DNA from: Eubacteriales bacterium | GTDB lineage: Bacteria; Bacillota; Clostridia; Oscillospirales; CAG-272 | Assembly (NCBI GenBank): GCA_045586845.1 | Contig: JAZNBB010000022.1 | Coordinates: 10,382 to 74,381 of the forward strand | Length of the DNA: 64,000 nt | Direction of reading: 5' to 3' | In this document: one piece after another, positions 1-64,000 of the stretch | Layout: each line of letters starts with the position of its first letter | Position numbering within the stretch: the first letter of the stretch is position 1 | Made by a program: the position numbers and the translations under genes | The notes under the pieces: model-generated | Told to the model about the DNA's origin: nothing | Database searches by the model: none | Seen by the model: the letters and a program-made list of their open reading frames with translations, nothing else

Positions 1-109
1 TCCATATGAATGAATGTAACCATATTATAACATACTATTGTTTGCATTTCAAGAACCCAACAGAAAAAGTTTACGCAAACATGAGTTTTGATCAACCAAG
101 CACCAAAAG

Positions 110-123
110 GTTACAATTGTAAC
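110..123. promoter_or_regulatory. Perfect 14-bp palindrome GTTACAATTGTAAC, candidate operator upstream of the acyl-CoA ligase promoter
   Basis: GTTACAA/TTGTAAC is exactly self-complementary. A further TGTAAC half-site lies at 15-20. The palindrome sits about 40 nt upstream of the -35 at 162-167. Confidence 0.4.
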
Positions 124-161
124 ATTACGTAGGCTGAATTGTGAACAAATACCCAAGTCGC

Positions 162-190
162 TTGACAAAACACTCTGCCGTCCCTATAAT
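162..190 (+). promoter_or_regulatory. sigma-A type promoter of the acyl-CoA ligase gene
   Basis: TTGACA (162-167), 17-nt spacer, TATAAT (185-190), about 40 nt upstream of the ATG at 231. Confidence 0.6.
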
Positions 191-230
191 GTAGGAGAAA
201 ATCAACCTGCCATGAAAAGAGGTAATCACT

Positions 231-1943
231 ATGAAAAAACATACAGCAAAAGCATCAAGCAGCTACTGTCCCAAGATCTGGGATGCCGCCGACTTATATG
301 CTGCCATGCGTGAGCACGGCGAAAAGGTTGCACTGCGTTATATGGAGAGTGGAAAGGTCAGGGACATGACCTATAAGAGCTTTTGCGATAATATTTTGGA
401 TATGGCAGCGGGACTGGATGCGCTGGGCCTTGGGGGGAAGAGAGTTGCGCTGATCGGTGAGAACAGCCCCAGATGGCTGACTGCCTATATTGCCGTGCTT
501 GCATTAGATAGCGTGATCATTCCCATGGATAAGGAGCTCGCACAGAACCAGATCGAGCAGTTTATTGCATCGGTGGATGCGGAGGCAGTGATCTACAGTG
601 ATTCCTTCAACGGTAAATTCGATGCCGCGATGGATCATCACTCTACGCTGAAGCATTTTATCCCCATGCTGCCCGAGAGAGGCGACCATGGCAAGGTCAC
701 CGCTTTTGAAAAGGTACAGCGCATGGGGGCGGGTAGTGTGCGTGCGGGCTGGAATTTGCCGCGTATTCAGGATAGAGCCAAAATGGCGCAAATGCTGTTT
801 ACCTCGGGTACCACAGGATCTTCTAAGTGCGTCATGCTCAGTCAGCAGAATATCTATTCCACGGTCAATGCCGCCATGCGGTATATTGACATGACCCCCG
901 ATGATGTTTCTTTGAGCGTACTGCCCGTGCATCACACCTATGAGCTGATGTGCCTGCAGGCAGAGTTGTTGCTTGGCATGACGGTATGCATCAATGACAA
1001 GCTGCGCCATGTGGTCAAGAACATGAACAGGTTTCGTCCCACGGTTATGACGCTGGTGCCACTGTTCCTTGACACCATGGAGAAAAAGGTATGGGCGGAG
1101 GCAGAGAAAAAGGGAAAGGATAAGACGCTGCGTGCAGCCGTGAAAACCTCGGACGCACTGCGTAAGACCGGTGTGGATTTGCGACGTAAGCTGTTTGCCG
1201 ACGTGCACCGTGCATTTGGCGGTAACTTGCGCGTGATTATTTGTGGAGGTGCCAAGCTCAATCCCACGCTGATCCGCACCTTTGATAGCTTTGGTATCAA
1301 GGTCTACGAGGGCTGCGGTATTACCGAATGTTCGCCTTTGACCACGCTCAATCCCTTTTTTGCACCAAAGGTTGGCTCGATCGGCAAGCCCGTGAGTAGC
1401 TGCAATCTGCGTCTTGACACCAAGGGTTACGGCAAAAATGAAAGGGGATATCGTGAGGGTGAGATTCAGGTAAAGGGGACAAATGTTATGCTTGGCTACT
1501 ATCAGAATCCTGAGGCAAATGCTGCCGTGTTTACCAATGACGGTTGGTTTCGCACGGGTGATGTAGGCTACTGCGACGAGCAGGGGTACTACTATATCAC
1601 GGGCAGATGCAAGTCGGTGATCGTGTTGGATAACGGAAAAAACGTGTTTCCCGAGGAGATCGAGGAATATGTTGGCGCACTGGATACGGTTGCCGAGTGC
1701 GTGGTAGTGGGCAGAAAGCCGGATGCGCATACCCCTACTTCGCTGGTGGCGGTCATTTACCCCAATTATGACAAATTTGAAAAGGACAGCTCCGATGAAA
1801 ATGTCAAGCAAACCATTCTTGCCTCGATCCGCGCCATTAACCGCGAGTTGCCCAGTTTTAAGCAAATCCAGCGTATCGAGCTACGCAAGACAGAGTTTGA
1901 AAAGACTACGTCTAAAAAGATCAAAAGACATTTGATCAAATAA
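231..1943 (+). CDS. AMP-dependent acyl-CoA synthetase/ligase (long-chain fatty-acid--CoA ligase-like)
   Basis: 570-aa ORF with AMP-binding signature LFTSGTTGSSK, a downstream GWFRTGD motif and a C-terminal KTTSKKIKR region. RBS aagagg lies 8 nt before the ATG. Confidence 0.85.
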   Translation: MKKHTAKASSSYCPKIWDAADLYAAMREHGEKVALRYMESGKVRDMTYKSFCDNILDMAAGLDALGLGGKRVALIGENSPRWLTAYIAVLALDSVIIPMDKELAQNQIEQFIASVDAEAVIYSDSFNGKFDAAMDHHSTLKHFIPMLPERGDHGKVTAFEKVQRMGAGSVRAGWNLPRIQDRAKMAQMLFTSGTTGSSKCVMLSQQNIYSTVNAAMRYIDMTPDDVSLSVLPVHHTYELMCLQAELLLGMTVCINDKLRHVVKNMNRFRPTVMTLVPLFLDTMEKKVWAEAEKKGKDKTLRAAVKTSDALRKTGVDLRRKLFADVHRAFGGNLRVIICGGAKLNPTLIRTFDSFGIKVYEGCGITECSPLTTLNPFFAPKVGSIGKPVSSCNLRLDTKGYGKNERGYREGEIQVKGTNVMLGYYQNPEANAAVFTNDGWFRTGDVGYCDEQGYYYITGRCKSVIVLDNGKNVFPEEIEEYVGALDTVAECVVVGRKPDAHTPTSLVAVIYPNYDKFEKDSSDENVKQTILASIRAINRELPSFKQIQRIELRKTEFEKTTSKKIKRHLIK

Positions 1944-1950
1944 AACAAAA

Positions 1951-1974
1951 AGGACTGCGTAAGCAGTCCTTTTG
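1951..1974. terminator. Bidirectional Rho-independent terminator between convergent genes
   Basis: Stem AGGACTGC (1951-1958) pairs with GCAGTCCT (1963-1970) around loop GTAA. An A-run lies upstream and a T-run downstream. Confidence 0.75.
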
Positions 1975-1993
1975 TATATCACGTTGTCTCGGA

Positions 1994-2830
1994 TCAATCT
2001 TTCTTCTTTGTGCAAACCGCTCCCAAAGCGATCAAGGAAAGAGCCATAAGACCTGTGCCGATCACGCTGCCGCAGCCCTTTTCGTTCTTATCGGTGGGTT
2101 TGGATGCAGTGGGCTTTTTGGTAGAATCTTCTTCGGTTTTCTCCTCGGTGGTCTCTTCGGCAGTCTCGGTCTCGGTTTCGGTTTCTTCCTCATCGAAATC
2201 ACACCATGCAATTGCCTCGTCCTCGGACTTGAAGATCGCCAGCTCCATCAGATAGAACAAGTCGCCGTCTTCAACACCCACGGGGTCGATTCTGAGCTGG
2301 CTGATGTTGCCCGACCACATACCTTCAAGATTGTAGATGAAGTAAACAAAGCCGTTTGCCTCATCGCAGTACTCACTGGTCGCCTTAGCCTCCTCGGTAG
2401 GAGCGGTTACATCACCAGCACAGTGGTAGATCTCAAAGTCATTATAATAGTAGCCTTCTGGTACAAAGAACTTGAGAACGATGTAAGGAGCTTCCTCGCC
2501 GGTCAGAGGGGTCAGATCGAATTTGTTGCAATAGGTCTGGTAATTGAAGGCAAAATTGGGGTCAGTAGAGTTTTTGATTTCGATCTTGAAGCCTTCCCAT
2601 TCGCCTGTTTTGGAAACGCCGCTGCCCTTGACAAGTCCGTTCAAGCCCATAAAGCAGCTGGGCTTGATTGCAAGATCAGCGTCAAATATGATTTTGTCGT
2701 TGGTGCGTTCAACCGTCTCGGCAGCAGTGGAGTCTTCTGCAGCAGTAGTGTCTTCTGCGGCAAATGCATAAAGCGCCAGACAAGAAGCCAGCAGCAATAC
2801 ACAAAGGATCATGGATAATGCTTTTTTCAT
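1994..2830 (-). CDS. Hypothetical secreted, C-terminally membrane-anchored surface protein
   Basis: 278 aa. N-terminal signal peptide (LLLASCLALYAFAAED), central globular region, acidic E/T-rich linker (EEETETETETAEETTEEKTEED), then a single C-terminal TM helix followed by KKKD. Confidence 0.6.
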   Translation of the reverse strand: MKKALSMILCVLLLASCLALYAFAAEDTTAAEDSTAAETVERTNDKIIFDADLAIKPSCFMGLNGLVKGSGVSKTGEWEGFKIEIKNSTDPNFAFNYQTYCNKFDLTPLTGEEAPYIVLKFFVPEGYYYNDFEIYHCAGDVTAPTEEAKATSEYCDEANGFVYFIYNLEGMWSGNISQLRIDPVGVEDGDLFYLMELAIFKSEDEAIAWCDFDEEETETETETAEETTEEKTEEDSTKKPTASKPTDKNEKGCGSVIGTGLMALSLIALGAVCTKKKD

Positions 2831-2917
2831 GATAATTCTCCTTTTTTAATGGTTTATATTTTTATTCTACATGAATTCGGATGATTTGTCAATAACCATC
2901 CGAGTTTTTGTTTTGCA

Positions 2918-3313
2918 TTATGATTCGCATTTACAGGAACAGGGCTTGGTGAAGAATCCTGTCAGGTCCATTTCCCAGATATCCTGTACATTTTTTCGAA
3001 ATCCGATGGCTTTGATCAGCCCTTCGTCCTGTACCTCGCCCATGAAGTACGCAAGATGCACATCGCAAAGGTCGATAAAGTTGAGCGCGGCTCTGCCGGC
3101 GGTGAACATAGCTTGATACGCGTCGGCATCGGGCAGTGAGATCAGCGAATGCAGTTCGCCGTGATCGGCATAAATGTTAAACTGACAAACCCCCGAAAAT
3201 TGCCCCTCATCCCATACGCTGTAGCAAAAATCCTCGGGCAAAAATTCCACGCCGCACAGGCGGCAGAATTCTGCCTGTATGGACTTGTCCTGAATTGGTT
3301 TGACCTCAAACAT
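2918..3313 (-). CDS. Hypothetical small cytoplasmic protein
   Basis: 131-aa ORF whose start overlaps the rluB stop region by 8 nt, so it is co-transcribed downstream of rluB. No motif recognised. C-terminal CSCKC. Confidence 0.45.
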   Translation of the reverse strand: MFEVKPIQDKSIQAEFCRLCGVEFLPEDFCYSVWDEGQFSGVCQFNIYADHGELHSLISLPDADAYQAMFTAGRAALNFIDLCDVHLAYFMGEVQDEGLIKAIGFRKNVQDIWEMDLTGFFTKPCSCKCES

Positions 3314-4040
3314 GATCTTTTTCTCCTTTCAGATATGCGACTTGGCTCGTACTCAAGTGCACGTATTTGCCTTCGGGCAGGTCGCCAAGCTCCAGTTCGC
3401 CGATAGCAACACGCACCAACTGCTTGACGCGCAAGGATTGCAGTTCGCAGATACGGCGGATCTGTCGGTTGCGCCCCTCGTACAGCGTCATTTCCAGCAG
3501 TGTTTCGTGCTCGCCCTCTGCAAGCTTGCGCACGCGAATGGGCTGTGTCAGGTAGCCGTCCAGCTCGGTAGGCGCACCCAACCCTGTCATTTGCGCGGTC
3601 GTGGGGTGACCCGCTACCAGCACGTGATAGATTTTGGGAATGTCGTGACGCGGGTGAGTCAGGCGGTTGGCAAGCTCGCCGTCGTTGGTCATGAGCAAAA
3701 GCCCCGAGGAGTCCATGTCCAATCTGCCCACGGGATACACACGCGTGCCCACGCTGCGCGTCAGCTCGGCAACCGTGGGGCGACCCTTTTCGTCCGACAT
3801 GGTGGTTACAAAGCCGCGCGGCTTGTGCAGCATCAGATATATCTTTGCGGTCTTCTTGGGGGGCATGATGCGCTTACCCGCGTATTCTACCACGTCAGAG
3901 CCCGGGGTGATCTTTTGCCCAAGCTCGGCGACAACTCCGTTGACCTTAACGCGGCCCTTTTTGATCTCTTCCTCTGCCGCGCGGCGCGAAAGCACGCCAC
4001 AGTCGGTAAAGTATTTTGCAAGTCTTACTTGTTCGTTCAT
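3306..4040 (-). CDS. rluB: Pseudouridine synthase, RsuA/RluB family
   Basis: N-terminal S4-like segment (RLAKYFTDCGVLSRRAAEEEIKKGRVKVNG) and catalytic Asp motif GRLDMDSSGLLLMTNDG. Confidence 0.85.
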   Translation of the reverse strand: MNEQVRLAKYFTDCGVLSRRAAEEEIKKGRVKVNGVVAELGQKITPGSDVVEYAGKRIMPPKKTAKIYLMLHKPRGFVTTMSDEKGRPTVAELTRSVGTRVYPVGRLDMDSSGLLLMTNDGELANRLTHPRHDIPKIYHVLVAGHPTTAQMTGLGAPTELDGYLTQPIRVRKLAEGEHETLLEMTLYEGRNRQIRRICELQSLRVKQLVRVAIGELELGDLPEGKYVHLSTSQVAYLKGEKDHV

Positions 4041-5206
4041 AATAGTCCTTTAAAGATGTTCAGTAGTGCGCGCAACCAACCGAGCGTTGGTTTCTCCTTT
4101 TTTGCCTTTTGCACGCCATGCATGGCATAAAGCGGTGCTCTGGCGATGATTTCGCCGTCCATCGTCCAAACCGCCTCGCCAACCTGTTCGCCGGCGGCTA
4201 CGGGGGCGTAGGCAAAGTGCGGTGCGTAGACCGTACACGCAATCTCACCGTGCTCGCGCGGCAGAGTCAGCGAAATCTCTGCTTTGGTCTGCAGATAGAC
4301 CTCGTTCTGTGTTCCGCCTGTTACGGGCAGGGCGGCGGTAAAGCTGTTGGCTTTTGCAAGTGTGACGCGCCGGTATGCAGCAAAGCCGTTCTCATGCAGT
4401 GCGGTGTGCGTTTTCCAGTCATCGGGGCAATCCAACGTCACACAAACCAGGCGTACGCCCTCGCGCTGGGCAGCGCTCACCAAGCAGCGTCCGCTTTTTT
4501 TGGTGAATCCCGTCTTGACTCCGATGCAGCCGTCCAAAGAGGAGAGCAGCCTGTTGTGGTTGCGCAACACACGTGCCCCCTGCTGCTCACGCAAGGGAAT
4601 GACTTTTTTCTGTGAGGATACGATACGCAAAAAATCCTGATTTTCAAGCGCGTATGCCGTAATGCGTGCGAGATCGTACGCGGTGGTATAGTGCCCTTGG
4701 GCGTCTAATCCGTGCGGATTTGCAAACTGTGTGTTCTGTAGCCCAAGCGCAGCAGTCTTTTGATTCATCAGTGCCGCAAAGCCCTCAATACTGCCTGCGG
4801 TGTGATAGGCAAGCGCGGCGGCTGCGTCGTTGGCAGAGGACAGCATGAGTGCAAAGAGCAGCTGCTCAACGGTCAACCTCTCACCCTCGTACAGGTATAT
4901 CGACGACCCCTCCACGCCCACTGCACGCGCATCCACGCACACGGTTTGCGTCAGATCGCAATTCTCCAGCACCACAATCGCGGTCATGATTTTGGTAGTT
5001 GACGCCATCGGCATACGGGTATGTGCGTGCTGCTCGTACAGCACGCGACCGCTTTCTGCCTCGATCAGTATTGCTGCTCCTGCGCCCACGGGCGCAGGCA
5101 CAGTTACATCGGTATCAAGCGCACGCGCGGGCACAGTGCACCCAAGCAGACATAAAACAGTGCAAAGCAGCGCGCAAAGCACGCATTTGGTTGGAAATTT
5201 TTGCAT
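4037..5206 (-). CDS. dacB: D-alanyl-D-alanine carboxypeptidase (low-MW penicillin-binding protein)
   Basis: Signal peptide plus the three PBP motifs SxxK (ASTTK), SxN (SSAN) and KTG (KTGFT). The neighbourhood with scpAB and rluB resembles the B. subtilis dacB region, so the symbol rests on synteny only. Confidence 0.8.
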   Translation of the reverse strand: MQKFPTKCVLCALLCTVLCLLGCTVPARALDTDVTVPAPVGAGAAILIEAESGRVLYEQHAHTRMPMASTTKIMTAIVVLENCDLTQTVCVDARAVGVEGSSIYLYEGERLTVEQLLFALMLSSANDAAAALAYHTAGSIEGFAALMNQKTAALGLQNTQFANPHGLDAQGHYTTAYDLARITAYALENQDFLRIVSSQKKVIPLREQQGARVLRNHNRLLSSLDGCIGVKTGFTKKSGRCLVSAAQREGVRLVCVTLDCPDDWKTHTALHENGFAAYRRVTLAKANSFTAALPVTGGTQNEVYLQTKAEISLTLPREHGEIACTVYAPHFAYAPVAAGEQVGEAVWTMDGEIIARAPLYAMHGVQKAKKEKPTLGWLRALLNIFKGLL

Positions 5207-5266
5207 AGTACCCCCATATGATCATCGTTTTGCTACAGTATACGGGATCTTTTGGGGGAGTATGTC

Positions 5267-5719
5267 TTATTTGCCTTTGTTTTCGGTCTCGAGCGCGGGC
5301 TGTATCTCACCGTCCTGCTTCATCTCATTGAACTTATCAAAGATCATCTTGAGACGGTAAACGATATCGGGTGTACGCTCCAATAGATCCGCTACCTGCT
5401 CGATGGTGTCCTTGGGTGCCTTTTGGCCTACGTTGATCATCTCAACGCGACCCTCATGGGAAATGACCAGGAAGCCGACGGGTTGTACGGAAAGACCCGT
5501 CCCGCCGCCACCGCCGAAGTTCTTGGCAGAAGCTTCCTTTTTTCCGTCAAAGTCCAACCCACCCGAGGCAAAGCCCATGGCAATCTTGGAGACGGGAATG
5601 ATGGTCACGCCATTGGAGGTCTCCATGGGTGTGCCGATGACGGTATTGGCATCAATGATAGAGCGGATGTTTTCAAGCGATTCCTTGATGATTTCTTGGA
5701 TCTTGTTGTTCTCAGACAT
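5267..5719 (-). CDS. ytfJ: Sporulation protein YtfJ / GerW family
   Basis: 150 aa with typical GerW/YtfJ sequence (VIGTPMETSNGVTIIPVSKIAMGFASGG ... GGGGGTG). Follows a DUF2953-like gene, as in B. subtilis ytfI-ytfJ. Confidence 0.8.
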   Translation of the reverse strand: MSENNKIQEIIKESLENIRSIIDANTVIGTPMETSNGVTIIPVSKIAMGFASGGLDFDGKKEASAKNFGGGGGTGLSVQPVGFLVISHEGRVEMINVGQKAPKDTIEQVADLLERTPDIVYRLKMIFDKFNEMKQDGEIQPALETENKGK

Positions 5720-5748
5720 ATTGAAAAGTTCCTTTCATATATGAAAAT

Positions 5749-6531
5749 TCATTGTTTTTCCGGAGTGGGGAGTGTTGCCTTGGTCATTAAGTTGCCCTTA
5801 TGCCGAAGGACAACGGGAATGAGCGGCAGCAGCGTATGCAGCGTGCGGAACACGCTGAAGGATACGACCAGGGAGAAATCGGTACGGGTCTTGTCGCCTG
5901 TATAGTCGGGACTTATGACAATGTCTGCCTTGCGCACCCGCAATACGGCGTGTGCGTCGATCACGGCAAGTAGCTGTGTCACGGCAGCCCAAGCAGCACC
6001 GCAAAGCAGCGCGGTCTGCGCGGCATCCTTGCCGACTACGTCAAGGTGCAGCTTGCAAACGTGTACGTGCAGTCCCTTGCGCGTGCCCTCGAAAAAGGCT
6101 TCGATCAGCTCGCTGATCATACGCAACAGCACCTCTACGTTGAGCTTGTCTTGGGGCTTTTTTGCTTTGGGCTTTGCGTCTTTGGGGGGCGTTGGCTTTT
6201 TTTGCGCCTTGCTTTGCGCACGCTTTTGCATGAGCGCGCGGTAAAGTGCGTGCCGGCGCACCATTTCCAGGTAATCCTCGGCGTGCCGTGCATGTTTCTC
6301 GGCGGCGCGCATGGCTTTTTCTTTGGTATAGGTGCGCAATTTGCGCAGCTTTTTTGGCGGGCGGGGAAGGCTGGCTACCTGAATGCCGCCCACGTACAGC
6401 TTAAAGAACAGTGTGTCTCGGTAGCCGATCTTGATCTTGACGCGCACAGCAAGCAGTACAAGCACTAATGCAGCAGCGAGTACGATCAGTGCTGCTATCA
6501 CAATCAGCGCGATCTTGAATCCGAGTGGCAT
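5749..6531 (-). CDS. DUF2953 (YtfI-like) membrane protein
   Basis: 260 aa with an N-terminal TM helix and a lysine-rich linker. Position immediately upstream of ytfJ on the same strand. Confidence 0.65.
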   Translation of the reverse strand: MPLGFKIALIVIAALIVLAAALVLVLLAVRVKIKIGYRDTLFFKLYVGGIQVASLPRPPKKLRKLRTYTKEKAMRAAEKHARHAEDYLEMVRRHALYRALMQKRAQSKAQKKPTPPKDAKPKAKKPQDKLNVEVLLRMISELIEAFFEGTRKGLHVHVCKLHLDVVGKDAAQTALLCGAAWAAVTQLLAVIDAHAVLRVRKADIVISPDYTGDKTRTDFSLVVSFSVFRTLHTLLPLIPVVLRHKGNLMTKATLPTPEKQ

Positions 6532-6567
6532 GGCAGCCTCCTTTCCGTAAAAATCAGTACAGGGGGA

Positions 6568-7215
6568 TCATATCTCCGCGCGGCTGTCATTCTCTGCGAC
6601 TTCGGTGTATTCACCCTCGGGCAGGGTGTCCTCGGCTTGTTCCTCCGCTGCTTCTTCGGTCTGATCGACCTGGGCGGCAGCAATGCTGAGTGCCTCGGTC
6701 TCAGGCAGCTCGGAAAGCGAATTCAGACCGAACACGCGCAAAAACTTATCGGTGGTTACGTAAAGCATGGGACGACCGGGCGCATCCATTCTGCCGCAAG
6801 CCTCGATCAGATTCTTGTCAAGGAGTGAGCCGACGGCGTAAGAGCTGTCCACGCCGCGCACCGCATCTACGTAAGCACGGGTGACGGGTTGGTTGTAAGC
6901 CACGATGGCAAGCACCTCAAGCGAGGATGCGGACAAATTGCCGCCGCGCTTGATGCCGAGTGCCTCGCGGATGTAAGGCATATATTGCTCCTTGGTGGTC
7001 AGCTGGCAGGTTTCGGGCAGACAAAGCATCATGATGCCTCTGCCGGCTTTTTGGTATTCGGTTGCCATGTGCTCGCAAAGCAGGCGCACATCAGAGGCGG
7101 AAAGCCCCAGCACCTCTGCAAGCTTGTCGTATTTGACGGGATAACCGGCGGCAAACAAAATTGCCTCAATGGCTTCGCCGATATCCGAAATGGTAGGTGT
7201 TTGCTGTTCGTTCAT
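6568..7215 (-). CDS. scpB: Segregation and condensation protein B
   Basis: 215 aa with an ScpB-like N-terminus (AIEAILFAAGYPV...) and an acidic tail. Overlaps the scpA stop by 4 nt. Confidence 0.85.
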   Translation of the reverse strand: MNEQQTPTISDIGEAIEAILFAAGYPVKYDKLAEVLGLSASDVRLLCEHMATEYQKAGRGIMMLCLPETCQLTTKEQYMPYIREALGIKRGGNLSASSLEVLAIVAYNQPVTRAYVDAVRGVDSSYAVGSLLDKNLIEACGRMDAPGRPMLYVTTDKFLRVFGLNSLSELPETEALSIAAAQVDQTEEAAEEQAEDTLPEGEYTEVAENDSRAEI

Positions 7216-8006
7216 GCGGGTGCTACCTCACTGTCTTGTTTTTGGGGTTGTCTTTGGTCTGCGGGAATGGGATTGATGCGCAGTCGCGCGTTGGATCTGT
7301 AGAGCGAGTGCTCGTCGGCATCCTCGTCCTCAAGCAGGATGTCGCGCACCTTTAAGAGCTCCAAAACGCCCAAGAAAATGGCGATCATATCCGCGTGTGA
7401 CACCGAGTCGGAAAGCAGCTCCTCCATAGGTGTCCACTCTTTCTTTTTCATGCGGTGTAAAATGCCCACGATCTTTGCCTCAACAGGCACGATGGGTTTG
7501 GAGATCATGGGAGAGAATACCACCTTTTCATTGCCCTGATTGGCTTCGTTGTAGGCAATGATGCGGCGCACCGCCGCACAGAGTGAGGTGACCTGTTGGT
7601 CGTCCACAAAGGTCTTGTCAATCGAAATTTCGTCGGTATCCTTGACCATTCTGCCGCTGTAGCGTTCAAAGCGCAGCTTGAGTTTTGCCGCGCCCTCCTT
7701 TGCCTGTTGATATTTGAGCAGGGCATCTGCCAGCTCGGCACGGGGATCCTTTTCGTCGGACTTCTCGTCACGAGGCAAAAGCATCTTGGTTTTGATCAAA
7801 ATCAACTCACTTGCCATGACCAAAAACTCGGATGCGACCTCCAGATCCAGTTTCTGCGCCTGTGCGATGTACGCGATGTACTGATCGCAGATCAGCGCGA
7901 TGGGAATATCCTGAATGCTGACCTTGTTTTTTTGTATCAGGGTCAACAAGAGATCCAGCGGACCGTCAAAGTCGAAGGATTCGATTTTATACTTTAACTC
8001 AGCCAT
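7212..8006 (-). CDS. scpA: Segregation and condensation protein A (kleisin)
   Basis: 264 aa. N-terminal FDGPLDLLLTLIQKNKVSIQDIPI is typical of ScpA. Coupled to scpB. Confidence 0.85.
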   Translation of the reverse strand: MAELKYKIESFDFDGPLDLLLTLIQKNKVSIQDIPIALICDQYIAYIAQAQKLDLEVASEFLVMASELILIKTKMLLPRDEKSDEKDPRAELADALLKYQQAKEGAAKLKLRFERYSGRMVKDTDEISIDKTFVDDQQVTSLCAAVRRIIAYNEANQGNEKVVFSPMISKPIVPVEAKIVGILHRMKKKEWTPMEELLSDSVSHADMIAIFLGVLELLKVRDILLEDEDADEHSLYRSNARLRINPIPADQRQPQKQDSEVAPA

Positions 8007-8018
8007 AAGTCACCGCCG

Positions 8019-8753
8019 TTACGAAAAAATCAATTCGAGAATGAGATTGAGAGGCATTGCGAAAAGATTGCCCATGATTTCCATCAAAAAGCTAACTACT
8101 ATACCTACGGGGGAAATATTCCAACGCGAGAGCACCAGCAAGATTACGATCAGTACAATGCCGGTATAACGCTCGTACTGCATGACCTTGAAATACCACT
8201 TGGTAGGCAGGAATACGTAGGCAAAGCGCGAGCCGTCAAACGGTGGAACGGGAATGAGATTGAATACCGCCAGGGCAAGATTGAGATAGGTGTTCATGTA
8301 AAGGAACATATCAAGCATTTGCAGCCAAATGTTCATCTGCTCCACGCCTGCCAATATCAGGAAGAATTGCATAAGCAGACTCAGCATCAGGCTGACGGTT
8401 GCGATCAGAAAATTGGAGACGGGACCCGCAATGCCCGAGATCGCCATGCCCCATCTGGGTTTTTTGAAGTTGCGCGTATTGATCGGCACAGGGTTTGCCC
8501 AGCCAAAGCCCACGATCAGCATGGAGAGAAAGCCGATGGGGTTTAAGTGCTTTAAGGGGTTGAGCGTCAGTCTGCCCAAATTGCGGGCGGTCGGGTCGCC
8601 CAGCTTATATGCCACCCAGCCGTGTGCGGTCTCATGTACTGACAGCGCAAACATGATAATGGGCAAGGAGAGCAGAATCGAGATCAGCGAATGCTTGAAG
8701 TCATCGCTCCCAAAACCGTCGGTCAAGCCCGATTGTAACAAATTTAAAAGCAT
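8019..8753 (-). CDS. Site-2 protease family (M50) membrane metalloprotease
   Basis: 244-aa polytopic membrane protein with HExxH (HETAHGW) in a TM segment. Confidence 0.75.
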   Translation of the reverse strand: MLLNLLQSGLTDGFGSDDFKHSLISILLSLPIIMFALSVHETAHGWVAYKLGDPTARNLGRLTLNPLKHLNPIGFLSMLIVGFGWANPVPINTRNFKKPRWGMAISGIAGPVSNFLIATVSLMLSLLMQFFLILAGVEQMNIWLQMLDMFLYMNTYLNLALAVFNLIPVPPFDGSRFAYVFLPTKWYFKVMQYERYTGIVLIVILLVLSRWNISPVGIVVSFLMEIMGNLFAMPLNLILELIFS

Positions 8754-8757
8754 GATT

Positions 8758-10077
8758 TTACCTCGTGTAAACAGGATCGGTTACGTCGTAAGCAAGCAGA
8801 TCCTCATACGTTTCGCGGCGGACGACCACGCGCGACGCGCCGTCCTTGATCATGACCAACGGAGGACGGGGGATCTTGTTGTAGTTGGATGCCATGGAGT
8901 GGTGATATGCACCCGTGACCAGCATGGCGAGAGTATCACCGCGTACAGGAGTCTGCAGCATCATGCCCTCGCCTAAAAGGTCACCCGATTCGCAGCATCT
9001 GCCCGCAATCGTTGCGCACAGATCTGCGGGTCGGTCTGCCTTGTTGGCAATCAGCGCGGTGTAAGGGGACCCGTAAAGCGCGTATCTGGGGTTGTCCGGC
9101 ATACCGCCGTCCACAGATACGTAATTTTTAAAGCCGGGGATCTGCTTGACAGAACCCACTGTATAAAGCGTCGCGCCTGCGGCAGCCACGATGGAGCGAC
9201 CGGGCTCAAGGATCACACGGGGCATGGCAATGCCGTTTTGTGCGCACAGCTCTTTAACCTTTTCGGAGATGGTCTTGATGGTTCCCTCGATATCAAGCGT
9301 GGGTTGCTCTTTGATGTAACGCACGCCGAGTCCGCCGCCGAGGTTGAGCTCGTGCAGGCGTGCACCGTGCTTGTGCGTCATGTCTGCCATAAAGGCGACC
9401 ATAATGGCAGCGGCGTCCACAAAGGGTTGCGCGTCAAAAATCTGCGAGCCGATGTGGCAATGGAATCCCTGCAGGTCGATGCCGGGGCAGGAAAGCGCAC
9501 GCAGCACAATTTTTTCGGCTTGTCCGGTAAGAATGGGGGAGCCGAACTTGGAATCCACACCGCCCGTGCTGATTGCCTTGTGGGTGTGGGGATCGATACC
9601 GGGTGTAATACGCAGCAGGATTCTTGCACGCACACAGCGTACAAGGGCTTGCCGGTTTAGTGATTCAAGCTCCTCGGCATTATCCACCACGAACGTGCCA
9701 ACGCCCATGTCAAGAGCCTGTGCAATATCTGCGTCAGTCTTATTATTGCCGTGAAAATAGATGCGGGAGGCGGGAAAGCCCACGCGCTCGGCAATATAAA
9801 GCTCGCCGGGCGAGACACAGTCAATGCCCATGCCTTCCTCTGCTGCTATGCGGTAGATCTCCGCACAGCAAAGCGCTTTGGAGGCAAAGAGCGGCAACGC
9901 GTTCTCTCCGAAATATTGCTTTGCGCAGCGCAAATACAGACGCATCTGCGCACGCACGGCGTTTTCATCGAGCAGATTGACCGGTGTGCCGTATTCTTTT
10001 GCAAGTTGTACCGCGTCAAGACCGCCCACGGTCAGGTGCCCTTGCTCGTTGACATCAAAATGTGGATAGAGAAGCAT
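8758..10077 (-). CDS. lysA: Diaminopimelate decarboxylase
   Basis: PLP-dependent decarboxylase motifs (FASKA lysine region, GGGLGV, CESGD). I prefer the ATG at 10077 (gaggt RBS 6 nt upstream) over the TTG at 10107 in the ORF track. Confidence 0.85.
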   Translation of the reverse strand: MLLYPHFDVNEQGHLTVGGLDAVQLAKEYGTPVNLLDENAVRAQMRLYLRCAKQYFGENALPLFASKALCCAEIYRIAAEEGMGIDCVSPGELYIAERVGFPASRIYFHGNNKTDADIAQALDMGVGTFVVDNAEELESLNRQALVRCVRARILLRITPGIDPHTHKAISTGGVDSKFGSPILTGQAEKIVLRALSCPGIDLQGFHCHIGSQIFDAQPFVDAAAIMVAFMADMTHKHGARLHELNLGGGLGVRYIKEQPTLDIEGTIKTISEKVKELCAQNGIAMPRVILEPGRSIVAAAGATLYTVGSVKQIPGFKNYVSVDGGMPDNPRYALYGSPYTALIANKADRPADLCATIAGRCCESGDLLGEGMMLQTPVRGDTLAMLVTGAYHHSMASNYNKIPRPPLVMIKDGASRVVVRRETYEDLLAYDVTDPVYTR

Positions 10078-10178
10078 GGTAATACCTCGAAATAACGAAA
10101 AATTCAATTCAATTGAAATTTGCCCGCGAGCAAATTTCTGCCATAACGTTTCGCACAGCGAAACATATCACTCCAACG

Positions 10179-10793
10179 TCAGTTGGGGGTGGGAAGGTCT
10201 GCGTGCGAGCAGATGACCTTCCATACCTCGTTTTTGCCCTCACCCTTGAGCGAAGAGAAGGGAATGATGGGTGTACCGTCCGAGATCAGCGGATGGTTTG
10301 TAAGAGCCGTGATATTTTTCTCGCGTTCCGTCTTGTTAAGCTTATCTACCTTGGTTGCAACGATGGCGTAGGGGATCCCGCTCTGATTGAGAAAATCTAC
10401 CATCATTTCGTCGTCGCGGGTCAGCCCCACGCGAGAATCAACAAGTTGCAGTACAAGGCATAAAAGATCCACGTTAGGATTGTTGGTAAAATATCCGTCG
10501 GTCAATGCAGACCACTTTTGCTTGTCTTCGGGATTTCGTGCTGCGAAGCCGTAGCCGGGCAGGTCAACCAGAAACAGCTTTTTGTCCACGTTGTAGAAGT
10601 TGACGGTAATGGTCTTGCCGGGTGCGGAGGAAACGCGCGCTAAGGACTTTCTTCCAAGCAATGTGTTGAGCAATGAGCTTTTCCCCACGTTGGAGCGCCC
10701 CGAGAAGGCGACCTGCGGGATGGGATTGGTGGGGAACTGCTTGGCAAACCCCGCGCTGATCTGCAGTTGTGCATTCTGTGTGATAAAAGCCAT
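10179..10793 (-). CDS. engB: Ribosome biogenesis GTP-binding protein YihA/YsxC
   Basis: G1 motif GRSNVGKSSLLN, DLPGYG, TKVDK. Start overlaps the lon stop (TAATG). Confidence 0.85.
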   Translation of the reverse strand: MAFITQNAQLQISAGFAKQFPTNPIPQVAFSGRSNVGKSSLLNTLLGRKSLARVSSAPGKTITVNFYNVDKKLFLVDLPGYGFAARNPEDKQKWSALTDGYFTNNPNVDLLCLVLQLVDSRVGLTRDDEMMVDFLNQSGIPYAIVATKVDKLNKTEREKNITALTNHPLISDGTPIIPFSSLKGEGKNEVWKVICSHADLPTPN

Positions 10794-13237
10794 TATTTTA
10801 CCTCTGTAAACGACGTAGCGGGAATACGGCTTGTGCTGTTCGCTACGGGAATGAAGTTGGAAAGGTCAGGGGTCTTGGTCAATGCCCGGGGCGCTTCGGA
10901 CTGTACCAACGCGACGGCGAGCACATCCTCTATGCGGCTGCAGGGAACAAAGTGCACGTATTCCTTGACCTCGGGATCCAGCTCGTGCATATCGCGCATA
11001 TTGTCTGCGGGAATACATACGGTAGTTGCACCTGCTGCATAAGCAGCGAGCGATTTTTCCTTGAGTCCGCCGATGGCAAGTACTCTGCCGCGCAGCGTGA
11101 TCTCGCCTGTCATAGCGACTGTGCGGCGCACGGGAATACCCGCAAGCGCGCTGATCATGGCGGTGGCAATGGTCACGCCTGCGCTGGGACCGTCCTTGGG
11201 CACAGCACCCTCAGGTACGTGTACGTGAATGTCCTTTTTAGTATAAAAATCGGTGGGAATGTCCCAATTTGCGGCAACCGAGCGAGTGTAGGTCAGCGCT
11301 GCCTTGGCGCTTTCCTTCATCACGTCGCCAAGTGAGCCGGTCAACTCCAGTTTGCCCGTGCCGTCGGTTACAGCAACCTCCACGCGCAAAACGTCGCCGC
11401 CCACCTCGGTCCAGGCAAGGCCGTTGACCTCACCCACCTCGTCCATGGACGAGATTGCGTCCGGCAAACGTTTGCGCGGGCCAAGGTAGCCCGGAATATC
11501 ACAGGCGTCTATGACCAGTCTTTTGGACTGTTCTTCTACGATTTTTTTGGCTGCCTTGCGGCAAAGGTCGGCAATGGCACGCTCTAAGTTTCGCACGCCG
11601 GCTTCACGGGTATAGTATTCGATCAGCTCATCCACGGCTGCGTCGGTGATCTTGACCGTGCGTTTGTTCAGTCCATGGCGAGTCAGCTGCTTGCCGATCA
11701 GGTGATTTTTGGCAATGCTGCGCTTTTCGTTCTTTGTATATGTTTTGAGCTCAATGATCTCCATGCGGTCGATCAAGGGACGCGGTACAGTCTCAAGTGT
11801 GTTCGCGGTTGCAATGAATAAGCAGTCGGAAAGATCAAAGGGCAGTTCCACAAAGTGGTCGCGGAAATATTTGTTCTGCTCAGGGTCCAGTACCTCCAGA
11901 AGGGCAGAGGAGGGATCGCCGTGTGCGCTGATCGAAAGTTTGTCGATCTCATCCAAGAGGATCAGCGGATTACGCACACCGGCACGGGATACTGCATCGA
12001 TGATCCTGCCCGGCATAGAGCCGATGTATGTCTTTCTGTGACCGCGAATGTCAGCTTCGTCACGCACGCCGCCCAAAGACACGCGCACGTATTTACGCTT
12101 CATAGCACGCGCGACCGATGCGGCGATCGAGGTTTTACCCACGCCGGGAGGGCCGACCAAGCAAATGATCTGATTTTTGAGCTCGGGGGAGAGCTGCTTG
12201 ACCGCAAGAAATTCGAGAATACGCTCCTTGACTTTGTCAAGCCCGTCGTGGTCAGCGTCCAGTATCTTCTTGGCAGCCGCGATATTAACACGGTCCTTGG
12301 TAGATTTATTCCAGGGCAGCGACAGGCAGACGTCTAAGTAATTTTCGATTACACTCGATTCCGCAGAGCCAAAAGGTGTGCGGGAAAGGCGGTCGTTTTC
12401 CTTGAGCAGCTTTTTCTCTACCTCTTCGGGCAAACGAGCCTGCATGATGCGCTTCTTGTTTTCGTAAATCTCGTTGTCGCCCTCGCCAAGCTCCTCCTGC
12501 AGGGTGCGGATCTGCTCGCGCATATAGTATTCCTTTTGGTGTCTGGCAATGCGCTCACGCACACGTCCGTGGATCATGGCATCACATTCCAGTATTTCTG
12601 CTTCGTGGTCCAGCATCATGGTCACGGTTTCAATACGGATCATGGGATCAAAGCATTCCAGTACCGTCTGCTTATCTTCGGGGCGGATCAAAACGTTTGC
12701 AGCAATCAAGTCAGCAAGCATACCGGGGTCCTTGAGAGCGTGTGCAGCGTGTATGATCTCCTCACCGGAGGCGGGCAGATGGTGTACAACACGTTCCATC
12801 GCGTCCAGGGCGCGACGCATATAAGCTTCGGCACGAATGCCCCCGTTGTCCTTGAGCACATAGGATTTGCACATTACCTCGGCGTAGGTGGCGTCCTCGG
12901 TGGAGTGCAGAGCTGTCAGCATACCGCGCGTCATACCCACGGCAATGGCACGACTTTGCCCGTCACCGGATTTCACCAACTGTCTGATCTTGGCAATTGT
13001 ACCAACGCGATACAGCTTGGAGAGAGAGGGTTCGCCTCCGTCCGGCTCGGAGGGGTCACGCAAAGCGACTAAAAGTACGGGCAAAGAGCCTTGCGCTGCA
13101 AGCTTTGCAGCGTGTGCTGATCCAAAGCTGTCCTCGGCAATATCAAAATTTACGGTTGCGCCGGGGAAGGTGACAATGCCGCGTAATGCGATCACGGGCA
13201 TGGTCATGCTCTCGGCTTTTTCTATATATCCTGACAT
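10793..13237 (-). CDS. lon: ATP-dependent Lon protease (LonA)
   Basis: 814 aa with a LON N-domain, Walker [10 protein letters not shown] and protease motif PKDGPSAG. Confidence 0.95.
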
Positions 13238-13316
13238 ACGATAGATTCCTTTCCAAAACAGGGTAATGCGATATATATAACGCCGGATTGGCGGGATAAT
13301 ACTATATCAACTTAGC

Positions 13317-13345
13317 ATTATAGCACAAGGGCGAAAAAAATGCTA
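13317..13345 (-). promoter_or_regulatory. Possible extended -10 promoter for lon
   Basis: Minus strand reads TGCTATAAT (plus 13317-13325). The -35 is weak (TAGCAT at 13340-13345). About 75 nt upstream of the lon ATG. Confidence 0.35.
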
Positions 13346-13400
13346 TACCTTTCAAGGTTTATTTACAATTATTATATAGTTTTTTTCAAAAAAAACATCG

Positions 13401-13420
13401 TAAATGTGCAAAAATGTGCA
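13401..13420. repeat. Exact tandem 10-bp direct repeat AAATGTGCAA x2
   Basis: 13401-13410 and 13411-13420 are identical. Located between the candidate sRNA terminator and the putative lon promoter. Confidence 0.9.
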
Positions 13421-13443
13421 AAAAAGTCGGATAGAGTACAAAG

Positions 13444-13620
13444 AAAAAACGGAATCGGTATAAACCGATCCCGCTTCCGTGTTCGCTCGCGTAAATTCTC
13501 GGTGCGAACGAAGCCGGTGCATCGTTTGGCGTCTTCGCACGCTTGATATCATGAGATTGATATTCCGCAAAGTCCGACTTGAGCTGCACCTTTCCGACGG
13601 AACGTCTGCTTCCGTCGAGC
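13444..13620 (-). ncRNA. Candidate structured small RNA or terminated leader (family unknown)
   Basis: Minus-strand promoter at 13627-13654, a 5' 8-bp hairpin (13595-13617), a long-range helix (13574-13590 with 13501-13517) and an intrinsic terminator (9-bp stem 13450-13473 plus U-tract 13444-13449). No RBS-preceded ORF. Confidence 0.35.
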
Positions 13621-13626
13621 ATGATT

Positions 13627-13654
13627 ATTATACCGCATTTGCTGCGTTTTGTAA
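13627..13654 (-). promoter_or_regulatory. Putative sigma-A promoter of the candidate sRNA
   Basis: Minus strand reads TTACAA (13649-13654), 16-nt spacer, TATAAT (13627-13632). Confidence 0.4.
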
Positions 13655-13904
13655 ATTAGCAAAGTTGACGATTTTTGACGAGTTATTTCGTGAAAACAAC
13701 TACCATTGAGAATTTCGACAGGGTTTTTGCAAAGCATTTTGGCTATTTTCCCGATAGACATATATGTCGTACCAAACGGACGTTCGCTTGATTGTGATGC
13801 CAAAGGTTGACTCTGACCGAAAAGGCAGCGGGGCAGGGACGTCCTAACAAGATCAAAGTCTGATATTGAATATCGAAATTTCCGAAATTTTTTCCGCAAA
13901 CCTA

Positions 13905-13933
13905 TTGACAAACTCGTTTGCTTGTGGTAAAAT
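13905..13933 (+). promoter_or_regulatory. sigma-A promoter of the infC-rpmI-rplT operon
   Basis: TTGACA (13905-13910), 17-nt spacer, extended -10 TGgTAAAAT (13925-13933). Confidence 0.7.
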
Positions 13934-13939
13934 GGCACG

Positions 13940-14075
13940 GTAAATGAAGTGAAGCCCCTCGGTTTCCACCCTGCCGCCCATGAGCGCGCACGGGTTGATA
14001 TTCTCTTATCTTGTGCCGCAGAGTCGGTGCAGTGGGCGTACGGGGGCAGATTGCTTCTGTACGATTTTTATTTTT
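13940..14075 (+). promoter_or_regulatory. Ribosomal protein L20-type leader (infC operon attenuator)
   Basis: About 135-nt GC-rich leader between the promoter and the infC RBS, ending in an intrinsic terminator. Position matches the Firmicute L20 leader. Confidence 0.55.
14037..14075 (+). terminator. Leader attenuator hairpin upstream of infC
   Basis: 10-bp stem (14037-14046 with 14054-14063, three G-U pairs), 7-nt loop, then ATTTTTATTTTT immediately before the GGAGG RBS. Confidence 0.55.
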
Positions 14076-14090
14076 CGGAGGTGTTTACCT

Positions 14091-14615
14091 ATCGCTACCA
14101 ATCAAAAAGACACGCTTATTAATGAAGAGATCAACTGTGAGCAGATCCGCGTGATCGGCACGGACGGTGCAATGCTGGGCATTATGAGTTCTGAACAGGC
14201 ACTCTCGATGGCCTATGACAAGTCGCTGGACCTTGTGATGATGTCGCCCGACGCAAATCCTCCCGTGTGCAAGATCATGGACTACGGCAAATATCGCTTT
14301 GAAAAGGATAAGCGCGAAAAGGAAGCCAAGAAAAAGCAGCAGGTCATTGAGATCAAGGAGATCCAGCTTTCCTGCCGCATCGACACCCACGACTACGAGA
14401 CCAAGATGAAGAGAGGCCGCAAGTTCCTGGAGGCAGGTAACAAGGTCAAGGTCGTTCTGGTTTTCCACGGTCGTGAAATGAGCCACCAGCAGTTGGGTAA
14501 GGATATGATCGACAGATTTATTGCCGACTGTGCCGACCTTGGTACCACCGATAAGAAACCGGTGTTGAACGGTAAGCTGCTCAGCGTAGTCATTTCGCCC
14601 GTTAAGAAAAAATAA
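14091..14615 (+). CDS. infC: Translation initiation factor IF-3, probable non-AUG (ATC) start
   Basis: IF-3 N- and C-domain sequence (INEEINCEQIRVIGTDG ... VCKIMDYGKY ... KVKVVLVFHGRE). GGAGG at 14077-14081 sits 9 nt before the in-frame ATC at 14091. The upstream ATG at 13980 lies inside the leader and terminator. Confidence 0.8.
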   Translation: MATNQKDTLINEEINCEQIRVIGTDGAMLGIMSSEQALSMAYDKSLDLVMMSPDANPPVCKIMDYGKYRFEKDKREKEAKKKQQVIEIKEIQLSCRIDTHDYETKMKRGRKFLEAGNKVKVVLVFHGREMSHQQLGKDMIDRFIADCADLGTTDKKPVLNGKLLSVVISPVKKK

Positions 14616-14723
14616 GTTTCGTTCATTTTATTATCCCAAAGGTGCGCCCTTTCCATTGCGCCCCGAGGGAAAAATGATAGTGCCGTGTGCACGCCAATCA
14701 AAATTGAAAAGGAGAAAAGTAAA

Positions 14724-14921
14724 ATGGGAAAGGTTAAGACACATAAGGCTTCGGCTAAGAGATTTTCCGTTACCGGAACCGGCAAGGTTAAGATGAACCA
14801 CAGCCACCACCGCCACAAGCTGGGCATTAAGGATCAGAAGAGAAAGAGACATCTGCGCACCGGTGCAACCATCGCAAGCGCAAAGGTCGCTGCAAACATC
14901 AGAGAACTGATTCAGAAGTAA
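14724..14921 (+). CDS. rpmI: 50S ribosomal protein L35
   Basis: [14 protein letters not shown]... is the typical L35 N-terminus. RBS aaaggag lies upstream. The ATG at 14685 in the track is an upstream extension. Confidence 0.9.
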
Positions 14922-14953
14922 TCGGAAAAAATTAGCAGAAGGAGGATAAGAAA

Positions 14954-15307
14954 ATGGCAAGAGTTAAGGGCGCTATGATGGCGCGCAAGAGAAGAAATAA
15001 AGTTCTGAAGGCTGCAAAGGGCTACTGGGGTTCCAAGTCCAAGCATTTCAAGATGGCTAAGCAAGCCGTCATGAAGAGTGGCAACTATGCATTTGCCGGC
15101 AGAAAGATCAAGAAGAGAGATTTCCGCCGTCTGTGGATCACCAGAATTTCCGCAGCTTGCAAGGCAAACGGTATGAACTACTCTACCTTTATGAACGGTC
15201 TGAAGAAGGCTAATGTAACCTTGAACAGAAAGATGCTGTCTGAGATCGCAATCAGCGATCCCGCTGCATTCACCGCTCTGTGCGAGCAGGCTAAGGCTGC
15301 TCTGTAA
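14954..15307 (+). CDS. rplT: 50S ribosomal protein L20
   Basis: [19 protein letters not shown]... is the typical L20 sequence. RBS gaaggagg. Confidence 0.95.
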
Positions 15308-15317
15308 TTGCATATAA

Positions 15318-15360
15318 GGGATGCTTACACACGTGTGCGGGCATCCCTGTTGCGTTTTTT
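15318..15360 (+). terminator. Rho-independent terminator after rplT
   Basis: GGGATGC (15318-15324) pairs with GCATCCC (15341-15347), with an internal CACACGTGTG palindrome. T-run at 15355-15360. Confidence 0.65.
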
Positions 15361-15499
15361 GGCGCAGGGAAAATCCTTGTAAAAAAAAGGATTTTGGCGC
15401 AAATATGGGCTGTATGCGCGTGCCTTTGAGTGATGTGCGACAGCCCGTTTTCCCTTGAAAAAGCCCTTTTGCGGGCACCCTTTATACGGAGGATTCTGT

Positions 15500-16354
15500 A
15501 TGGAACACACCCCCATGATCATCACGTCAAGGCAAAATGCACAGGTCAGTCTGGCGTGCAAGCTGAGCGAAAAAAAGTACCGTCAGAGCGAGCGGATGTT
15601 TCGATTTGACGGCGTCAAGCTGTTTTGCGAAGCGGTTGCGCGCGGTGTGGAGCTTGCATTTGTTTTGGTGGATGACACCCAAAAGGACAGCGTGGATGCC
15701 AAGGCACACAGTCTGTACGGATTGGGTATTGATAACGCAAACTGCCGCATTTTGTATCTCTCTCATGAGCTTTTTGTCAAGATTTCGGACGAAAATGCAC
15801 CGGAGGGCATCATTTGCGTGGCAAAATATATTGACAAATTTCATAAAGTTGCTACAATAAATAGTAGTCACGAGGAGATCGCATCTGTTCTCTCGCCCGG
15901 AAGCGGACGTGTTTTGTTGTGTGAATCGTTGCGTGATCCGGGCAACATGGGTACCGTGGTGCGCACTGCGTTTGCCTTTGGTATTGATTGGCTGATTCTC
16001 AGCGGTGACTGTGCTGACGTGTATAATCCCAAGGTGCTGCGCGGTGCGATGGGCACGCTGTTTTCCCAGCGCATTTTGCGTGTGGATGACCTGGCAGCCA
16101 CCATTGAAATGATGCGTGCATCGGGTAGACGCGTATATGCCGCTGCGCTTGACGAAAGTGCTTGCAGGCTTGGCAGCTTTGCCTTTGGTAAGGAGGATTG
16201 TGCTGTGATCGGTAATGAGGGACACGGGCTTTCCGAGCGAGTGCTCAAGGCTTGCGATGCAAACGTGTACATCCCCATGACGGGCAACGCAGAGTCACTC
16301 AATGCATCTGTTGCGGCTGCCGTGCTGATGTGGGAAATGTGCCGCAACGATTAA
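15500..16354 (+). CDS. TrmH/SpoU-family RNA 2'-O-methyltransferase
   Basis: SpoU methylase motifs (LRDPGNMGTVVRTA, VIGNEGHGLS, ESLNASVAAAV). The ATG at 15500 has RBS acggagga 6 nt upstream. Confidence 0.8.
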   Translation: MEHTPMIITSRQNAQVSLACKLSEKKYRQSERMFRFDGVKLFCEAVARGVELAFVLVDDTQKDSVDAKAHSLYGLGIDNANCRILYLSHELFVKISDENAPEGIICVAKYIDKFHKVATINSSHEEIASVLSPGSGRVLLCESLRDPGNMGTVVRTAFAFGIDWLILSGDCADVYNPKVLRGAMGTLFSQRILRVDDLAATIEMMRASGRRVYAAALDESACRLGSFAFGKEDCAVIGNEGHGLSERVLKACDANVYIPMTGNAESLNASVAAAVLMWEMCRND

Positions 16355-16391
16355 AAACAACACAATCTTACGTATGAAAGGAGCCGTTTGT

Positions 16392-17714
16392 ATGAAAGGG
16401 AACGAAACCTTATTTTCAATATGGCTATCGCTTTGCACCGGTGTGGCAAACACCGAATTTGCCCCACTGATCACGCAATTCGGCTCGGCATACGCGCTGT
16501 TTTGTGCGCAGGAGAGCGAGATTGAAGCGTTGGATATCAGTGAGAGTCTTAAGGGTAAGCTGTGCAACAAGTCGTTAGACGAGGCTTACGGTATCATCGA
16601 GTACTGTCAAAATCATGGCGTAGGCATTTTATCCTACACGGATCCCGTATATCCGAGCACCTTGCGAGCAATCAAGGCACCGCCCTGTGTGCTGTATTAC
16701 AAAGGCAAGCTGCCCGACTTTGAAAAAAGTCTGTTTATCAGTATGGTAGGCACGCGCAGCATGAGTGAATACGGCAAGGAGATGGCGTACAGAATCTCGT
16801 ATGAGCTGGCAAGCACGGGGACTGTGATCGTCAGCGGTATGGCGTTGGGAGTTGATGCGGCTTGTGCTGTAGGTGCGCTTGCAGCCAAGGGGTGTACCGT
16901 TGCGGTGTTAGGCTGCGGTATTGACGTGCCGTATCCCCGTCAGCATGAGAGGCTGATGCATGCCATTGCCGAGCACGGACTCGTACTGACAGAATTCCCG
17001 CCATCCACGCCGCCCAGAGGCTACCATTTTCCGATCCGAAACCGCATCATCAGCGGACTTGGCGCAGGTACACTGGTAGTAGAAGCCGATCTCGGAAGCG
17101 GTGCGCTGATCACTGCAAGGGAGGCGATCGTGCAGGGAAAGGATATATACGCCGTCCCCGGTAACGTGGGCGATCAAAACACCTCGGGTACCAACGCACT
17201 CATCCGTGACGGTGCCGCAGTCGTTCTGGGCGCACGCGACATCCTGCAAAATTATGCTTTTCTGTACCGCGACAGTGTGGATACAGCCCGCTTAATGCGT
17301 GCACAGGAGCGTTCCGATCCTGATCCCGCTGTGTTTGCACGCTACGGCGTGGGACTTCCCGCGGCACAGGTGCCCGCCAAGAGCGTGCGAACGGTGCGTG
17401 AGGAACAAGGTGTGGTCCCAAAAGCAACTGCTTTTAAGGCGACCGGTCCCGAGCAGACCGACTCCCCGAAGTCGGATACTGTACCGACGCAGCCCGCAAG
17501 AGAGCCGGATCATGACGATTCCGCCGAGGTGCTGGCGCAATTATCACAAAGACAGCGCGAAATGTTCGCGCAGATCCCGCTGGACAAGGCGATCTCGGCT
17601 GAATGGCTTACACGCTGCGGCTATCCCGCACATGAGGTCATGATGGCATTGACGATATTTGAGATCAAGGGCTTGATCAGTTCGCTGCCGGGCGGACTTT
17701 ACACAAGAAAATAA
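16392..17714 (+). CDS. dprA: DNA-processing protein DprA (Smf)
   Basis: Rossmann-like DprA core (VSGMALGVDAA, FPIRNRIISGL), a long low-complexity linker, then a C-terminal winged-helix-like segment. The ATG at 16392 follows gaaaggag. Confidence 0.85.
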   Translation: MKGNETLFSIWLSLCTGVANTEFAPLITQFGSAYALFCAQESEIEALDISESLKGKLCNKSLDEAYGIIEYCQNHGVGILSYTDPVYPSTLRAIKAPPCVLYYKGKLPDFEKSLFISMVGTRSMSEYGKEMAYRISYELASTGTVIVSGMALGVDAACAVGALAAKGCTVAVLGCGIDVPYPRQHERLMHAIAEHGLVLTEFPPSTPPRGYHFPIRNRIISGLGAGTLVVEADLGSGALITAREAIVQGKDIYAVPGNVGDQNTSGTNALIRDGAAVVLGARDILQNYAFLYRDSVDTARLMRAQERSDPDPAVFARYGVGLPAAQVPAKSVRTVREEQGVVPKATAFKATGPEQTDSPKSDTVPTQPAREPDHDDSAEVLAQLSQRQREMFAQIPLDKAISAEWLTRCGYPAHEVMMALTIFEIKGLISSLPGGLYTRK

Positions 17715-17745
17715 TACCGTATACGGAAAGGATAATAGATAACGT

Positions 17746-20040
17746 ATGGCAAATCTGGTAATCGTGGAGTCACCCTCCAAAGCAACAACCATCAAGGGCT
17801 ATCTTGGCTCTAACTATAAGGTACTTGCCTCCAAAGGACACGTGCGCGACCTGCCCAAGAGCACGCTTGCCGTGGATATTGAGAACGGCTTTGACGCGCA
17901 TTACATCAACGTGCGCGGCAAGGGGGACCTGATCAAGGAGATCCGAAAGGAGGCAAAACATGCCACTAAGGTGTTTCTCGCGACTGACCCTGACCGCGAG
18001 GGTGAGGCAATTTCCTGGCATCTTGCGGCAGTTTTGGGTATTCCCGTCGAAAAGACCCAGCGAGTCACCTTTAACGAGGTCACAAAAACAGCAGTCAAAG
18101 CTGCCATCAAGCAGCCAAGACAGATCGATATGGATCTGGTGGATTCGCAAAGAGCTCGCCGTATAGTGGACAGAATCGTAGGCTATAAGATCAGCCCCTT
18201 GCTTTGGAAGAATGTCAAGCCGGGTCTTTCCGCAGGCCGCGTACAGAGTGTTGCCACCAAGATGATCGTGGAAAGAGAAAACGAGATCCGGGCGTTCGTT
18301 CCGGAAGAATACTGGACCATTGCGGCACAGCTGCATACCGAGGAAGGTGCACACGTACTTGCGCGATTCTGGGGCGATGAGAACGGAAAGGTCAAGCTGA
18401 CCTGTCGAGAACAAGCTGAGGCGGTTGTAAATGCCGTGCAGAACAAGCCCTTTACGGTTGCAGAGGTCAAGCGTGCAACAAGACATAAAGCTCCGGCTCC
18501 GCCCTTTACGACTTCTACAATGATGCAGGAAGCATCTCGTAAATTGGGCTTCCAATCTCAAAGGATCATGCGCGTGGCGCAGGAACTCTACGAAGGTATC
18601 AATGTAGGCGCTGAAAATGGCGGCGCACAGGGTTTGATTTCGTATATGCGTACCGACTCGTTGCGTGTTTCCGAGGAAGCGCAGAGTGCAGCATTGACGT
18701 ATATTGCCGGAAAGTATGGGGATAAGTATTGCCCGGCGACCCCCAGGACCTACAAGGTCAAGGCGGGAGCACAGGATGCGCACGAGGCCATCCGCCCGAC
18801 CAAGGTTGATCTTGAACCCGGCAAGATCCGTAAATATCTGACTACCGATCAGTACCGGCTGTACAAGCTGATCTGGGAGAGATTTGTGGCAAGCCAGATG
18901 CAGTCCGCAGAGTTGGCAACACTGAGTGTGGATTTTGATGTCGAGGGATATCTGTTCCGCACGGGCGGTTACACCGTGACTTTCCCGGGTTATATGGTCA
19001 TGTATGAGGAGACCACAGATGAAAAGGCGGATGAAAATGATCCCGATCAGATGAGCGATATCCGCCTGCCCGACATGAAAAAGGGTCAGGTATGGCAGAG
19101 CAGCGAAGTGCAGCCCGCATGCCATTTTACCGAGCCGCCCGCACGTTATACCGAGGCAACGCTTGTCAAGAATCTGGAGGAGATGGGCATCGGACGCCCC
19201 TCCACCTATCCTACCATCATCACCAATATTTCCAAGAACTACGTATCCCGCGACGGCAAATCGCTTTATCCCACCGCCTACGGTGAGGTGACCACCAAGC
19301 TTATGGAGGACAACTTCACAAGCATTGTCGATTATCGCTTTACCGCGCGCATGGAGAGCGATCTTGACTCGATCGAAAAGGGAAGCGTGGAAATGAACAG
19401 CGTGCTGGAAAAGTTCTGGAAGGATTTTGCAGGTCAGCTTGAGAGCGCAGAGCAGGCACTTGCCACCGCAAGTTATGAGTTGCCGGTGGAAAAGACCGAC
19501 ATGATCTGTGACAAGTGCGGCGCGACTATGATTGTCAAGAACGGTCGTTTTGGTAAGTTTGCCGCTTGTCCCAATTACCCCACCTGTAAGAATACCAAGC
19601 CCCTGAACGCTCCTAAGGCAGAGGCAGAGGGTGAAGCACAGACCGAGAAGAAGGTGGTCGTGGCTGATTTCAAGTGCGAAAAGTGCGGCGGTGATATGGT
19701 GCTGCGCTCGGGGCGTTACGGCAGCTTCTATGCGTGTGCAAACTATCCCGCCTGTGCGTTCACCAAGCCCAGAACCAAGGATATCGGTGTCCCTTGTCCC
19801 AAGTGCGGCAGCAAGGTGGTTATGAAGTACGGTAAGAATAAGACTGTATTCTACAGCTGTGAAAAGTACCCTGCGTGTGATTTCTCCTCCTGGGATATGC
19901 CTATTGGTGAGAAATGTCCCGACTGCGGCGGTATGCTGTTCAGAAAGAAGGGCAAGGCGCAGATCGTTTGCCACGACAAAGCCTGTGGTTACCAAAGACA
20001 GGCAACCGAGGCAGACATGACCGGTGAGGGCGAAGCATAA
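17746..20040 (+). CDS. topA: DNA topoisomerase I
   Basis: TOPRIM start LVIVESPSKA, active-site region ISYMRTDS, and four C-terminal CxxC...CxxxxxC zinc-ribbon repeats. Confidence 0.95.
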   Translation: MANLVIVESPSKATTIKGYLGSNYKVLASKGHVRDLPKSTLAVDIENGFDAHYINVRGKGDLIKEIRKEAKHATKVFLATDPDREGEAISWHLAAVLGIPVEKTQRVTFNEVTKTAVKAAIKQPRQIDMDLVDSQRARRIVDRIVGYKISPLLWKNVKPGLSAGRVQSVATKMIVERENEIRAFVPEEYWTIAAQLHTEEGAHVLARFWGDENGKVKLTCREQAEAVVNAVQNKPFTVAEVKRATRHKAPAPPFTTSTMMQEASRKLGFQSQRIMRVAQELYEGINVGAENGGAQGLISYMRTDSLRVSEEAQSAALTYIAGKYGDKYCPATPRTYKVKAGAQDAHEAIRPTKVDLEPGKIRKYLTTDQYRLYKLIWERFVASQMQSAELATLSVDFDVEGYLFRTGGYTVTFPGYMVMYEETTDEKADENDPDQMSDIRLPDMKKGQVWQSSEVQPACHFTEPPARYTEATLVKNLEEMGIGRPSTYPTIITNISKNYVSRDGKSLYPTAYGEVTTKLMEDNFTSIVDYRFTARMESDLDSIEKGSVEMNSVLEKFWKDFAGQLESAEQALATASYELPVEKTDMICDKCGATMIVKNGRFGKFAACPNYPTCKNTKPLNAPKAEAEGEAQTEKKVVVADFKCEKCGGDMVLRSGRYGSFYACANYPACAFTKPRTKDIGVPCPKCGSKVVMKYGKNKTVFYSCEKYPACDFSSWDMPIGEKCPDCGGMLFRKKGKAQIVCHDKACGYQRQATEADMTGEGEA

Positions 20041-21374
20041 TGGCTGACTATATTTCAATACTCGGCGCAGGGCTTGCAGGCAGCGAGGCTGCCTGGCAGG
20101 CTGCCGAGCGCGGCGTGAAAGTCAAGCTTTATGAAATGAAGCCGCTCAAGTACACGCCCGCGCATCACGCACCAACCTTTGGTGAGCTGGTGTGTTCCAA
20201 CTCGCTGCGCTCGGATGCTCCTTCCAACGCTATCGGACTGCTCAAGAATGAGATGCGGATGATGAATTCGTTGATCATGCAAGCAGCGGATGCGACGCGC
20301 GTGCCCGCAGGTTCGGCACTGGCTGTGGACAGGGTGCTGTTTTCCAAGTATATTACCGACCGTGTGCGCAATCATCCGAATATCGAGGTGATCGAGTGCG
20401 AATGTGACCGCCTGCCCGACGATGGCATCGCGGTCATTGCAACAGGTCCCTTGACCAGTGAGCCTATGGCGGACTTTATCCGTGAGGAGCTTGGCTGTGC
20501 GGGGTTGCACTTCTTTGATGCTGCCGCGCCCATTGTGGACGCCGAGAGCATCAATATGGATATCGCCTTTTTCGCATCCCGCTACGACAAAGGGGATGCA
20601 GACTATATCAACTGTCCCATGAACAAGGAGCAGTACGATGCATTTTACAAGGCGCTGATCTCAGCAGAAGAGGCTGCTCTCAAGGAGTTTGACCGTGAGC
20701 AGCAAAAGGACCTGACTGTTTTTGAGGGCTGTATGCCTGTGGAGGTCATGGCGCGCCGCGGCTACGATACACTGCGCTACGGCCCTTTGAAGCCCGTGGG
20801 TCTGATAGACCCGCGCGTGGGTAAGGAGTATTATGCGGTCGTGCAGCTGCGCAAGGAAAATGCGGAGGGTACCATGTACAATCTCGTGGGCTTCCAGACC
20901 CATCTGACTTTCCCCGAGCAGCGTCGCGTCTTTTGCATGATCCCCGGTCTTGAGAACGCAGAGTTTTTGCGCTACGGTGTCATGCACCGCAATACTTATC
21001 TTAATTCTCCCGGACTTTTGGGTGCGGATTACGCCATGCTTTCCTGTCCAAACGTCTATTTTGCAGGACAGATGACAGGCGTGGAGGGGTATATCGAATC
21101 AGCCGGCTCGGGTTTGGTTGCAGGCATCAACGCTGCTCGCCGCGCAAAGGGCATTGATGCGCTGATCTTCCCGCGAAAGACCATGATCGGTGCCATGGCA
21201 CAATACGTGCAGAACGGCGGCGTGAGCAGCACGTTTGTGCCCATGAATGCAAATTTCGGCATCATTGAGATGCCTGCAAAGAAGGTCAAGGGCGGCAAGG
21301 CAGCAAGAAACGCAATGATCGCCGAGACCGCAATTGCCACAATCAGAGAAATGCTGCCCGAGATAGACAAGTGA
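20040..21374 (+). CDS. trmFO: Methylenetetrahydrofolate--tRNA-(uracil-5-)-methyltransferase
   Basis: FAD fold ILGAGLAGSEAAWQ and Gid/TrmFO-like sequence throughout. Start overlaps the topA stop (TAATG). Confidence 0.9.
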   Translation: MADYISILGAGLAGSEAAWQAAERGVKVKLYEMKPLKYTPAHHAPTFGELVCSNSLRSDAPSNAIGLLKNEMRMMNSLIMQAADATRVPAGSALAVDRVLFSKYITDRVRNHPNIEVIECECDRLPDDGIAVIATGPLTSEPMADFIREELGCAGLHFFDAAAPIVDAESINMDIAFFASRYDKGDADYINCPMNKEQYDAFYKALISAEEAALKEFDREQQKDLTVFEGCMPVEVMARRGYDTLRYGPLKPVGLIDPRVGKEYYAVVQLRKENAEGTMYNLVGFQTHLTFPEQRRVFCMIPGLENAEFLRYGVMHRNTYLNSPGLLGADYAMLSCPNVYFAGQMTGVEGYIESAGSGLVAGINAARRAKGIDALIFPRKTMIGAMAQYVQNGGVSSTFVPMNANFGIIEMPAKKVKGGKAARNAMIAETAIATIREMLPEIDK

Positions 21375-21401
21375 TCTTGCCCGGACAGAGAAAGGACGCT
21401 T

Positions 21402-22121
21402 ATGAGCAATTATCCAAAGCCGACCGCGCTTTTGCAAGAGACCATCGGCTACCGCTTTGAAAATCATTCCTATCTGCAAAAGGCGCTGACGCACTCCTCT
21501 TACTCAAACGAGCAGGGAGATAAGCATCATCACCTGCTTTGCAACGAGCGACTGGAGTTTTTGGGCGACTCGGTGCTCTCGGTGGTGGTCAGCCGTTACC
21601 TATATACAGAGTACCCGAATCTTGCCGAGGGCGAGCTGACAAGGTTGCGCGCAGAACTGGTTTGCGAGCGGGCTCTTTCCTCGTTTGCCGATCAGATCCA
21701 CCTTGGCGACTATCTGCTTTTGGGCGTCGGTGAGGAGAAAAACCGCGGAAGAGAACGCAGATCCATCTTGGCGGACGCATTTGAAGCGTTGCTTGCTGCC
21801 ATTTATCTCGACGCGGGTGAACAGGGCTTGGCTCGTGTTAGCGAGCTGCTTCTGCCTTTGATCAGACAGGAAATTTCCAATGCGGGTGCGCAGGGCAGCA
21901 GCGACTATAAAACGCTTCTCCAGCAGTTCGTACAGCAGACCGAGGGCGATTTTTTGGAATATGTGACGGTCGGAGAGAGTGGACCCGATCACCAAAAGAC
22001 CTTTACTGTTGAAGCACGGCTCAATTCCAACGTGATCGGTCGCGGCGAGGGGCAATCCAAACGCCGCGCAGAGCAAAATGCTGCGCGTCAGGCACTTGAG
22101 CTGTTTGGTGTACAGCCGTGA
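21402..22121 (+). CDS. rnc: Ribonuclease III
   Basis: Signature ERLEFLGDSVL and a C-terminal dsRBD (GPDHQKTFTVEA...). Confidence 0.95.
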   Translation: MSNYPKPTALLQETIGYRFENHSYLQKALTHSSYSNEQGDKHHHLLCNERLEFLGDSVLSVVVSRYLYTEYPNLAEGELTRLRAELVCERALSSFADQIHLGDYLLLGVGEEKNRGRERRSILADAFEALLAAIYLDAGEQGLARVSELLLPLIRQEISNAGAQGSSDYKTLLQQFVQQTEGDFLEYVTVGESGPDHQKTFTVEARLNSNVIGRGEGQSKRRAEQNAARQALELFGVQP

Positions 22122-23146
22122 GCCGACACCTCAATATTCCGATTTTTATTCCGCACCTTGGATGTCCGCACCTTTGCGTGTTTTGCAATCAGCGCACCAT
22201 ATCGGGCACGCAGCATTTTGATCTCGCACAGGTAGACGCACAAATCATGCAGGCATTGACGACCACACATGAGGGCGACACGGCAGAAATTGCGTACTTC
22301 GGAGGCTCGTTTACGGGTATTGACCGCGCACTGATGTGCGATCTCTTGGACGTTGCAGAGCGGTACGTGCAAAGCCCTGCGGTGGGCAAGGCACGTGTGA
22401 GCGGCATTCGTATGTCCACGCGTCCCGACTACATTTCGAAGGAGATCCTTGCCATACTTGCGCGCTACAGCGTGCGTACGGTCGAGCTTGGCGTGCAGAG
22501 CCTCGATGATGCAGTGCTGACTGCTTCGGGGCGCGGACACAACGCTGCGTGTGCCGAGAGTGCTTGTCGTATGCTGCTGGATGCGGGTTACGAGGTGGTG
22601 GGGCAGATCATGATCGGCTTGCCGGAAAGCACTTTGCAAAGTGAGCTTTATACGGCACAGCGGCTGTGTGAGATCGGCGTGCAGAGCGCGCGCATTTATC
22701 CTACCGTAGTGTTTGCCGATACCGCTTTATGCACTATGATGCAAAACGGCAGTTATGTGCCGCTTTCACTTGACGAGGCGGTCGAACGCAGCGCGGCGAC
22801 CTTGCGCGTGTTTGAGGACTTGGGGGTGCAGGTCATTCGCATAGGTCTATGTGCATCGGATAATCTGACCGATCCCACGCTTGCGGTGGGAGGGGCAAAT
22901 CATCCCGCGCTGGGAGAGCTGGTACGCTCGCATCTTTACTACCAAAATTTGAAAAAACTGCTGTCGGAGGCGGAAGTCCCCGTGCAGCGTATTGATATTC
23001 CCGCCCGTGAGCTGTCCGTGGCGATCGGGCAGCACAGGCAAAACCTTTTACGTCTTCGGGAGCAGTTCGGTGTGCAACTGCAGATGGTGGCAAGCGATTG
23101 CCACTCTCCCCAAATCTATGAAAAGGAGAAAGAGCATTGTACTTAA
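22118..23146 (+). CDS. Radical SAM protein (ELP3-like core, function unknown)
   Basis: CxxxCxxC (CPHLCVFC) near the N-terminus. GTG start overlaps the rnc stop (GTGA). The 3' end overlaps the smc start by 10 nt. Confidence 0.75.
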   Translation: MSRHLNIPIFIPHLGCPHLCVFCNQRTISGTQHFDLAQVDAQIMQALTTTHEGDTAEIAYFGGSFTGIDRALMCDLLDVAERYVQSPAVGKARVSGIRMSTRPDYISKEILAILARYSVRTVELGVQSLDDAVLTASGRGHNAACAESACRMLLDAGYEVVGQIMIGLPESTLQSELYTAQRLCEIGVQSARIYPTVVFADTALCTMMQNGSYVPLSLDEAVERSAATLRVFEDLGVQVIRIGLCASDNLTDPTLAVGGANHPALGELVRSHLYYQNLKKLLSEAEVPVQRIDIPARELSVAIGQHRQNLLRLREQFGVQLQMVASDCHSPQIYEKEKEHCT

Positions 23147-26100
23147 AATCGATTGAATTACAAGGCTTTAAGTCCTTCCCGGACAGAACCAAGCTGGTCT
23201 TTGATAACGGCATGGTAAACGAGCAGGCGGGTGTGACCGTCATCGTCGGTCCCAACGGAAGCGGCAAGTCCAATATCGCGGACGCAATGCGTTGGGTACT
23301 GGGTGAGATCTCGTCTAAAACGCTGCGCGGTGCCAAGATGGAGGACGTTATTTTCGGCGGTGCGGACAGCCGTCGTCCCATGGGCTATGCAGAGGTGTCG
23401 GTCACCTTTGATAACACCGGAGATTTTGCAAAACTGGATTGTCCTTACGACGAAGTGACGGTTACCAGACGCTACTTCAGACAGGGAGAGAGTGAATATT
23501 TCATCAACCGCCGTGCGGTCAGACTGCGCGACATTTACGAGCTGTTCATGAATACGGGTATCGGTCGTGACGGTTACTCGATCATCGGCCAAGGGCGAAT
23601 TGCCGAGATGGTATCGCGTAAGAGTGACGAACGCCGCAGTACGTTTGAGGATGCTTCGGGTATTGCAAAGTTCCGCCACAAGAAGAATGAGGCGGAGCGA
23701 AAGCTCGCCAAAGCAGAGGAGAATATGGTGCGCATTATGGACGTGTTTTCCGAGGTGCAGGCGCAGGTCGGTCCGCTTGAAAAGGAAGCGGGCAAGGCAA
23801 AGCGTGCTCTGGAGCTGATGGAGTCTAAAAAGCGTGCAGACGTCAGCTTGTGGCTGTATGATACCGAACGTTTCCGCAACGAGATCGGTGTGGCAGAGGA
23901 TGCGCTCAAGCACTCGGCATTTGATCTGCAAACGGCTGAGGACGCGCTGCAGGGTATGGAGATGCAGAACAACCGTCTTTTTGAGGCATCACAGTCTAAC
24001 AAAATGGCTTCCGAGCAGCTGCTGACGCAGATACGTGAGCAGACCCAGGAGAACCATACGTTGGACAGCGAATTCCGCGTGACCGAGAGCAATATCGCAC
24101 ACACCAAGGAGCTGATCGAGGCAGCAGGCTCTTCCATGGCACTCTCGCAAAAGAACATGGAGCAGGAGCAGGCAGCCTGCGGCGAGCATTCCGCGCGTAT
24201 TCTCGCACTTGCCGAGCAGAGCGCAGCGCTTGAAAAGGAGCAGGGAGAGATCGCGGATGAGATCCGCACCACCCGTTCAAAGATCGCGGTGCTGGAGGCT
24301 GACATTGCCACAGCGCTTGCGGATATCCGCGAGGCTGAGGCTGAGGCAACCGACATTCGTGTACGTATCTCGGTGTTGGAGAATGCCAAGAACAGCGGCA
24401 GCGACCGCAACAGCGACATTCTTGCCGATATGGAGACCTACGAAAATGCTGACCGTGCTTTGCAAAAGCAGAGCGTCGACAAGCAAAAGACGGTTACCGA
24501 CTATCAGAAAGCGATCGACGAAGCAACGGCGGAGATCGAGGACTACAATAAAAAACTTGTCGAGCTGAACGCTATGTTTGGTGAGCTTTCGGAACAGATC
24601 AATGCACAAAGACTGCGCCGTGATTCGGCACAGCAGAGAATACAGACCTTCAAGCATATGGAAGAGAGCTTTGAAGGATATGCCAACAGCGTGCGTTTCG
24701 TTATGAATCGCTACGCAGAGGGCAAAATTACAGCTCCGGGCGGTATGCCTGTGGGAAAGATTTACGGTCCGCTTTCCAAGGTGGTCAGCGTGGACGAAAA
24801 GTACGTTACCGCCATCGAGACTGCATTGGGTGCAAACCTGCAGCATATTGTGGTAGACGATGAGGAGACTGCTAAGGCGGCTATGTATGCACTCAAGAAA
24901 GGCGAGGCAGGCAGAGCGACCTTCTTCCCCCTGACCTCCATGCGCCCCTCGACTTCCACACCCGAAATGCGTGATGCATCGGGCTATCGCGGCTATATCG
25001 CGGTTGCCGACACACTGCTTGATTGTGACGATAAATTCCGTGATGTAGTGTCCTCGCTGATCGGCAGAACCGTGGTCTTTGATAATATTGACAACGCTAC
25101 CGCAATGGCAAAGGCGTTGCGTTACCGTGTGCGCGTGGTTACTCTGGACGGACAGCAGATCAACATGGGCGGTTCGTTTACGGGCGGTTCGGTACGCCAA
25201 GGAGCAAGTGTGCTGGGCAGAGCGGCAGAGATCAAGCGATTGGAAGAGACTTGCGCCGCTTGCGACAAGGAACTTTCAAAGCTGCAAAAAGAGGCGGACA
25301 AGCAAAAGCAGGACATCCGCAATACAACTGAGGACAAGGCATCTTGTGAGGACCGCAAAGAGCTGCTGGGTGTACTGATGAGCACCGAGAACGCACAGCT
25401 TGAGCAGATCAACGCAAAGATCGAGGCAAACGCAACCTTGCTTGAAAAGATGCGACAGGACTACGAGCAGATCATTGCCATGAGCGAGAGGTATGAAGAG
25501 GACCTTGCGATCTTGCAGGCAGACGAGCGCAGAGCTGTTACGGTGGTAAACGAGATCACCGCGTTGCGTCAGAAGAAGGACGAGCAGCGTCTTGACCTTG
25601 AGGATCACGTGGCGGATCTCAACGACCGTATGACATCCGTGATCATCAAGATCAGCGAGACTGTCAAGGATACCGAGACCGAGCATACGCTGCTGAGCGT
25701 TTGCCGTACCCGTGTTGACCTGTATGCCGACGAGATCCGCGCGGCACGCGAGCGCATCATTTCGCTGGAAGACATGATCGAGGGATACACGGTATTCCAG
25801 GCGGATAACAGACAAAAATACGCAGAGGGACAGGAAAAGCTGCAACAGCTCAATGCCAAGCGTGCCGAGATCGAGAGCGACAGCATGGACTTTGAGAAAA
25901 AGCTCAACGAAATGACTGCCCGTATGCGCGAGAAGATGAACCATAAAGAGATCATTTTCCGCGAATATACCAAGTGCGAGAACAAGCTCAATAATCTGCG
26001 TGATGAGTTGGATAAGCTTTCAAGCAAGCTATGGGACGATTACGAAATGACCAGAGCCGATGCGGTCGCTCTCGGCTATCCCGCTATCACGCCCGAAAAC

Positions 26101-26790
26101 CGCCGCGAGACGGTACAGCTGCAGACCGAATGTCGTAACAAGCTGCGCGCCATCGGTCATGTGGACCTGGGTGCGGTAGAAAAATACCAGGATATCAAGA
26201 AGAGATACGACGAGATGAACGAGCAGATCACCGATCTGGAAAAATCCAAAGCGGAGACGCAAAAGATCATTGCCGAGTTGGAGGCAGAGATGAAGGCTGT
26301 CTTTGTCGAGTCCTTCAACCAGATCAACGAGAATTTCGGTAAAGTCTTTGCCGAACTGTTCGGTGGCGGTTCCGCCGAGCTGTCTTTGTCCGATCCCGAG
26401 AACATTTTGGAGTCGGGTATCGAGATCAAGGCAGCCCCTCCCGGAAAGATCATCAAGAATTTGATGCAGCTTTCGGGCGGTGAGCAGGCGTTTATTGGCG
26501 TTGCGCTGTTCTTTGCAATCCTTAAGGTCAACCCCACGCCGTTCTGTATTCTCGACGAGATCGAGGCGGCGCTGGACGAGGTCAACGTGGAAAGACTTGC
26601 ACAGTACATAAAGAAATACACCGACGGCACCCAGTTCATTATGATCACGCACCGCCGCGGTACAATGGCTGCTGCCACCACACTGTACGGCGTCACCATG
26701 CCCGAACACGGCATTTCCAAGGTGCTGACGCTGGACGTTAATGATATTGAAAAGCAAAAGGAGAGCAACTGGGATGGCATTTTTGGATAA
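23137..26790 (+). CDS. smc: Chromosome segregation protein SMC
   Basis: 1217 aa with Walker A GPNGSGKSN, long coiled coils, a hinge (GRATFFPL), signature LSGGE and Walker B ILDEIEAALD. TTG start after aaggag. Confidence 0.95.
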   Translation: MYLKSIELQGFKSFPDRTKLVFDNGMVNEQAGVTVIVGPNGSGKSNIADAMRWVLGEISSKTLRGAKMEDVIFGGADSRRPMGYAEVSVTFDNTGDFAKLDCPYDEVTVTRRYFRQGESEYFINRRAVRLRDIYELFMNTGIGRDGYSIIGQGRIAEMVSRKSDERRSTFEDASGIAKFRHKKNEAERKLAKAEENMVRIMDVFSEVQAQVGPLEKEAGKAKRALELMESKKRADVSLWLYDTERFRNEIGVAEDALKHSAFDLQTAEDALQGMEMQNNRLFEASQSNKMASEQLLTQIREQTQENHTLDSEFRVTESNIAHTKELIEAAGSSMALSQKNMEQEQAACGEHSARILALAEQSAALEKEQGEIADEIRTTRSKIAVLEADIATALADIREAEAEATDIRVRISVLENAKNSGSDRNSDILADMETYENADRALQKQSVDKQKTVTDYQKAIDEATAEIEDYNKKLVELNAMFGELSEQINAQRLRRDSAQQRIQTFKHMEESFEGYANSVRFVMNRYAEGKITAPGGMPVGKIYGPLSKVVSVDEKYVTAIETALGANLQHIVVDDEETAKAAMYALKKGEAGRATFFPLTSMRPSTSTPEMRDASGYRGYIAVADTLLDCDDKFRDVVSSLIGRTVVFDNIDNATAMAKALRYRVRVVTLDGQQINMGGSFTGGSVRQGASVLGRAAEIKRLEETCAACDKELSKLQKEADKQKQDIRNTTEDKASCEDRKELLGVLMSTENAQLEQINAKIEANATLLEKMRQDYEQIIAMSERYEEDLAILQADERRAVTVVNEITALRQKKDEQRLDLEDHVADLNDRMTSVIIKISETVKDTETEHTLLSVCRTRVDLYADEIRAARERIISLEDMIEGYTVFQADNRQKYAEGQEKLQQLNAKRAEIESDSMDFEKKLNEMTARMREKMNHKEIIFREYTKCENKLNNLRDELDKLSSKLWDDYEMTRADAVALGYPAITPENRRETVQLQTECRNKLRAIGHVDLGAVEKYQDIKKRYDEMNEQITDLEKSKAETQKIIAELEAEMKAVFVESFNQINENFGKVFAELFGGGSAELSLSDPENILESGIEIKAAPPGKIIKNLMQLSGGEQAFIGVALFFAILKVNPTPFCILDEIEAALDEVNVERLAQYIKKYTDGTQFIMITHRRGTMAAATTLYGVTMPEHGISKVLTLDVNDIEKQKESNWDGIFG

Positions 26791-27682
26791 ATTAAAGGCA
26801 GGACTCAAAAAGACCAAAGATGCGCTGTTCGGCAAGGTGCATGACGTACTTTCTAACTTTGTCCGTGTGGACGAGGATATGTTAGACGAGCTGGAGGAGC
26901 TGCTGATCGAAGCAGACGTGGGAGTAGGTGCGACCGAGGAGATCATGGACGAGCTGCGCGACCGTATCAAGGACGGCAGGATCAAGGAAAAAGAGGATGT
27001 GCTGAGTGCACTGCAGGAAATGCTGACCGATATGATCGGCGAGGGCGGTGAACTGAACCTGTCGACCACTCCTTCGGTGATTCTGGTCATCGGTGTAAAC
27101 GGCGCAGGCAAGACCACCTCGATCGGTAAGATATCCAACAGATTGCGCGCACAGGGCAAGCACGTCGTGGTTGCGGCAGCGGATACTTTCCGCGCAGCAG
27201 CCATTGATCAGCTGCAGGTGTGGTGTGATCGCGCAGGTGTGGAGATGGTGCGACAGAACGAGGGCAGCGATCCTGCTGCTGTGGTATTTGACGCAATCAA
27301 CTATGCAAAGAAGAAGAAAGCCGACGTGCTGATCATCGACACAGCGGGCAGACTTCACAACAAGACAAATTTGATGAACGAGCTGGCTAAGATCAATCGT
27401 GTCATTGACCGTGAGCTGCCGGGTGCGGCTCGAGAGAATCTCTTGGTGCTTGATGCCACCACGGGTCAGAACGCCATTATGCAGGCCAAGGAGTTTGGCA
27501 AGGCTGCCAACATCACGGGTCTGACGCTCAACAAGCTGGACGGCACCGCAAAGGGCGGTATCGTGCTGTCCATCAAGCGAGAGCTGGGCATTCCGGTCAA
27601 GTTTATCGGCGTGGGCGAGAAGATCGACGATATGCAGGAATTTCACGCAAATGAATTTATCAAGGCACTTTTTGAACAATAA
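26774..27682 (+). CDS. ftsY: Signal recognition particle receptor FtsY
   Basis: GVNGAGKTTSIGK, DTAGR, LNKLDGTAKGG. The ATG at 26774 follows aaggagag and lies within the last 17 nt of smc. Confidence 0.9.
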   Translation: MAFLDKLKAGLKKTKDALFGKVHDVLSNFVRVDEDMLDELEELLIEADVGVGATEEIMDELRDRIKDGRIKEKEDVLSALQEMLTDMIGEGGELNLSTTPSVILVIGVNGAGKTTSIGKISNRLRAQGKHVVVAAADTFRAAAIDQLQVWCDRAGVEMVRQNEGSDPAAVVFDAINYAKKKKADVLIIDTAGRLHNKTNLMNELAKINRVIDRELPGAARENLLVLDATTGQNAIMQAKEFGKAANITGLTLNKLDGTAKGGIVLSIKRELGIPVKFIGVGEKIDDMQEFHANEFIKALFEQ

Positions 27683-27684
27683 TT

Positions 27685-28287
27685 ATGAAGATCGTACTTG
27701 CATCACACAATAAGCACAAGATAAGCGAGCTGAAGAGAATCCTCTCACAATCCATACCCGAGGTCGAGGTGTTCTCGCTTGACGAGGTGGGCTTGACCGA
27801 TGACATTGAGGAAAACGGCACCACCTTTGCCGAGAACGCTACCATTAAGGCGCGCGCTGCCGCAGAGAGTGGCTATATTGGCGTGGGTGATGATTCGGGC
27901 TTGGAAGTCAACGCGTTGGGCGGTGCACCCGGCATCTATAGCGCAAGATACGCGGGCGAGCACGGCGACGACGAGGCAAACAATCAGCTGCTTTTGAAGA
28001 ATATGGAGAACGTGCAGGACAGAAGCGGCGCATTCGTTTGCGCGATCGCGTGCGTGTTCCCCGAGGAGCTGAATACCGCGCACGTGTTCCTTGGCAAGAC
28101 CGAGGGTGAAATTCTGCGCGAATACAGGGGTAACACCGGCTTTGGCTATGATCCCTTGTTCTACTACGCCCCCATGGGCAAATCCTATGCCGAAATGACG
28201 GCAGACGAGAAAAACGGCATCAGCCATCGCGGCAGAGCCATGCAGCTGCTGGTTGATTTTTTGGCAAAGAACAATAACGGAGATTGA
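27685..28287 (+). CDS. rdgB: Non-canonical purine NTP pyrophosphatase (RdgB/HAM1)
   Basis: SHNKHKISE, DDSGLEV, GFGYDPLF, ISHRG motifs. Confidence 0.9.
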   Translation: MKIVLASHNKHKISELKRILSQSIPEVEVFSLDEVGLTDDIEENGTTFAENATIKARAAAESGYIGVGDDSGLEVNALGGAPGIYSARYAGEHGDDEANNQLLLKNMENVQDRSGAFVCAIACVFPEELNTAHVFLGKTEGEILREYRGNTGFGYDPLFYYAPMGKSYAEMTADEKNGISHRGRAMQLLVDFLAKNNNGD

Positions 28288-28289
28288 CT

Positions 28290-28583
28290 ATGATTACAAG
28301 TAAGCAAAGAGCATACCTGCGCAGCCTTGCCACCGACCTGCCCACCATTATGCAGATCGGCAAGGGGGGGCTTGGAGATAATATGCTCAAAACCTTTTCG
28401 GACGCGCTTGAGGCTAAGGAGCTGATCAAGCTGGGCGTTCTTGACAACTGTGAATACACTCCCCGCGATATTGCGGATGCGCTTGGCGAGGCGCTGGGTG
28501 CTGAGGTTTGCGGCGTGATCGGCAGAAAGATCATTCTGTACCGCCGTTCCGAGAAAAAGAAAAATCGCATTGAGCTGCCCTGA
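28290..28583 (+). CDS. yhbY: YhbY-family (CRM domain) RNA-binding ribosome assembly protein
   Basis: SKQRAYLRSLA...IMQIGKGG...ELIKL...GRKIILYR is the typical YhbY pattern. The ATG at 28290 is 7 nt after acggag. Confidence 0.8.
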   Translation: MITSKQRAYLRSLATDLPTIMQIGKGGLGDNMLKTFSDALEAKELIKLGVLDNCEYTPRDIADALGEALGAEVCGVIGRKIILYRRSEKKKNRIELP

Positions 28584-28584
28584 T

Positions 28585-29187
28585 ATGCTGCGCATTGGAA
28601 TTTACGGAGGTACATTTTCACCCGTACACAGAGGGCACGTAGCGGCGGCACGGGCGTTTATGGAGCAGATGTGGTTGGACATGCTGTACGTCATTCCCAC
28701 GGGAACAACGCCGCATAAGCAAATGGACGGCGAGGTCACCGCGGCACAAAGACTGCATATGTGCGAGCTTGCGTTTGAAGGCATGGAGGGCGTGATCGTC
28801 AGCGATCTGGAAATGCGCCGAGAGGGAAAAAGCTATACGGTGGATACGCTGGGGGCACTTTCCGGAGAGGACAGACGGCTGTTCTTGCTCATGGGCACGG
28901 ATATGATGCTGACGCTGGGACAATGGCGCGACCCCGCGCGCATTTTCGAGCTTTGCTATCCCGTGTACGTGCGCCGCGAGAGCGATAGCGCTTTGGACGA
29001 ACAGATCGTGCAAAAGATTACGGAATACAATCAAAAATACGGCAAGGTGGTGCGCAGGATCGTGGCCGATCCTATTGAGGTCAGCTCGACCGAGATTCGA
29101 AACGCCATCAGAACGGGGCAGGGAATCGAGCACCTCGTACCCACTCGTGTTGCCGCATATATCAAGGAAAACGGATTATACCAATGA
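28585..29187 (+). CDS. nadD: Nicotinate-nucleotide adenylyltransferase
   Basis: GGTFSPVHRGH (HxGH) and a SSTEIR-like motif (VSSTEIRN). Confidence 0.9.
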   Translation: MLRIGIYGGTFSPVHRGHVAAARAFMEQMWLDMLYVIPTGTTPHKQMDGEVTAAQRLHMCELAFEGMEGVIVSDLEMRREGKSYTVDTLGALSGEDRRLFLLMGTDMMLTLGQWRDPARIFELCYPVYVRRESDSALDEQIVQKITEYNQKYGKVVRRIVADPIEVSSTEIRNAIRTGQGIEHLVPTRVAAYIKENGLYQ

Positions 29188-29828
29188 ATAACGAACAAGC
29201 TATCCTACAACTGCGCGAACACGTGACTGCGAATATGTCACCCAAGCGCGCGCGTCACACGCTGGCTGTTGAACAAATGGCGGCAAGGCTTGCGGCGCTG
29301 TACTGTCCCGAAAAGGAGCAGATATTGCGCGTGGCGGCATTGCTCCACGATGTCACAAAGGAATGGAGCACCGAGGAACACATGGCGTTTCTCTCGGCGC
29401 ACGGCGTCGCGCCCACCGCACTTGACGCAGCAGCACCCAAAACGCTGCACGCAAGAACGGCTGCGCTGCTCATCCCCGAGCAGTATGCGGCGTATGCAGA
29501 CGACCAGGTAATCTCGGCTGTGCGCTATCACACCACGGGCAGAGAAGATATGACCTTGACCGAGCAGATCGTGTATCTTGCCGACTATATCGACGACTCG
29601 CGCACCTTTCCCGATTGTGTCAAACTGCGTAACACTTTTTGGGACGCAACCCCGGAGGGCATGACGCAGAGCGAGCGCGAAATGCATCTTTTACGCGTGC
29701 TGGTGCAGTCGTTTGACATGACAATCACAGGTCTGTTAGAGGACGGTGCCCCTGTCAGCCCGGATACGTTTTTGGCAAGAAACAGTCTGATTATGAAACA
29801 GAATATTGAAAACCAAACCGAAAATTGA
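29184..29828 (+). CDS. yqeK: HD-domain protein YqeK (bis(5'-nucleosyl)-tetraphosphatase-like)
   Basis: HD motif (LLHDVTKE), RYHTTG. ATGA overlap with nadD. Conserved nadD-yqeK-rsfS order. Confidence 0.85.
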   Translation: MNNEQAILQLREHVTANMSPKRARHTLAVEQMAARLAALYCPEKEQILRVAALLHDVTKEWSTEEHMAFLSAHGVAPTALDAAAPKTLHARTAALLIPEQYAAYADDQVISAVRYHTTGREDMTLTEQIVYLADYIDDSRTFPDCVKLRNTFWDATPEGMTQSEREMHLLRVLVQSFDMTITGLLEDGAPVSPDTFLARNSLIMKQNIENQTEN

Positions 29829-29842
29829 AAGGAATATACACT

Positions 29843-30217
29843 ATGGAAGAGATCCTGAATACCGAAAACCAAGCAAAGAAGCCCTCTCTGAGCGGTGCGA
29901 CACCTCTGCAGTTAGCAGAGGCGATTGCCGAAATTTTGGATGATCACAGAGGCAAGGACATCAAGATTGTTGAGCTTAAGGAAAAGACCGACATTGCGGA
30001 ATATTTCGTGCTGGCAAACGGTACCTCGTCCACGCACGTCAAGGCGCTTGCTGCCGAGGTGGAGTTTAAGATGGAGGAGAGAGATGTCAAGGCGGAGAGC
30101 GTTGAGGGCAGGGGCAACAACTCCTGGATCGTTCTGGACTACAGCTACGTGATCGTGCACGTGTTCTCCCGCGAGGCAAGAGAGTTTTACGATCTGGACA
30201 GACTGTACGGCAACTGA
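29843..30217 (+). CDS. rsfS: Ribosome silencing factor RsfS
   Basis: DIAEYFVLANGTSSTHVKALA and WIVLDYSYVIVHVF motifs. The start may instead be the TTG at 29825. Confidence 0.85.
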   Translation: MEEILNTENQAKKPSLSGATPLQLAEAIAEILDDHRGKDIKIVELKEKTDIAEYFVLANGTSSTHVKALAAEVEFKMEERDVKAESVEGRGNNSWIVLDYSYVIVHVFSREAREFYDLDRLYGN

Positions 30218-30313
30218 TTTTTGAAAAATACAAAAATTTCGTAAAAAGCGAAACCAAATTCGTTTTTTTCTGTCTGTATGAGTGAACCCCCGAAAAGACA
30301 GGAGGACGCGTAT

Positions 30314-31879
30314 ATGACGAAAATGAGAAAAACTATCACGGGCATAGCGGCGGGCGCAATGGCATTTTTGATGCTTTGCGTCTTTGCAGCTGTGCCTGTT
30401 TCCGCTAACTCAGCACAATCCTATTGGGAGGGTGTGAGCGGGTCAGAAGTGCTGACCACGGACGGAGAATGTCCCTTGGTGGTCGAGCACGAAACGCTGA
30501 CCTTTGATATTGCGGATTTTCCAAGTCCACACGGTAGTATCGAGGCGTACGGTGCCAGCGTGACGGCAGAATATACCTTTTACAATCCAAGTGATATGAC
30601 GGTGATGGCAAATCTGCTGTTTCCGTTTGGGGTCAACCCCTATTATGCCGAGCATTACGATCCTGAAAAGGGAGAATACATCGCGCCCGACAATGTTTCC
30701 AAATACGGTGCGCAGGTGGACGGAACGGCGGTAGAGACGGTCGTGCGCCACAGCTATTGGGATGGTTCGCTCTACAATTTCAACCCTGCCAAAGAAATGG
30801 CAACGCTGTATGACGATTACCGCACCGATGCCTTTTTGACCTACGAGTTGCCTGTGCACGTATACACGTACCGTGCCGAAGGCGTTGATCATCAAGCCTA
30901 CCGTGCCGCAGACGCCGCTACATATATCGGGGATCTGCCCGACGATACGCGCGTGATGCTGCAGAATGCGACCAGGTGGTTCTCCGGAGATGAGGGTGGC
31001 TGGCTTGGCACGTCTGCCTCGTATTCCGAGATCGTGTTTTACGTGTTTGGCAGGGATATTGGCGAGGTGCAGTGGACGGTCTTTGAAAACGGAGGTTTGG
31101 AGCAAGAGATCGAGGGCAGCGTCAAGCTCATTGATAAGCAAAGCACCACCTTTGGCTCTCTTGCCATGCAATTCTACGATCCCGCATCGGGCGTGGCGGC
31201 GCACGACTGGTTCAACGCCGTTGTTGCGCAGCTTGAGGGCTCAGCAAGATTGGAGGGCGGTCTGTATAGCAGCATGTGTGCAAATTGGGATATTTCAAAG
31301 GATTTGCTGCAATGGTATGAGTACAAGATCACGCTCGCGCCGGGCAAGCGGCTGACCAATACGGTCACAGCCCCGCTGTATCCGAACATTGACGGGGATT
31401 TTGTGCCGCATGTTTATTCGTACGAGTATTTTCTCACACCCGCCTCGCTTTGGAAAGAGTTTGGTACGTTGGATATCTATATCAACACGCCGTATTTCAT
31501 GATCAACGAGCGAAAAGGGGAGTACAGCATTGCACCCGACGAATGGGTAAGGACAGATGCCGGCTATGAGCTGCATCTGGACGGATTGCCCACAGAAGAT
31601 CTTGTGTTTTCTCTGTGTGAGTCGGAAGCACCCAAAAGAGAAATGACCGCATGGACGTGGCTTGGCATCTTTTTGATAGCGATTGTGATCGTGTTTGGTT
31701 TGGCGGGCTTGATCGCGGTAGCTCTGTTGATACTTTGCGCTCTGATGCCCATTGTCGGCGTGATCATAGCGGGGTTGTTAGCTGTGATCAGCATCGTGGG
31801 CTTGATCGTTTGGATTGTGCAAAAGCGAAAAAAAGCAAGGCAGGCTCAGGACACAGCAGATCATGAAAAAAACGAATGA
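30314..31879 (+). CDS. Hypothetical secreted protein with a C-terminal multi-TM anchor
   Basis: RBS aggagg 9 nt before the ATG at 30314. Signal peptide ending VPVSA-NS, a ~440-aa extracytoplasmic region with no recognised motif, a ~60-aa hydrophobic C-terminal stretch (2-3 TM helices), then KRKKARQ. Confidence 0.65.
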   Translation: MTKMRKTITGIAAGAMAFLMLCVFAAVPVSANSAQSYWEGVSGSEVLTTDGECPLVVEHETLTFDIADFPSPHGSIEAYGASVTAEYTFYNPSDMTVMANLLFPFGVNPYYAEHYDPEKGEYIAPDNVSKYGAQVDGTAVETVVRHSYWDGSLYNFNPAKEMATLYDDYRTDAFLTYELPVHVYTYRAEGVDHQAYRAADAATYIGDLPDDTRVMLQNATRWFSGDEGGWLGTSASYSEIVFYVFGRDIGEVQWTVFENGGLEQEIEGSVKLIDKQSTTFGSLAMQFYDPASGVAAHDWFNAVVAQLEGSARLEGGLYSSMCANWDISKDLLQWYEYKITLAPGKRLTNTVTAPLYPNIDGDFVPHVYSYEYFLTPASLWKEFGTLDIYINTPYFMINERKGEYSIAPDEWVRTDAGYELHLDGLPTEDLVFSLCESEAPKREMTAWTWLGIFLIAIVIVFGLAGLIAVALLILCALMPIVGVIIAGLLAVISIVGLIVWIVQKRKKARQAQDTADHEKNE

Positions 31880-31886
31880 TTTTTAA

Positions 31887-31912
31887 GGGCGACCCCGCGG
31901 TCGCCCTTTTTT
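31887..31912 (+). terminator. Rho-independent terminator
   Basis: GGGCGACC, loop CCGC, GGTCGCCC, followed by TTTTTT. Confidence 0.8.
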
Positions 31913-31925
31913 GATGCGCCATCCC

Positions 31926-31954
31926 TTGACACACACGCATTTGTATGATACAAT
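31926..31954 (+). promoter_or_regulatory. sigma-A promoter of the first SBP-like lipoprotein gene
   Basis: TTGACA (31926-31931), 17-nt spacer, extended -10 TGaTACAAT (31946-31954). Confidence 0.65.
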
Positions 31955-31999
31955 ATAATGGATTATTTTCCAAGTACCAATGAAAAGAGGAGACTGACT

Positions 32000-33472
32000 A
32001 TGAAAAAGCTGACCATATGGCTGTTGCTGGCGGGTATGCTGCTTTCTGCTCTTGCAGGCTGCGCGCAAGAATCCGACAAGCAAGACAGTGGAACAACTGA
32101 CACACCCGGGCAGGAAGAGGATTATTGGATGAATCCCGACCTCAAGCCGGATAAGGTGGATCTGAAACTCGAGGGAACCGAAGTAGTGATCTTATCGTAC
32201 AACCAGTACGATATCGGTCCCGAAGAGAATTCCTCCGACCCGCTTGAGGATGCTGTTTACAGACGTGACGACAAACTGCAGAATGAGCTTGGTATCAAGT
32301 TCAACAACACATATCAACCTGATTTTTCGCTGATCTCGGAGGCCGTCAAGAACGACATGGCTGCAGGTACGGGCGAGTATCACATTGTATATCAACACAT
32401 GATCGATGCTTCTCGTGCGCTGGCACCGGGGGGGTATTTGTACAACCTGACCGACCTTGATTATGTGGATTTTGACAGAGAGTGGTGGGATCAGGACTGC
32501 AAAAAGGGCTTTATGATCGGCGATAGCATGATGATGGTGTGCGGCGATCTTTTGCCCTCCAGTATGTTGATCACCGCATCGGTGCTGTTCAATAAGAATT
32601 TGTTTGAGACAAACGGCTGGGAGTTTCCCTATGACGATGCAAGAGACGGAAATTGGACCTTGGATGATATGCTGGAGCTGACCAAGGATCAGACCAAGGA
32701 TCTCAACGGTGACGGCTCGATGATTTATTCCGATGACTTTTTCGGTGTGACCTCATGGGCTGCGGATGCCGATTTCAATTTGTTCTACGGCGCCGGTGCC
32801 ACCATGTTTTCCTATGATGAGAACCATTTGCCCGTGTTTGATCCCGACACCGACAGACTGCAGAAGATCTACGATAAGGTCTATGAACTGCTGATCACAC
32901 AAAACGCCTTCCACGTGATATGGGCACAGTATGAAAAGGATCCGAGTATGTATACTGCCACCATTGACGTGTTCCGTGATGGCAGAGCGCTGTTCTTCCC
33001 GACCTACCTGTCCGTGACTACTTTTTTGCGCGATATGGTGGACGATTACGGTATTCTGCCCAATCCCAAATACGATGAATCTCAGGAGGATTATCTGGGC
33101 TTTGTAAACGGCAGTGCCAGTATGGCTTGCGTGCCCAATAGCCTGAGCGAAGAGAATCTCGCAATTGCGGGTTATATGCTGGAGGCACTGACATCCTCGT
33201 CCTATCATATGACGACTGATACGCTGTACGAGGTGGTCGCCAAGTCCAAGAATGCGCGTGACCCCGAATCTGCTGAAATGGTGGATATCATCATTCGTCA
33301 TAAGGTATTTGACTTTGGCTATTCTCATTTTTCAAATGGGGATTGGCCCTGTTGCAACGTCGCGCAGACAGCGCTGCAGAGCAATCAAACCTCTATTGTC
33401 AGGGATATTACAAACTCTGCAAAGAAAACCCGAAAAGAAGTTGATAGGATCGTTGAGGCTTACGGCTACTAA
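32000..33472 (+). CDS. Solute-binding-protein-fold lipoprotein, paralog 1 (large LplA/YtcQ-like family-1 SBP)
   Basis: RBS aagaggag. Signal peptide with lipobox LAGC. Shared blocks SSDPLEDAVYRR, GTGEYH, WWDQDCK, GDLLPS, DLNGDG, DYGILPNPKYDE, VNGSAS, IIRHKVFDFGY. Confidence 0.7.
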   Translation: MKKLTIWLLLAGMLLSALAGCAQESDKQDSGTTDTPGQEEDYWMNPDLKPDKVDLKLEGTEVVILSYNQYDIGPEENSSDPLEDAVYRRDDKLQNELGIKFNNTYQPDFSLISEAVKNDMAAGTGEYHIVYQHMIDASRALAPGGYLYNLTDLDYVDFDREWWDQDCKKGFMIGDSMMMVCGDLLPSSMLITASVLFNKNLFETNGWEFPYDDARDGNWTLDDMLELTKDQTKDLNGDGSMIYSDDFFGVTSWAADADFNLFYGAGATMFSYDENHLPVFDPDTDRLQKIYDKVYELLITQNAFHVIWAQYEKDPSMYTATIDVFRDGRALFFPTYLSVTTFLRDMVDDYGILPNPKYDESQEDYLGFVNGSASMACVPNSLSEENLAIAGYMLEALTSSSYHMTTDTLYEVVAKSKNARDPESAEMVDIIIRHKVFDFGYSHFSNGDWPCCNVAQTALQSNQTSIVRDITNSAKKTRKEVDRIVEAYGY

Positions 33473-33515
33473 GAGACACAGCCTGCATTTTGTTGAATTT
33501 TGATGGGAGATTATT

Positions 33516-35108
33516 ATGCAAGGAATTTACCGAAGTTCAGCTGTTGTTTTGATTTTTGTTTTACTTTTTTCCATGGTTTCCTGCGACTTTGGCAGCCTTG
33601 GCGGCGGCGGATTGGTCGGGGAGCTGTTAGGCTCTGCACAGGATATTTGGGATCCCGATGATCAAGGCAATGGGTCTGATGAGTATTTGACGGATATTGA
33701 ACAGACGTTTGGTCCTTCCGAGGAAGAGCCGACGCAGGACGTTACGGTCGAAGTTGATCATTGGGTCAGCCCCTATCTGCCCGATGTGGATCTTATGGGC
33801 ACCGAGATCAATATTCTCCTTGATTACGCAGATGATGTAGGATTGGAAGAGGCATCCTCTGATCCCCTCGAGGATGCCATCTACAGAAGAAACATCATGA
33901 TCGAGGAGCAGTACGGTGTTGAACTGAATTGGCATATCGAGCAGGATTACATACAAGCGAGAGAGAGGATCAAAAATGATTTTTCCAATGGTGCAGGGGA
34001 GTATCACTTCGCTTTTCATCACATGGTGGACAGCACAGCCAATCTGGCGCTGAGCGGTTGTTTGGTCAACCTGCTCAACGTAGATTATGTTGATTTCAGC
34101 CAAGCATGGTGGGATCAGGACAACTTGAACGGCTTCAGAGTCGGGGATCAGATGTTAATGGCAAGCGGAGATCTTTTACCCTCTACTACGCTGTTGTCTT
34201 CCGCGATCTTCTTTAACAAGAATTTGTTTGACGAGCGTTCTTGGGAATATCCGTACAGTGATGCGGCATCGGGCAGTTGGACCCTGGACGATATGCTGAT
34301 GTTGACCGAGGATCAGGCAATGGATCTCAACGGTGACGGAAAAATGAATTACGCAGAGGATTTCTACGGTTTTGTCGCCTGGTCTTTGGATTGCGATTAC
34401 GGTTTGGCAGGCGGTGCGGGAATGACCATGTTTGAATATGATGGCGATCATCTGCCCGTATACAATGCAAATACCGATAAACTGCAATCGATTTATGATA
34501 AGATTTACAGCCTGGTCGCTTCTCGGGATACATTTCACGTGACTATTGATGACTATCTACTGAATGATGATATGCCTCAAGAACCGTGCAACGTGTTTGC
34601 ATCCGGCAGAGCCTTGTTCTTTGCAAGTTATTTGCGTGAAACGGAAAACCTCCGTTTTAAGATGGAGGACGATTACGGTATTTTGCCTATGCCCAAGTAT
34701 GATGAAGCGCAAGAGCAGTACCGTACCTTTATCAACGGTTCTGCGTCTGTTTTGATCATTCCCAAAAGCGTGAATGATGAACAACTGGACGTTGCAGGTT
34801 ATATGATTGAAGTATTGGCATCCTCCTCTTATTACAATGTCACTAAGACAGCCTTGTATCAAAAACTCGAAAAGTCCCGTACTTTACAGGACTCTGAGAT
34901 GGCAAGGATGGTTGATCTGATCATTCGTCATAAGGTGTTTGATTTCGGCTACACGCACTTTTATATGGACAGCATGGCTTGCGCGACTGTCGTTCAGACC
35001 TCTTTGAACAGTGATAGCCCCTCCATCATCAAGAGCATCACCAAGGACGAACTGAGAACCCTGAAAACTTTGAAGAAGATCTACGAGACTTACGGATACG
35101 ATTACTGA
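33516..35108 (+). CDS. Solute-binding-protein-fold lipoprotein, paralog 2
   Basis: 43 nt after paralog 1 with no terminator, so probably co-transcribed. Lipobox-like MVSC. Carries the same conserved blocks (SSDPLEDAIYRR, GEYH, WWDQD, GDLLPS, DLNGDG, DYGILPMPKYDE, IIRHKVFDFGY). Confidence 0.7.
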   Translation: MQGIYRSSAVVLIFVLLFSMVSCDFGSLGGGGLVGELLGSAQDIWDPDDQGNGSDEYLTDIEQTFGPSEEEPTQDVTVEVDHWVSPYLPDVDLMGTEINILLDYADDVGLEEASSDPLEDAIYRRNIMIEEQYGVELNWHIEQDYIQARERIKNDFSNGAGEYHFAFHHMVDSTANLALSGCLVNLLNVDYVDFSQAWWDQDNLNGFRVGDQMLMASGDLLPSTTLLSSAIFFNKNLFDERSWEYPYSDAASGSWTLDDMLMLTEDQAMDLNGDGKMNYAEDFYGFVAWSLDCDYGLAGGAGMTMFEYDGDHLPVYNANTDKLQSIYDKIYSLVASRDTFHVTIDDYLLNDDMPQEPCNVFASGRALFFASYLRETENLRFKMEDDYGILPMPKYDEAQEQYRTFINGSASVLIIPKSVNDEQLDVAGYMIEVLASSSYYNVTKTALYQKLEKSRTLQDSEMARMVDLIIRHKVFDFGYTHFYMDSMACATVVQTSLNSDSPSIIKSITKDELRTLKTLKKIYETYGYDY

Positions 35109-35119
35109 TGATATACAGA

Positions 35120-35156
35120 GAAGGGGCTGCCCGATCGGGAAGTCCCTTCATCTTTT
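35120..35156 (+). terminator. Probable terminator after paralog 2
   Basis: GAAGGG (35120-35125) pairs with CCCTTC (35144-35149), enclosing an inner CCC/GGG stem. Followed by ATCTTTT. Confidence 0.5.
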
Positions 35157-35209
35157 GTGGAGGTATCGTATTGGTGCAACATGCACAAAAACAGTATGAT
35201 TTTTTCGAC

Positions 35210-35238
35210 TTGACAAACGTTGGGAAATGTGTTACAAT
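35210..35238 (+). promoter_or_regulatory. sigma-A promoter of paralog 3
   Basis: TTGACA (35210-35215), 17-nt spacer, extended -10 TGtTACAAT (35230-35238). Confidence 0.65.
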
Positions 35239-35280
35239 AAGCATGTATGAAAATTTTTATATGAAAGAAGGAACATACTT

Positions 35281-36744
35281 ATGTACAAAAAGCTCTTAGT
35301 TTTGCTTTTGTGCGGCGTGATGCTGATCGGTATGCTTGCCTCTTGTGTTGATGCTAATCCGGATGAGGGCTCTTCCGAATCAAACGAGGAAGAAACCAAC
35401 TGGGTCAGCCCCGACCTTGAGTTCAGCGATGCTTACAAGGGCCAGGAATTGGTCATTCTCACACAGAATGACACCGATATCGGCCCCGAGGAAAACTCCT
35501 CCGACCCGCTTGAGGACGCTGTTTACAGAAGAAACGACATGATCGAAAGCTACTATGGCGTTGAAATCAATGGCGTTTTGGTCGAGAGTTATGAAGAACT
35601 CGGCGAAACCGTCAAGAGAGACGTGACCGCGGGTACCGGTGAGTACCACATCGTTTACCAGCACATGGTAAACAGTGCTACCACCCTTGCACAGGGCGGC
35701 AACCTCTACAAGCTCAATGAGCTTGAGCACGTCAACTTCGACCAGCCTTGGTGGGACCAGGACTGCAAGAACGGCTTTATGATCGGCGACAGCATGCTGC
35801 TCGTATGCGGCGACCTGCTGCCCAGCACCATGATGATCACGGCTGCAGTTATCTTTAACAAGGACCTGTTTGACGAGTACGGCATCGAGTACCCCTACGA
35901 TGATGCAAGAGAAGGCACATGGACCATCGACGATATGCTTGAGATCACCAAGGATCAGACCAAGGATCTCAACGGTGACGGTGGTGTGGATTACCAGAAC
36001 GACTTTTATGGTCTTGTCGGTTGGTCGTTGGACTGCGACTATAACTTCTTCTTTGGCGCAGGCTGCACGCTGTTCAGCTATGACGAGGAACACCTGCCCG
36101 TTTATGATGCCGACACCGACAGATTGCAGACCGTTTACGATAAGATCTATAAGCTGATCGTAACCCAGCAATCTTTCCACGTAACCGTTAACGAGTACCT
36201 TGCAAACGCAGGTATGGTCTCCGAGCCCAGCAACGTATTCAAGGCAGGCAGAGCATTGATGTATGCAAGCTACCTGTCCGGTGCAGTCGGTCTGCGTGAT
36301 ATGGAGAAGGATTACGGTATTCTGCCCCAGCCCAAGTACGATGAAACGCAGGAAGATTACCTGAGCTTTGTAAACGGTTCCGCATCGGTTGTAGTCGTTC
36401 CCAAGAGCCTTACCACAGAGAATCTGGATATGGCAGGCTATATGATGGAGGTTCTGGCTTCTTCCTCTTATTACACGGTAACCGATACCCTGTATGAAAA
36501 GGTAGCAAAGTCCAAGACCGCACGTGACCCCGAATCCGCAGAGATGGTGGATATCATCATCCGTCACAAGGTATTCGATTTCGGTTATACCCACTTCCAT
36601 AATGATGGCTTGGCTTGCGCGAGCATCATTCAGACCGCTTTGAACAGCAAGAGCCCCTCTATTGTCAAGACCATTACCCAGGACAAAACTCGTACCGAGA
36701 AAGCTTTGAAGAAGGTCTACGAAGCCTACGGCTACGAATATTGA
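35281..36744 (+). CDS. Solute-binding-protein-fold lipoprotein, paralog 3
   Basis: Lipobox LASC. Closest to paralog 1, sharing an identical 35-nt stretch (35947-35981 = 32681-32715). Uses more G/C-ending codons than the other paralogs. Confidence 0.7.
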   Translation: MYKKLLVLLLCGVMLIGMLASCVDANPDEGSSESNEEETNWVSPDLEFSDAYKGQELVILTQNDTDIGPEENSSDPLEDAVYRRNDMIESYYGVEINGVLVESYEELGETVKRDVTAGTGEYHIVYQHMVNSATTLAQGGNLYKLNELEHVNFDQPWWDQDCKNGFMIGDSMLLVCGDLLPSTMMITAAVIFNKDLFDEYGIEYPYDDAREGTWTIDDMLEITKDQTKDLNGDGGVDYQNDFYGLVGWSLDCDYNFFFGAGCTLFSYDEEHLPVYDADTDRLQTVYDKIYKLIVTQQSFHVTVNEYLANAGMVSEPSNVFKAGRALMYASYLSGAVGLRDMEKDYGILPQPKYDETQEDYLSFVNGSASVVVVPKSLTTENLDMAGYMMEVLASSSYYTVTDTLYEKVAKSKTARDPESAEMVDIIIRHKVFDFGYTHFHNDGLACASIIQTALNSKSPSIVKTITQDKTRTEKALKKVYEAYGYEY

Positions 36745-36764
36745 TCTCTGATCAAAAAATATTT

Positions 36765-36792
36765 AGGGCTGCCCACATGGGCAGCCCTTTTT
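36765..36792 (+). terminator. Rho-independent terminator after paralog 3
   Basis: AGGGCTGCCC, loop ACAT, GGGCAGCCCT, followed by TTTT. Confidence 0.8.
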
Positions 36793-36814
36793 GTGCTTGC
36801 GCTTGACCAAAGTA

Positions 36815-36844
36815 TTGACAAAGTGTCCACATATGTGCTAAAAT
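36815..36844 (+). promoter_or_regulatory. sigma-A promoter of paralog 4
   Basis: TTGACA (36815-36820), 18-nt spacer, extended -10 TGcTAAAAT (36836-36844). Confidence 0.6.
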
Positions 36845-36876
36845 AAAAACAGAAGTCCCGAAGGGAGGATCATATC

Positions 36877-38412
36877 ATGAAAAAGAGAATATTTGCTGCG
36901 TTGGTGTGCTTGGCATTGGTCTGCTCCTTTGCCGCTTGCGATATGGAGTTTGGCGGTCTTGTGGGTGAACTGTTGGGCGATTTGAATCTGCCCACTGATA
37001 TCGAAGGCAGACCTCTGCCCGATGAAATACTGTCCGATTGGGCGGAGAGCGGAACTATGCCTGCCGAAACGTGGTGGGATGAAGAGACTGTTTACGATGA
37101 AACGGTTGCCCCCAATGACAGACCGGATTTTCAGTATTCATACCGCTTGTACGAGAATCAGACCTTGACCGTGCTGGGTCAGAATACGATCGATCTTGGA
37201 CTTGATGAGTTCTCGGAAAATGCTTTGGAGAGCAGTAGCTATCAGCGTAATCAGCGCATGGAGAAAGTTTTTGGTATTCATGTGGAAACTCTGATGGCGG
37301 AGAGTGGCGAACTTGAAGCGCTTGTCAAAAACGATGTTGTTTCCGGAACGAGAGATTTTGATGTTGTTATGGGCGATATGGCAGACACAGGCGCCTCGCT
37401 TGCACAAAGCAGTGTATTGCTCAATCTGTACGACCTGCCGTATCTGGATCTTTCAACCACGAGCTGGGATGCAAGCGTCAATGAAGGCTTGGCAATTGGC
37501 AACTACCTGCCCATGGCAACGGGCGTTGTTACGCCCACTGCCTATTTGCATACATCTTTGATCTTAAACAATAAGCCAATAGCCGATAATTGCGGAATTG
37601 ACGTCTATGATTACGTGCGGACCGGTGGCTGGACGATTGATAAGATGAACGCCATGGCAGAGCTTTGTTACACGGATCTGAACGGAGATGCCCGTATCGA
37701 TCAAGAAGATGTCTTGGGCTTAGTTGCTACATATGACTGTGCAAACGCATTTGCAGTTGCAACCGATACCATGCTGATTGCGAAAGATGCGGATAATATG
37801 CCTGTGCTCAATACGGATGGAATGGACCGTTTGGCGGCTGCATATGAAAGCGTCTATAACCTGCTGTTTGCTAACGGTGTGTTGTATTTTTCCTCGATGC
37901 AAGATGCGCCGGGATCGGGTGCTGCAAAATCTGTTTTTGAGCAAGGCAACACGATGTTTTATGCTACCACCGTTCAAGATGCGATGCAGGTCAATGATAT
38001 GAATGTACAGATGGGCATTCTGCCTTTCCCGAAGCTGAACGAAGAACAGGAAAGCTATCGTTCTTACGTCAATTGTAGTTCAACCGCCGTGATGGTTCCC
38101 ATTGATGTTGATAAGGATTTTGTAGGATATGTGCTGGAGGCACTGGTGTACGCAACCGACGATGCGTACACGATCACCGTATCGAACAGACTTGTCAGGA
38201 GTGAACAGGATCAGGAAATGCTGGACCTTGTGCTGGAAGGCAAGACCCTGGATTTTGGCAGCAACTATCTGTTGACTGCTACGGGCGGGACGGTGCAGTG
38301 CTTCAAAATTGCCCTTGAGCAGAAGAATCCCACGATCATGAGCTTGTATAAGCAGTACCAAAAGGTGTTGAGCAAGTATTTGGAACAGATGGTTGACTCT
38401 ATTCCGAGCTGA
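36877..38412 (+). CDS. Solute-binding-protein-fold lipoprotein, divergent paralog 4
   Basis: Lipobox FAAC. Same length class and collinear weaker matches (DLNGDA, MGILPFPK, shared GGLVGELLG after the lipobox Cys). RBS gggagg. Confidence 0.6.
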   Translation: MKKRIFAALVCLALVCSFAACDMEFGGLVGELLGDLNLPTDIEGRPLPDEILSDWAESGTMPAETWWDEETVYDETVAPNDRPDFQYSYRLYENQTLTVLGQNTIDLGLDEFSENALESSSYQRNQRMEKVFGIHVETLMAESGELEALVKNDVVSGTRDFDVVMGDMADTGASLAQSSVLLNLYDLPYLDLSTTSWDASVNEGLAIGNYLPMATGVVTPTAYLHTSLILNNKPIADNCGIDVYDYVRTGGWTIDKMNAMAELCYTDLNGDARIDQEDVLGLVATYDCANAFAVATDTMLIAKDADNMPVLNTDGMDRLAAAYESVYNLLFANGVLYFSSMQDAPGSGAAKSVFEQGNTMFYATTVQDAMQVNDMNVQMGILPFPKLNEEQESYRSYVNCSSTAVMVPIDVDKDFVGYVLEALVYATDDAYTITVSNRLVRSEQDQEMLDLVLEGKTLDFGSNYLLTATGGTVQCFKIALEQKNPTIMSLYKQYQKVLSKYLEQMVDSIPS

Positions 38413-38422
38413 AATAAAATGA

Positions 38423-38460
38423 CAAAGGGCTGCTCGCTTGTCGAGCAGCCCTTTGTTTTA
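38423..38460 (+). terminator. Rho-independent terminator after paralog 4
   Basis: 14-bp stem CAAAGGGCTGCTCG (38423-38436) pairs with CGAGCAGCCCTTTG (38442-38455). Followed by TTTTA. Confidence 0.75.
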
Positions 38461-38534
38461 TCTGCATTTGATGTGACGAATATCACTTTCTGTGCATATT
38501 GTGGCAGAATTTACAATTCCGGGGTGACAAAGTA

Positions 38535-38563
38535 TTTACAATATGACAAAAATATGGTATAAT
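38535..38563 (+). promoter_or_regulatory. sigma-A promoter of the CotH/RCC1 gene
   Basis: TTTACA (38535-38540), 17-nt spacer, extended -10 TGgTATAAT (38555-38563). Confidence 0.6.
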
Positions 38564-38624
38564 TAGAGATCGATAAAGAAGATGATAGCTTATGATATAA
38601 ATTCGTTTTGTAAGGAGGATATCC

Positions 38625-41600
38625 ATGAAACACAGAATATCCCTCAAAGCCGTTTTTTCGCTGCTTTTAGCACTGATTTTGCTGATGGGTATGCTGGCTG
38701 CATGTCGGTCCGATAAGCCATCTGACAGCACCGCCGAGGATGATACACAGGATCCCGAACAAACCACCGCGCCCGACCAAGAGGAGATTACACAGCCGGG
38801 AGGAGAGGAGCAAACCACGGGTGACGAGCTCCTGCAGCCCGATGATCCAACTTACGAGGTCGCCAAGAATTTCAAGGACGTGCTGATCAGTGCAGTCTAC
38901 GGAACGGGGCAAAATAAAGATGCTGCGGTAGGGCATGGTTTTATTCAGTTATATAACACGGGTACTGAGAGCGTGTCTTTGTCGGATGCTGCGCTTTATT
39001 ACCGCGAGGATGCCAATGATGACTACAGACAATTTGCGTTTGCAGATGATGCAAGCATAGCTCCGGGCGGATATTATTTGATCCGTATGCAGGCAGCAAG
39101 AGAAAAGAACGGCGAGGCGTATGACGAAAGCTTTGCTGTACTTGCTGTTGAGTCGTTTGATGCCGAATGGGCAGTCATCCTTGACAATAAGGATATTCAA
39201 CTTTCACTTGCCCCCGCAGGGCAGGAGGTAAGCCGGGATACCGCCGTGGAAGAAATCAACGGTACCGTCTCGTATTTTGTTGCCGCCGAGCTTGGCTATA
39301 GCAGTCATTTTGCCGTGGATAATATGTCCAAGAGCAAGGTGGCGGTGCGCACCGCACTCAAGCATTACAGTGGCTTCCACAAGGTCAATCTGAATGAATC
39401 CACGACCGCGCAGTTGGAAAAGGTTTGCCCCAAGAGCGGGGCGGGCGACAATACTGTGGTCGGCTCACGCGTCAGCGAGGTACTGTTCTCGGCTGATGCG
39501 GGCATTTATGCGCAGGGCTTTTGGCTGGAATTGCGTGCCAAGGACGGATATAAGATATATTACACCACTGATGGTTCCGATCCCAAGGTGCACGGTACGG
39601 AATATACCGCTTCCATTCCTTTGGCAGATTCCTCTTCGGTTGCCCCGGGCGCAACCATCAAGGGTGCGGCTTCTGCTATGGGCAGCGATTACGGCGCAAG
39701 AAGCGATACGTTGCCGGGAGGCTATGTGATCAAGGCATATGCCACCAACGGTACGGACTCTACCGACGTCTTTACCAATACGTACTTTATTTCCGATACC
39801 TTTTACGAATATGGTGTGACTATGATGTCACTTTCCATGGATAAGAATCTGATCTATGGAAATGAGGGCTTCTACAACCACTATTACGGTACAGGAGACC
39901 AGAAAAATCAGCGACAGACGGGAATGCTTGAGGTTTTTTCGGCGGACGGTCAGCGTCACGGCAGCTCTTACGTGGAGCTTGCCATCAGCGGACACGGCTC
40001 CTCGGGCTGGGCAATGAAGTCGATGCGCGTGTATTATAAGAGCGCTAACAACACCGCCGTGGGTACGGACGGAGATCTTAATTACGATCTGTTTGGCGGC
40101 TACGCCCGCGATGATAACGGCTATGCCATCACCGATTTCTCGCGTCTTTTATTGCGTAACTCGGGCAACGACTGTATGGATTCCTTTATCCGTGACGCGT
40201 ATATGCAGCGCGTTTGCAAGGATATGGACGTGTATACCATGGCATACGTACCTGTGTTGATGTTTATCAACGGAGAGTTCTGGGGTGTTTACAACGCGCG
40301 TGAGCGTTACAGTCCCGAATACGTGGAATCCCACACAGGAGCAGATAAGGCAAATATTGCTATCATAGAGAGCGATTACGACGGATTGGTACTTGAGGGC
40401 AACGGAAATGCGCCCTTTATCCCCATGGAGTCTACGCAAGCGGATGCCGATGAGTTTAATGCTATCGTAAAATATATCCGTACGCATGATCTGTCGGTCG
40501 AGGAGCATTATCAGTACGTAGCGGAGCGTATTGATATCAATTCCTTTATGGATATGTACGTTGCGCGCCTGTTCTTCAATGCACGCGACTGGCCCGAAAA
40601 CAATATCAAGGTGTTTAAAAACCGTGTGGAGGGTGATCTCTCGGGTACGGATACCAAGTGGTATTTTACGCTGTTGGATATGGATATGGGTATCGCCATG
40701 TATCCCGAGGGGCACTGGGCGGATACCTCGGAAAAAGCCAACTTTTTTGGTTGGATCGACTCAACCGGTACCGTCGTAGGTACCATTATGCATGGACTGT
40801 GCAAGAACCAAGGCTTCAAGCAGACATTCATCTCTCGCTTTGCGTATGTGGTGGATCAGATCCTGACGCCCGAAAATCTGAAAGCCGAGCTTGATACAAT
40901 GGTGGCAGAGCGCGAGCCGCTGGTCGAGCTGCAGAAAATGCGCTGGGGTGCATCCGAGTCGCAGTACCGCACGTCGATCGATAATATGTATAAGTTTATC
41001 CAAGGCAGAGAGCAGTACGTCATCCCCATGCTGTGCTCTTATTTCGGCATTTCACCCGAGGATCTGCAGATCGGCACCGAAAAAAAGGTGGTGGTCAGCT
41101 TCAATTCCGAGCGCGCGAGCGTCACTTTTAACGGCGAAGCCGTGTCCGAGTCGGGCACAGAATACGTATTTGAGGTCGATCCGAACAAACAAAGTGTGAC
41201 TTTTGAGATTGCTGCAACTGCCAAAGAGGGGTACAGTATTGCTTCGATTATGTTTATGCCTTCTGTGGGCGAGGTCCAAACGGTGCAAGGCGATCAGGCA
41301 GAGTTTACCGTTACGTCGTCCGGTACGGTAGTGGTCAACACCAAATCCAATGGCGCGCAGTCTCCCGTGGCAGGCGTACAGAGCGGGATTACTGCAAGCG
41401 CACATTCATCGTATTATCTGACCGAGACGGGTGACCTGTATGCCTGGGGAATGAACAAAAATGGTATTTTGGGCATTCCGGGTAACAGCAGCGTATCAGT
41501 GCCCACGCTGGTGGCGTCTGGGGTTGCCAAGGTGGAGGTTTGCCACAGCAACGATGCTGAGAATAATAACAATGATACCATGATGGCGTATCTGACATTG

Positions 41601-42416
41601 GACGGCGAGCTTTACACAGTTGGCTGCAACAGTGCAGGACAGCTTGGCAGAAACGGCACGACAACTGATGACCGAGTCGGACTTGTGAAGTTTGATAAAA
41701 AGATCAAGGACATCAGCGTCGGGCATGACCACTTGCTGGTGCTTGATGAGGAAGGTGTACTATGGGGTGTTGGTTCCAATACTTACGGGCAACTTGGCAA
41801 AAGCAACGATGGCGGTACTACCACTAAATTTCAGATGGTAGCAAGTGGTGTCAAGCTGATCGCGGCGGGACGCAGAAATACGTTCTATACCGACGCAAAT
41901 AACACTTGTTACGTGCTTGGTGATAACCGCTGGCAGAAGTTTGGAAAGGATGCGGAAAAGTATAGCACACCGCATCAGCTGCTCAAGAACGTGACGTATA
42001 TGTCCACGGGAGAGCATCAGGTCGTGATGGTGACTGCAAACGGTGATTTGTATTATGCAGGTTGGCGTACCCTTAATGGCTGGGGACAAGGTCAGGGCGC
42101 AGGCGGCGCGGTCAAGCTGACAAGCAGCGTCAAAAAGGCGGTGTTGCATCATAGCAATATGCTGATTCTCAAGACCGATGGCTCGGTTTGGGGCTATGGA
42201 AACAATATGGGCGGTGCCATGGGCAGCGTCAGCGCAACCTCGGGTACGCCGGGCAAGATCATTTCAAGCGGCGTAGCGGATATTGCGTCCGGCTACCAGT
42301 TCAGTATGTTCTTGCATCAGGATGGCAGCATCAAGGTTCAGGGTGACAATGCGCACGGTCAGGCAGGTAATGGCAAGACCGGCGGCAGTGCCAATATGGC
42401 GCAGGCACTCTTCTAA
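38625..42416 (+). CDS. Large lipoprotein: lamin-tail domain + CotH atypical kinase domain + RCC1-like beta-propeller
   Basis: RBS aaggagg and lipobox LAAC. LTD-like segment (VLISAVYGTG...GFIQLYNTGTESVSLSDAALYY). IYYTTDGSDP module. CotH-like core (LLLRNSGNDCMDSFIRDAYM...VLMFINGEFWGVYNARERY...ARDWPENNIKVFKN...YFTLLDMDMG). Seven C-terminal repeats with the xxGxNxxGQLG pattern. Confidence 0.75.
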   Translation: MKHRISLKAVFSLLLALILLMGMLAACRSDKPSDSTAEDDTQDPEQTTAPDQEEITQPGGEEQTTGDELLQPDDPTYEVAKNFKDVLISAVYGTGQNKDAAVGHGFIQLYNTGTESVSLSDAALYYREDANDDYRQFAFADDASIAPGGYYLIRMQAAREKNGEAYDESFAVLAVESFDAEWAVILDNKDIQLSLAPAGQEVSRDTAVEEINGTVSYFVAAELGYSSHFAVDNMSKSKVAVRTALKHYSGFHKVNLNESTTAQLEKVCPKSGAGDNTVVGSRVSEVLFSADAGIYAQGFWLELRAKDGYKIYYTTDGSDPKVHGTEYTASIPLADSSSVAPGATIKGAASAMGSDYGARSDTLPGGYVIKAYATNGTDSTDVFTNTYFISDTFYEYGVTMMSLSMDKNLIYGNEGFYNHYYGTGDQKNQRQTGMLEVFSADGQRHGSSYVELAISGHGSSGWAMKSMRVYYKSANNTAVGTDGDLNYDLFGGYARDDNGYAITDFSRLLLRNSGNDCMDSFIRDAYMQRVCKDMDVYTMAYVPVLMFINGEFWGVYNARERYSPEYVESHTGADKANIAIIESDYDGLVLEGNGNAPFIPMESTQADADEFNAIVKYIRTHDLSVEEHYQYVAERIDINSFMDMYVARLFFNARDWPENNIKVFKNRVEGDLSGTDTKWYFTLLDMDMGIAMYPEGHWADTSEKANFFGWIDSTGTVVGTIMHGLCKNQGFKQTFISRFAYVVDQILTPENLKAELDTMVAEREPLVELQKMRWGASESQYRTSIDNMYKFIQGREQYVIPMLCSYFGISPEDLQIGTEKKVVVSFNSERASVTFNGEAVSESGTEYVFEVDPNKQSVTFEIAATAKEGYSIASIMFMPSVGEVQTVQGDQAEFTVTSSGTVVVNTKSNGAQSPVAGVQSGITASAHSSYYLTETGDLYAWGMNKNGILGIPGNSSVSVPTLVASGVAKVEVCHSNDAENNNNDTMMAYLTLDGELYTVGCNSAGQLGRNGTTTDDRVGLVKFDKKIKDISVGHDHLLVLDEEGVLWGVGSNTYGQLGKSNDGGTTTKFQMVASGVKLIAAGRRNTFYTDANNTCYVLGDNRWQKFGKDAEKYSTPHQLLKNVTYMSTGEHQVVMVTANGDLYYAGWRTLNGWGQGQGAGGAVKLTSSVKKAVLHHSNMLILKTDGSVWGYGNNMGGAMGSVSATSGTPGKIISSGVADIASGYQFSMFLHQDGSIKVQGDNAHGQAGNGKTGGSANMAQALF

Positions 42417-42420
42417 ATCA

Positions 42421-42449
42421 AAAAATCCTTGCAATCGCAAGGATTTTTT
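42421..42449. terminator. Symmetric (bidirectional-type) terminator after the CotH/RCC1 gene
   Basis: AAAAATCCTTGC, loop AATC, GCAAGGATTTTT. The A-run and T-run flank an 8-bp GC-containing stem. Confidence 0.8.
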
Positions 42450-42592
42450 GATTTAACAGCGTCTTTAGGCGTAATATCATTGCGCGAAGCACAAAAATTT
42501 TCGCTCCGGCTATCAATCTGCCCCGAATCTTTCACGCTTGGTTCATAATTGTATGCTATAATGCGCACAATACGTCAAGAGAGAGAAACATC

Positions 42593-43051
42593 ATGTCTAA
42601 ATTTCAGGAAAAGATTTATCAATTCATGTACGGTCGCTACGGCACGGACAGGCTGAACCGTGTGCTGTCGGTCGCATCGTTGGTTATTTTGGCGGTGTCG
42701 CTCCCCGTGTCATGGATATGGGGCAGAACCTTGCCCGGCATCATCGTATCGCTCGTTTTGTATACCGGGTCGCTTGGTATCTGCATCTGGGCTACCGCGC
42801 GCACCTTTTCGAGAAAGATCTGCAAAAGGCAGGCGGAAAACGCTAAATGGGTAGCGTTTGAATACAAGCTGCGCTGCCTGTTCCGCAGACACAACGGTAA
42901 TAAAGACACCGATACGCACGTATTCCGCGACTGCCCCAAGTGTAAGGCGACTCTGCGCCTACCACGGCAGCAGGGAAAGCATACCGTGCGCTGTCCGCGC
43001 TGCGCAAAGACCTTCACCGTTCGCGTCAGAGCACCGAAAAAGAGAAAATAA
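42593..43051 (+). CDS. Small membrane protein with a C-terminal zinc ribbon
   Basis: 152 aa. Two predicted TM helices, then CPKC...(15 aa)...CPRC and a basic tail KKRK. Confidence 0.6.
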   Translation: MSKFQEKIYQFMYGRYGTDRLNRVLSVASLVILAVSLPVSWIWGRTLPGIIVSLVLYTGSLGICIWATARTFSRKICKRQAENAKWVAFEYKLRCLFRRHNGNKDTDTHVFRDCPKCKATLRLPRQQGKHTVRCPRCAKTFTVRVRAPKKRK

Positions 43052-43059
43052 AATAAAGA

Positions 43060-43090
43060 ACCTCCATCGGGCAGTCGGTGGAGGTCTTTT
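43060..43090 (+). terminator. Rho-independent terminator
   Basis: 10-bp stem ACCTCCATCG with CGGTGGAGGT (one G-U pair), 6-nt loop, followed by CTTTT. Confidence 0.65.
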
Positions 43091-43219
43091 ATATAAAGAC
43101 CGCATCCGTCGGTCATTTTTCTTTGCTTTTTTCCCGGGAAGCGTGTATAAGATCACACCTACAGCTTGTCATACCCACGGACAAGACCGCATATATTGCT
43201 GTGAAAGGTGGTGAGCAGT

Positions 43220-44152
43220 ATGCGGAGTGTGATGGTCAACAGGGCAGAGGACACGGGCGTGGAGCGACGCACATATCTGCCGCCGAGTGTGATCAGGATG
43301 CTGCCCGAGCGCCTTGTCTCCGAGCTGTATGCGGGGCATTTGCCCGAGCATATCGAGGAGATAAGGCTGCATACCGGGCGGTGTGCAAGCGTAGTGGCGG
43401 GTGGGCGCAATATTCTTTTGCGCACGGTGCTCAGTGCCCAGGAAATGACCGCAACACTGACGCGTATGTGCGGCGGGTCGCTGTATTCGCATGCTCCTAC
43501 CATTGCAGAGGGGTATCTGACGCTGGACGGTGGTGTGCGCGTGGGCGTATGCGGCAGGGCTGCTTGCGAGCAGGGCGAGGTGATCGGGGTGTATGACGTA
43601 TCCGGGCTTTGCATCCGTATTCCCGCGCATTTTGCGGTAAGCGGCAGGGAGATCTGCAATCTCATGCAGAAATACCGCTACACCAAGGGCGTGCTGATTT
43701 ATTCACCGCCCGGCGTCGGCAAAACAACGCTGCTTCGCGGCGTTGCCACATCACTTGCCTCCGGGGAGGACCCGAGGCGCGTGGTGGTGATCGATACGCG
43801 CGGCGAGATGCCGTTTTTGCAGACCGGCGTATCACTTTGCCTGGATGTGTTGGTGGGGTATCCGCGTTACCTTGGGGTGGAGATAGCTTGCCGCACCATG
43901 AATGCACAGGTCATGATCTGCGATGAGATCGGGGATTATCAAGAGGCACTCTCTCTTGCATCGGTGCAGAATTGCGGCGTTCCGTTGGTGGCGACTGCGC
44001 ACGCGTCGTCCGTTGAGGAGCTGCTGTGCCGCACGGGGCTGCGGCTGTTGCATGATTGCAAAATGTTTGGCGCATACGTGGGCATTTCACGCCGCGAGGG
44101 TGGTTTTTCCTATCACGTAACCGATTGGGAGAGCGCGGATGCTTGCCTTTAA
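43220..44152 (+). CDS. spoIIIAA: Stage III sporulation protein AA (ATPase)
   Basis: Walker A SPPGVGKTTLLR, Walker B-like VMICDEIG. First gene of an eight-gene spoIIIA-like operon. The ATG at 43220 follows gaaaggtgg. Confidence 0.85.
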   Translation: MRSVMVNRAEDTGVERRTYLPPSVIRMLPERLVSELYAGHLPEHIEEIRLHTGRCASVVAGGRNILLRTVLSAQEMTATLTRMCGGSLYSHAPTIAEGYLTLDGGVRVGVCGRAACEQGEVIGVYDVSGLCIRIPAHFAVSGREICNLMQKYRYTKGVLIYSPPGVGKTTLLRGVATSLASGEDPRRVVVIDTRGEMPFLQTGVSLCLDVLVGYPRYLGVEIACRTMNAQVMICDEIGDYQEALSLASVQNCGVPLVATAHASSVEELLCRTGLRLLHDCKMFGAYVGISRREGGFSYHVTDWESADACL

Positions 44153-44615
44153 GCTTGTAGGGGCTTTTTTGGTGCTGGCAAGCGGTACGGGACTTGCCAT
44201 CGGTGCTGCTAGATACGAGCGAGTGCGGCTGCAGGTGCACGACGCTCTGATCTCACTGATTTTTTTTATCAAAGGGCGTATCGATTGCTATGCTATGCCT
44301 GTAGAGCAGATCATGCTAGGGATGGATAAGGGGATTTTGGCTGATTGCAGATGCCCGGGACAGGTAGATTCGATCGAGGCACTGCTACCGTATGTCAAAG
44401 CTTACCTTGACCCCGAGACCTATCGCGTGCTGCAAAGCTTTGGTACCGGGCTGGGCGGCGGTTTTCGTGACGAGCAGATCAAGCGGTGCGATTATTATAT
44501 TGAGCTTTTGCGTGAAAAGCGTATGCAGCTGGAAGCGGAGTTGCCCGCCAGAGCAAAAACGAACGGAGCGATATGGATCTTGTGCGCCGCGGGCGCGGTG
44601 ATCCTTCTTTGGTAG
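44139..44615 (+). CDS. spoIIIAB: Stage III sporulation protein AB
   Basis: 158 aa with an N-terminal TM helix. Position and size match SpoIIIAB. Overlaps spoIIIAA by 14 nt. Confidence 0.8.
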   Translation: MLAFKLVGAFLVLASGTGLAIGAARYERVRLQVHDALISLIFFIKGRIDCYAMPVEQIMLGMDKGILADCRCPGQVDSIEALLPYVKAYLDPETYRVLQSFGTGLGGGFRDEQIKRCDYYIELLREKRMQLEAELPARAKTNGAIWILCAAGAVILLW

Positions 44616-44617
44616 AT

Positions 44618-44812
44618 ATGGAAGTTGGATTGATCTTAAAGGTGGCAGGCGTAGGGCTTTTGGTCTCGGTTGCCACACAGATCTTGAATAAATCGGGCAG
44701 GGATGAGCAGGCAACGCTGGTGACGATCGCAGGCATTGTTGTGGTGCTTTTGATGCTGGTAGAGCAGATCGGCGAGCTTTTCTCGCTGGTGTACGCTACC
44801 TTTGGCTTTTGA
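44618..44812 (+). CDS. spoIIIAC: Stage III sporulation protein AC
   Basis: 64-aa two-TM protein (ILKVAGVGLLVSVATQILNKSGRDEQA...), typical of SpoIIIAC. Confidence 0.8.
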   Translation: MEVGLILKVAGVGLLVSVATQILNKSGRDEQATLVTIAGIVVVLLMLVEQIGELFSLVYATFGF

Positions 44813-44820
44813 GCGTGGAT

Positions 44821-45198
44821 ATGCTCAGGATATGCGGCATTGCCATGCTGTGCCTTGCCGCCGTATGGATACTCAAGCAATACAAAGCCGAGATGGTGCT
44901 GCCTGTGCGTGCCGCGGGCACAGTGCTTATTTTTTTTATGGTTCTGAGTGCAGCACAGCCCATCATAGAAATGATAGGCAGCTTGTCTGAGCAAAGCCTG
45001 CCTGCCGAGCATGGGGAGATATTGCTCTCGGGGCTGGGGATCACGCTGCTCTCCGCCCTTGGCGCGGGTATCTGCCGTGATTTTGGTGAAGCGGGATTGG
45101 CGACCGCCTTGGAAAGCGCAGGTAAAGTCGCGGTGGTACTGCAGGCACTGCCGCTGATCACGGAAATATTGGGCATGACAAAGGAGCTTTTATCGTGA
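44821..45198 (+). CDS. spoIIIAD: Stage III sporulation protein AD
   Basis: ~125-aa polytopic membrane protein in the AD position. The start could also be the TTG at 44809 or the GTG at 44815. Confidence 0.75.
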   Translation: MLRICGIAMLCLAAVWILKQYKAEMVLPVRAAGTVLIFFMVLSAAQPIIEMIGSLSEQSLPAEHGEILLSGLGITLLSALGAGICRDFGEAGLATALESAGKVAVVLQALPLITEILGMTKELLS

Positions 45199-46334
45199 AA
45201 AAAAGGTTGTGGGGTACACTTTTTGTGCTGGCGGCAGCCGCTTTTCTGTGTACACACGCGTCAGCAGAGCAAAGCAGTGCTGATTACAGCGCGTTGCCCG
45301 AGCAATACGTGGCACTGGAGGACTGCATTCCCGAAAGACTTGCCGCCATATTGCCCGAAGGTTTATTTTCCTCAGATGTGACAGAGGTACGCGTAGCTCT
45401 TGGACAGCTGACCTCATTTTCGGGGCTTTTGGGGCTGCTGTTACAGCTTTACGGGCTGCACCTTGGCGAGAGCGGTACATTGCTTGCTTCGATCTGCGGC
45501 TTAATTTTGCTGTGCGGTATGATGCGCTCGATCGGCCGTGCGCAAAGTTTGCCTTGGGCAAGCCTTGCACCGCGGCTTTGCTTATTTGGTGCGGTGGCAG
45601 GGGCGGGATACGCCGCTGTGAATACCATGGTGGAGTATTTCGGTACGCTACGCACGCTGATGGGGGGACTTATGCCCTTGATGAGTGCCATGTATGTCAT
45701 GGGTGGCAATATAACGCGTGCCACGGTGGGCAATGCCACATTGTCTGTGGGTCTGAACGTGTGCGGCAGCGTATGTGCTAAAGTCGCACCACCATTGTTT
45801 GGCTCTTGCATGGCAATGACATTGCCCTCGATGCTCGAATCGGGCGTAGATCTTTCCAAACTTTCAGCGTTTATCAAAAAGACTTACACTGTGATACTTG
45901 GCTTACTGACGTTGTTGCTGACACTTTGCCTTTCTGCGCAAAATCTGCTCGCCTCAAGAGCAGATAGTCTTGCGATGCGCAGCGGACGCTATGCCATCGG
46001 GCAAATGATCCCGGTGGTGGGGGGGGCGCTTTCAGGATCGCTTGATACACTTGCCGCAAGCGTTGGTATGCTGCGAGGACTTGCGGGTGGGTGTGGCGTG
46101 ATATTATTGTTTCTGACTTGCCTGCCGGTACTCTTGCAAATGCTTGCACTGCGAACGCTGTTGGATCTTGGCTCGGGACTTGCGCACCTGCTTGGCTGTG
46201 CGCCCGAGAGTGCGGTGCTTTCGGAGGCGAGTAGTCTGTTTGGCTACATGGCGGCGGCAGTTGCCATGTGCACGGCGGTATTTATCATTGCCATGGGGGC
46301 GTTTGCAGCGTGCGCAGCAGCTTGGGTGACGTGA
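45195..46334 (+). CDS. spoIIIAE: Stage III sporulation protein AE
   Basis: 379 aa with a signal peptide and multiple TM helices. GTG start 8 nt after aaggag, GTGA overlap with AD. Confidence 0.8.
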   Translation: MKKRLWGTLFVLAAAAFLCTHASAEQSSADYSALPEQYVALEDCIPERLAAILPEGLFSSDVTEVRVALGQLTSFSGLLGLLLQLYGLHLGESGTLLASICGLILLCGMMRSIGRAQSLPWASLAPRLCLFGAVAGAGYAAVNTMVEYFGTLRTLMGGLMPLMSAMYVMGGNITRATVGNATLSVGLNVCGSVCAKVAPPLFGSCMAMTLPSMLESGVDLSKLSAFIKKTYTVILGLLTLLLTLCLSAQNLLASRADSLAMRSGRYAIGQMIPVVGGALSGSLDTLAASVGMLRGLAGGCGVILLFLTCLPVLLQMLALRTLLDLGSGLAHLLGCAPESAVLSEASSLFGYMAAAVAMCTAVFIIAMGAFAACAAAWVT

Positions 46335-46335
46335 G

Positions 46336-46788
46336 ATGAGTACGTATTTGTATAGTCTTACGGTGGCTGCCGTGCTGATCGCACTTGTCTGTACTCTCGT
46401 GCCCGAAACAACCGTACAGCATGCCAGGCTCTTGTGCAGCCTTTGCCTTGTTACTTTACTGATCGTGCCCGCAATGAGTTTGATAAACGCTGTGGGGCAG
46501 GGCACCTGGGAGATTCCGCAGGCGTGGCAGGACGTAGAATCGGAGGAAGAGGACTACGGGCAGTTTTCGGAGGCTGTGGTGATCGGACAGCTGCAGGTGC
46601 TTTTGGAGAAAGAGCAAAACTTGCCGCCGGCAGAGTGCCGTATTTTGGTGGAATGGGGCAGTGATGGAGGCGTTCGACGCATAACTTTGTTGCTTTCGGG
46701 CAAGGCGATCTGGCGTGATCCGGATCCGATCGAGGCATACGTGGAAGGGCTTTTGGATTGTCAATGCAAGGTAGTGCTGGATGGATAG
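46336..46788 (+). CDS. spoIIIAF: Stage III sporulation protein AF
   Basis: 150 aa with two N-terminal TM helices and a soluble domain. Operon position. Confidence 0.7.
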   Translation: MSTYLYSLTVAAVLIALVCTLVPETTVQHARLLCSLCLVTLLIVPAMSLINAVGQGTWEIPQAWQDVESEEEDYGQFSEAVVIGQLQVLLEKEQNLPPAECRILVEWGSDGGVRRITLLLSGKAIWRDPDPIEAYVEGLLDCQCKVVLDG

Positions 46789-46797
46789 GAGGAATGT

Positions 46798-47349
46798 ATG
46801 TATTCGGACGGCGTTTCGGAAATAAAAGGAACGGTAGGTCAGATGAAAAAAAGCGGCAAGCTGTGGATCGTGGTGTTAGGCGCTGTGATCGGCTTGGGGC
46901 TTTTGGTGCTGGGCAGCTTTGACCTGCGCTTCGGCAAAGGTGAGCATAAGAACACTGACACGGTCACGAATGAGCAAAACGAACTGCAGGCATACAGACA
47001 GGAGATGAGCCAGGAAATCGCTGCGCTTTGCTCATGCGTGCGCGGTGTTGGCAAGGTACAGGTAATGGTTACGCTTTCGGGTGGATATGAGTACGTATAT
47101 GCCCGCGACCTGCAAAGCAAAACGGGTGGTGATAGCTACACGTGGGAAGAGAGTTATGTGATCGTGGGCTCGGGAACCTCGCAAAGTCCGCTGTTGCTCA
47201 TGAAAAAGCAGCCGAGCGTCGCGGGCGTGGGGATCGTGTGCGAAGGCGGGGCAGACCCTGCCGTACAAAACGAGTTGACAGCGTTGGTCAGTGCTGCCTT
47301 TGGCATCGGGACAAATAAAATTCACGTCAGCGCATCACAAAACGGATAA
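46798..47349 (+). CDS. spoIIIAG: Stage III sporulation protein AG
   Basis: 183 aa with a TM helix, a VGKVQVMVTLSGG ring-building-like motif and a C-terminal FGIGTNKIHV. RBS aggagg. Confidence 0.8.
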   Translation: MYSDGVSEIKGTVGQMKKSGKLWIVVLGAVIGLGLLVLGSFDLRFGKGEHKNTDTVTNEQNELQAYRQEMSQEIAALCSCVRGVGKVQVMVTLSGGYEYVYARDLQSKTGGDSYTWEESYVIVGSGTSQSPLLLMKKQPSVAGVGIVCEGGADPAVQNELTALVSAAFGIGTNKIHVSASQNG

Positions 47350-47414
47350 AGCCGGCATATTATCGCGGAAGGATTAATAGAATATAGCGTAAAACAAAAA
47401 CGGAGGGCTTACAT

Positions 47415-48014
47415 ATGAACTTCAAAAAGGTAATCAATACCATAGGCGATTTCTTTAAAAAAATGGGCAAGCGCAATCTGATCATTGCCGGCGCGGTCAT
47501 CATGATCGGTCTGGCGGTATACGTTAACTGGATCATTTTTGCGGGAGACAACAAGGACGACTCGTTTAACTATGATCAAAGTGCAGGCATGAACACTAAC
47601 TACGGCACCACGCTCGGCACGGGTTCGAGCACGGGGAACACGGGCAGCACCGCCACCGATTCCGCGTCCTACTTCAGCAGCGTGCAGGTCTCCAGGCAAA
47701 AGGCACGCGACGAGGCACTTGAGGTGCTCAATTCTGTCGTAGACAACGACAACGCTACCGACCAGGTCAAGGCAGAGGCAGTTGCCGAGATCAGACAGAT
47801 CGCCGCCGAGATGGAAAACGAGGCAAAGATCGAGTCGCTGATCAAGACCAAGGGGTATGCGCAGTGCGTGGCTGTTATCAGCGGTGAGAACGTCAGCATC
47901 GTGGTGCAGCACGAGGGTGAACTCAGCGCAGCGGCACTTGCGCAGATCAATGCCATCGTCTACGAACAGACCGGTATTGCACCTGCAGGTATCAGTATTA
48001 TTGCAAAAAGTTAA
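47415..48014 (+). CDS. spoIIIAH: Stage III sporulation protein AH
   Basis: 199 aa with an N-terminal TM helix, then SVQVSRQKARDEALEVL and a YscJ/FliF-like C-terminal segment. Confidence 0.8.
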   Translation: MNFKKVINTIGDFFKKMGKRNLIIAGAVIMIGLAVYVNWIIFAGDNKDDSFNYDQSAGMNTNYGTTLGTGSSTGNTGSTATDSASYFSSVQVSRQKARDEALEVLNSVVDNDNATDQVKAEAVAEIRQIAAEMENEAKIESLIKTKGYAQCVAVISGENVSIVVQHEGELSAAALAQINAIVYEQTGIAPAGISIIAKS

Positions 48015-48030
48015 TATAGGGGCAAACAAG

Positions 48031-48063
48031 CCGCCCGATGAGGTGTCATCGGGCGGTATTTTT
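48031..48063 (+). terminator. Rho-independent terminator after the spoIIIA operon
   Basis: 11-bp stem CCGCCCGATGA with TCATCGGGCGG, loop GGTG, followed by TATTTTT. Confidence 0.8.
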
Positions 48064-48105
48064 GCATACAATGGCAATAAAATTACAGAATTGAGAGGTC
48101 CTTGT

Positions 48106-49182
48106 ATGCAAGAAAACAGCAAACAGATCTATTTTGCATCTGCCAACTCAGCGCACGGCTTTGTCAGCTATTTCGAGCAGTGCTTCACCCATGAACGCAT
48201 CTCGCGTCTGTATATGATCAAGGGCGGACCGGGCACGGGCAAGAGCCGCTTTATCGGTGATGTAGCGCACAGGGCGATCGAGCAGGGCTGGCGCGCCGAG
48301 TTTTATGCTTGCTCCTCCGATCCGGGGTCGCTTGATGGCGTCATACTGACCCATCCGCGCCTTGGCTGTATCGCACTTGCCGATGCCACACCGCCTCATG
48401 TCATGGAGCCTACGCTGCCCGGTGTGCGTGACGTGATCGTCAATCTCGGTGACTTTTGGGACCGCGAAAAGCTTGCCAAAAACGCAAGCCGTATCCGCAC
48501 ATTGGGCAAATATAAGCAAGCCTGTTTTGATCGCAGCTACCAATACTTGCAAGCGGCGGGGAAGCTGCTTGGGGTACGTGATGAGGTGATTACACCATGC
48601 GTGGATGAAGATCGGTTAATGCGGCTTGCTGTCAAGCTCTCTCGCCTGTATTCCAAGGGGCGCGATTTCGAAGAACGGATCGGGCTTTCGGATAGCATTG
48701 GTATGCGGGGGAGGGTGCATTTTGATACCTACGAAAGAGAAGCGGATCGGGTAGTGGTGTTGTTACCCTTTTACGGTGTGGAGTATACGCTTATGGACGC
48801 ACTTTACCGAATGATACGCGAGCGCGCTTGCGTTGTGCATCGCGCACCGCACGTGCTTTTTTCGGATAAGACCGCTGCGCTGTATTTCCCCGATAACCGC
48901 CTGTGTATCACAGCAACTCAGGTACAAACCACTGCGGGTCAGGATGTACAACGGATCGATCTGCGTAGAATTTGCAATGCAGATTTGCTGCGCGGTGTAA
49001 GGGGGGAGGCACGGCTTGCGCAAAAGCTTGCAGACAGTGCAATCGATGCTGCTGCCGAAAGCTTTGCGCGCGCAGGCGAGTATCATTTCGAGTTGGAAAG
49101 CCTTTACACGGATGCGATGGATTTTGAAGCCAAGGAGCATTTTACTGCGACCTTTAGCAATACAATTTTACAAAATCCTTGA
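48106..49182 (+). CDS. Uncharacterised P-loop NTPase
   Basis: Walker A KGGPGTGKS near the N-terminus. The ATG at 48106 lies downstream of the spoIIIA terminator. The track start at 47857 would overlap spoIIIAH. Confidence 0.7.
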   Translation: MQENSKQIYFASANSAHGFVSYFEQCFTHERISRLYMIKGGPGTGKSRFIGDVAHRAIEQGWRAEFYACSSDPGSLDGVILTHPRLGCIALADATPPHVMEPTLPGVRDVIVNLGDFWDREKLAKNASRIRTLGKYKQACFDRSYQYLQAAGKLLGVRDEVITPCVDEDRLMRLAVKLSRLYSKGRDFEERIGLSDSIGMRGRVHFDTYEREADRVVVLLPFYGVEYTLMDALYRMIRERACVVHRAPHVLFSDKTAALYFPDNRLCITATQVQTTAGQDVQRIDLRRICNADLLRGVRGEARLAQKLADSAIDAAAESFARAGEYHFELESLYTDAMDFEAKEHFTATFSNTILQNP

Positions 49183-49208
49183 CAAGTCGATCGAAAATGT
49201 AGTATAAT
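49179..49208 (+). promoter_or_regulatory. sigma-A promoter of miaB
   Basis: TTGACA (49179-49184), 18-nt spacer, TATAAT (49203-49208). Confidence 0.55.
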
Positions 49209-49250
49209 AATAAATTGAGATACTATAATATTTGAGGATAAAGACAAAAA

Positions 49251-50651
49251 ATGGACCAACAAAACTATCAGGACGCACAAGTATATATAGAAAAGCTGCG
49301 CGGGTATACAGCCGAGCTTACGGTAGCGAAGGGGACTGCTCCCAAGTGCTTTGTATTGACCTTTGGTTGTCAGCAAAACGAGGCGGACAGCGAAAAGCTT
49401 GCGGGCATGGCGCAGGATATGGGATACGTTCTTTGCGACGATCCTGCAGACGCCGATCTGATCGCGGTCAACACCTGTGCCATTCGTGAGCATGCCGAGC
49501 AAAAGGCTCTCTCGATCGTAGGGCAATATAAGCACTTAAAGGTGCAAAAGCCCTCGCTGATCATTGCCGTTTGCGGCTGTATGGTGGCGCAACAGCACCG
49601 CCGCGAGGATATCAAGCACAAGTATCCTTATGTGGACATCACGTTTGGCACAACGTCCTTACACCGTTTTCCCGAGCTGCTCTGGCAAAAGATATCGCGC
49701 TCACGCCGCATCTTCTGCCCGGAGGAGAGTGAATACGTGGTTGCAGAGGGCTTGCCCATCAAACGTACCAGTGACTACCGCGCCTGGGTGTCCATCATGT
49801 ACGGTTGCAATAATTTCTGCTCCTACTGTATCGTGCCTTACGTGCGCGGCAGGGAGCGCAGTCGAGATAAAGAAGAGGTGGTCGCCGAGGTTAAGGACCT
49901 TGTGGCACGCGGTTATAAGGACATTACACTGCTTGGGCAGAATGTTAATTCCTACGCCAAGGGCTTGGATTACGATTTCGCCGATCTGCTTGCCGAGCTT
50001 GACCGGATTGAGGGCGAATACGTGCTGCGCTTTATGACCAGCCATCCCAAGGACGCAAGCTATAAGCTGATCGACGTTATGGCAAACTCCAAGCATATCG
50101 CGCATCAGTTCCACCTGCCCCTGCAATCGGGCAGCGATACCGTACTCAAAGCCATGAACCGCCACTATGATAAGGCACGATACCTTGACATCGTGCGCTA
50201 CATTCGGGAAAAGATGCCCGATGCGGCAATTTCATCGGATATCATCGTGGGATTTCCCGGTGAGACCGACGCTGACTTTGAGGATACGTTGGATATTCTG
50301 AAAACTGTACGCTTTGATATGTTGTTCTCGTTTATCTATTCGCCGAGAAAGGGAACGCCGGCAGCAGAAAAGGAGCAGATCGATCCGAAAATCAAGGGTG
50401 AGCGCTTTGACAAATTGCTCGCACTCCAGCACGATATAGCGCTGGAGAAAAACCAGCCCATGGTGGGCAAGGTGGTGCGCGTGCTTTGCGACGGACCCAG
50501 CAAAAACAATCCCGAGATATACAGCGGACGTGAGGAAGGCAACAAGATCGTGTTCTTCCACGCGTGCCCCGAGCAAACCGGAAACTTCGTAAATGTGCGC
50601 ATTGATCGCGCAGACGCCTTTGCACTTTGGGGCGAAATGATTGAAAAATAA
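49251..50651 (+). CDS. miaB: tRNA-2-methylthio-N6-dimethylallyladenosine synthase
   Basis: N-terminal UPF0004 cysteines (GCQQNEADSE), radical SAM CNNFCSYC and a C-terminal TRAM domain. Confidence 0.9.
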   Translation: MDQQNYQDAQVYIEKLRGYTAELTVAKGTAPKCFVLTFGCQQNEADSEKLAGMAQDMGYVLCDDPADADLIAVNTCAIREHAEQKALSIVGQYKHLKVQKPSLIIAVCGCMVAQQHRREDIKHKYPYVDITFGTTSLHRFPELLWQKISRSRRIFCPEESEYVVAEGLPIKRTSDYRAWVSIMYGCNNFCSYCIVPYVRGRERSRDKEEVVAEVKDLVARGYKDITLLGQNVNSYAKGLDYDFADLLAELDRIEGEYVLRFMTSHPKDASYKLIDVMANSKHIAHQFHLPLQSGSDTVLKAMNRHYDKARYLDIVRYIREKMPDAAISSDIIVGFPGETDADFEDTLDILKTVRFDMLFSFIYSPRKGTPAAEKEQIDPKIKGERFDKLLALQHDIALEKNQPMVGKVVRVLCDGPSKNNPEIYSGREEGNKIVFFHACPEQTGNFVNVRIDRADAFALWGEMIEK

Positions 50652-50669
50652 AAAAAGAGGAGAAATACA

Positions 50670-51062
50670 ATGGAGATTTTTGAACTGGCAGCACAGCTCG
50701 GTAAGGAGCTGAAAAAGGATGAAAGACTGGTACGCATGGCAAATGCCAAGCAAGCATATGAGAATGACAGCGAGTTGCGCACCCTGATGCGTGAATATCA
50801 GGTACAGCAGATCGCACTGGAAAAGACGGCAGGACAGAAGGACGTTGAGGCAAGATTTTTGGAGATGATCCAGGATCGCATCAACCAGCTGTACGATCAG
50901 ATCGTGGCACACCCCGTTTACGTGGAGCTGGAGGAGGCACAGAATGAGGTCAATGCGCTCATGAACGCGGTCAACAACACCATTACCTTTGAGATCACGG
51001 GCGAAATGCCCTCTTCCTGCACCCATGACTGTTCTACCTGCGGCGGAGGCTGCTCTCATTAA
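50670..51062 (+). CDS. YmcA/YlbF (UPF0342) family protein with a Cys-rich C-terminal tail
   Basis: Helical YmcA/YlbF-like sequence. Position between miaB and mutS matches B. subtilis ymcA. Tail CTHDCSTCGGGC (Cx3Cx2Cx3C). Confidence 0.7.
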   Translation: MEIFELAAQLGKELKKDERLVRMANAKQAYENDSELRTLMREYQVQQIALEKTAGQKDVEARFLEMIQDRINQLYDQIVAHPVYVELEEAQNEVNALMNAVNNTITFEITGEMPSSCTHDCSTCGGGCSH

Positions 51063-51088
51063 TCTTAGAAAAAGCGAGGATTATGACC

Positions 51089-53674
51089 ATGACTCCCATG
51101 ATGGAGCAATATTTCGAGGTCAAAAATAAATACAGGGATCATCTGCTGTTTTATCGCCTGGGCGACTTTTACGAGATGTTTTTTGACGATGCCATTACTG
51201 CCTCGCGCGAGCTGGAGCTGACGCTGACCGGCAGAGATTGCGGTGAAGCCGAGCGCGCCCCTATGTGCGGCGTACCCTTCCATTCGGCGGAGGGCTACAT
51301 AGGCAGACTGATATCCAAGGGCTACAAGGTTGCCATTTGTGAGCAGGTGGAAGACCCGGCGCAAGCCAAGGGTTTGGTCAAGCGCGACGTGGTGCGTGTG
51401 GTCACACCGGGTACGGTCATTGAAAGTGCTTTGCTCTCGGAGCAAAAGAACAACTATCTTTGTGCCATCTACGTGGGTGAATACGCCATTGGCGTATGCT
51501 TTGCCGACGTTTCCACGGCGCAGATCTGCGCGACCTTGTTTGATGGCGAGGGGGCACAGACCAGAGTCTGCAACGAGCTTGCCACCTACGCCCCCCGTGA
51601 GGTGATCGTGAATCTGTCACGTAAGTCGATCCCCGAGATAGCCGCGTTTGTTTCAGACAGACTTGGTGCAATGCTCGGAGACAATCAGCCGGGCAGATTT
51701 GAGTATGCAGACGCACTGGATCGCGTAAAAGCACGCTTTGGTGATCGCGTCAAGACGCAGAATGCCTCGGACAAGCCCATGATATGCGCGGTTGGCGCGC
51801 TGATCGACTACATTTATGAAACGCAAAAGACCGAGTCGCCTTACCTCAAGGATCTGCAGGTGTACTCGGACGGTCAGTATCTGGAAATGGACGCCAACAC
51901 GCGCCGCAACTTAGAGCTTTGCGAGACTATGCGCGCTAAAGAGAAAAAGGGCTCCTTGCTCTGGGTATTGGATAAGACCAAGACATCACCGGGTGCACGC
52001 TTGTTGCGCAGTTGGGTGGAGCATCCGCTTCTCTCGGTGGGCGCGATTCACCGCAGACAAAGTGCAGTTGAGGAGCTGTACGATAACTTTATGCTACGCG
52101 AGGAGCTTTCCGAGCTGCTTTCCGACGTGTTGGATTTAGAGCGTTTGATGACCCGCATCGTGTACGGTACGGCAAACGCGAAGGATCTGCGTGCGGTTGC
52201 CAACACCGCTTCGGTGCTGCCGGAGGTCAAAAAGCTTTTGCAGACCTGTCGCAGCGAGGAGCTTTCGAGCATTTACGCGGAGCTTGATCTGCTAGAGGAT
52301 GTTTGCAAAAGGATAAACGAGGGCATTTGTGAGGAGCCGCCCTTTTCGGTACGTGACGGCGGCATGATTGCGCCCGGTTACAACGCAGAGGTGGACGAGT
52401 TGCGCGCTATCATGCACGACGGCAAATCCTGGGTTGAACAGATGGCAATGACCGAGCGTGAGCGTACCGGCATCAAAACGCTCAAAATGGGCTATAACAA
52501 GGTGTTTGGATACTATATTGAGGTCAGCCGTTCCTTTACCGACCAAGTTCCTGCGCATTATATTCGCAAGCAGACCTTGGTGAACGGTGAGCGTTACATT
52601 ACCGAAGAGCTTAAGCAAATGGAAGCCAAGATCTTAGGTGCGGGCGACCGCGTTTGCACCCTGGAATATGAGCTGTTTCAGGAAATTCGCGCATATGTTG
52701 CACAGAATAGCACACGTGTGCAAAGTACGGCGGCGTTGCTTGCCAAGATTGACGCATATCTATCTCTTGGCACGGTTGCCGCACGCAACAAGTACGTGCG
52801 TCCGGAGGTGGATACGAGTGATGTGATTTCCATCAAGGACGGCAGACACCCTGTGGTCGAGCAGTTTGTCAAGGATACCTATTTTGTGCCCAATGATGCA
52901 AGCCTTGATACGGGCGCGAACCGCCTGATGCTGATTACGGGGCCCAACATGGCAGGTAAATCCACCTATATGCGACAGGTCGCGCTGATCACGCTCATGG
53001 CGCAGATCGGCAGCTTTGTGCCTGCAAATGAGGCACGCATCGGCATTGTGGACAAGATCTTTACCCGTGTAGGCGCGTCGGATGATCTGGCATCGGGACA
53101 GTCCACCTTTATGTTAGAGATGACCGAGGTGGCGTATATTCTGCAAAATGCTACGCAAAAGAGCTTGATTATTTATGATGAGGTAGGCAGAGGCACATCC
53201 ACCTTTGACGGCATGAGCATTGCGCGCGCCATCGTGGAGTATACGCACAGCCGCCGCATCGGTGCCAAGACCCTGTTTGCTACGCACTATCACGAGCTGA
53301 CCGGCATGGAGCAGGAATTTGAAGGCATTGTTAACTACAACATTGCCGCCAAAAAGCGCGGTGACAGTATCACTTTCCTGCGTAAGATCGTGCGTGGCTC
53401 GACCGATGACAGCTACGGTATTGAGGTAGCAAAGTTGGCGGGATTGCCGAATGATGTGATCAAGCGTGCCAAGCAGGTGCTGCTTTCTGTCGAGCAGACC
53501 GCCAAGGCACTCTCTGCAGCAGAGCCTGCTCCGAAAGCAGAGAGCGATATGATCACCATTGAGGATCAGATCAACGAGCAGGTGATCGAGCAACTCAAAA
53601 ACGTGGATATCAATACGCTTTCACCTTACGAGTGTATGACCTTCCTGTTTGATATCAAAAAAAGATTGATGTAA
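51089..53674 (+). CDS. mutS: DNA mismatch repair protein MutS
   Basis: TPMMEQYFEVK N-terminus and Walker A GPNMAGKSTYMRQ. The ATG at 51089 has better RBS spacing than the ATG at 51083. Confidence 0.95.
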   Translation: MTPMMEQYFEVKNKYRDHLLFYRLGDFYEMFFDDAITASRELELTLTGRDCGEAERAPMCGVPFHSAEGYIGRLISKGYKVAICEQVEDPAQAKGLVKRDVVRVVTPGTVIESALLSEQKNNYLCAIYVGEYAIGVCFADVSTAQICATLFDGEGAQTRVCNELATYAPREVIVNLSRKSIPEIAAFVSDRLGAMLGDNQPGRFEYADALDRVKARFGDRVKTQNASDKPMICAVGALIDYIYETQKTESPYLKDLQVYSDGQYLEMDANTRRNLELCETMRAKEKKGSLLWVLDKTKTSPGARLLRSWVEHPLLSVGAIHRRQSAVEELYDNFMLREELSELLSDVLDLERLMTRIVYGTANAKDLRAVANTASVLPEVKKLLQTCRSEELSSIYAELDLLEDVCKRINEGICEEPPFSVRDGGMIAPGYNAEVDELRAIMHDGKSWVEQMAMTERERTGIKTLKMGYNKVFGYYIEVSRSFTDQVPAHYIRKQTLVNGERYITEELKQMEAKILGAGDRVCTLEYELFQEIRAYVAQNSTRVQSTAALLAKIDAYLSLGTVAARNKYVRPEVDTSDVISIKDGRHPVVEQFVKDTYFVPNDASLDTGANRLMLITGPNMAGKSTYMRQVALITLMAQIGSFVPANEARIGIVDKIFTRVGASDDLASGQSTFMLEMTEVAYILQNATQKSLIIYDEVGRGTSTFDGMSIARAIVEYTHSRRIGAKTLFATHYHELTGMEQEFEGIVNYNIAAKKRGDSITFLRKIVRGSTDDSYGIEVAKLAGLPNDVIKRAKQVLLSVEQTAKALSAAEPAPKAESDMITIEDQINEQVIEQLKNVDINTLSPYECMTFLFDIKKRLM

Positions 53675-53696
53675 TAAAATTGTATTTGGAGAAACT

Positions 53697-55706
53697 ATGG
53701 GTAAGATCAACGTGCTTTCCTTTGAGGTCGCCAATCTGATCGCCGCCGGTGAGGTGGTGGACAGACCCGCAAGTGCGATCAAGGAAATGATGGAAAACGC
53801 AATAGACGCAGGTGCGTCACGCATCACCGTGGAAATTCAGAACGGTGGCGTGACCTTTATGCGCGTGTCCGATAACGGGCACGGTATGCCGCCCGAGGAC
53901 CTGCCCATGGCTATCCGCCGACACGCCACCAGTAAGATCAGTGAGGCAGAGGATCTGGACGGCATTTGTACACTGGGATTTCGCGGTGAAGCACTTGCCG
54001 CGATTGCGGCGGTATCACGTCTGCGTATTCTTTCCAAAACTCCCGATGCCGCGCTCGGCGCGCAGATGGACGTACATTGCGGCGAGATCGTGGATATCGT
54101 GGAGCGTGGCTGTGCCGTGGGCACGACGGTCATTGCCGAGGATCTGTTTGCCAACGTGCCCGCGCGTCGCAAGTTCTTGAAGCGCGACGTGACCGAGGCG
54201 ATGGCGGTGTCTGCCAACGTGGAAAAGATCGCACTCTCGCACCCCGAGATTGCCTTTCGCTTGATCATTGACGGAAATGTCAAGCTGGAAACTGCGGGCG
54301 ACGGAAGTCTGAAAAGTGCGGTCTGGTCGGTGTTCGGCAAGGATTTCGCCTCACGCCTGATCGAGGTCGAGGGCGAATTTGAGGGTATTACAGTGCGGGG
54401 ATATATCGGCAGACCCGATAACGTGCGCCCCAATCGCAACTACCAGAATTTCTTTATCAACTCGCGCTACATCAAGAGCAAGACCGCGTCTGCCGCCCTT
54501 GAGCAAGCGTTTACTTCGTTTATCGCACCCGAAAAGTTCCCGTGTTGCGTGCTGTTTATCGGGCTGAATCCCACGCGCGTGGACGTCAACGTGCATCCTG
54601 CCAAATTGGAGGTCAAATTTACCAACGAAAAGCCTGTGTTTGAAAGCGTTTATTACGCGGTCAGACAGGCATTGGAAGCCAATACCGCACGCCCCGAGCT
54701 GCAGATCCCGACTAAAAAGCCGTCGGTTTCGGACGCCTTTACTTCGGTAGAGCGCGGCGAGTCGCTGCAAAAGCGCCAGTTGGGCATTGATGCCGCGCCT
54801 GTGCAGCCTAAGCAGGAGAATAAGTGGGAGCACCTGACCGCACAACAGTACGTGGAGCAATATATTCAAGGCGGTAAGGCGAGCGAGAAAAAAGCCGCTC
54901 CGCCCAAATCCGTAGGGCAGGGGTCAACTCCTGCCGCTCAACCCGCACCATCTGTAGGGACCGGCGTCCCCGACGGTCCGAAACCCGTAGAGACCGGCGT
55001 TCCCGACGAACCGAAACCCGCCGCTCAAATTCCCCCCTCGGTAGGCCAGGGGCTTGCTCCTGCTACCGAATCTCATACCCCGTTACCCGCAGAACCCGAA
55101 AAGCCTGTTATCCCCACCGCCCCAAAGGGAACATACCGTCTTGTCGGTGAGGTGTTCCATGCGTATCTGATCGTGGAGATCGGTGAGAGGATGTTGCTGA
55201 TTGATCAGCACGCGGCGCACGAGCGCATTTTGTTTGAGCAGCTCAAAGCCAATATGAAGGCGCGCGAGGTATCCTCGCAGCTCTTGATGTTGCCACTGGA
55301 GATCATGATGACCTCGGGTGAGGTGCAGACGATTGGTGATTTCCGTGCAGAGCTGGAGGCAGTCGGCTTTGGCTTTTCCACGGGCAAATTTACCGTGACC
55401 GTGGATGCCATTCCCGTAGGCTTGGAGGCGGATCAGGTGGCGCAAATGCTGCCCGTGGTTGCCGAGAGATTGCAGAGCGGGACGGGAAATGCGACATTGA
55501 CGCGCGATATCGTGTTTGAAAAGGCATTGTACCAGGGTGCGTGCAAGGCAGCCATCAAGGCAGGGCGCGTCTACGCTCCCGAGCATCTTGCTTGGGTGGT
55601 CGATCAGCTCATGGCACTGCCCGATATTACTTACTGCCCGCACGGCAGACCCGTTGCCATGGAAATGAGCAAGAAAAATCTTGACAGACAATTTGAAAGA
55701 TCATAA
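53697..55706 (+). CDS. mutL: DNA mismatch repair protein MutL
   Basis: GHKL ATPase motifs (VVDRPASAIKEMMENAIDAG, DNGHGM), a Pro-rich linker, and a C-terminal dimerisation/endonuclease region (DQHAAHERILFE). Confidence 0.95.
   Translation: MGKINVLSFEVANLIAAGEVVDRPASAIKEMMENAIDAGASRITVEIQNGGVTFMRVSDNGHGMPPEDLPMAIRRHATSKISEAEDLDGICTLGFRGEALAAIAAVSRLRILSKTPDAALGAQMDVHCGEIVDIVERGCAVGTTVIAEDLFANVPARRKFLKRDVTEAMAVSANVEKIALSHPEIAFRLIIDGNVKLETAGDGSLKSAVWSVFGKDFASRLIEVEGEFEGITVRGYIGRPDNVRPNRNYQNFFINSRYIKSKTASAALEQAFTSFIAPEKFPCCVLFIGLNPTRVDVNVHPAKLEVKFTNEKPVFESVYYAVRQALEANTARPELQIPTKKPSVSDAFTSVERGESLQKRQLGIDAAPVQPKQENKWEHLTAQQYVEQYIQGGKASEKKAAPPKSVGQGSTPAAQPAPSVGTGVPDGPKPVETGVPDEPKPAAQIPPSVGQGLAPATESHTPLPAEPEKPVIPTAPKGTYRLVGEVFHAYLIVEIGERMLLIDQHAAHERILFEQLKANMKAREVSSQLLMLPLEIMMTSGEVQTIGDFRAELEAVGFGFSTGKFTVTVDAIPVGLEADQVAQMLPVVAERLQSGTGNATLTRDIVFEKALYQGACKAAIKAGRVYAPEHLAWVVDQLMALPDITYCPHGRPVAMEMSKKNLDRQFERS
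54954..55019 (+). repeat. Tandem 33-bp direct repeat inside the mutL linker
   Basis: 54954-54986 and 54987-55019 differ at 4 of 33 positions and encode VGTGVPDGPKP / VETGVPDEPKP. Confidence 0.85.
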
Positions 55707-55756
55707 ATACATCAGGCGATATCCTGTACTGATATCTGCCTTGGAAAGGATAAGTT

Positions 55757-56893
55757 ATGTTCGAACTTAAGAAACAAGAGGGAAGAGCGCGCAGAGGCGT
55801 GCTGCATACTCCGCACGGCGATATTCAAACGCCGGTATTCATGAACGTAGGTACCTGCGCAGCCATCAAGGGCGGCGTGTCTACCGTAGAGCTCAAAACC
55901 ATTGACTGTCAGGTCGAGCTTTCCAACACCTACCATTTACACATCCGTCCCGGTGACAAGTTGATCCACGATATGGGCGGTCTTCACAAGTTCATGAACT
56001 GGGACAGACCGATCTTGACCGACTCGGGTGGATTTCAGGTCTTCTCGCTGTCCTCGCTGCGTAAGATCAAGGAGGAGGGCGTGTACTTTGCCTCGCATAT
56101 CGATGGCAAGCGCATCTTTATGGGACCCGAGGAAAGTATGCAGATTCAGTCAAACCTCGCTTCCACCATTGCCATGGCGTTTGACGAGTGTGTAGAAAAC
56201 CCTGCAACTTACGAATACGTCAAGCAATCCTCCGAGCGTACCATTCGTTGGCTGGCACGCTGTAAGGCAGAGATGCAAAGACTGAACAGTCTGCCCGGCA
56301 CCATCAACAAGCAGCAGATGCTGTTTGGCATCAACCAGGGCGGTACCTATGAAGATCTGCGAATTGATAATATGCAGCGCATTGCAGAGCTTGATCTGGA
56401 CGGATATGCGATCGGCGGTCTTGCCGTGGGCGAGAGCACCGAGGATATGTACCGCATTATTGATGCGGTCGAGCCGCATATGCCCAAGCATAAGCCTCGA
56501 TACCTTATGGGTGTGGGTACGCCCTGCAATATCATTGAAGCGGTGCATCTTGGCGTTGATTTCTTTGACTGCGTCATGCCCTCGCGCAACGCACGACACG
56601 GCACGCTGTTTACCTGGGAAGGCAAGATGAGCGTGCTTAACGAAAAGTATGCACGTGACCCGCGCCCCATTGGTGTGACCTGCGATTGCCCTACCTGTCA
56701 GAATTACAGCCGTTCCTATATCCGCCATCTGATCAAGGCAAAGGAGTCGCTTGGTATGCGTCTTGCCGTACAGCATAATCTGTATTTCTATAATCAGCTG
56801 ACCCGTCGCATCCGCGAGGCGTTGGATGAGGGCAGGTTTGAGGAATTCTATCAGAGATATCACGTAGCACTTGGCGAAAGGAATCCCGACTGA
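55757..56893 (+). CDS. tgt: Queuine tRNA-ribosyltransferase
   Basis: LTDSGGFQV, GGLAVGE, and the zinc site CDCPTC...H. Confidence 0.95.
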   Translation: MFELKKQEGRARRGVLHTPHGDIQTPVFMNVGTCAAIKGGVSTVELKTIDCQVELSNTYHLHIRPGDKLIHDMGGLHKFMNWDRPILTDSGGFQVFSLSSLRKIKEEGVYFASHIDGKRIFMGPEESMQIQSNLASTIAMAFDECVENPATYEYVKQSSERTIRWLARCKAEMQRLNSLPGTINKQQMLFGINQGGTYEDLRIDNMQRIAELDLDGYAIGGLAVGESTEDMYRIIDAVEPHMPKHKPRYLMGVGTPCNIIEAVHLGVDFFDCVMPSRNARHGTLFTWEGKMSVLNEKYARDPRPIGVTCDCPTCQNYSRSYIRHLIKAKESLGMRLAVQHNLYFYNQLTRRIREALDEGRFEEFYQRYHVALGERNPD

Positions 56894-57561
56894 TGATCAA
56901 AGCGGTCATTTTTGACAAGGACGGCACGCTGCATGATACCGAGCAGGTTTATCACCGCGCATGGCGCACGGCGGCAGAGCAGATGGGTGTGCCCAATATC
57001 ATGGAGTTTGTTGCGATCTGTACCGGAACAAACTTTACAAGAACTGCCGAGCTGTGGCAAGAGTTTTACGGCGATGCATTTGCATTTCGCCCCTTTTGGG
57101 AGTTGCGCAACGCCATCTATGACCAAATGATTGCCGAGGAGGGCTTGCCGATCAAGCCGGGAGCGTACGAGCTGCTGGATTACTTAAAGGACAACGGCTA
57201 TCGCATCGGTCTTGCTACCTCCACCAATGCGCCCAGAGTAGAGCTTCACCTTGAACAATCCGACATGAAGAAATATTTTGACGCCGTGGTCACGGGAGAC
57301 ACCGTGCCGAACGGAAAGCCTGCGCCCGATATTTTTCTGCGCACGGCAGCGCAGTTAGGCATCTCTCCTGCCGATTGTATGGGCGTGGAGGACTCGTTCA
57401 ACGGCGTGCGCGCTGTCAAAGCAGCGGGTATGCATACGGTCATGGTGCCGGATATGATACAGCCTACTAAAGAAATTCTGGAGATTACCGATGATTGTGT
57501 GCGTGAACTCGGGCAGATCATTACCATACTTGAAAACATGAAAGGAAATCAAGAATCATGA
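56893..57561 (+). CDS. HAD-superfamily hydrolase (beta-phosphoglucomutase-like subfamily)
   Basis: Motif I VIFDKDGTL, motif II ATST, and the GKPAPDIF / EDS motifs. Confidence 0.8.
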   Translation: MIKAVIFDKDGTLHDTEQVYHRAWRTAAEQMGVPNIMEFVAICTGTNFTRTAELWQEFYGDAFAFRPFWELRNAIYDQMIAEEGLPIKPGAYELLDYLKDNGYRIGLATSTNAPRVELHLEQSDMKKYFDAVVTGDTVPNGKPAPDIFLRTAAQLGISPADCMGVEDSFNGVRAVKAAGMHTVMVPDMIQPTKEILEITDDCVRELGQIITILENMKGNQES

Positions 57562-58937
57562 TTGATAAAAGACTTGCCGAGGAGGTTCTCGGAATCGCTC
57601 TTTCCGGAGGAGGCGATTTTGCCGAGATCTATCAGGAATTGACGCAAAACGGCAACGTCCGTTTGCTGGACGGCAAAATTGAAGCTATTGGTGATAACGT
57701 ACTGTCCGGTGTGGGTATCCGTACCTTTATCGGCACGCAGACGGTATATGCCACCACCTCGGACATTTCCAAAGAGGGACTGATCCGCTGTGCCAAGAGC
57801 GTTGCACAAGCGGTCGGCGAGATCAAGGGTGCGGTCAGCGTGCGCCTTTGTGAGCGAATTTTTCCCAATATCCATCCTGTTACCATGGTACCCGCAACGG
57901 CAGATATGAAGTATAAGATCGATCTGCTCAAGGCGGCTTGCACTACTGCAAAGGACTATGATGCAAGCATCGTGCAGGTTGCAGGAACCCTCTTGACCGT
58001 GGATCACTCAATTTTGGTTGCTAACTCCGAAGGGCTGTATACTACCGACAGACATATCCGCACGCGTATGGCGGTCAACGCGGTTGCCTCCAACGGTACC
58101 GAGAACCAGTCCGGTGCCTGCTCGCCCGGTCGCGGTATGGGGCTGGAGGTGTTTGATATGTTCCGCCCCGAGGACATTGGTCGCCAGGCGGCGAGACAGG
58201 CTGTGGTAAATCTGAATGCAGATTATTGCCCCGCAGGCAAGATGACAGTTGCCATTGAAAACGGTTTTGGGGGAGTGATCTTCCATGAGGCTTGCGGACA
58301 CTCGTTGGAGGCAACCTCGGTTGCCATCGGCGCATCGCAGATGGCAGGCAAGCTGGGTCAGATGATCGCCAACCCCAAGGTGACCGCCATCGACGACGGT
58401 ACCATCGCCAATGCATGGGGCTCTGTCAACGTTGTCGACGAGGGGAATCCTACCCGTCGCAACGTGCTGATTGAAAACGGTGTGCTCAAGAGCTATATGA
58501 TCGACCGTCTGGGATCTCGCCGCATGGGTCTGCCCATGACGGGAAACAGCCGCAGACAGGGCTACGAGTACGAGCCCACCAGCCGTATGACTAACACCTT
58601 TATCGATAACGGCCCCGATAAAAATGAGGATATTATTGCCTCTATTGAATACGGTCTGTACGCTAAGGAAATGGGCGGTGGCTCGGTCAATCCCTTGACG
58701 GGTGCCTTTAATTTTGCCGTGCGCGAGGGTTACATTGTGCGTAACGGCAAGATCTGTGAAGCGGTACGCGGTGCTTCGCTGATCGGTACGGGCTCGCAGA
58801 TCCTTAAGGATATCGACATGGTAGGTCAGAACCTTGCCACCGGACAGGGTATGTGCGGCTCGTCAAGCGGCAGTGTACCCACCGACGTAGGTCAGCCGCT
58901 TATCCGTGTTTCCGAGATCACGGTCGGCGGCAGATGA
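57558..58937 (+). CDS. tldD: Metalloprotease TldD
   Basis: HEACGH metal-binding motif and TldD/PmbA fold sequence. ATGA overlap with the upstream gene. Confidence 0.85.
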   Translation: MIDKRLAEEVLGIALSGGGDFAEIYQELTQNGNVRLLDGKIEAIGDNVLSGVGIRTFIGTQTVYATTSDISKEGLIRCAKSVAQAVGEIKGAVSVRLCERIFPNIHPVTMVPATADMKYKIDLLKAACTTAKDYDASIVQVAGTLLTVDHSILVANSEGLYTTDRHIRTRMAVNAVASNGTENQSGACSPGRGMGLEVFDMFRPEDIGRQAARQAVVNLNADYCPAGKMTVAIENGFGGVIFHEACGHSLEATSVAIGASQMAGKLGQMIANPKVTAIDDGTIANAWGSVNVVDEGNPTRRNVLIENGVLKSYMIDRLGSRRMGLPMTGNSRRQGYEYEPTSRMTNTFIDNGPDKNEDIIASIEYGLYAKEMGGGSVNPLTGAFNFAVREGYIVRNGKICEAVRGASLIGTGSQILKDIDMVGQNLATGQGMCGSSSGSVPTDVGQPLIRVSEITVGGR

Positions 58938-58949
58938 TTCAGGAGGTTT

Positions 58950-60296
58950 ATGATGGAACTGACAAGAGCAAAACAGATCATTTTCGACGCTGCAAAGGCA
59001 GCCGGTCTTGAAGAATATGAGATTTACTATATGAACGGCGTAAGCCTTTCCGCGGAAGCACTCAAGGACACTCTGAGCGGCTTTAGCTGTGGGGAGGGCG
59101 GCGGTATCAGTCTGCGCTGCATTGTTGACGGCAAGATGGGATATGCATCCACCGAGTTGTTTACCGAAGCAGAGCTTTCGGATCTGGTACGCCGCGCTTG
59201 TGACAACGCGCGCTATATTGAAAAGGAAGATACCGCGCCTATCTTTGCGGGCTCGGAAAGTTATGCAACGCTTAATCTCCCCAATTTTGTTCCGTTGAGT
59301 GCAGCAGAAGCCAAGGCAATGACGTTGGATATGCAAGCGCAGGTCTACGCCGCACACGAGGGCGTGACCGACGGTACGCAGTCTGCCTGCATCTCCTCCT
59401 CGACAGAAATCTATCTGTGCAACTCGCACGGACTGGAGCTTTCCAACCGTGTAGGACTCAACGGTATTTACGCTATGCCCATTGTCAAGATTGGCGAGGA
59501 GAGTGCGGATGCGTTTGCATTTGCGCTATGCTCGGATAAGGAAAAGGTAGCCGCCCTTGCAAACAAGGCAACCGATGAAGCAGTAGCCAAAATCGGTGCG
59601 GGTAGCGTTGCATCCGGTAAATATAACATCGTTCTTGCAGGTAGTGAGATGCGCTCCATTCTCTCGGTGTTCGCAAGTGTGTTTTCCGCAAAGAACGCCC
59701 AGCTGGGGCTTTCATTGCTGGCAGGTAAAGAAGGGCAGAGGATCGCTGCAGATTGCGTCAGCATCGTGGATGATCCCATGAGAGAGGGTGCGCCCATGCA
59801 GACCCATTTTGACGGTGAAGGTGTTGCAACCTACAAGAAGAACGTGATCAAGGATGGCGTGCTGTGTACGCTTTTGTACGATCTGACAACTGCTGCCAAG
59901 GCAGGTGTGGCTTCTACGGGCAACGGCAAGCGTGGCTCGTATGCGTCTACGGTTGAGGTCGCTCCCTTTAACTTCAGTATCTGTCCCGGCACGTTGACCG
60001 AGGATGAGCTATTGGCAAAGGCGGAGAATGGTATTTATATTACCGAGGTCAAGGGATTGCACGCAGGTGCGGATGCAACGACCGGCGACTTCTCGATTGA
60101 GAGCGAGGGCTTTATGATCAAAAACGGTAAAAAGGCAGGATACGTGCGCTCCTTTACCATTGCGGGTAACTTCTTTGAATTACTGAGGAGCATTGACAGC
60201 CTTTCCGATACGGTTGACTGGGGGATTCCCGGTGGCTTTACCGTGTTTGGCGCTCCCGCAGTATTGGTGCGCGATATGAGCGTTGCGGGAAAGTAA
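58950..60296 (+). CDS. pmbA: TldD partner protein PmbA/TldE
   Basis: Paralogous TldD/PmbA-family sequence lacking the HExxxH motif, immediately downstream of tldD. Confidence 0.8.
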   Translation: MMELTRAKQIIFDAAKAAGLEEYEIYYMNGVSLSAEALKDTLSGFSCGEGGGISLRCIVDGKMGYASTELFTEAELSDLVRRACDNARYIEKEDTAPIFAGSESYATLNLPNFVPLSAAEAKAMTLDMQAQVYAAHEGVTDGTQSACISSSTEIYLCNSHGLELSNRVGLNGIYAMPIVKIGEESADAFAFALCSDKEKVAALANKATDEAVAKIGAGSVASGKYNIVLAGSEMRSILSVFASVFSAKNAQLGLSLLAGKEGQRIAADCVSIVDDPMREGAPMQTHFDGEGVATYKKNVIKDGVLCTLLYDLTTAAKAGVASTGNGKRGSYASTVEVAPFNFSICPGTLTEDELLAKAENGIYITEVKGLHAGADATTGDFSIESEGFMIKNGKKAGYVRSFTIAGNFFELLRSIDSLSDTVDWGIPGGFTVFGAPAVLVRDMSVAGK

Positions 60297-60314
60297 TCAA
60301 AAATGAATGAAACA

Positions 60315-60353
60315 ACGTCTCGGATACTGATGCATCCGAGGCGTCATTTTTTT
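60315..60353 (+). terminator. Rho-independent terminator after pmbA
   Basis: 11-bp stem ACGTCTCGGAT with ATCCGAGGCGT (one G-U pair), followed by CATTTTTTT. Confidence 0.75.
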
Positions 60354-60382
60354 GCTTTTTGGGAGAAAAATTGCAATTCCTC

Positions 60383-60411
60383 TTGACAAAAACTGCATTT
60401 TTGTATATAAT
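60383..60411 (+). promoter_or_regulatory. sigma-A promoter of rny
   Basis: TTGACA (60383-60388), 17-nt spacer, TATAAT (60406-60411). Confidence 0.65.
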
Positions 60412-60492
60412 AAGATAAGTATTGTAAACTGCATAAAGTGTTTTTTGCTATACTGACATAGAATAAATACAGAAAAGGAGGTGCACAAGAAA

Positions 60493-62052
60493 ATGCCATG
60501 GGATAACCCCATATTTTGGGTTTGCATTGCGGTTGTGGCTGTGGTAGGCATCGGCGCGGGCGCACTGATCGGTATTCTGTACCGCAAAAAGGTTGCAGAG
60601 AGATTGATCGGTTCGGCTGAACAGAAGGCAAAGGTGATCGTCCAAGAAGGCGAAAAACAGGCTGCCTCGGCGCAGAAGGAAGCTATGCTCTCTGCAAAGG
60701 AAGACATTATGCGTCAGCGTAACGATTTTGAGCGAGAGATGAAGGAACGCAGAAACGAAGTTTCCAGAATCGAGTCACGACTTGCCAAGAAGGAAGAAAC
60801 GCTTGAGAAAAAGACCGAGCAGGTTGAACACAAGAGCGAGCAGCTTGATAAGAAGATCAAGGAAAACGAGCAGTTCCGCGAGTTGATCGCAGAGCAGCTC
60901 AAAATGCAAATGAACAAATTGGAGACCATTGCAGGCTATTCCGCCGAGCAGGCTAAGGAAGAATTGGTTGCACGCGTGGAAAACGAGGCTAAGGAAGAAA
61001 TTGCCAGACGCCTTGAGGAGCTTGAAGCACAGTACAAGGAAGATGCCGAGGAAAAGGCTCGTGACATCATCACACTTGCCATTCAGCGTTATGCATCCGA
61101 TCAGGTTGCAGAGGTGACCATTTCGACCGTCGCGCTCCCCAATGACGACATGAAGGGACGCATCATCGGTAGAGAAGGCAGAAACATTCAGCAGCTTGAA
61201 AAGTTGACGGGCGTTGAGTTGATCGTGGACGATACACCCGAGACCATCATTCTTTCGGGCTTTGATCCGGTTCGCCGTGAAGTGGCAAGATTGGCACTTG
61301 AAAAGCTGATCTCCGACGGCAGAATTCACCCTACCCGAATTGAGGAAATGGTGGAAAAGGCAAAGAGAGAGGTCGACACAGCAGTCAAGCAGGCGGGTGA
61401 GCGTGCTATCTATGAAGTAGGCGTTCGTAATCTCAATCCCGAGCTTGTCAGACTCTTAGGCAGACTTCGTTACAGAACCAGTTACGGACAAAACGTACTC
61501 AAGCACTCCATTGAAGTCGCATTTCTTGCAGGTGTGATGGCAGAGGAACTGGGCGTGGATGCAACGCTTGCACGCCGCGCAGGTTTGCTTCATGATATCG
61601 GTAAGGCATTCCCACAGGATGTGGAAGGCACACACGTACAGATTGGTGTGAATGCACTCAAGAAGTACAAGGAAAACCGCGAAGTGGTACATGCTGTTGA
61701 AGCACATCACAACGATGTGGAGCCCAAGACCGTGATCGCTTTCCTGGTACAGGCAGCTGACGCCATTTCGGCAGCCAGACCCGGTGCTCGCAGAGAGGAC
61801 ATGGAAAACTACATCAAGCGCCTTGAAAAGATTGAGGAGATTGCAAAGTCCTTCGGCGGAGTTGATAAAGCGTATGCAATTCAGGCAGGTCGAGAGATCC
61901 GCGTTATGGTCAACCCCGATACCGTCAATGACGATAACATGAAGGTGGTTGCAAGACAGATGGCTGAAAAGATCCAGAATGAGGTACAGTACCCCGGTCA
62001 GATCAAGATCAATATCATCCGCGAAAGCCGCGTTGTGGATTACGCAAAGTAA
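60493..62052 (+). CDS. rny: Ribonuclease Y
   Basis: N-terminal TM helix, coiled coil, KH ([12 protein letters not shown]) and HD (LLHDIGK) domains. The ATG at 60493 lies 11 nt after GGAGG. Confidence 0.95.
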
Positions 62053-62193
62053 TGGCAAAGTAATTTTCGCACTCAAAAAATATTGCAAAAAAAGATTGCC
62101 CATCAGGGATTTTCATAGAGTTTATATAAATTCCCACAGCAGACAATCAGCGCATCAAAATGCGTTGCAAAGATATATTTTGAAGAGAAACGA

Positions 62194-62226
62194 GCAAAGC
62201 CGTCACCGGTTCGGTGGCGGCTTTGC
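62194..62226 (+). terminator. Probable terminator about 140 nt downstream of rny
   Basis: 14-bp stem GCAAAGCCGTCACC with GGTGGCGGCTTTGC (one G-U pair). The U-tract after it is poor. Confidence 0.5.
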
Positions 62227-62324
62227 TAATGCTTTGAAAATAAACAAAATGTAGAAAAATAAACAATAAATAAAATCTACAAGGAAAAGACGCGAAAAAA
62301 CCTACGAGTGCTTTGCGATATTGC

Positions 62325-62353
62325 TTGACAATTGCATATATCTGTGGTAAAAT
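62325..62353 (+). promoter_or_regulatory. sigma-A promoter of glyQS
   Basis: TTGACA (62325-62330), 17-nt spacer, extended -10 TGgTAAAAT (62345-62353). Confidence 0.65.
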
Positions 62354-62407
62354 AAAGTATTATCATGGGAGAATATGGGGACCTGTCAATCCCTGCGGAG
62401 GTATCAT

Positions 62408-63805
62408 ATGAACAATACTGAAAAAACAATGGAAAAAATCGTTGCTCTGTGCAAAAACAGAGGCTTTATCTATCCCGGTTCCGAAATTTATGGCGGGCTG
62501 GCAAACTCTTGGGATTACGGTCCTTTGGGTGTGGAATTCAAGAACAACGTCAAGAAGGCTTGGTGGAAGAAGTTTGTGCAGGAGTCTCGCTATAACGTGG
62601 GTCTTGACAGTGCGATTATCATGAATCCCCAAACTTGGGTAGCATCCGGTCACCTGGGCGGCTTTTCTGACCCTCTGATGGACTGCAAGGTCTGCCGTGC
62701 ACGTCACAGAGCTGACAAGCTGATTGAGGATTACGCGTTCCAAAATGGTCTTGAGGACAATCCTGCAGGCTGGACCGATGAAGAAATGATGGCTTACATC
62801 AAGGAAAAGCACATCTGCTGCCCCGATTGCGGTTCGGGTGATTTTACCAATATCCGTAAGTTCAATTTGATGTTCAAGACCTTTATCGGCGTTACCGAGG
62901 AGTCCTCAAATACGGTATACCTGCGCCCCGAGACCGCACAGGGTATCTTTGTGCAGTTCAAGAACGTGGCACGCTCCTGCCGCAAAAAGATGCCTTTCGG
63001 TGTAGGTCAGATCGGTAAGTCTTTCCGTAACGAGATCACCCCCGGCAACTTTGTGTTCAGAACACGCGAGTTCGAGCAGATGGAGCTGGAGTTCTTCTGC
63101 AAGCCCGGTACCGATCTTGAATGGTTCCAATACTGGAGATCCTATTGCGAAAATTGGCTGATCAACTTGGGCATGAGAAGAGAGAATATGCGTTTGCGTG
63201 ACCATAGCGCAGAGGAGTTGTGCTTCTATTCCAAGGGCACGACAGACATTGAGTTCTTGTTCCCGTTCGGTTGGGGTGAGCTGTGGGGCATTGCCGACAG
63301 AACCGACTATGACCTGACCCAGCACCAGAACGTATCGGGCGAGAGTATGGAGTATTTCGATCCGGAGACCAACGAAAAGTATATTCCTTACGTTATCGAG
63401 CCCTCTTTGGGAGCTGACCGCGTTGCCCTTGCTTTTCTGTGCGACGCATATGACGAAGAGGTGGTTGACCCTGCCAAGAATGACGTGCGCGTGGTACTGC
63501 ACCTGCATCCTGCTCTCGCACCCGTCAAAGTTGCAGTTCTGCCTCTTTCCAAGAAGCTTTCCGATAAGGCAGGAGAGGTCTTTGACGAGCTTGCTAAGTA
63601 CTATAACTGTGAATTTGACGAAACCGGCTCGATCGGTAAACGTTACCGCCGCCAGGACGAGATCGGTACGCCTCTTTGCGTGACCTATGACTTTGACTCC
63701 GAGAACGACGGTTGCGTGACCATTCGTGACAGAGATACCATGGAGCAGGTGCGTTTGCCCATCTCCGAGCTCAAGGCTTATATCGACAAGGTGGTTGCAT
63801 TCTGA
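62408..63805 (+). CDS. glyQS: Glycine--tRNA ligase (homodimeric class II type)
   Basis: [28 protein letters not shown] and GADRV motifs. The ATG at 62408 follows gcggagg. Confidence 0.95.
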
Positions 63806-64000
63806 TGAATCATTTTCCTCTTGCAGGAACATTGGTTAACACCGGCACGGTTATTCTCGGTTCCCTGATCGGTATTGCAATCCACGCAATTTCAAAAAAA
63901 GGCAAGCTCAAAAGCCAAAGATTTGCCGAAATGTCTAAGTCGATCATGAATGGCTTGGGCCTTGCCGTGGTTATGGTAGGCGTTGGCGGTGCGCTGACGG
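63805..64000 (+). CDS. DUF554-like membrane protein (5' part only, truncated by the window end)
   Basis: ATG at 63805 overlaps the glyQS stop (TGATG). My own translation reads [27 protein letters not shown]...GLGLAVVMVGVGGAL with no stop up to 64000. Resembles YqgA/DUF554 N-termini. Confidence 0.5.
   Translation, partial: MNHFPLAGTLVNTGTVILGSLIGIAIHAISKKGKLKSQRFAEMSKSIMNGLGLAVVMVGVGGALT

Follow-up and report, generated by a model that had tools for sequence, protein, structure and literature searches.

Sugar-type solute-binding proteins (SBPs) are the usual basis for annotating ABC transporters and for inferring the diet of gut bacteria, and two BPD_transp_1 permease genes normally follow such family-1 SBP genes. 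Shared translocators are the presumed route for orphan OppA/Ali proteins and for the over-represented Bug/TTT receptors. The four SBPs described here (SBP1–SBP4) resemble the MalE-like CUT1 lipoproteins, such as Listeria Lmo0181, Thermotoga MalE1-3 and Geobacillus AbnE, in their bilobed class-II fold, their SBP_bac_8/SBP_bac_1 matches, their lipobox with a polar linker and, in many loci, their carbohydrate-catabolic neighbours. In contrast to those proteins, they have approximately 490 rather than approximately 400 amino acids, share only 12–15% identity with solved members (as measured for SBP3), and come from a family of tandem, independently transcribed genes of which no sampled member is encoded with two BPD_transp_1 permeases. 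The Bug/TTT receptors (TctC-like; Bordetella, Rhodoplanes) and the orphan OppA/AliA/AliB proteins likewise comprise many paralogs unlinked from membrane components and likewise reflect lineage-specific expansion by duplication. Compared with Bug/TTT, SBP1–SBP4 are MalE-like and not TctC-like, belong to the ABC and not the TTT class, are lipoproteins of Gram-positive bacteria and have sugars as their probable ligands. Two explanations have been proposed for the Bug/TTT expansions, a shared translocator or sensing (PMC5994714), and both apply to the array SBPs.

For the gene that follows the array, the closest counterparts include the C. thermocellum proteins CseP (CotH), Cthe_0239 (LTD-LTD-Fn3-CotH) and Cthe_0258 ((RCC1)5), all of which are extracellular (PMC6083626). 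Its product resembles clostridial extracellular CotH proteins in its kinase-fold domain with invariant, apparently corresponding Asp/Asn/Asp motifs, its LTD and Fn3-associated modules, its RCC1 propeller and its extracytoplasmic location, and differs from the C. thermocellum proteins in uniting all modules in one chain of 1263 residues with a lipobox anchor instead of a dockerin. Bacillus CotH is a spore-coat kinase, with D228 and D251 as the catalytic and the metal-binding Asp in B. subtilis (PMC7821199). Unlike B. subtilis CotH, the protein encoded here is predicted to be a lipoprotein and not a cytoplasmic mother-cell coat protein.

Based on ORF calls in the window, i.e. the whole 64-kb stretch of DNA that was analysed, rsfS and spoIIIA flank a block of five lipoprotein genes, all on the + strand, which agrees with the placement between the rsfS run and the spoIIIA operon given in a first-pass annotation. 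The features of the locus are as follows.

30278–31879, + strand: 533-aa secreted beta-rich protein with a C-terminal membrane helix
31885–31908, + strand: hairpin terminator closing the 533-aa gene (10-bp stem, 7 GC pairs, T-run)
31926–31954, + strand: sigma-A-type promoter of the SBP1-SBP2 unit (TTGACA-17-TACAAT, with TG)
32000–33472, + strand: SBP1, 490-aa MalE-fold lipoprotein, lipobox LAGC
33516–35108, + strand: SBP2, 530-aa paralog with a long linker, lipobox MVSC
35120–35149, + strand: imperfect hairpin and T-run after SBP2, read from the sequence and missed by the automatic scan
35210–35238, + strand: sigma-A-type promoter of SBP3 (TTGACA-17-TACAAT, with TG)
35281–36744, + strand: SBP3, 487-aa MalE-fold lipoprotein, lipobox LASC
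36765–36788, + strand: hairpin terminator after SBP3, from the terminator scan
36815–36844, + strand: sigma-A-type promoter of SBP4 (TTGACA-18-TAAAAT, with TG)
36877–38412, + strand: SBP4, 511-aa divergent family member, lipobox FAAC
38422–38456, + strand: palindromic hairpin terminator after SBP4 (15-bp symmetric stem, reported by the scan on the - strand)
38535–38563, + strand: sigma-A-type promoter of the CotH/RCC1 gene (TTTACA-17-TATAAT, with TG)
38625–42416, + strand: CotH/RCC1 gene, 1263-aa lipoprotein, lipobox LAAC
42420–42449, + strand: hairpin terminator after the CotH/RCC1 gene, read from the sequence
42593–43051, + strand: 152-aa membrane protein with a C-terminal zinc ribbon (weak zinc-ribbon matches)

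The start of SBP1 was set at the ATG at 32000, because the promoter at 31926–31954 excludes the ATG at 31958. All five products open with a hydrophobic leader running up to the Cys of the lipobox, so that the proposed row of five consecutive same-strand lipobox genes was confirmed. The SBP2 lipobox is atypical in having Met at position -3. Among 30 further window ORFs scanned against Pfam, no permease, ABC ATPase, two-component or glycoside hydrolase gene was found, and every assigned ORF was a housekeeping or sporulation gene; the scan left some window ORFs unscanned or unassigned (e.g. 1994–2830, 47857–49182 and 62375–63805). A permease profile search of the 64-kb window likewise gave no match. 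Hence, the claim that the window lacks all four gene types holds among the annotated ORFs and, for permeases, in the profile search.

Promoters were defined as TTGACA-N17/18-TAnAAT with a TG extension and 11 of 12 positions matching. Thirteen such sites were observed in the window against 0.62 expected; the four array promoters (starting at 31926, 35210, 36815 and 38535) fit the definition, and infC and rny in the window are preceded by the same promoter type. The 43-nt gap between SBP1 and SBP2 has a ribosome-binding site and neither promoter nor terminator, which fits the bicistronic arrangement suggested for this pair, and the two genes are probably co-transcribed. SBP3, SBP4 and the CotH/RCC1 gene, also as suggested, each have their own near-consensus promoter and hairpin terminator. 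These predicted signals support an array of separate, strong transcription units and not a transporter operon.

The four SBPs align mutually over their full length, and DNA repeats with a period of approximately 1.63 kb and 62–74% identity extend across the array. Full-length identity to SBP3 was 58% for SBP1, 56% for SBP2 and 30% for SBP4, with a range of 56–59% within SBP1–SBP3. The earlier description of four paralogs sharing collinear motif blocks therefore stood for SBP1–SBP3, in which alone the blocks are whole, and not for SBP4, a 30% identical relative with degraded versions (SENALESSSYQR, SWDAS, DLNGDA, GILPFPKLNE, LDFGS). Near-invariant among the old paralogs are SSDPLEDAIYRR, WWDQD and IIRxKVFDFGY. 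No ortholog of SBP2 above 60% identity was found in relatives. The CotH-adjacent SBP gene showed 21–43% identity versus 71–88% for CotH, and SBP4 orthologs 36–43% where CotH had 71–83%; judged from these identities, the SBP4 position of the array is evolving fast.

In the Pfam search, SBP1 (30 bits) and SBP3 (40.8 bits) passed the SBP_bac_8 cut-off of 27, SBP4 stayed below it at 17 bits, and SBP2 gave no match to this family; SBP3 also matched SBP_bac_1 at 30.2 bits. The AF2 model of SBP3 (pLDDT 88.7, pTM 0.85) has the two-lobed class-II periplasmic-binding-protein fold. Foldseek returned 874 PDB matches to it at E ≤ 1e-3 with MalE-type sugar SBPs on top, among them MalE, Lmo0181 and AbnE at E of about 1e-13. 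The SBP fold assigned in the first pass is thus borne out by Pfam for SBP1 and SBP3, by the SBP3 model with its Foldseek matches, and by the mutual full-length alignment. A narrower assignment to the LplA/YtcQ type found no support. The B. subtilis proteins are likewise lipoproteins of approximately 500 residues with a DxNGDG loop, but the array proteins had no DUF3502 match at E ≤ 0.01 and have no LplB/LplC-type permeases nearby, and the family profile found only 9,987 cluster representatives (approximately 10,000) at E ≤ 1e-3, and therefore describes a distinct subfamily.

At E ≤ 1e-30 the profile still recovered 4,533 cluster representatives (50% identity clusters), which is a lower bound on family size, and GTDB species genomes hold at least 508 relatives. 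A lipobox was present in 168 of 174 full-length members. Neighbourhoods were compared within ±10 kb of family loci in a sample of 173 family genes from 80 loci and 53 assemblies; 44 of the 80 loci had at least two family genes, and one MAG had up to 11 across just two retrieved loci. Not a single family gene lay in an operon with permeases among about 80–85 sampled loci. Linkage to two BPD_transp_1 permease genes was found neither in the window nor across the 80 loci, and BPD_transp_1 was absent among the families listed for immediate neighbours. A CUT1-type permease pair occurred within 10 kb at only two of the 80 loci (L055 and L072), on the opposite strand, and the operon containing the pair at L055 was a canonical one, complete with an ATPase and a different, 530-aa SBP of its own. 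At L027 a MalK-type ATPase gene lies immediately upstream of two family genes; MalK adjacency in two loci (L020, L027) does not exceed a rough chance estimate. The family thus has many paralogs per genome, mostly away from membrane components, and the missing permease partner pointed out for the window recurs at every sampled locus: orphan status is a property of the whole family among the loci sampled. Carbohydrate enzymes stand beside family genes elsewhere (GH123, GH28, GH36, DUF2961, a GH106-like gene and an LnbX-like gene), as do TIM barrels of the xylose-isomerase type, GFO/IDH/MocA oxidoreductases, aldose epimerase, ROK proteins, FGGY proteins and AraC regulators.

The CotH/RCC1 protein has, according to Pfam, an LTD domain (residues 83–188), a CHB_HEX_C/Fn3_assoc region (292–387), a CotH kinase fold (PF08757, 497–799; 127.8 bits versus a cut-off of 23.8), a linker, and an RCC1 propeller from residue 918 toward the C-terminus (WD40_RLD, 151.6 bits, plus RCC1 and RCC1_2 repeats). 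The RCC1 part matches UVR8 (E = 1e-22) and HERC2 in the PDB, and the same architecture recurs in more than 100 homologs. Two motifs, ARDWPENN and LLDMDMG, do not vary among 13 homologs and appear to resemble catalytic-loop and DFG-like motifs; a PDB profile search gave no match through which they could be aligned directly with the CotH of B. subtilis or B. cereus.

The array is best explained as a birth-and-death tandem set from a very large, uncharacterised MalE-fold lipoprotein subfamily of gut Clostridia, and we consider it somewhat probable that its four SBP genes encode orphan glycan-capture receptors feeding an ABC translocator encoded elsewhere. Each SBP gene would have a strong vegetative promoter of its own, and its product would be exported and lipid-anchored through the lipobox Cys, with the acidic linker holding the protein off the membrane. 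It would bind a carbohydrate ligand at the cell surface and pass it to a distant CUT1-type translocator (two permeases plus a MalK/MsmK-type ATPase) common to many receptors. We infer that these proteins bind sugars and deliver them to a shared permease at a distance; handover to a translocator encoded elsewhere seems most likely given that none of the sampled family genes shares an operon with genes for matching membrane subunits. Expansions of orphan SBPs served by few membrane components are a precedent (PMC5994714). If the receptors do feed shared permeases, the receptor repertoire would set the substrate range, and operon-based annotation would miss that repertoire. No cognate permease for the array was identified in the ±10 kb regions or the 64-kb window. 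A sugar-type SBP family unlinked from permeases in all sampled loci is unusual and could mean that no permease is used, and near-invariant motif blocks would be odd if they lined a diversifying ligand pocket. The identity of only 12–15% to solved SBPs likewise tells against this reading.

In a less likely reading, the SBP fold was recruited as a transport-independent, lipid-anchored module for glycan binding, adhesion or sensing that docks on no ABC permease and would hold polysaccharide or host and dietary glycans at the surface or report them to a sensor. The absence of family genes from permease operons, the monocistronic units with strong promoters, and the rapid copy-number turnover with a fast-diverging SBP4-like position, as expected of exposed surface proteins, are consistent with it, as are the giant surface proteins or pilus operon adjoining some loci (L005, L025, L035). 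For orphan TTT SBPs, a function other than transport has been put forward (PMC5994714), and there are documented cases of signalling through SBPs (PMC8050422). However, the neighbours listed include no recurrent signalling partner, be it a sensor kinase, a chemoreceptor or another protein, the same genomes have canonical CUT1 systems available for orphan receptors to share, and the cytoplasmic sugar-catabolic enzymes and AraC regulators beside family genes indicate that the ligand enters the cell. Extended to the family, a tentative and rather doubtful suggestion is that all its members are uncoupled from ABC permeases, forming a surface layer for glycan capture or recognition, or else docking on a non-ABC membrane partner, for which the co-amplified 533-aa protein is a candidate, with arrays diversifying quickly under ligand or host/phage pressure. 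At stake is a subfamily comprising at least 4,500 clusters (50% identity) from uncultured rumen and gut Clostridia, often tandem-amplified and strongly promoted, with no sampled member encoded with a transporter; if its members feed no permeases, the SBP fold would serve a second purpose, other than transport, at the surface of Gram-positive cells.

The first-pass annotation had instead joined the SBPs to the CotH/RCC1 protein in one envelope system, as its ligand-capturing partners, scaffolds or substrates, which now appears improbable. The adjacency occurs in the same order in at least eight genomes or contigs (L001, L014, L016, L017, L022, L023, L030, L098), always with a divergent SBP-like gene directly before the CotH gene, and a GH106-like gene adjoins the family SBPs of some genomes and the CotH/RCC1 gene of others. 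Nevertheless, all of these are close relatives with an SBP at least 69%, or a CotH domain 88%, identical to that of the window, and the adjacency is explained by common descent because they share the whole rsfS...spoIIIA synteny. Beyond them it is not conserved: about 40 CotH/RCC1 homologs of the same architecture (43–57% identity) occupy unrelated contexts with no family SBP adjacent, save a single family gene that lies on the other strand at a distance of 2.1 kb (L132), none of 69 SBP loci under about 65% identity has CotH/RCC1, and SBP3-like genes at 64–68% identity stand alone in other contexts (L019–L021). The CotH-adjacent SBP gene is moreover the least conserved part of the locus, and the promoters and terminators are separate. 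The tempting link between receptors and an extracellular CotH kinase fold was removed as unsupported by the neighbourhood analysis, and the CotH/RCC1 lipoprotein is best read as a separate surface protein that adjoins the array through lineage-specific synteny. Still less likely, and indeed very improbable, is a sporulation-specific role of the set in the forespore intermembrane space or spore layers, at which the CotH name and the place beside spoIIIA hint. The array lies directly upstream of spoIIIAA-AH, Bacillus CotH is a spore-coat kinase (PMC7821199), and CotH/RCC1 is found near spoVAC in L011–L013. This idea is weakened because the promoters are sigma-A type: all four are near-consensus with an extended -10, as at infC and rny. 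The predicted lipoprotein signal (MLAAC), together with such a promoter, also does not fit a cytoplasmic spore-coat kinase of the mother cell, B. subtilis CotH not being exported. Family SBPs elsewhere lie in sugar-catabolic contexts, and extracellular CotH, LTD-Fn3-CotH and RCC1 proteins belong to the cellulosome of vegetative C. thermocellum (PMC6083626).

Two further genes accompany the lipoprotein genes. The 533-aa gene opens the inserted block that separates rsfS from spoIIIA; its product matched no Pfam or NCBIfam family and has at least 339 homologs, one of which (P0241) begins at Met13. Its AF2 model has a pLDDT of 86 and a weak fold match to 4g2a. In relatives, one to four tandem copies of this gene lie immediately upstream of SBP arrays. 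The 152-aa gene is kept between CotH/RCC1 and spoIIIAA in the syntenic cluster of L001, L014, L016 and L017.

Seven genes on one strand form a single block at 30278-43051, flanked on one side by a housekeeping run (rdgB-like, yhbY-like, nadD, yqeK and rsfS) and on the other by the spoIIIA operon:

30278-31879 (+), 533-aa gene, secreted beta-rich protein
32000-33472 (+), SBP1, SBP-fold lipoprotein
33516-35108 (+), SBP2, SBP-fold lipoprotein
35281-36744 (+), SBP3, SBP-fold lipoprotein
36877-38412 (+), SBP4, SBP-fold lipoprotein
38625-42416 (+), CotH/RCC1, 1263-aa lipoprotein
42593-43051 (+), small membrane protein, CxxC...CxxC zinc ribbon at the C-terminus

The five lipoprotein genes reported in the first-pass annotation are real ORFs, each opening with a hydrophobic leader whose last residue is a lipobox-type Cys. 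An ATG further 5' is overlapped by the promoter at 31926-31954, which leaves ATG 32000 as the start of SBP1. The GC content was 0.47-0.49 across 32-40 kb, the SBP/CotH block, versus 0.53-0.55 in the housekeeping and spoIIIA genes to either side, and this drop suggests a compositionally distinct, dynamic insertion. A Pfam scan covered 30 further window ORFs, with a few ORFs outside the scan or without a family, and the families assigned were housekeeping only: acyl-CoA ligase, pseudouridine synthase, PBP5-type carboxypeptidase, ScpA/B, LysA, EngB, Lon and IF3; rRNA methylase, DprA, TopA, TrmFO, RNase III, SMC and FtsY; MiaB, MutS, MutL, Tgt, HAD, TldD/PmbA and RNase Y. Zero matches in the window were obtained with a permease profile built from the fetched loci; PADLOC defence models gave zero matches. 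The earlier statement that permeases, ABC ATPases, two-component systems and glycosidases are all absent from the window is true of all annotated ORFs (Pfam, permease profile). Long antisense ORFs, one of 406 aa at 35380-36600 (-) overlapping a real gene and others of 1,300-1,500 aa over the CotH/RCC1 genes of two homologous loci from elsewhere (L011, L013), were rejected as composition artefacts that misled the longest-ORF gene caller.

Four sites fit TTGACA-N17/18-TATAAT at 11 of 12 positions, every one with a TG extended -10, and lie 35-60 nt 5' of SBP1, SBP3, SBP4 and the CotH gene. Across the whole window, 13 promoter-type sites were observed versus 0.62 expected; since several of the other nine are just 5' of other ORFs (e.g. 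at 231, 13980 for infC, 49251, and 60481 for rny), the promoter signal is meaningful in this organism. Hairpin-plus-T terminators were present 3' of the 533-aa gene, SBP2 (imperfect), SBP3, SBP4 and CotH, and the 43-nt gap between SBP1 and SBP2 contains an RBS only. The transcription units are therefore SBP1-SBP2, SBP3, SBP4 and CotH, in agreement with the first-pass annotation. Judged by consensus only, the promoter type points to reading by the vegetative sigma factor and not by sporulation sigma factors, which speaks against the suggested role in sporulation. A GGGCTGCyC core was common to the terminator hairpins 3' of SBP2 (35120-35149), SBP3 (36765-36788) and SBP4 (38422-38456), consistent with duplication of whole units of gene plus terminator. 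A search of the window for the catabolite-responsive element cre gave 15 matches versus ~8 expected, with zero in the promoters of the SBP/CotH locus, and provides evidence neither for nor against sugar control.

The description of four collinear paralogs holds for SBP1-3, where identity to SBP3 is 58% for SBP1 and 56% for SBP2. SBP4, only 30% identical to SBP3, is related over its full length but has most of the quoted motif blocks in degraded form. At the DNA level the first three copies form a repeat with a period of ~1.63 kb and 62-74% identity, and are therefore old duplications. The blocks SSDPLEDAIYRR, WWDQD, GDLLP, LPxPKYD and VFDFGY were nearly invariant among old paralogs. Pfam SBP_bac_8 matched SBP1 and SBP3 above cut-off. 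Foldseek of an AlphaFold2 model of SBP3 (mean pLDDT 88.7, built on 54 homologs) against the PDB gave 874 matches at E<=1e-3, with MalE-type carbohydrate receptors on top: Lmo0181, T. maritima MalE1-3, a cyclo/maltodextrin-binding protein and AbnE. The sequence identity of these top matches was only 12-15%; hence the SBP fold is confirmed and the family lies far from any solved structure. A PDB sequence search with SBP3 returned a marginal AbnE match only (E=0.019), and an NCBIfam scan of the five lipoproteins gave zero matches. The LplA/YtcQ label given earlier is unsupported because a DUF3502 match was absent.

At E<=1e-30 the family profile retrieved 4,533 cluster representatives (clustering at 50% identity), with lengths of 480-530 aa in nearly all cases, and a recognisable lipobox was found in 168 of 174 full-length members. 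Every SBP3 homolog came from uncultured Clostridia. SBP1-like and SBP3-like genes varied from 1 to 2 copies between relatives, and SBP2 had zero orthologs above 60% identity in any relative. SBP2 (33516-33650) and SBP4 (36877-36990) carry 'GGLVGELLG' just past the lipobox Cys and have a longer linker after it, and a similar motif was seen in an SBP-like gene of L018 (8292-9737). Several relatives have a calcineurin-like phosphoesterase (Metallophos) gene inside the SBP array that is absent from the window (L015 11468-12349, L016 11546-12364, L017 7561-8388, L018 7325-8206, L023 13242-14336).

Scanning GTDB with a single genome per species yielded at least 508 SBP relatives. For gene neighbourhoods, family members with two scan peptide patterns were sampled with +/-10 kb, giving 80 loci in 53 assemblies, with identities of 27-83%; these loci hold 173 family genes, with two to six copies in 44 of them. 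Among the TM-rich ORFs of all fetched loci, only six matched BPD_transp_1. An iterated search placed CUT1-type permease pairs in L055 and L072 only, 3-9 kb off on the opposite strand, and the L055 pair is encoded in a canonical operon together with an ATPase and a different, 530-aa SBP of its own. The remaining permeases were short (212-236 aa) and of another type. The earlier view that the SBPs lack a permease partner was thus borne out, and this absence is a family-wide trait across the sampled loci. ABC ATPases near family genes were rejected as partners, being exporters (FtsX, ABC-2), a metal importer (ABC-3) or parts of separate operons. A MalK-type ATPase was found near family genes only in L027 and L020, a proximity at about chance level by rough estimate. 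In L027 (8591-12959, a Candidatus Flemingibacterium merdigallinarum contig), this MalK/MsmK-type ATPase (ABC_tran, OB_MalK and TOBE_2) is directly 5' of two family SBP genes without a permease; in L020 it is 4.7 kb from the SBP.

For distant loci, the Pfam families listed among 107 ORFs beside family genes were AraC regulators (5), PBP5-type carboxypeptidases (4), FAD oxidoreductases (3), GH123, GH28, GH36, DUF2961, xylose-isomerase-type TIM barrels, GFO/IDH/MocA oxidoreductases and nucleoside hydrolases; BPD_transp_1 and CotH were absent from the families listed. Further neighbours in other loci were aldose epimerase, ROK, FGGY, glycyl-radical enzymes, and GH106-like and LnbX-like proteins. 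Family neighbours were mostly cytoplasmic sugar-catabolic enzymes and AraC regulators. The GH106-like protein (~915 aa) has a weak NCBIfam match to the BT4145 alpha-L-rhamnosidase, a jelly-roll domain and an N-terminal PFWSWN motif; its gene is directly 5' of CotH/RCC1 in two genomes (L011 6958-9756, L013 7030-9780) and in another two (L044 3-1301, L056 3-1616) it immediately precedes a family SBP gene and overlaps it. In L005 (1-12993, GCA_017452945.1), a pair of family SBP genes has leuS on its 3' side and, on its 5' side, a type-IV-pilus-like operon (prepilin peptidase, N_methyl pilins) together with the gene of a 1300-aa Flg_new_2 surface protein. ORFs of ~1,300 aa occupy the same position 5' of the SBP in L025 and L035, their likeness to the L005 protein being one of length and position.

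Given the sugar-catabolic and AraC neighbours and the sugar-receptor fold, the most economical model is that the lipoproteins of the family would capture carbohydrates and deliver them to CUT1 translocators whose genes lie elsewhere, and one translocator may serve many receptors. The same shared-translocator explanation has been proposed for orphan Bug/TTT receptors: Bordetella has up to 181 of these and no more than four membrane systems; use other than transport was the alternative proposed (PMC5994714). For the SBP family such a use seems unlikely, and we give it some weight because a sugar-type family without permease linkage in any sampled locus is unusual. Fast array turnover, motif blocks nearly invariant among old paralogs, and the position of some members beside giant surface proteins or a pilus operon are all compatible with exposed, non-transport surface proteins. 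Here the expanded orphan receptors are MalE-like lipoproteins of gut Clostridia, and the expansion is lineage-specific. The SBP fold and the "orphan" character proposed by the first-pass annotation are supported, the latter reaching all sampled family loci; support is lacking for its SBP+CotH module, its LplA/YtcQ assignment and its sporulation idea.

The proposed module of SBPs with CotH/RCC1 was examined from both sides, with both kinds of gene found in the loci by six-frame HMM searches. L001, with an SBP3 homolog at 69% identity, has the same synteny as the window: rsfS, three 520-530-aa genes, five SBPs, a 1268-aa CotH/RCC1, a small gene and spoIIIAA. Among the GTDB-scan loci, CotH/RCC1 adjoins the array only in L014, L016, L017, L022, L023 and L030, which have SBP3-like genes at >=70% identity and the window's flanking genes. 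SBP3-like genes at 64-68% (L019-L021) and ~50% identity (L005, L008, L024, L025, L035) were in other contexts without CotH/RCC1, which was found in 0 of 69 loci below ~65% SBP identity. An unrelated 614-aa CotH-domain gene lies 5.5 kb off on the other strand in L039. From the CotH side, no SBP was beside the homologs at 45-48% identity: that of L009 neighbours GH2/lipase and V-ATPase genes, and those of L011-L013 lie between the ~915-aa GH106-like gene and unrelated genes near spoVAC. Scanning metagenomes with the CotH domain gave 59 loci, with SBP-like genes directly 5' only in L098, where the CotH domain is 88% and the adjoining SBP 21-26% identical. One of ~40 further homologs at 43-57% identity (L132) had a family SBP, 2.1 kb off on the opposite strand. 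Among the sampled loci, adjacency is hence confined to close syntenic relatives. Within the close clade, the CotH-adjoining SBP gene was the least conserved element, at 36-43% identity versus 71-83% for the CotH protein. Given this low conservation and promoters and terminators that are not shared, inheritance of a syntenic block from a common ancestor is sufficient to account for the adjacency. Neither an SBP+CotH system nor this SBP expansion in Oscillospiraceae was found described in the literature. The fast-evolving position corresponds to SBP4 (36877-38412), compared with L014, L016, L022, L030 and L098.

The 1263-aa protein comprises LTD, CHB_HEX_C/Fn3_assoc, CotH (127.8 bits) and an RCC1 propeller, and the full LTD-to-RCC1 architecture was common to more than 100 proteins at 45-83% identity. 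ARDWPENN and LLDMDMG, invariant in 13 homologs, resemble the catalytic-loop and metal-binding motifs of B. subtilis CotH, whose Asp residues D228 and D251 are essential (PMC7821199). A PDB profile search with the CotH domain gave zero matches. Cellulosome components of C. thermocellum include extracellular CotH, LTD-LTD-Fn3-CotH and (RCC1)5 proteins (PMC6083626); in view of these precedents, the 1263-aa protein is a fused, lipid-anchored form of an already known type. It is best regarded as a surface enzyme or binding protein in its own right.

The 533-aa protein had zero Pfam and NCBIfam matches and belongs to a family with at least 339 homologs. In relatives, 1-4 tandem copies are directly 5' of SBP arrays (L001 1456-6716, L015 457-5130, L016 1975-6594, L023 509-6686). 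Its AF2 model (pLDDT 86) has a beta-rich ectodomain and a long C-terminal membrane helix, and the only fold match, a weak one, was Legionella lpg2210, a 'putative nutrient binding protein' (4g2a, E=1.4e-5). The protein was rejected as an obligate SBP partner: a 40%-identical homolog follows an HU gene with no SBP nearby, and the link is therefore clade-limited. At the other end of the block, the zinc-ribbon membrane protein is kept between CotH/RCC1 and spoIIIAA in L001, L014, L016 and L017.

Follow-up and report, generated by a model that had tools for sequence, protein, structure and literature searches.

The intact open reading frame at 38625-42416 (+), 1263 codons followed by TAA, from an uncultured herbivore-gut Clostridium, encodes a predicted lipoprotein in which a CotH kinase core is fused to a seven-blade RCC1-like propeller. 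This CotH-RCC1 lipoprotein is a member of a common but unstudied family and not a one-off oddity. Clustering at 90% identity gives 370 clusters with the architecture, of which at least 120 are full-length and have the same Pfam string; it is also represented by 115 loci among GTDB species genomes and by about 14 collinear clusters at 50% identity, so that the view of it as unusual in a first-pass annotation of the window (the whole 64-kb stretch of DNA that was analysed) has to be abandoned. That annotation had also not recognised any lipid-anchored CotH-RCC1 protein as characterised, and in the literature searched we likewise found no characterised CotH-RCC1 fusion. Uncultured herbivore-gut Clostridia account for nearly all members of the family. 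Paralogues of 797-955 aa lack the propeller and keep the lamin-tail (LTD), CHB_HEX_C/Fn3_assoc and CotH modules; most of them have a lipobox at the N-terminus, and they often occur in tandem with a propeller-bearing copy. We suggest, with slightly better than even confidence, that the CotH-RCC1 protein is a vegetative cell-surface CotH enzyme which phosphorylates an external substrate recruited by the propeller.

Modular architecture

Pfam mapping, in which both the CotH and the RCC1 profiles were matched above cut-off, and two AF2 models (aa 65-915, pLDDT 89, and aa 800-1263, pLDDT 92.5) place the modules in the order lipobox, acidic Pro/Thr linker, LTD, CHB_HEX_C/Fn3_assoc sandwich, CotH, Ig-like spacer and RCC1-like propeller. 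The first-pass annotation had the same order, including the lipoprotein signal and the seven-blade propeller, and its coordinates match the domain boundaries to within ~30 residues.

A ribosome-binding site, AAGGAGGA (38612..38619, +), is read 5 nt ahead of the ATG and is conserved in the upstream-region alignment. The translation starts with MKHRISLKAVFSLLLALILLMGMLAAC, where a basic n-region and a hydrophobic core are followed by a canonical lipobox, L-A-A-C, with Cys27 (aa 1-27; 38625..38705, +). This is the pattern by which bacterial lipoproteins are recognised (basic n-region, hydrophobic h-region and lipobox [LVI][ASTVI][GAS]C). Among 46 aligned homologues, at least 90% keep Cys27, and lipobox-like N-termini are recurrent among 80 related loci; lipidation of Cys27 and exposure of the protein at the surface are predicted on these grounds. 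The adjoining linker (aa 28-82; 38706..38870, +) is acidic, rich in Pro, Thr and Gln and poorly conserved in the alignment of homologues, and presumably forms a wall-spanning tether.

The lamin-tail domain, an Ig-like beta-sandwich, occupies aa 83-197 (38871..39215, +). Its Pfam match (LTD, PF00932, aa 83-188) is marginal, with 35.9 bits against a gathering cut-off of 34.3, and other family members score similarly. The modelled strands lie at aa 86-197, and Foldseek matches this N-terminal sandwich to the lamin Ig-fold tails 3jt0, 3gef and 1ifr (probability 1.0, TM 0.5-0.7); profile and Ig-like fold both identify a lamin-tail domain, the former by a small margin. A beta-rich connecting region of strands and a short helix follows (aa 198-291; 39216..39497, +), which is confidently modelled and has neither a Pfam match nor a family assignment. 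The second sandwich (aa 292-389; 39498..39791, +) carries the IYYTTDGSDP motif and matches CHB_HEX_C_1 at aa 292-338 (E 1e-8) and Fn3_assoc at aa 302-387 (E 3.3e-10), with strands modelled at aa 293-389. Beyond the kinase core, an Ig-like beta-sandwich spacer (aa 819-908; 41079..41348, +) is built of seven or eight strands in each AF2 model and has no Pfam match.

The propeller extends over aa 918-1263 (41376..42413, +). From aa 918 on, the WD40_RLD, RCC1 and RCC1_2 profiles (PF25390, PF00415, PF13540) match with E-values of 8e-20 to 4.7e-44; WD40_RLD scores 151.6 bits (cut-off 150), RCC1 71.6 bits and RCC1_2 89.7 bits. PDB sequence matches are to UVR8, HERC2 and RPGR, reaching E 1e-22 for UVR8 and HERC2. 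In the model of aa 800-1263 (pLDDT 92.5), the Ig-like sandwich at aa 819-908 is followed by 28 beta-strands at aa 921-1260, arranged as seven blades of four, which superpose on the whole 368-residue seven-blade UVR8 over 369 columns (TM 0.80, rmsd 2.8). The module is an RCC1-like domain both by profile scores above cut-off and by the closed seven-blade propeller in the model.

Blades 4-5 bear the family-specific invariant motifs GDNRWxK, AGWR, GRRN and GEHQ in place of the canonical ones. In a sequence alignment, the invariant R1083/R1084 and E1130/H1131/Q1132 fall at the positions of the GWRHT motifs of UVR8, which we take to be the functional top face of that protein. Judging from this alignment, the conserved charged face formed by H1034/D1035/H1036, R1083/R1084 and E1130/H1131/Q1132 is probably the ligand face, and the propeller probably serves as a recruiter of substrate or ligand. 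Ran-type nucleotide exchange is a property of RCC1 proper and is not required of the wider RLD fold family; we do not expect such guanine-nucleotide exchange in an extracytoplasmic bacterial propeller.

The CotH core and its predicted catalytic residues

The CotH atypical-kinase domain (aa 395-818; 39807..41078, +) was delimited using Pfam, Foldseek, hhalign and hmmsearch. The Pfam CotH profile (PF08757) matches aa 497-799 with E 8.5e-37 and a score of 127.8 bits (cut-off 23.8), and the match takes in positions 26-322 of the 322 in the profile. The top PDB matches of the model of aa 65-915 are the B. cereus CotH kinase structures 5jd9/5jda (Foldseek; E 3.4e-10, probability 1.0), at a TM of 0.77 on target length. 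The CotH core proposed from the translation by the first-pass annotation is thus borne out.

By hhalign and hmmsearch, the core is collinear with Bacillus CotH. The profile-profile alignment is weak (hhalign probability 35-38%); the register of the catalytic residues agrees between HH-suite and HMMER, D228, N233 and D251 of B. subtilis CotH corresponding to D655, N660 and D687. The first two delimit the putative catalytic loop D655-W-P-E-N-N660 (40587..40604, +), and the third belongs to the metal-binding motif D685-M-D687 (40677..40685, +). Across 46 family members, at 45-83% identity, D655, N659, N660, K662, D685 and D687 are invariant. In the N-lobe of the same members G458, S459, S466, D516, S520 and R523 are invariant and K465 is nearly so; their Bacillus CotH counterparts, assigned in a register that is partly by-eye motif matching (G51, S52, K60, S61, D86, S88 and R91), are all invariant. 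Profile score, CotH-like fold and the presence of the catalytic Asp/Asn and metal-binding Asp all place the core in PF08757. In B. subtilis CotH, the D228Q and D251A substitutions each abolish activity, and the protein is described as a distant relative of the Fam20C kinases (PMC7821199). A pseudokinase, one option in the first-pass annotation, is unlikely because D655, N660 and D687 are invariant in the 46 members, and the core is apparently an active kinase.

The same residues bear on a non-catalytic interpretation, in which the CotH fold is a ligand-binding surface, and the sandwiches and propeller raise the avidity for plant, host or microbial surfaces. The models for such an adhesin or binding protein are the CotH invasins of Mucorales and the plant cell wall binding that has been speculated for CotH proteins, including cellulosomal ones (PMC8665504, PMC11291939). 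Each of the accessory modules has a binding fold of a kind usual in extracellular proteins, and a non-enzymatic role is also favoured by the problem of how ATP would reach the cell exterior. However, the (near-)invariance of D655, N659, N660, K662, D685 and D687, and of the N-lobe Gly, Ser and Lys, is not readily accounted for unless the domain is catalytic or at least binds nucleotide and metal, and we regard a purely adhesive function as rather unlikely.

Transcription unit and genomic neighbourhood

A GC-rich hairpin terminator found by a terminator scan (38422..38456; 15 pairs, 9 GC) ends the upstream SBP gene and is predicted to isolate the CotH gene transcriptionally. Downstream of it lies a sigma-A-type promoter (38535..38563, +), predicted from the match to consensus and from conservation, consisting of TTTACA, a 17-nt spacer and the extended -10 TGgTATAAT, with 11 of 12 consensus positions matched in addition to the TG. 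The TTTACA (-35) hexamer is invariant in 13 orthologous upstream regions with variable flanking sequence, and the -10 element is identical in all of these save L019, which has TACAAT (12/13). Ahead of the promoter, a CRP/FNR-like palindrome, TGTGAcgaataTCACt (38472..38487, +), is a possible regulator site. It is the sole match in the window, where ~2 are expected by chance, so that taken by itself the match carries no significance; most close-clade loci of the upstream-region alignment conserve the palindrome as TGTGACAAATATCACA. An intrinsic terminator, the inverted repeat AAAAAATCCTTGC-aatc-GCAAGGATTTTTT (42420..42449, +), follows 4 nt past the stop codon. As judged from these predicted signals, the CotH-RCC1 gene is its own, monocistronic transcription unit.

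Among the five ORFs upstream only four are SBP paralogues; these SBP-like lipoprotein genes lie directly upstream on the same strand and are not accompanied by transporter genes. The spoIIIAA-AH genes are one small gene downstream of the CotH gene in the window and in the close clade; adjacency to spoIIIA is limited to that clade, and adjacency to the SBP genes mainly so. Across 86 loci we found no conserved neighbour gene. SBP neighbours occur in 17/86, nearly all of them members of at least 72% identity, and are missing from most members at 33-50% identity; spoIIIA adjacency is lost there too, the genes nearby including GH2, a lipase, V-ATPase and two-component systems. SpoVAC is a neighbour at one distant locus.

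These data bear on whether the gene could encode a sporulation-linked CotH paralogue, located in the forespore or mother-cell membrane, facing the intermembrane or cortex space and modifying spore envelope components. CotH as characterised in bacteria is a kinase of the spore coat, the host is a spore-former, and the position next to spoIIIAA-AH and the isolated SpoVAC neighbour would fit such a role. Nevertheless, terminators of its own flank the gene, its conserved promoter is of the sigma-A type with an extended -10, and no sigma-E, -K, -F or -G promoter is recognisable; spoIIIA adjacency is gone in the 33-50% identity members; and the accessory modules are like those found in secreted glycan-active and cellulosomal proteins, whereas bona fide CotH is a single domain of ~360 aa. 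The idea that the protein acts in the mother cell or on the forespore surface therefore gains little from its own sigma-A-type promoter and a spoIIIA adjacency confined to the close clade, and we consider it improbable.

The SBP-fold neighbours had also been put forward as candidate substrates, and Nguyen et al. reportedly found in 2016 that the substrates of B. subtilis CotH are among its neighbouring genes. With CotH and the adjacent CotB and CotG as the precedent, one could imagine from the same-strand arrangement of the four tandem paralogues, which is kept in the close clade, a kinase dedicated to their acidic, Ser/Thr-rich tethers or to their bodies, but the association is most simply inherited synteny, and a strong terminator and a separate promoter stand between the SBP genes and the CotH gene, which makes this very improbable.

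Comparison with known CotH and RCC1-like proteins

Bacillus CotH (B. subtilis; B. cereus 5jd9/5jda) shares with the CotH-RCC1 protein the PF08757 domain, the atypical kinase fold (TM 0.77) and the catalytic Asp/Asn and metal-binding Asp, but is a single domain of ~360 aa, whereas in the 1263-aa lipoprotein the domain is accompanied by a further five modules. The two share only ~13-18% sequence identity, and the spo-gene surroundings are not maintained. Bacillus CotH is not known to have a signal peptide; it acts on CotB and CotG inside the mother cell, and its homologues, of 357-412 aa, have CotH as their sole domain. A spore-coat CotH orthologue of the Bacillus type, cytoplasmic and in a cotB/cotG-type context, is ruled out by the length of 1263 aa, the lipoprotein signal, at least six modules and the lack of SKR-repeat neighbours around the gene in the window.

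Parallels are also found among cellulosomal and secreted CotH proteins. These include C. thermocellum CseP (Cthe_0044; CotH-dockerin) and Cthe_0239 (LTD, LTD, Fn3, CotH-dockerin) (PMC6083626), R. cellulolyticum Ccel_1101, the CotH-CBM37 protein of R. albus 7, which is induced on cellulose and for which a Tat signal is predicted (PMC4300822), and anaerobic-fungal CotH-dockerin proteins. They have in common with the present protein an extracellular CotH core with LTD/Fn3-type sandwiches and a C-terminal targeting module, a plant-fibre or herbivore-gut ecology and a likewise undefined function; extracellular CotH proteins were stated in 2025 to have no defined function (PMC12774918). The differences are a predicted N-terminal lipid anchor here as opposed to a dockerin or CBM37 there, and a C-terminal RCC1 propeller, which in C. 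thermocellum resides in a separate (RCC1)5-dockerin protein, Cthe_0258 (PMC6083626). No dockerin was matched in the 1263-aa protein by Pfam up to E 0.1, which sets it apart from CseP-type cellulosomal CotH.

Variable proteins diversified by DGRs in Bacteroides similarly contain CotH active regions within large gut-bacterial surface proteins, beside carbohydrate-binding motifs and a C-terminal ligand-binding module (PMC11601372). They differ in length (>2000 aa), in belonging to Bacteroidota and in having a C-terminus diversified by a DGR; the CotH-RCC1 gene shows neither an evident DGR nor a diversified region. The Mucorales CotH2/CotH3 proteins, treated in the literature as surface invasins, are members of the CotH family on the cell exterior. 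They have a lipid (GPI) anchor and bind host GRP78. Unlike the protein described here, they are eukaryotic, with a single CotH domain to which a ligand-binding and not a catalytic role is assigned, and have neither LTD nor RCC1. The propeller has the seven-blade RCC1-like fold and repeat motif of UVR8, the RLDs of HERC2, RPGR, RCC1 and bacterial BLIP-II, but is bacterial, kinase-fused and predicted to be extracytoplasmic.

Kinases of the secretory pathway such as Fam20C act on the extracytoplasmic side, as the CotH-RCC1 protein would. Neither PDB sequence search nor Foldseek gave a direct match of the 1263-aa protein to Fam20C. Fam20C works in the Golgi lumen, into which ATP is imported, whereas we know of no equivalent supply at the Gram-positive surface. 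ATP supply outside a Gram-positive cell is uncertain, a point against our best reading. The question of where an extracytoplasmic CotH kinase would obtain ATP, raised in the first-pass annotation, is a real one and has been acknowledged for cellulosomal CotH proteins (PMC12774918, PMC12484212).

Conclusions

Taken as a whole, the earlier observation stands, as does its interpretation of the modules and of the ATP puzzle; rarity is not borne out, and a pseudokinase, a forespore role and SBP substrates are unlikely. In the surface-enzyme reading that we favour, the protein would be exported by Sec and lipidated at Cys27, and the acidic Pro/Thr linker would keep the modules off the membrane. We infer catalytic activity, phosphate donor and substrate as follows. 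The CotH-type domain, whose atypical kinase fold is related to Fam20C and which keeps D655, N660, D687 (and D685) intact, would use a nucleotide as phosphate donor, in the simplest case extracellular ATP together with Mg/Mn; the acceptor would be a surface or secreted protein containing Ser/Thr or, possibly, the hydroxyl group of a glycan. The LTD, CHB_HEX_C/Fn3_assoc, Ig spacer and propeller would be non-catalytic binding modules, the propeller being an optional add-on that recruits the target, and the gene would be expressed monocistronically from its sigma-A-type promoter with no conserved partner gene. The CotH-RCC1 protein is best read as a lipoprotein-anchored, propeller-bearing variant of the extracellular proteins of fibre-degrading anaerobes that combine CotH with a targeting module, and its family adds to the question of what extracellular CotH kinases do.

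Domain architecture and predicted folds

The CotH gene is an uninterrupted ORF on the forward strand (38625-42416, +), comprising 1263 codons and a TAA stop, with a ribosome-binding site on the same strand (AAGGAGGA) five bases 5' of the ATG. The first-pass annotation, made from the sequence alone, had read this ORF as a lipoprotein gene with a given order of modules, and profile searches recover each of the modules it named. Pfam detects LTD (aa 83-188, 35.9 bits with a cut-off of 34.3), CHB_HEX_C_1 (aa 292-338), Fn3_assoc (aa 302-387), CotH (aa 497-799, E=8.5e-37) and, from aa 918 onward, RCC1, RCC1_2 and WD40_RLD (up to E=4.7e-44), all in the order claimed. The N-terminus combines a basic n-region with a hydrophobic core and a canonical L-A-A-C lipobox with Cys27. 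An NCBIfam scan of the 1263-aa protein returned no informative match.

Two AlphaFold2 models, both of high confidence, were built on a 46-sequence family alignment. For the model of aa 65-915 (pLDDT 89.1, pTM 0.82), the top PDB matches were 5jd9/5jda, structures of the CotH kinase of B. cereus (E=3.4e-10, probability 1.0, target-length TM 0.77), and fold comparison with the PDB showed that its N-terminal sandwich resembles lamin tail domains. Structurally, the CotH domain starts at about aa 395-399, as opposed to the Pfam envelope of aa 497-799, and it is the structural start that better fits the position of 39.8 kb initially proposed. The second model (aa 800-1263, pLDDT 92.5) resolves what had been described as a beta-rich spacer into an Ig-like sandwich (aa 819-908), followed by 28 strands forming seven four-stranded blades. 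This propeller, also anticipated from the sequence, superposes on the whole of seven-blade UVR8 (369 columns, TM 0.80, rmsd 2.8). We are highly confident of the architecture and of the surface location of the protein.

In the UVR8 alignment, the family-invariant G-R1083-R1084-N-T falls on a GWRHT motif (W233/R234) and G-E1130-H1131-Q1132 on a second one (W285/R286/H287); both motifs belong to the functional top face of UVR8. Residues R1083/R1084 and E1130/H1131/Q1132, together with H1034, D1035 and H1036, probably make up a conserved ligand face.

Relationship to known extracellular CotH proteins

Extracellular CotH proteins form a class long described from fibre-degrading anaerobes. C. thermocellum encodes CseP (CotH-dockerin) and Cthe_0239 (LTD-LTD-Fn3-CotH-dockerin), as well as a separate (RCC1)5-dockerin protein (PMC6083626), and Ccel_1101 is a cellulosomal CotH homologue of R. 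cellulolyticum (PMC12774918). A CotH-CBM37 protein of R. albus 7 has a predicted Tat signal and is induced by cellulose (PMC4300822), CotH-dockerin proteins of bacterial origin have been acquired by anaerobic fungi (PMC11291939; PMC8665504), and giant DGR-diversified proteins with CotH active regions occur in Bacteroides (PMC11601372). A design that recurs is a CotH core combined with an interchangeable targeting module, which elsewhere is a dockerin, a CBM37 or a DGR-diversified lectin-like domain and in the 1263-aa protein is an RCC1-like propeller, with a predicted lipid anchor at the N-terminus. The simplest and most likely reading places the protein at the surface of vegetative cells, as an anchored member of the extracellular CotH class of fibre-degrading anaerobes.

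None of the papers in the library searched describes CotH fused to RCC1 or a CotH protein that is a lipoprotein, in line with the initial remark that a lipid-anchored CotH with an RCC1 propeller is not recognised as characterised. The protein is already listed in public databases under a generic name; LTD-CotH proteins outside the cell are known, as are extracellular RCC1 modules on separate proteins, and another extracellular CotH would not surprise specialists.

Conservation of the kinase core and its possible activity

The link to 5jd9 was reached only by fold comparison: neither phmmer with just the CotH region as query (E up to 10) nor the family profile retrieved a CotH structure from the PDB. 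As these searches missed CotH, 24 Bacillus-type CotH proteins taken from the database were aligned and their profile was compared with that of the family. A reconstructed B. subtilis CotH sequence was verified by the positions of D228 and D251 and by 89% identity to the database B. vallismortis CotH; the final alignments contain database sequences only, and catalytic residues are numbered according to PMC7821199. Profiles were compared by local hhalign with a low MAC threshold and by HMMER with filters off; a global hhalign run of the family against Bacillus CotH gave a meaningless alignment and was discarded.

HH-suite and HMMER agree on the register of the CotH domain, aligning family R-D655-W-P-E-N659-N660 to Bacillus Y-D228-G-F-V-H-N233, and F-T-L-L-D685-M-D687 to F-E-V-I-P-W-D251. 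Either of the substitutions D228Q and D251A inactivates B. subtilis CotH (PMC7821199). Two N-lobe signatures, G458-S459...K465-S466 (Bacillus G51-S52...K60-S61) and D516...S520..R523 (Bacillus D86..S88..R91), are conserved in both families, in a register set partly by eye. The catalytic and metal-binding positions of B. subtilis CotH, for which an alignment had been suggested at first pass, are conserved, at a low profile-profile probability (35-38%) between the family and Bacillus CotH. Even so, the pattern of conservation is that expected of an active enzyme and not of a pseudokinase, an option raised in the first-pass annotation: none of D655, N659, N660, K662, D685 and D687 varies among 46 family members whose identity to the query spans 45-83%, and of these residues D655, N660 and D687 align to D228, N233 and D251. 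On balance, we lean slightly towards the CotH domain being catalytically active.

The recurring design of CotH core plus targeting module, together with the conserved face of the propeller, led us to adopt the model of a lipid-tethered ecto-enzyme at the vegetative cell surface, in which D655, N660 and D687, together with a divalent metal ion, would pass phosphate from a nucleotide on to a protein or glycan outside the cell that the propeller recruits. A true ecto-kinase on a Gram-positive gut anaerobe, drawing on an extracellular nucleotide or other donor and capturing its external target through the charged face of the propeller, seems to us possible but rather unlikely; conceivable targets are glycoproteins or glycans of the plant cell wall or the host, or a surface protein of another microbe. 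An extracellular kinase is hard to square with the supply of ATP, a problem sidestepped if the role of the protein is purely adhesive. Such a role fits the accessory modules and has precedents in the CotH invasins of Mucorales and in the cell-wall binding that has been speculated upon, yet it leaves the invariant active-site residues unexplained.

Family distribution and propeller-less paralogues

The architecture is not unusual. A word-indexed search gave 370 clusters at 90% identity; among the best 120 of these, 119 cover at least 92% of the query, nearly all with the same Pfam string, and database labels go no further than "CotH kinase family protein" or "RCC1 family protein". Scanning one genome per GTDB species confirmed 115 loci, of which 80 were kept and ~70 reach into the propeller, and an exhaustive HMMER search of 1.84 billion representatives at 50% identity yielded ~14 clusters with collinear CotH, spacer and propeller. 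The family records are nearly all MAGs assigned to Clostridia, Eubacteriales, Oscillospiraceae or "Ruminococcus" and come from yak, sheep, goat, deer, buffalo, cattle and horse gut, with the addition of Clostridium sp. CAG:448.

Several genomes carry two or three family copies. Propeller-less paralogues of 797-955 aa, often located directly 3' of a propeller-bearing copy, retain LTD, CHB_HEX_C/Fn3_assoc and CotH, with a lipobox in most N-termini. We therefore consider the lipoprotein LTD-CHB-CotH core to be the conserved unit and the propeller an optional C-terminal module. At seven distant loci (L042, L043, L044, L053, L057, L063 and L078) the propeller-bearing copy has directly behind it another CotH gene, of 882-899 aa, that lacks the propeller (for example, L043:11841-14540). 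Where scanned, these second genes encode LTD, CHB_HEX_C/Fn3_assoc and CotH, and most have a lipobox; the tandem copies form natural pairs of paralogues, one with and one without the propeller.

Transcription signals and genomic context

Flanked by a strong hairpin upstream (38422-38456) and a terminator directly 3' of its stop codon (42420-42449), and with its own predicted promoter (TTTACA-17-TGgTATAAT, 38535-38563, +; 11/12 consensus positions), the CotH gene reads as a separate transcription unit. When 13 orthologous upstream regions are compared, the -35 hexamer never changes and a single extended -10 deviates (TACAAT in locus L019), while the surroundings drift, which is good comparative evidence for a housekeeping-sigma promoter. 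About 55 bp upstream of this promoter lies a CRP/FNR-type palindrome (TGTGAcgaataTCACt, 38472-38487), kept as TGTGACAAATATCACA in most orthologous loci of the close clade (members at 72% identity or more), which hints at regulated expression. A single TGTGA-N6-TCACA site is present in the window, where ~2 are expected by chance; since there is no enrichment, we do not claim a regulon.

Four tandem SBP-like lipoprotein paralogues (504, 530, 487 and 511 aa; mutually 30-58% identical) occupy 31958-38412 upstream. The 533-aa ORF preceding them (30278-31879) had been counted among these SBP-fold neighbours in error: it has a signal-peptide-like N-terminus, no Pfam match and no relation to the SBP paralogues. 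Among the flanking ORFs scanned, neither an ABC permease nor an ATPase gene was seen. GC content across the array is 0.47-0.49, compared to 0.53-0.55 in its flanks, and related MAGs have arrays of 5-7 copies (L001). With infC, dprA, topA, rnc, smc, ftsY and a nadD-like gene farther upstream, the array looks like an orphan surface lipoprotein island placed between housekeeping genes and spoIIIA. Three unusually long antisense ORFs, of 762 aa (17770-20058, -; opposite topA and spanning the entire gene), 406 aa (35380-36600, -; opposite an SBP gene) and 453 aa (504-1865, -; opposite the first ORF of the window), are probably codon-bias artefacts.

Downstream, a gene for a 152-aa membrane protein (42593-43051; hydrophobic N-terminal half, basic C-terminal CPKC...CPRC zinc ribbon, weak IBR_1 match) separates the CotH gene from spoIIIAA. 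It has its own TGnTATAAT promoter, and its position is kept in 12 close-clade loci. It is followed by spoIIIAA-AE, in an operon covering 43208-46334 and beyond (AA, AB and AE by Pfam; AC, AD and AH seen in the orthologous locus L001), from which we conclude that the host is an endospore-forming Clostridium.

The SBP-CotH-spoIIIA arrangement is retained in the close clade, whereas members at 33-50% identity have unrelated neighbours instead (GH2, lipase, V-ATPase, two-component systems and, in one member, a SpoVAC-like gene and a 913-aa uncharacterised protein). The name of the family and the nearby spoIIIA genes suggest a role in sporulation, but the promoter and terminators, the lack of conserved synteny and the modules typical of secreted proteins all speak against it. 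The idea that the neighbouring SBPs are kinase substrates is weaker still, as it draws on a gene order that a single clade has inherited.

When the flanking ORFs of 86 loci were clustered all against all, no family-wide partner gene (substrate, transporter or donor-generating enzyme) emerged beyond clade-specific synteny. The only neighbour recurring outside the close clade is a ~916-aa protein without a signal peptide, found in the flanks at 11 loci (L005, L006, L022, L026, L041, L056, L061, L062, L073, L075 and L081) and encoded directly upstream of the family member in L005, L006 and L041 (for example, L041:4751-7501). By eye, this protein (N-terminus PVPFWSWNEKLN...) looks like a glycoside hydrolase; Pfam had no match for the recurrent 916-aa and 248-aa neighbours. 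Some CotH genes adjoin genes for a VTC-type polyphosphate polymerase and DUF4956, a possible donor supply, and no such genes stood out among the recurrent neighbours inspected by eye and with a few Pfam scans.

Implications

Fibre-degrading systems of bacteria and fungi are rich in extracellular CotH-domain proteins, for which no function has been defined. Judging from sequence conservation, a catalytically intact-looking CotH core appears to be used also as a membrane-tethered lipoprotein, with an optional propeller, in more than 100 uncultured herbivore-gut species. The combination of a core with a swappable targeting module, strict active-site conservation and paralogue pairs with and without the propeller offers a tractable comparative system for the substrate and the donor. 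Should activity not be confirmed, the finding amounts to an accurate but unremarkable annotation of a surface protein with several domains; if it is confirmed, surface phosphorylation would be established among the activities of gut Firmicutes. Were the protein indeed a true ecto-kinase, extracellular phosphorylation would be widespread in herbivore-gut Clostridia, and the role of cellulosomal and secreted CotH proteins, a question now 20 years old, would become easier to approach.
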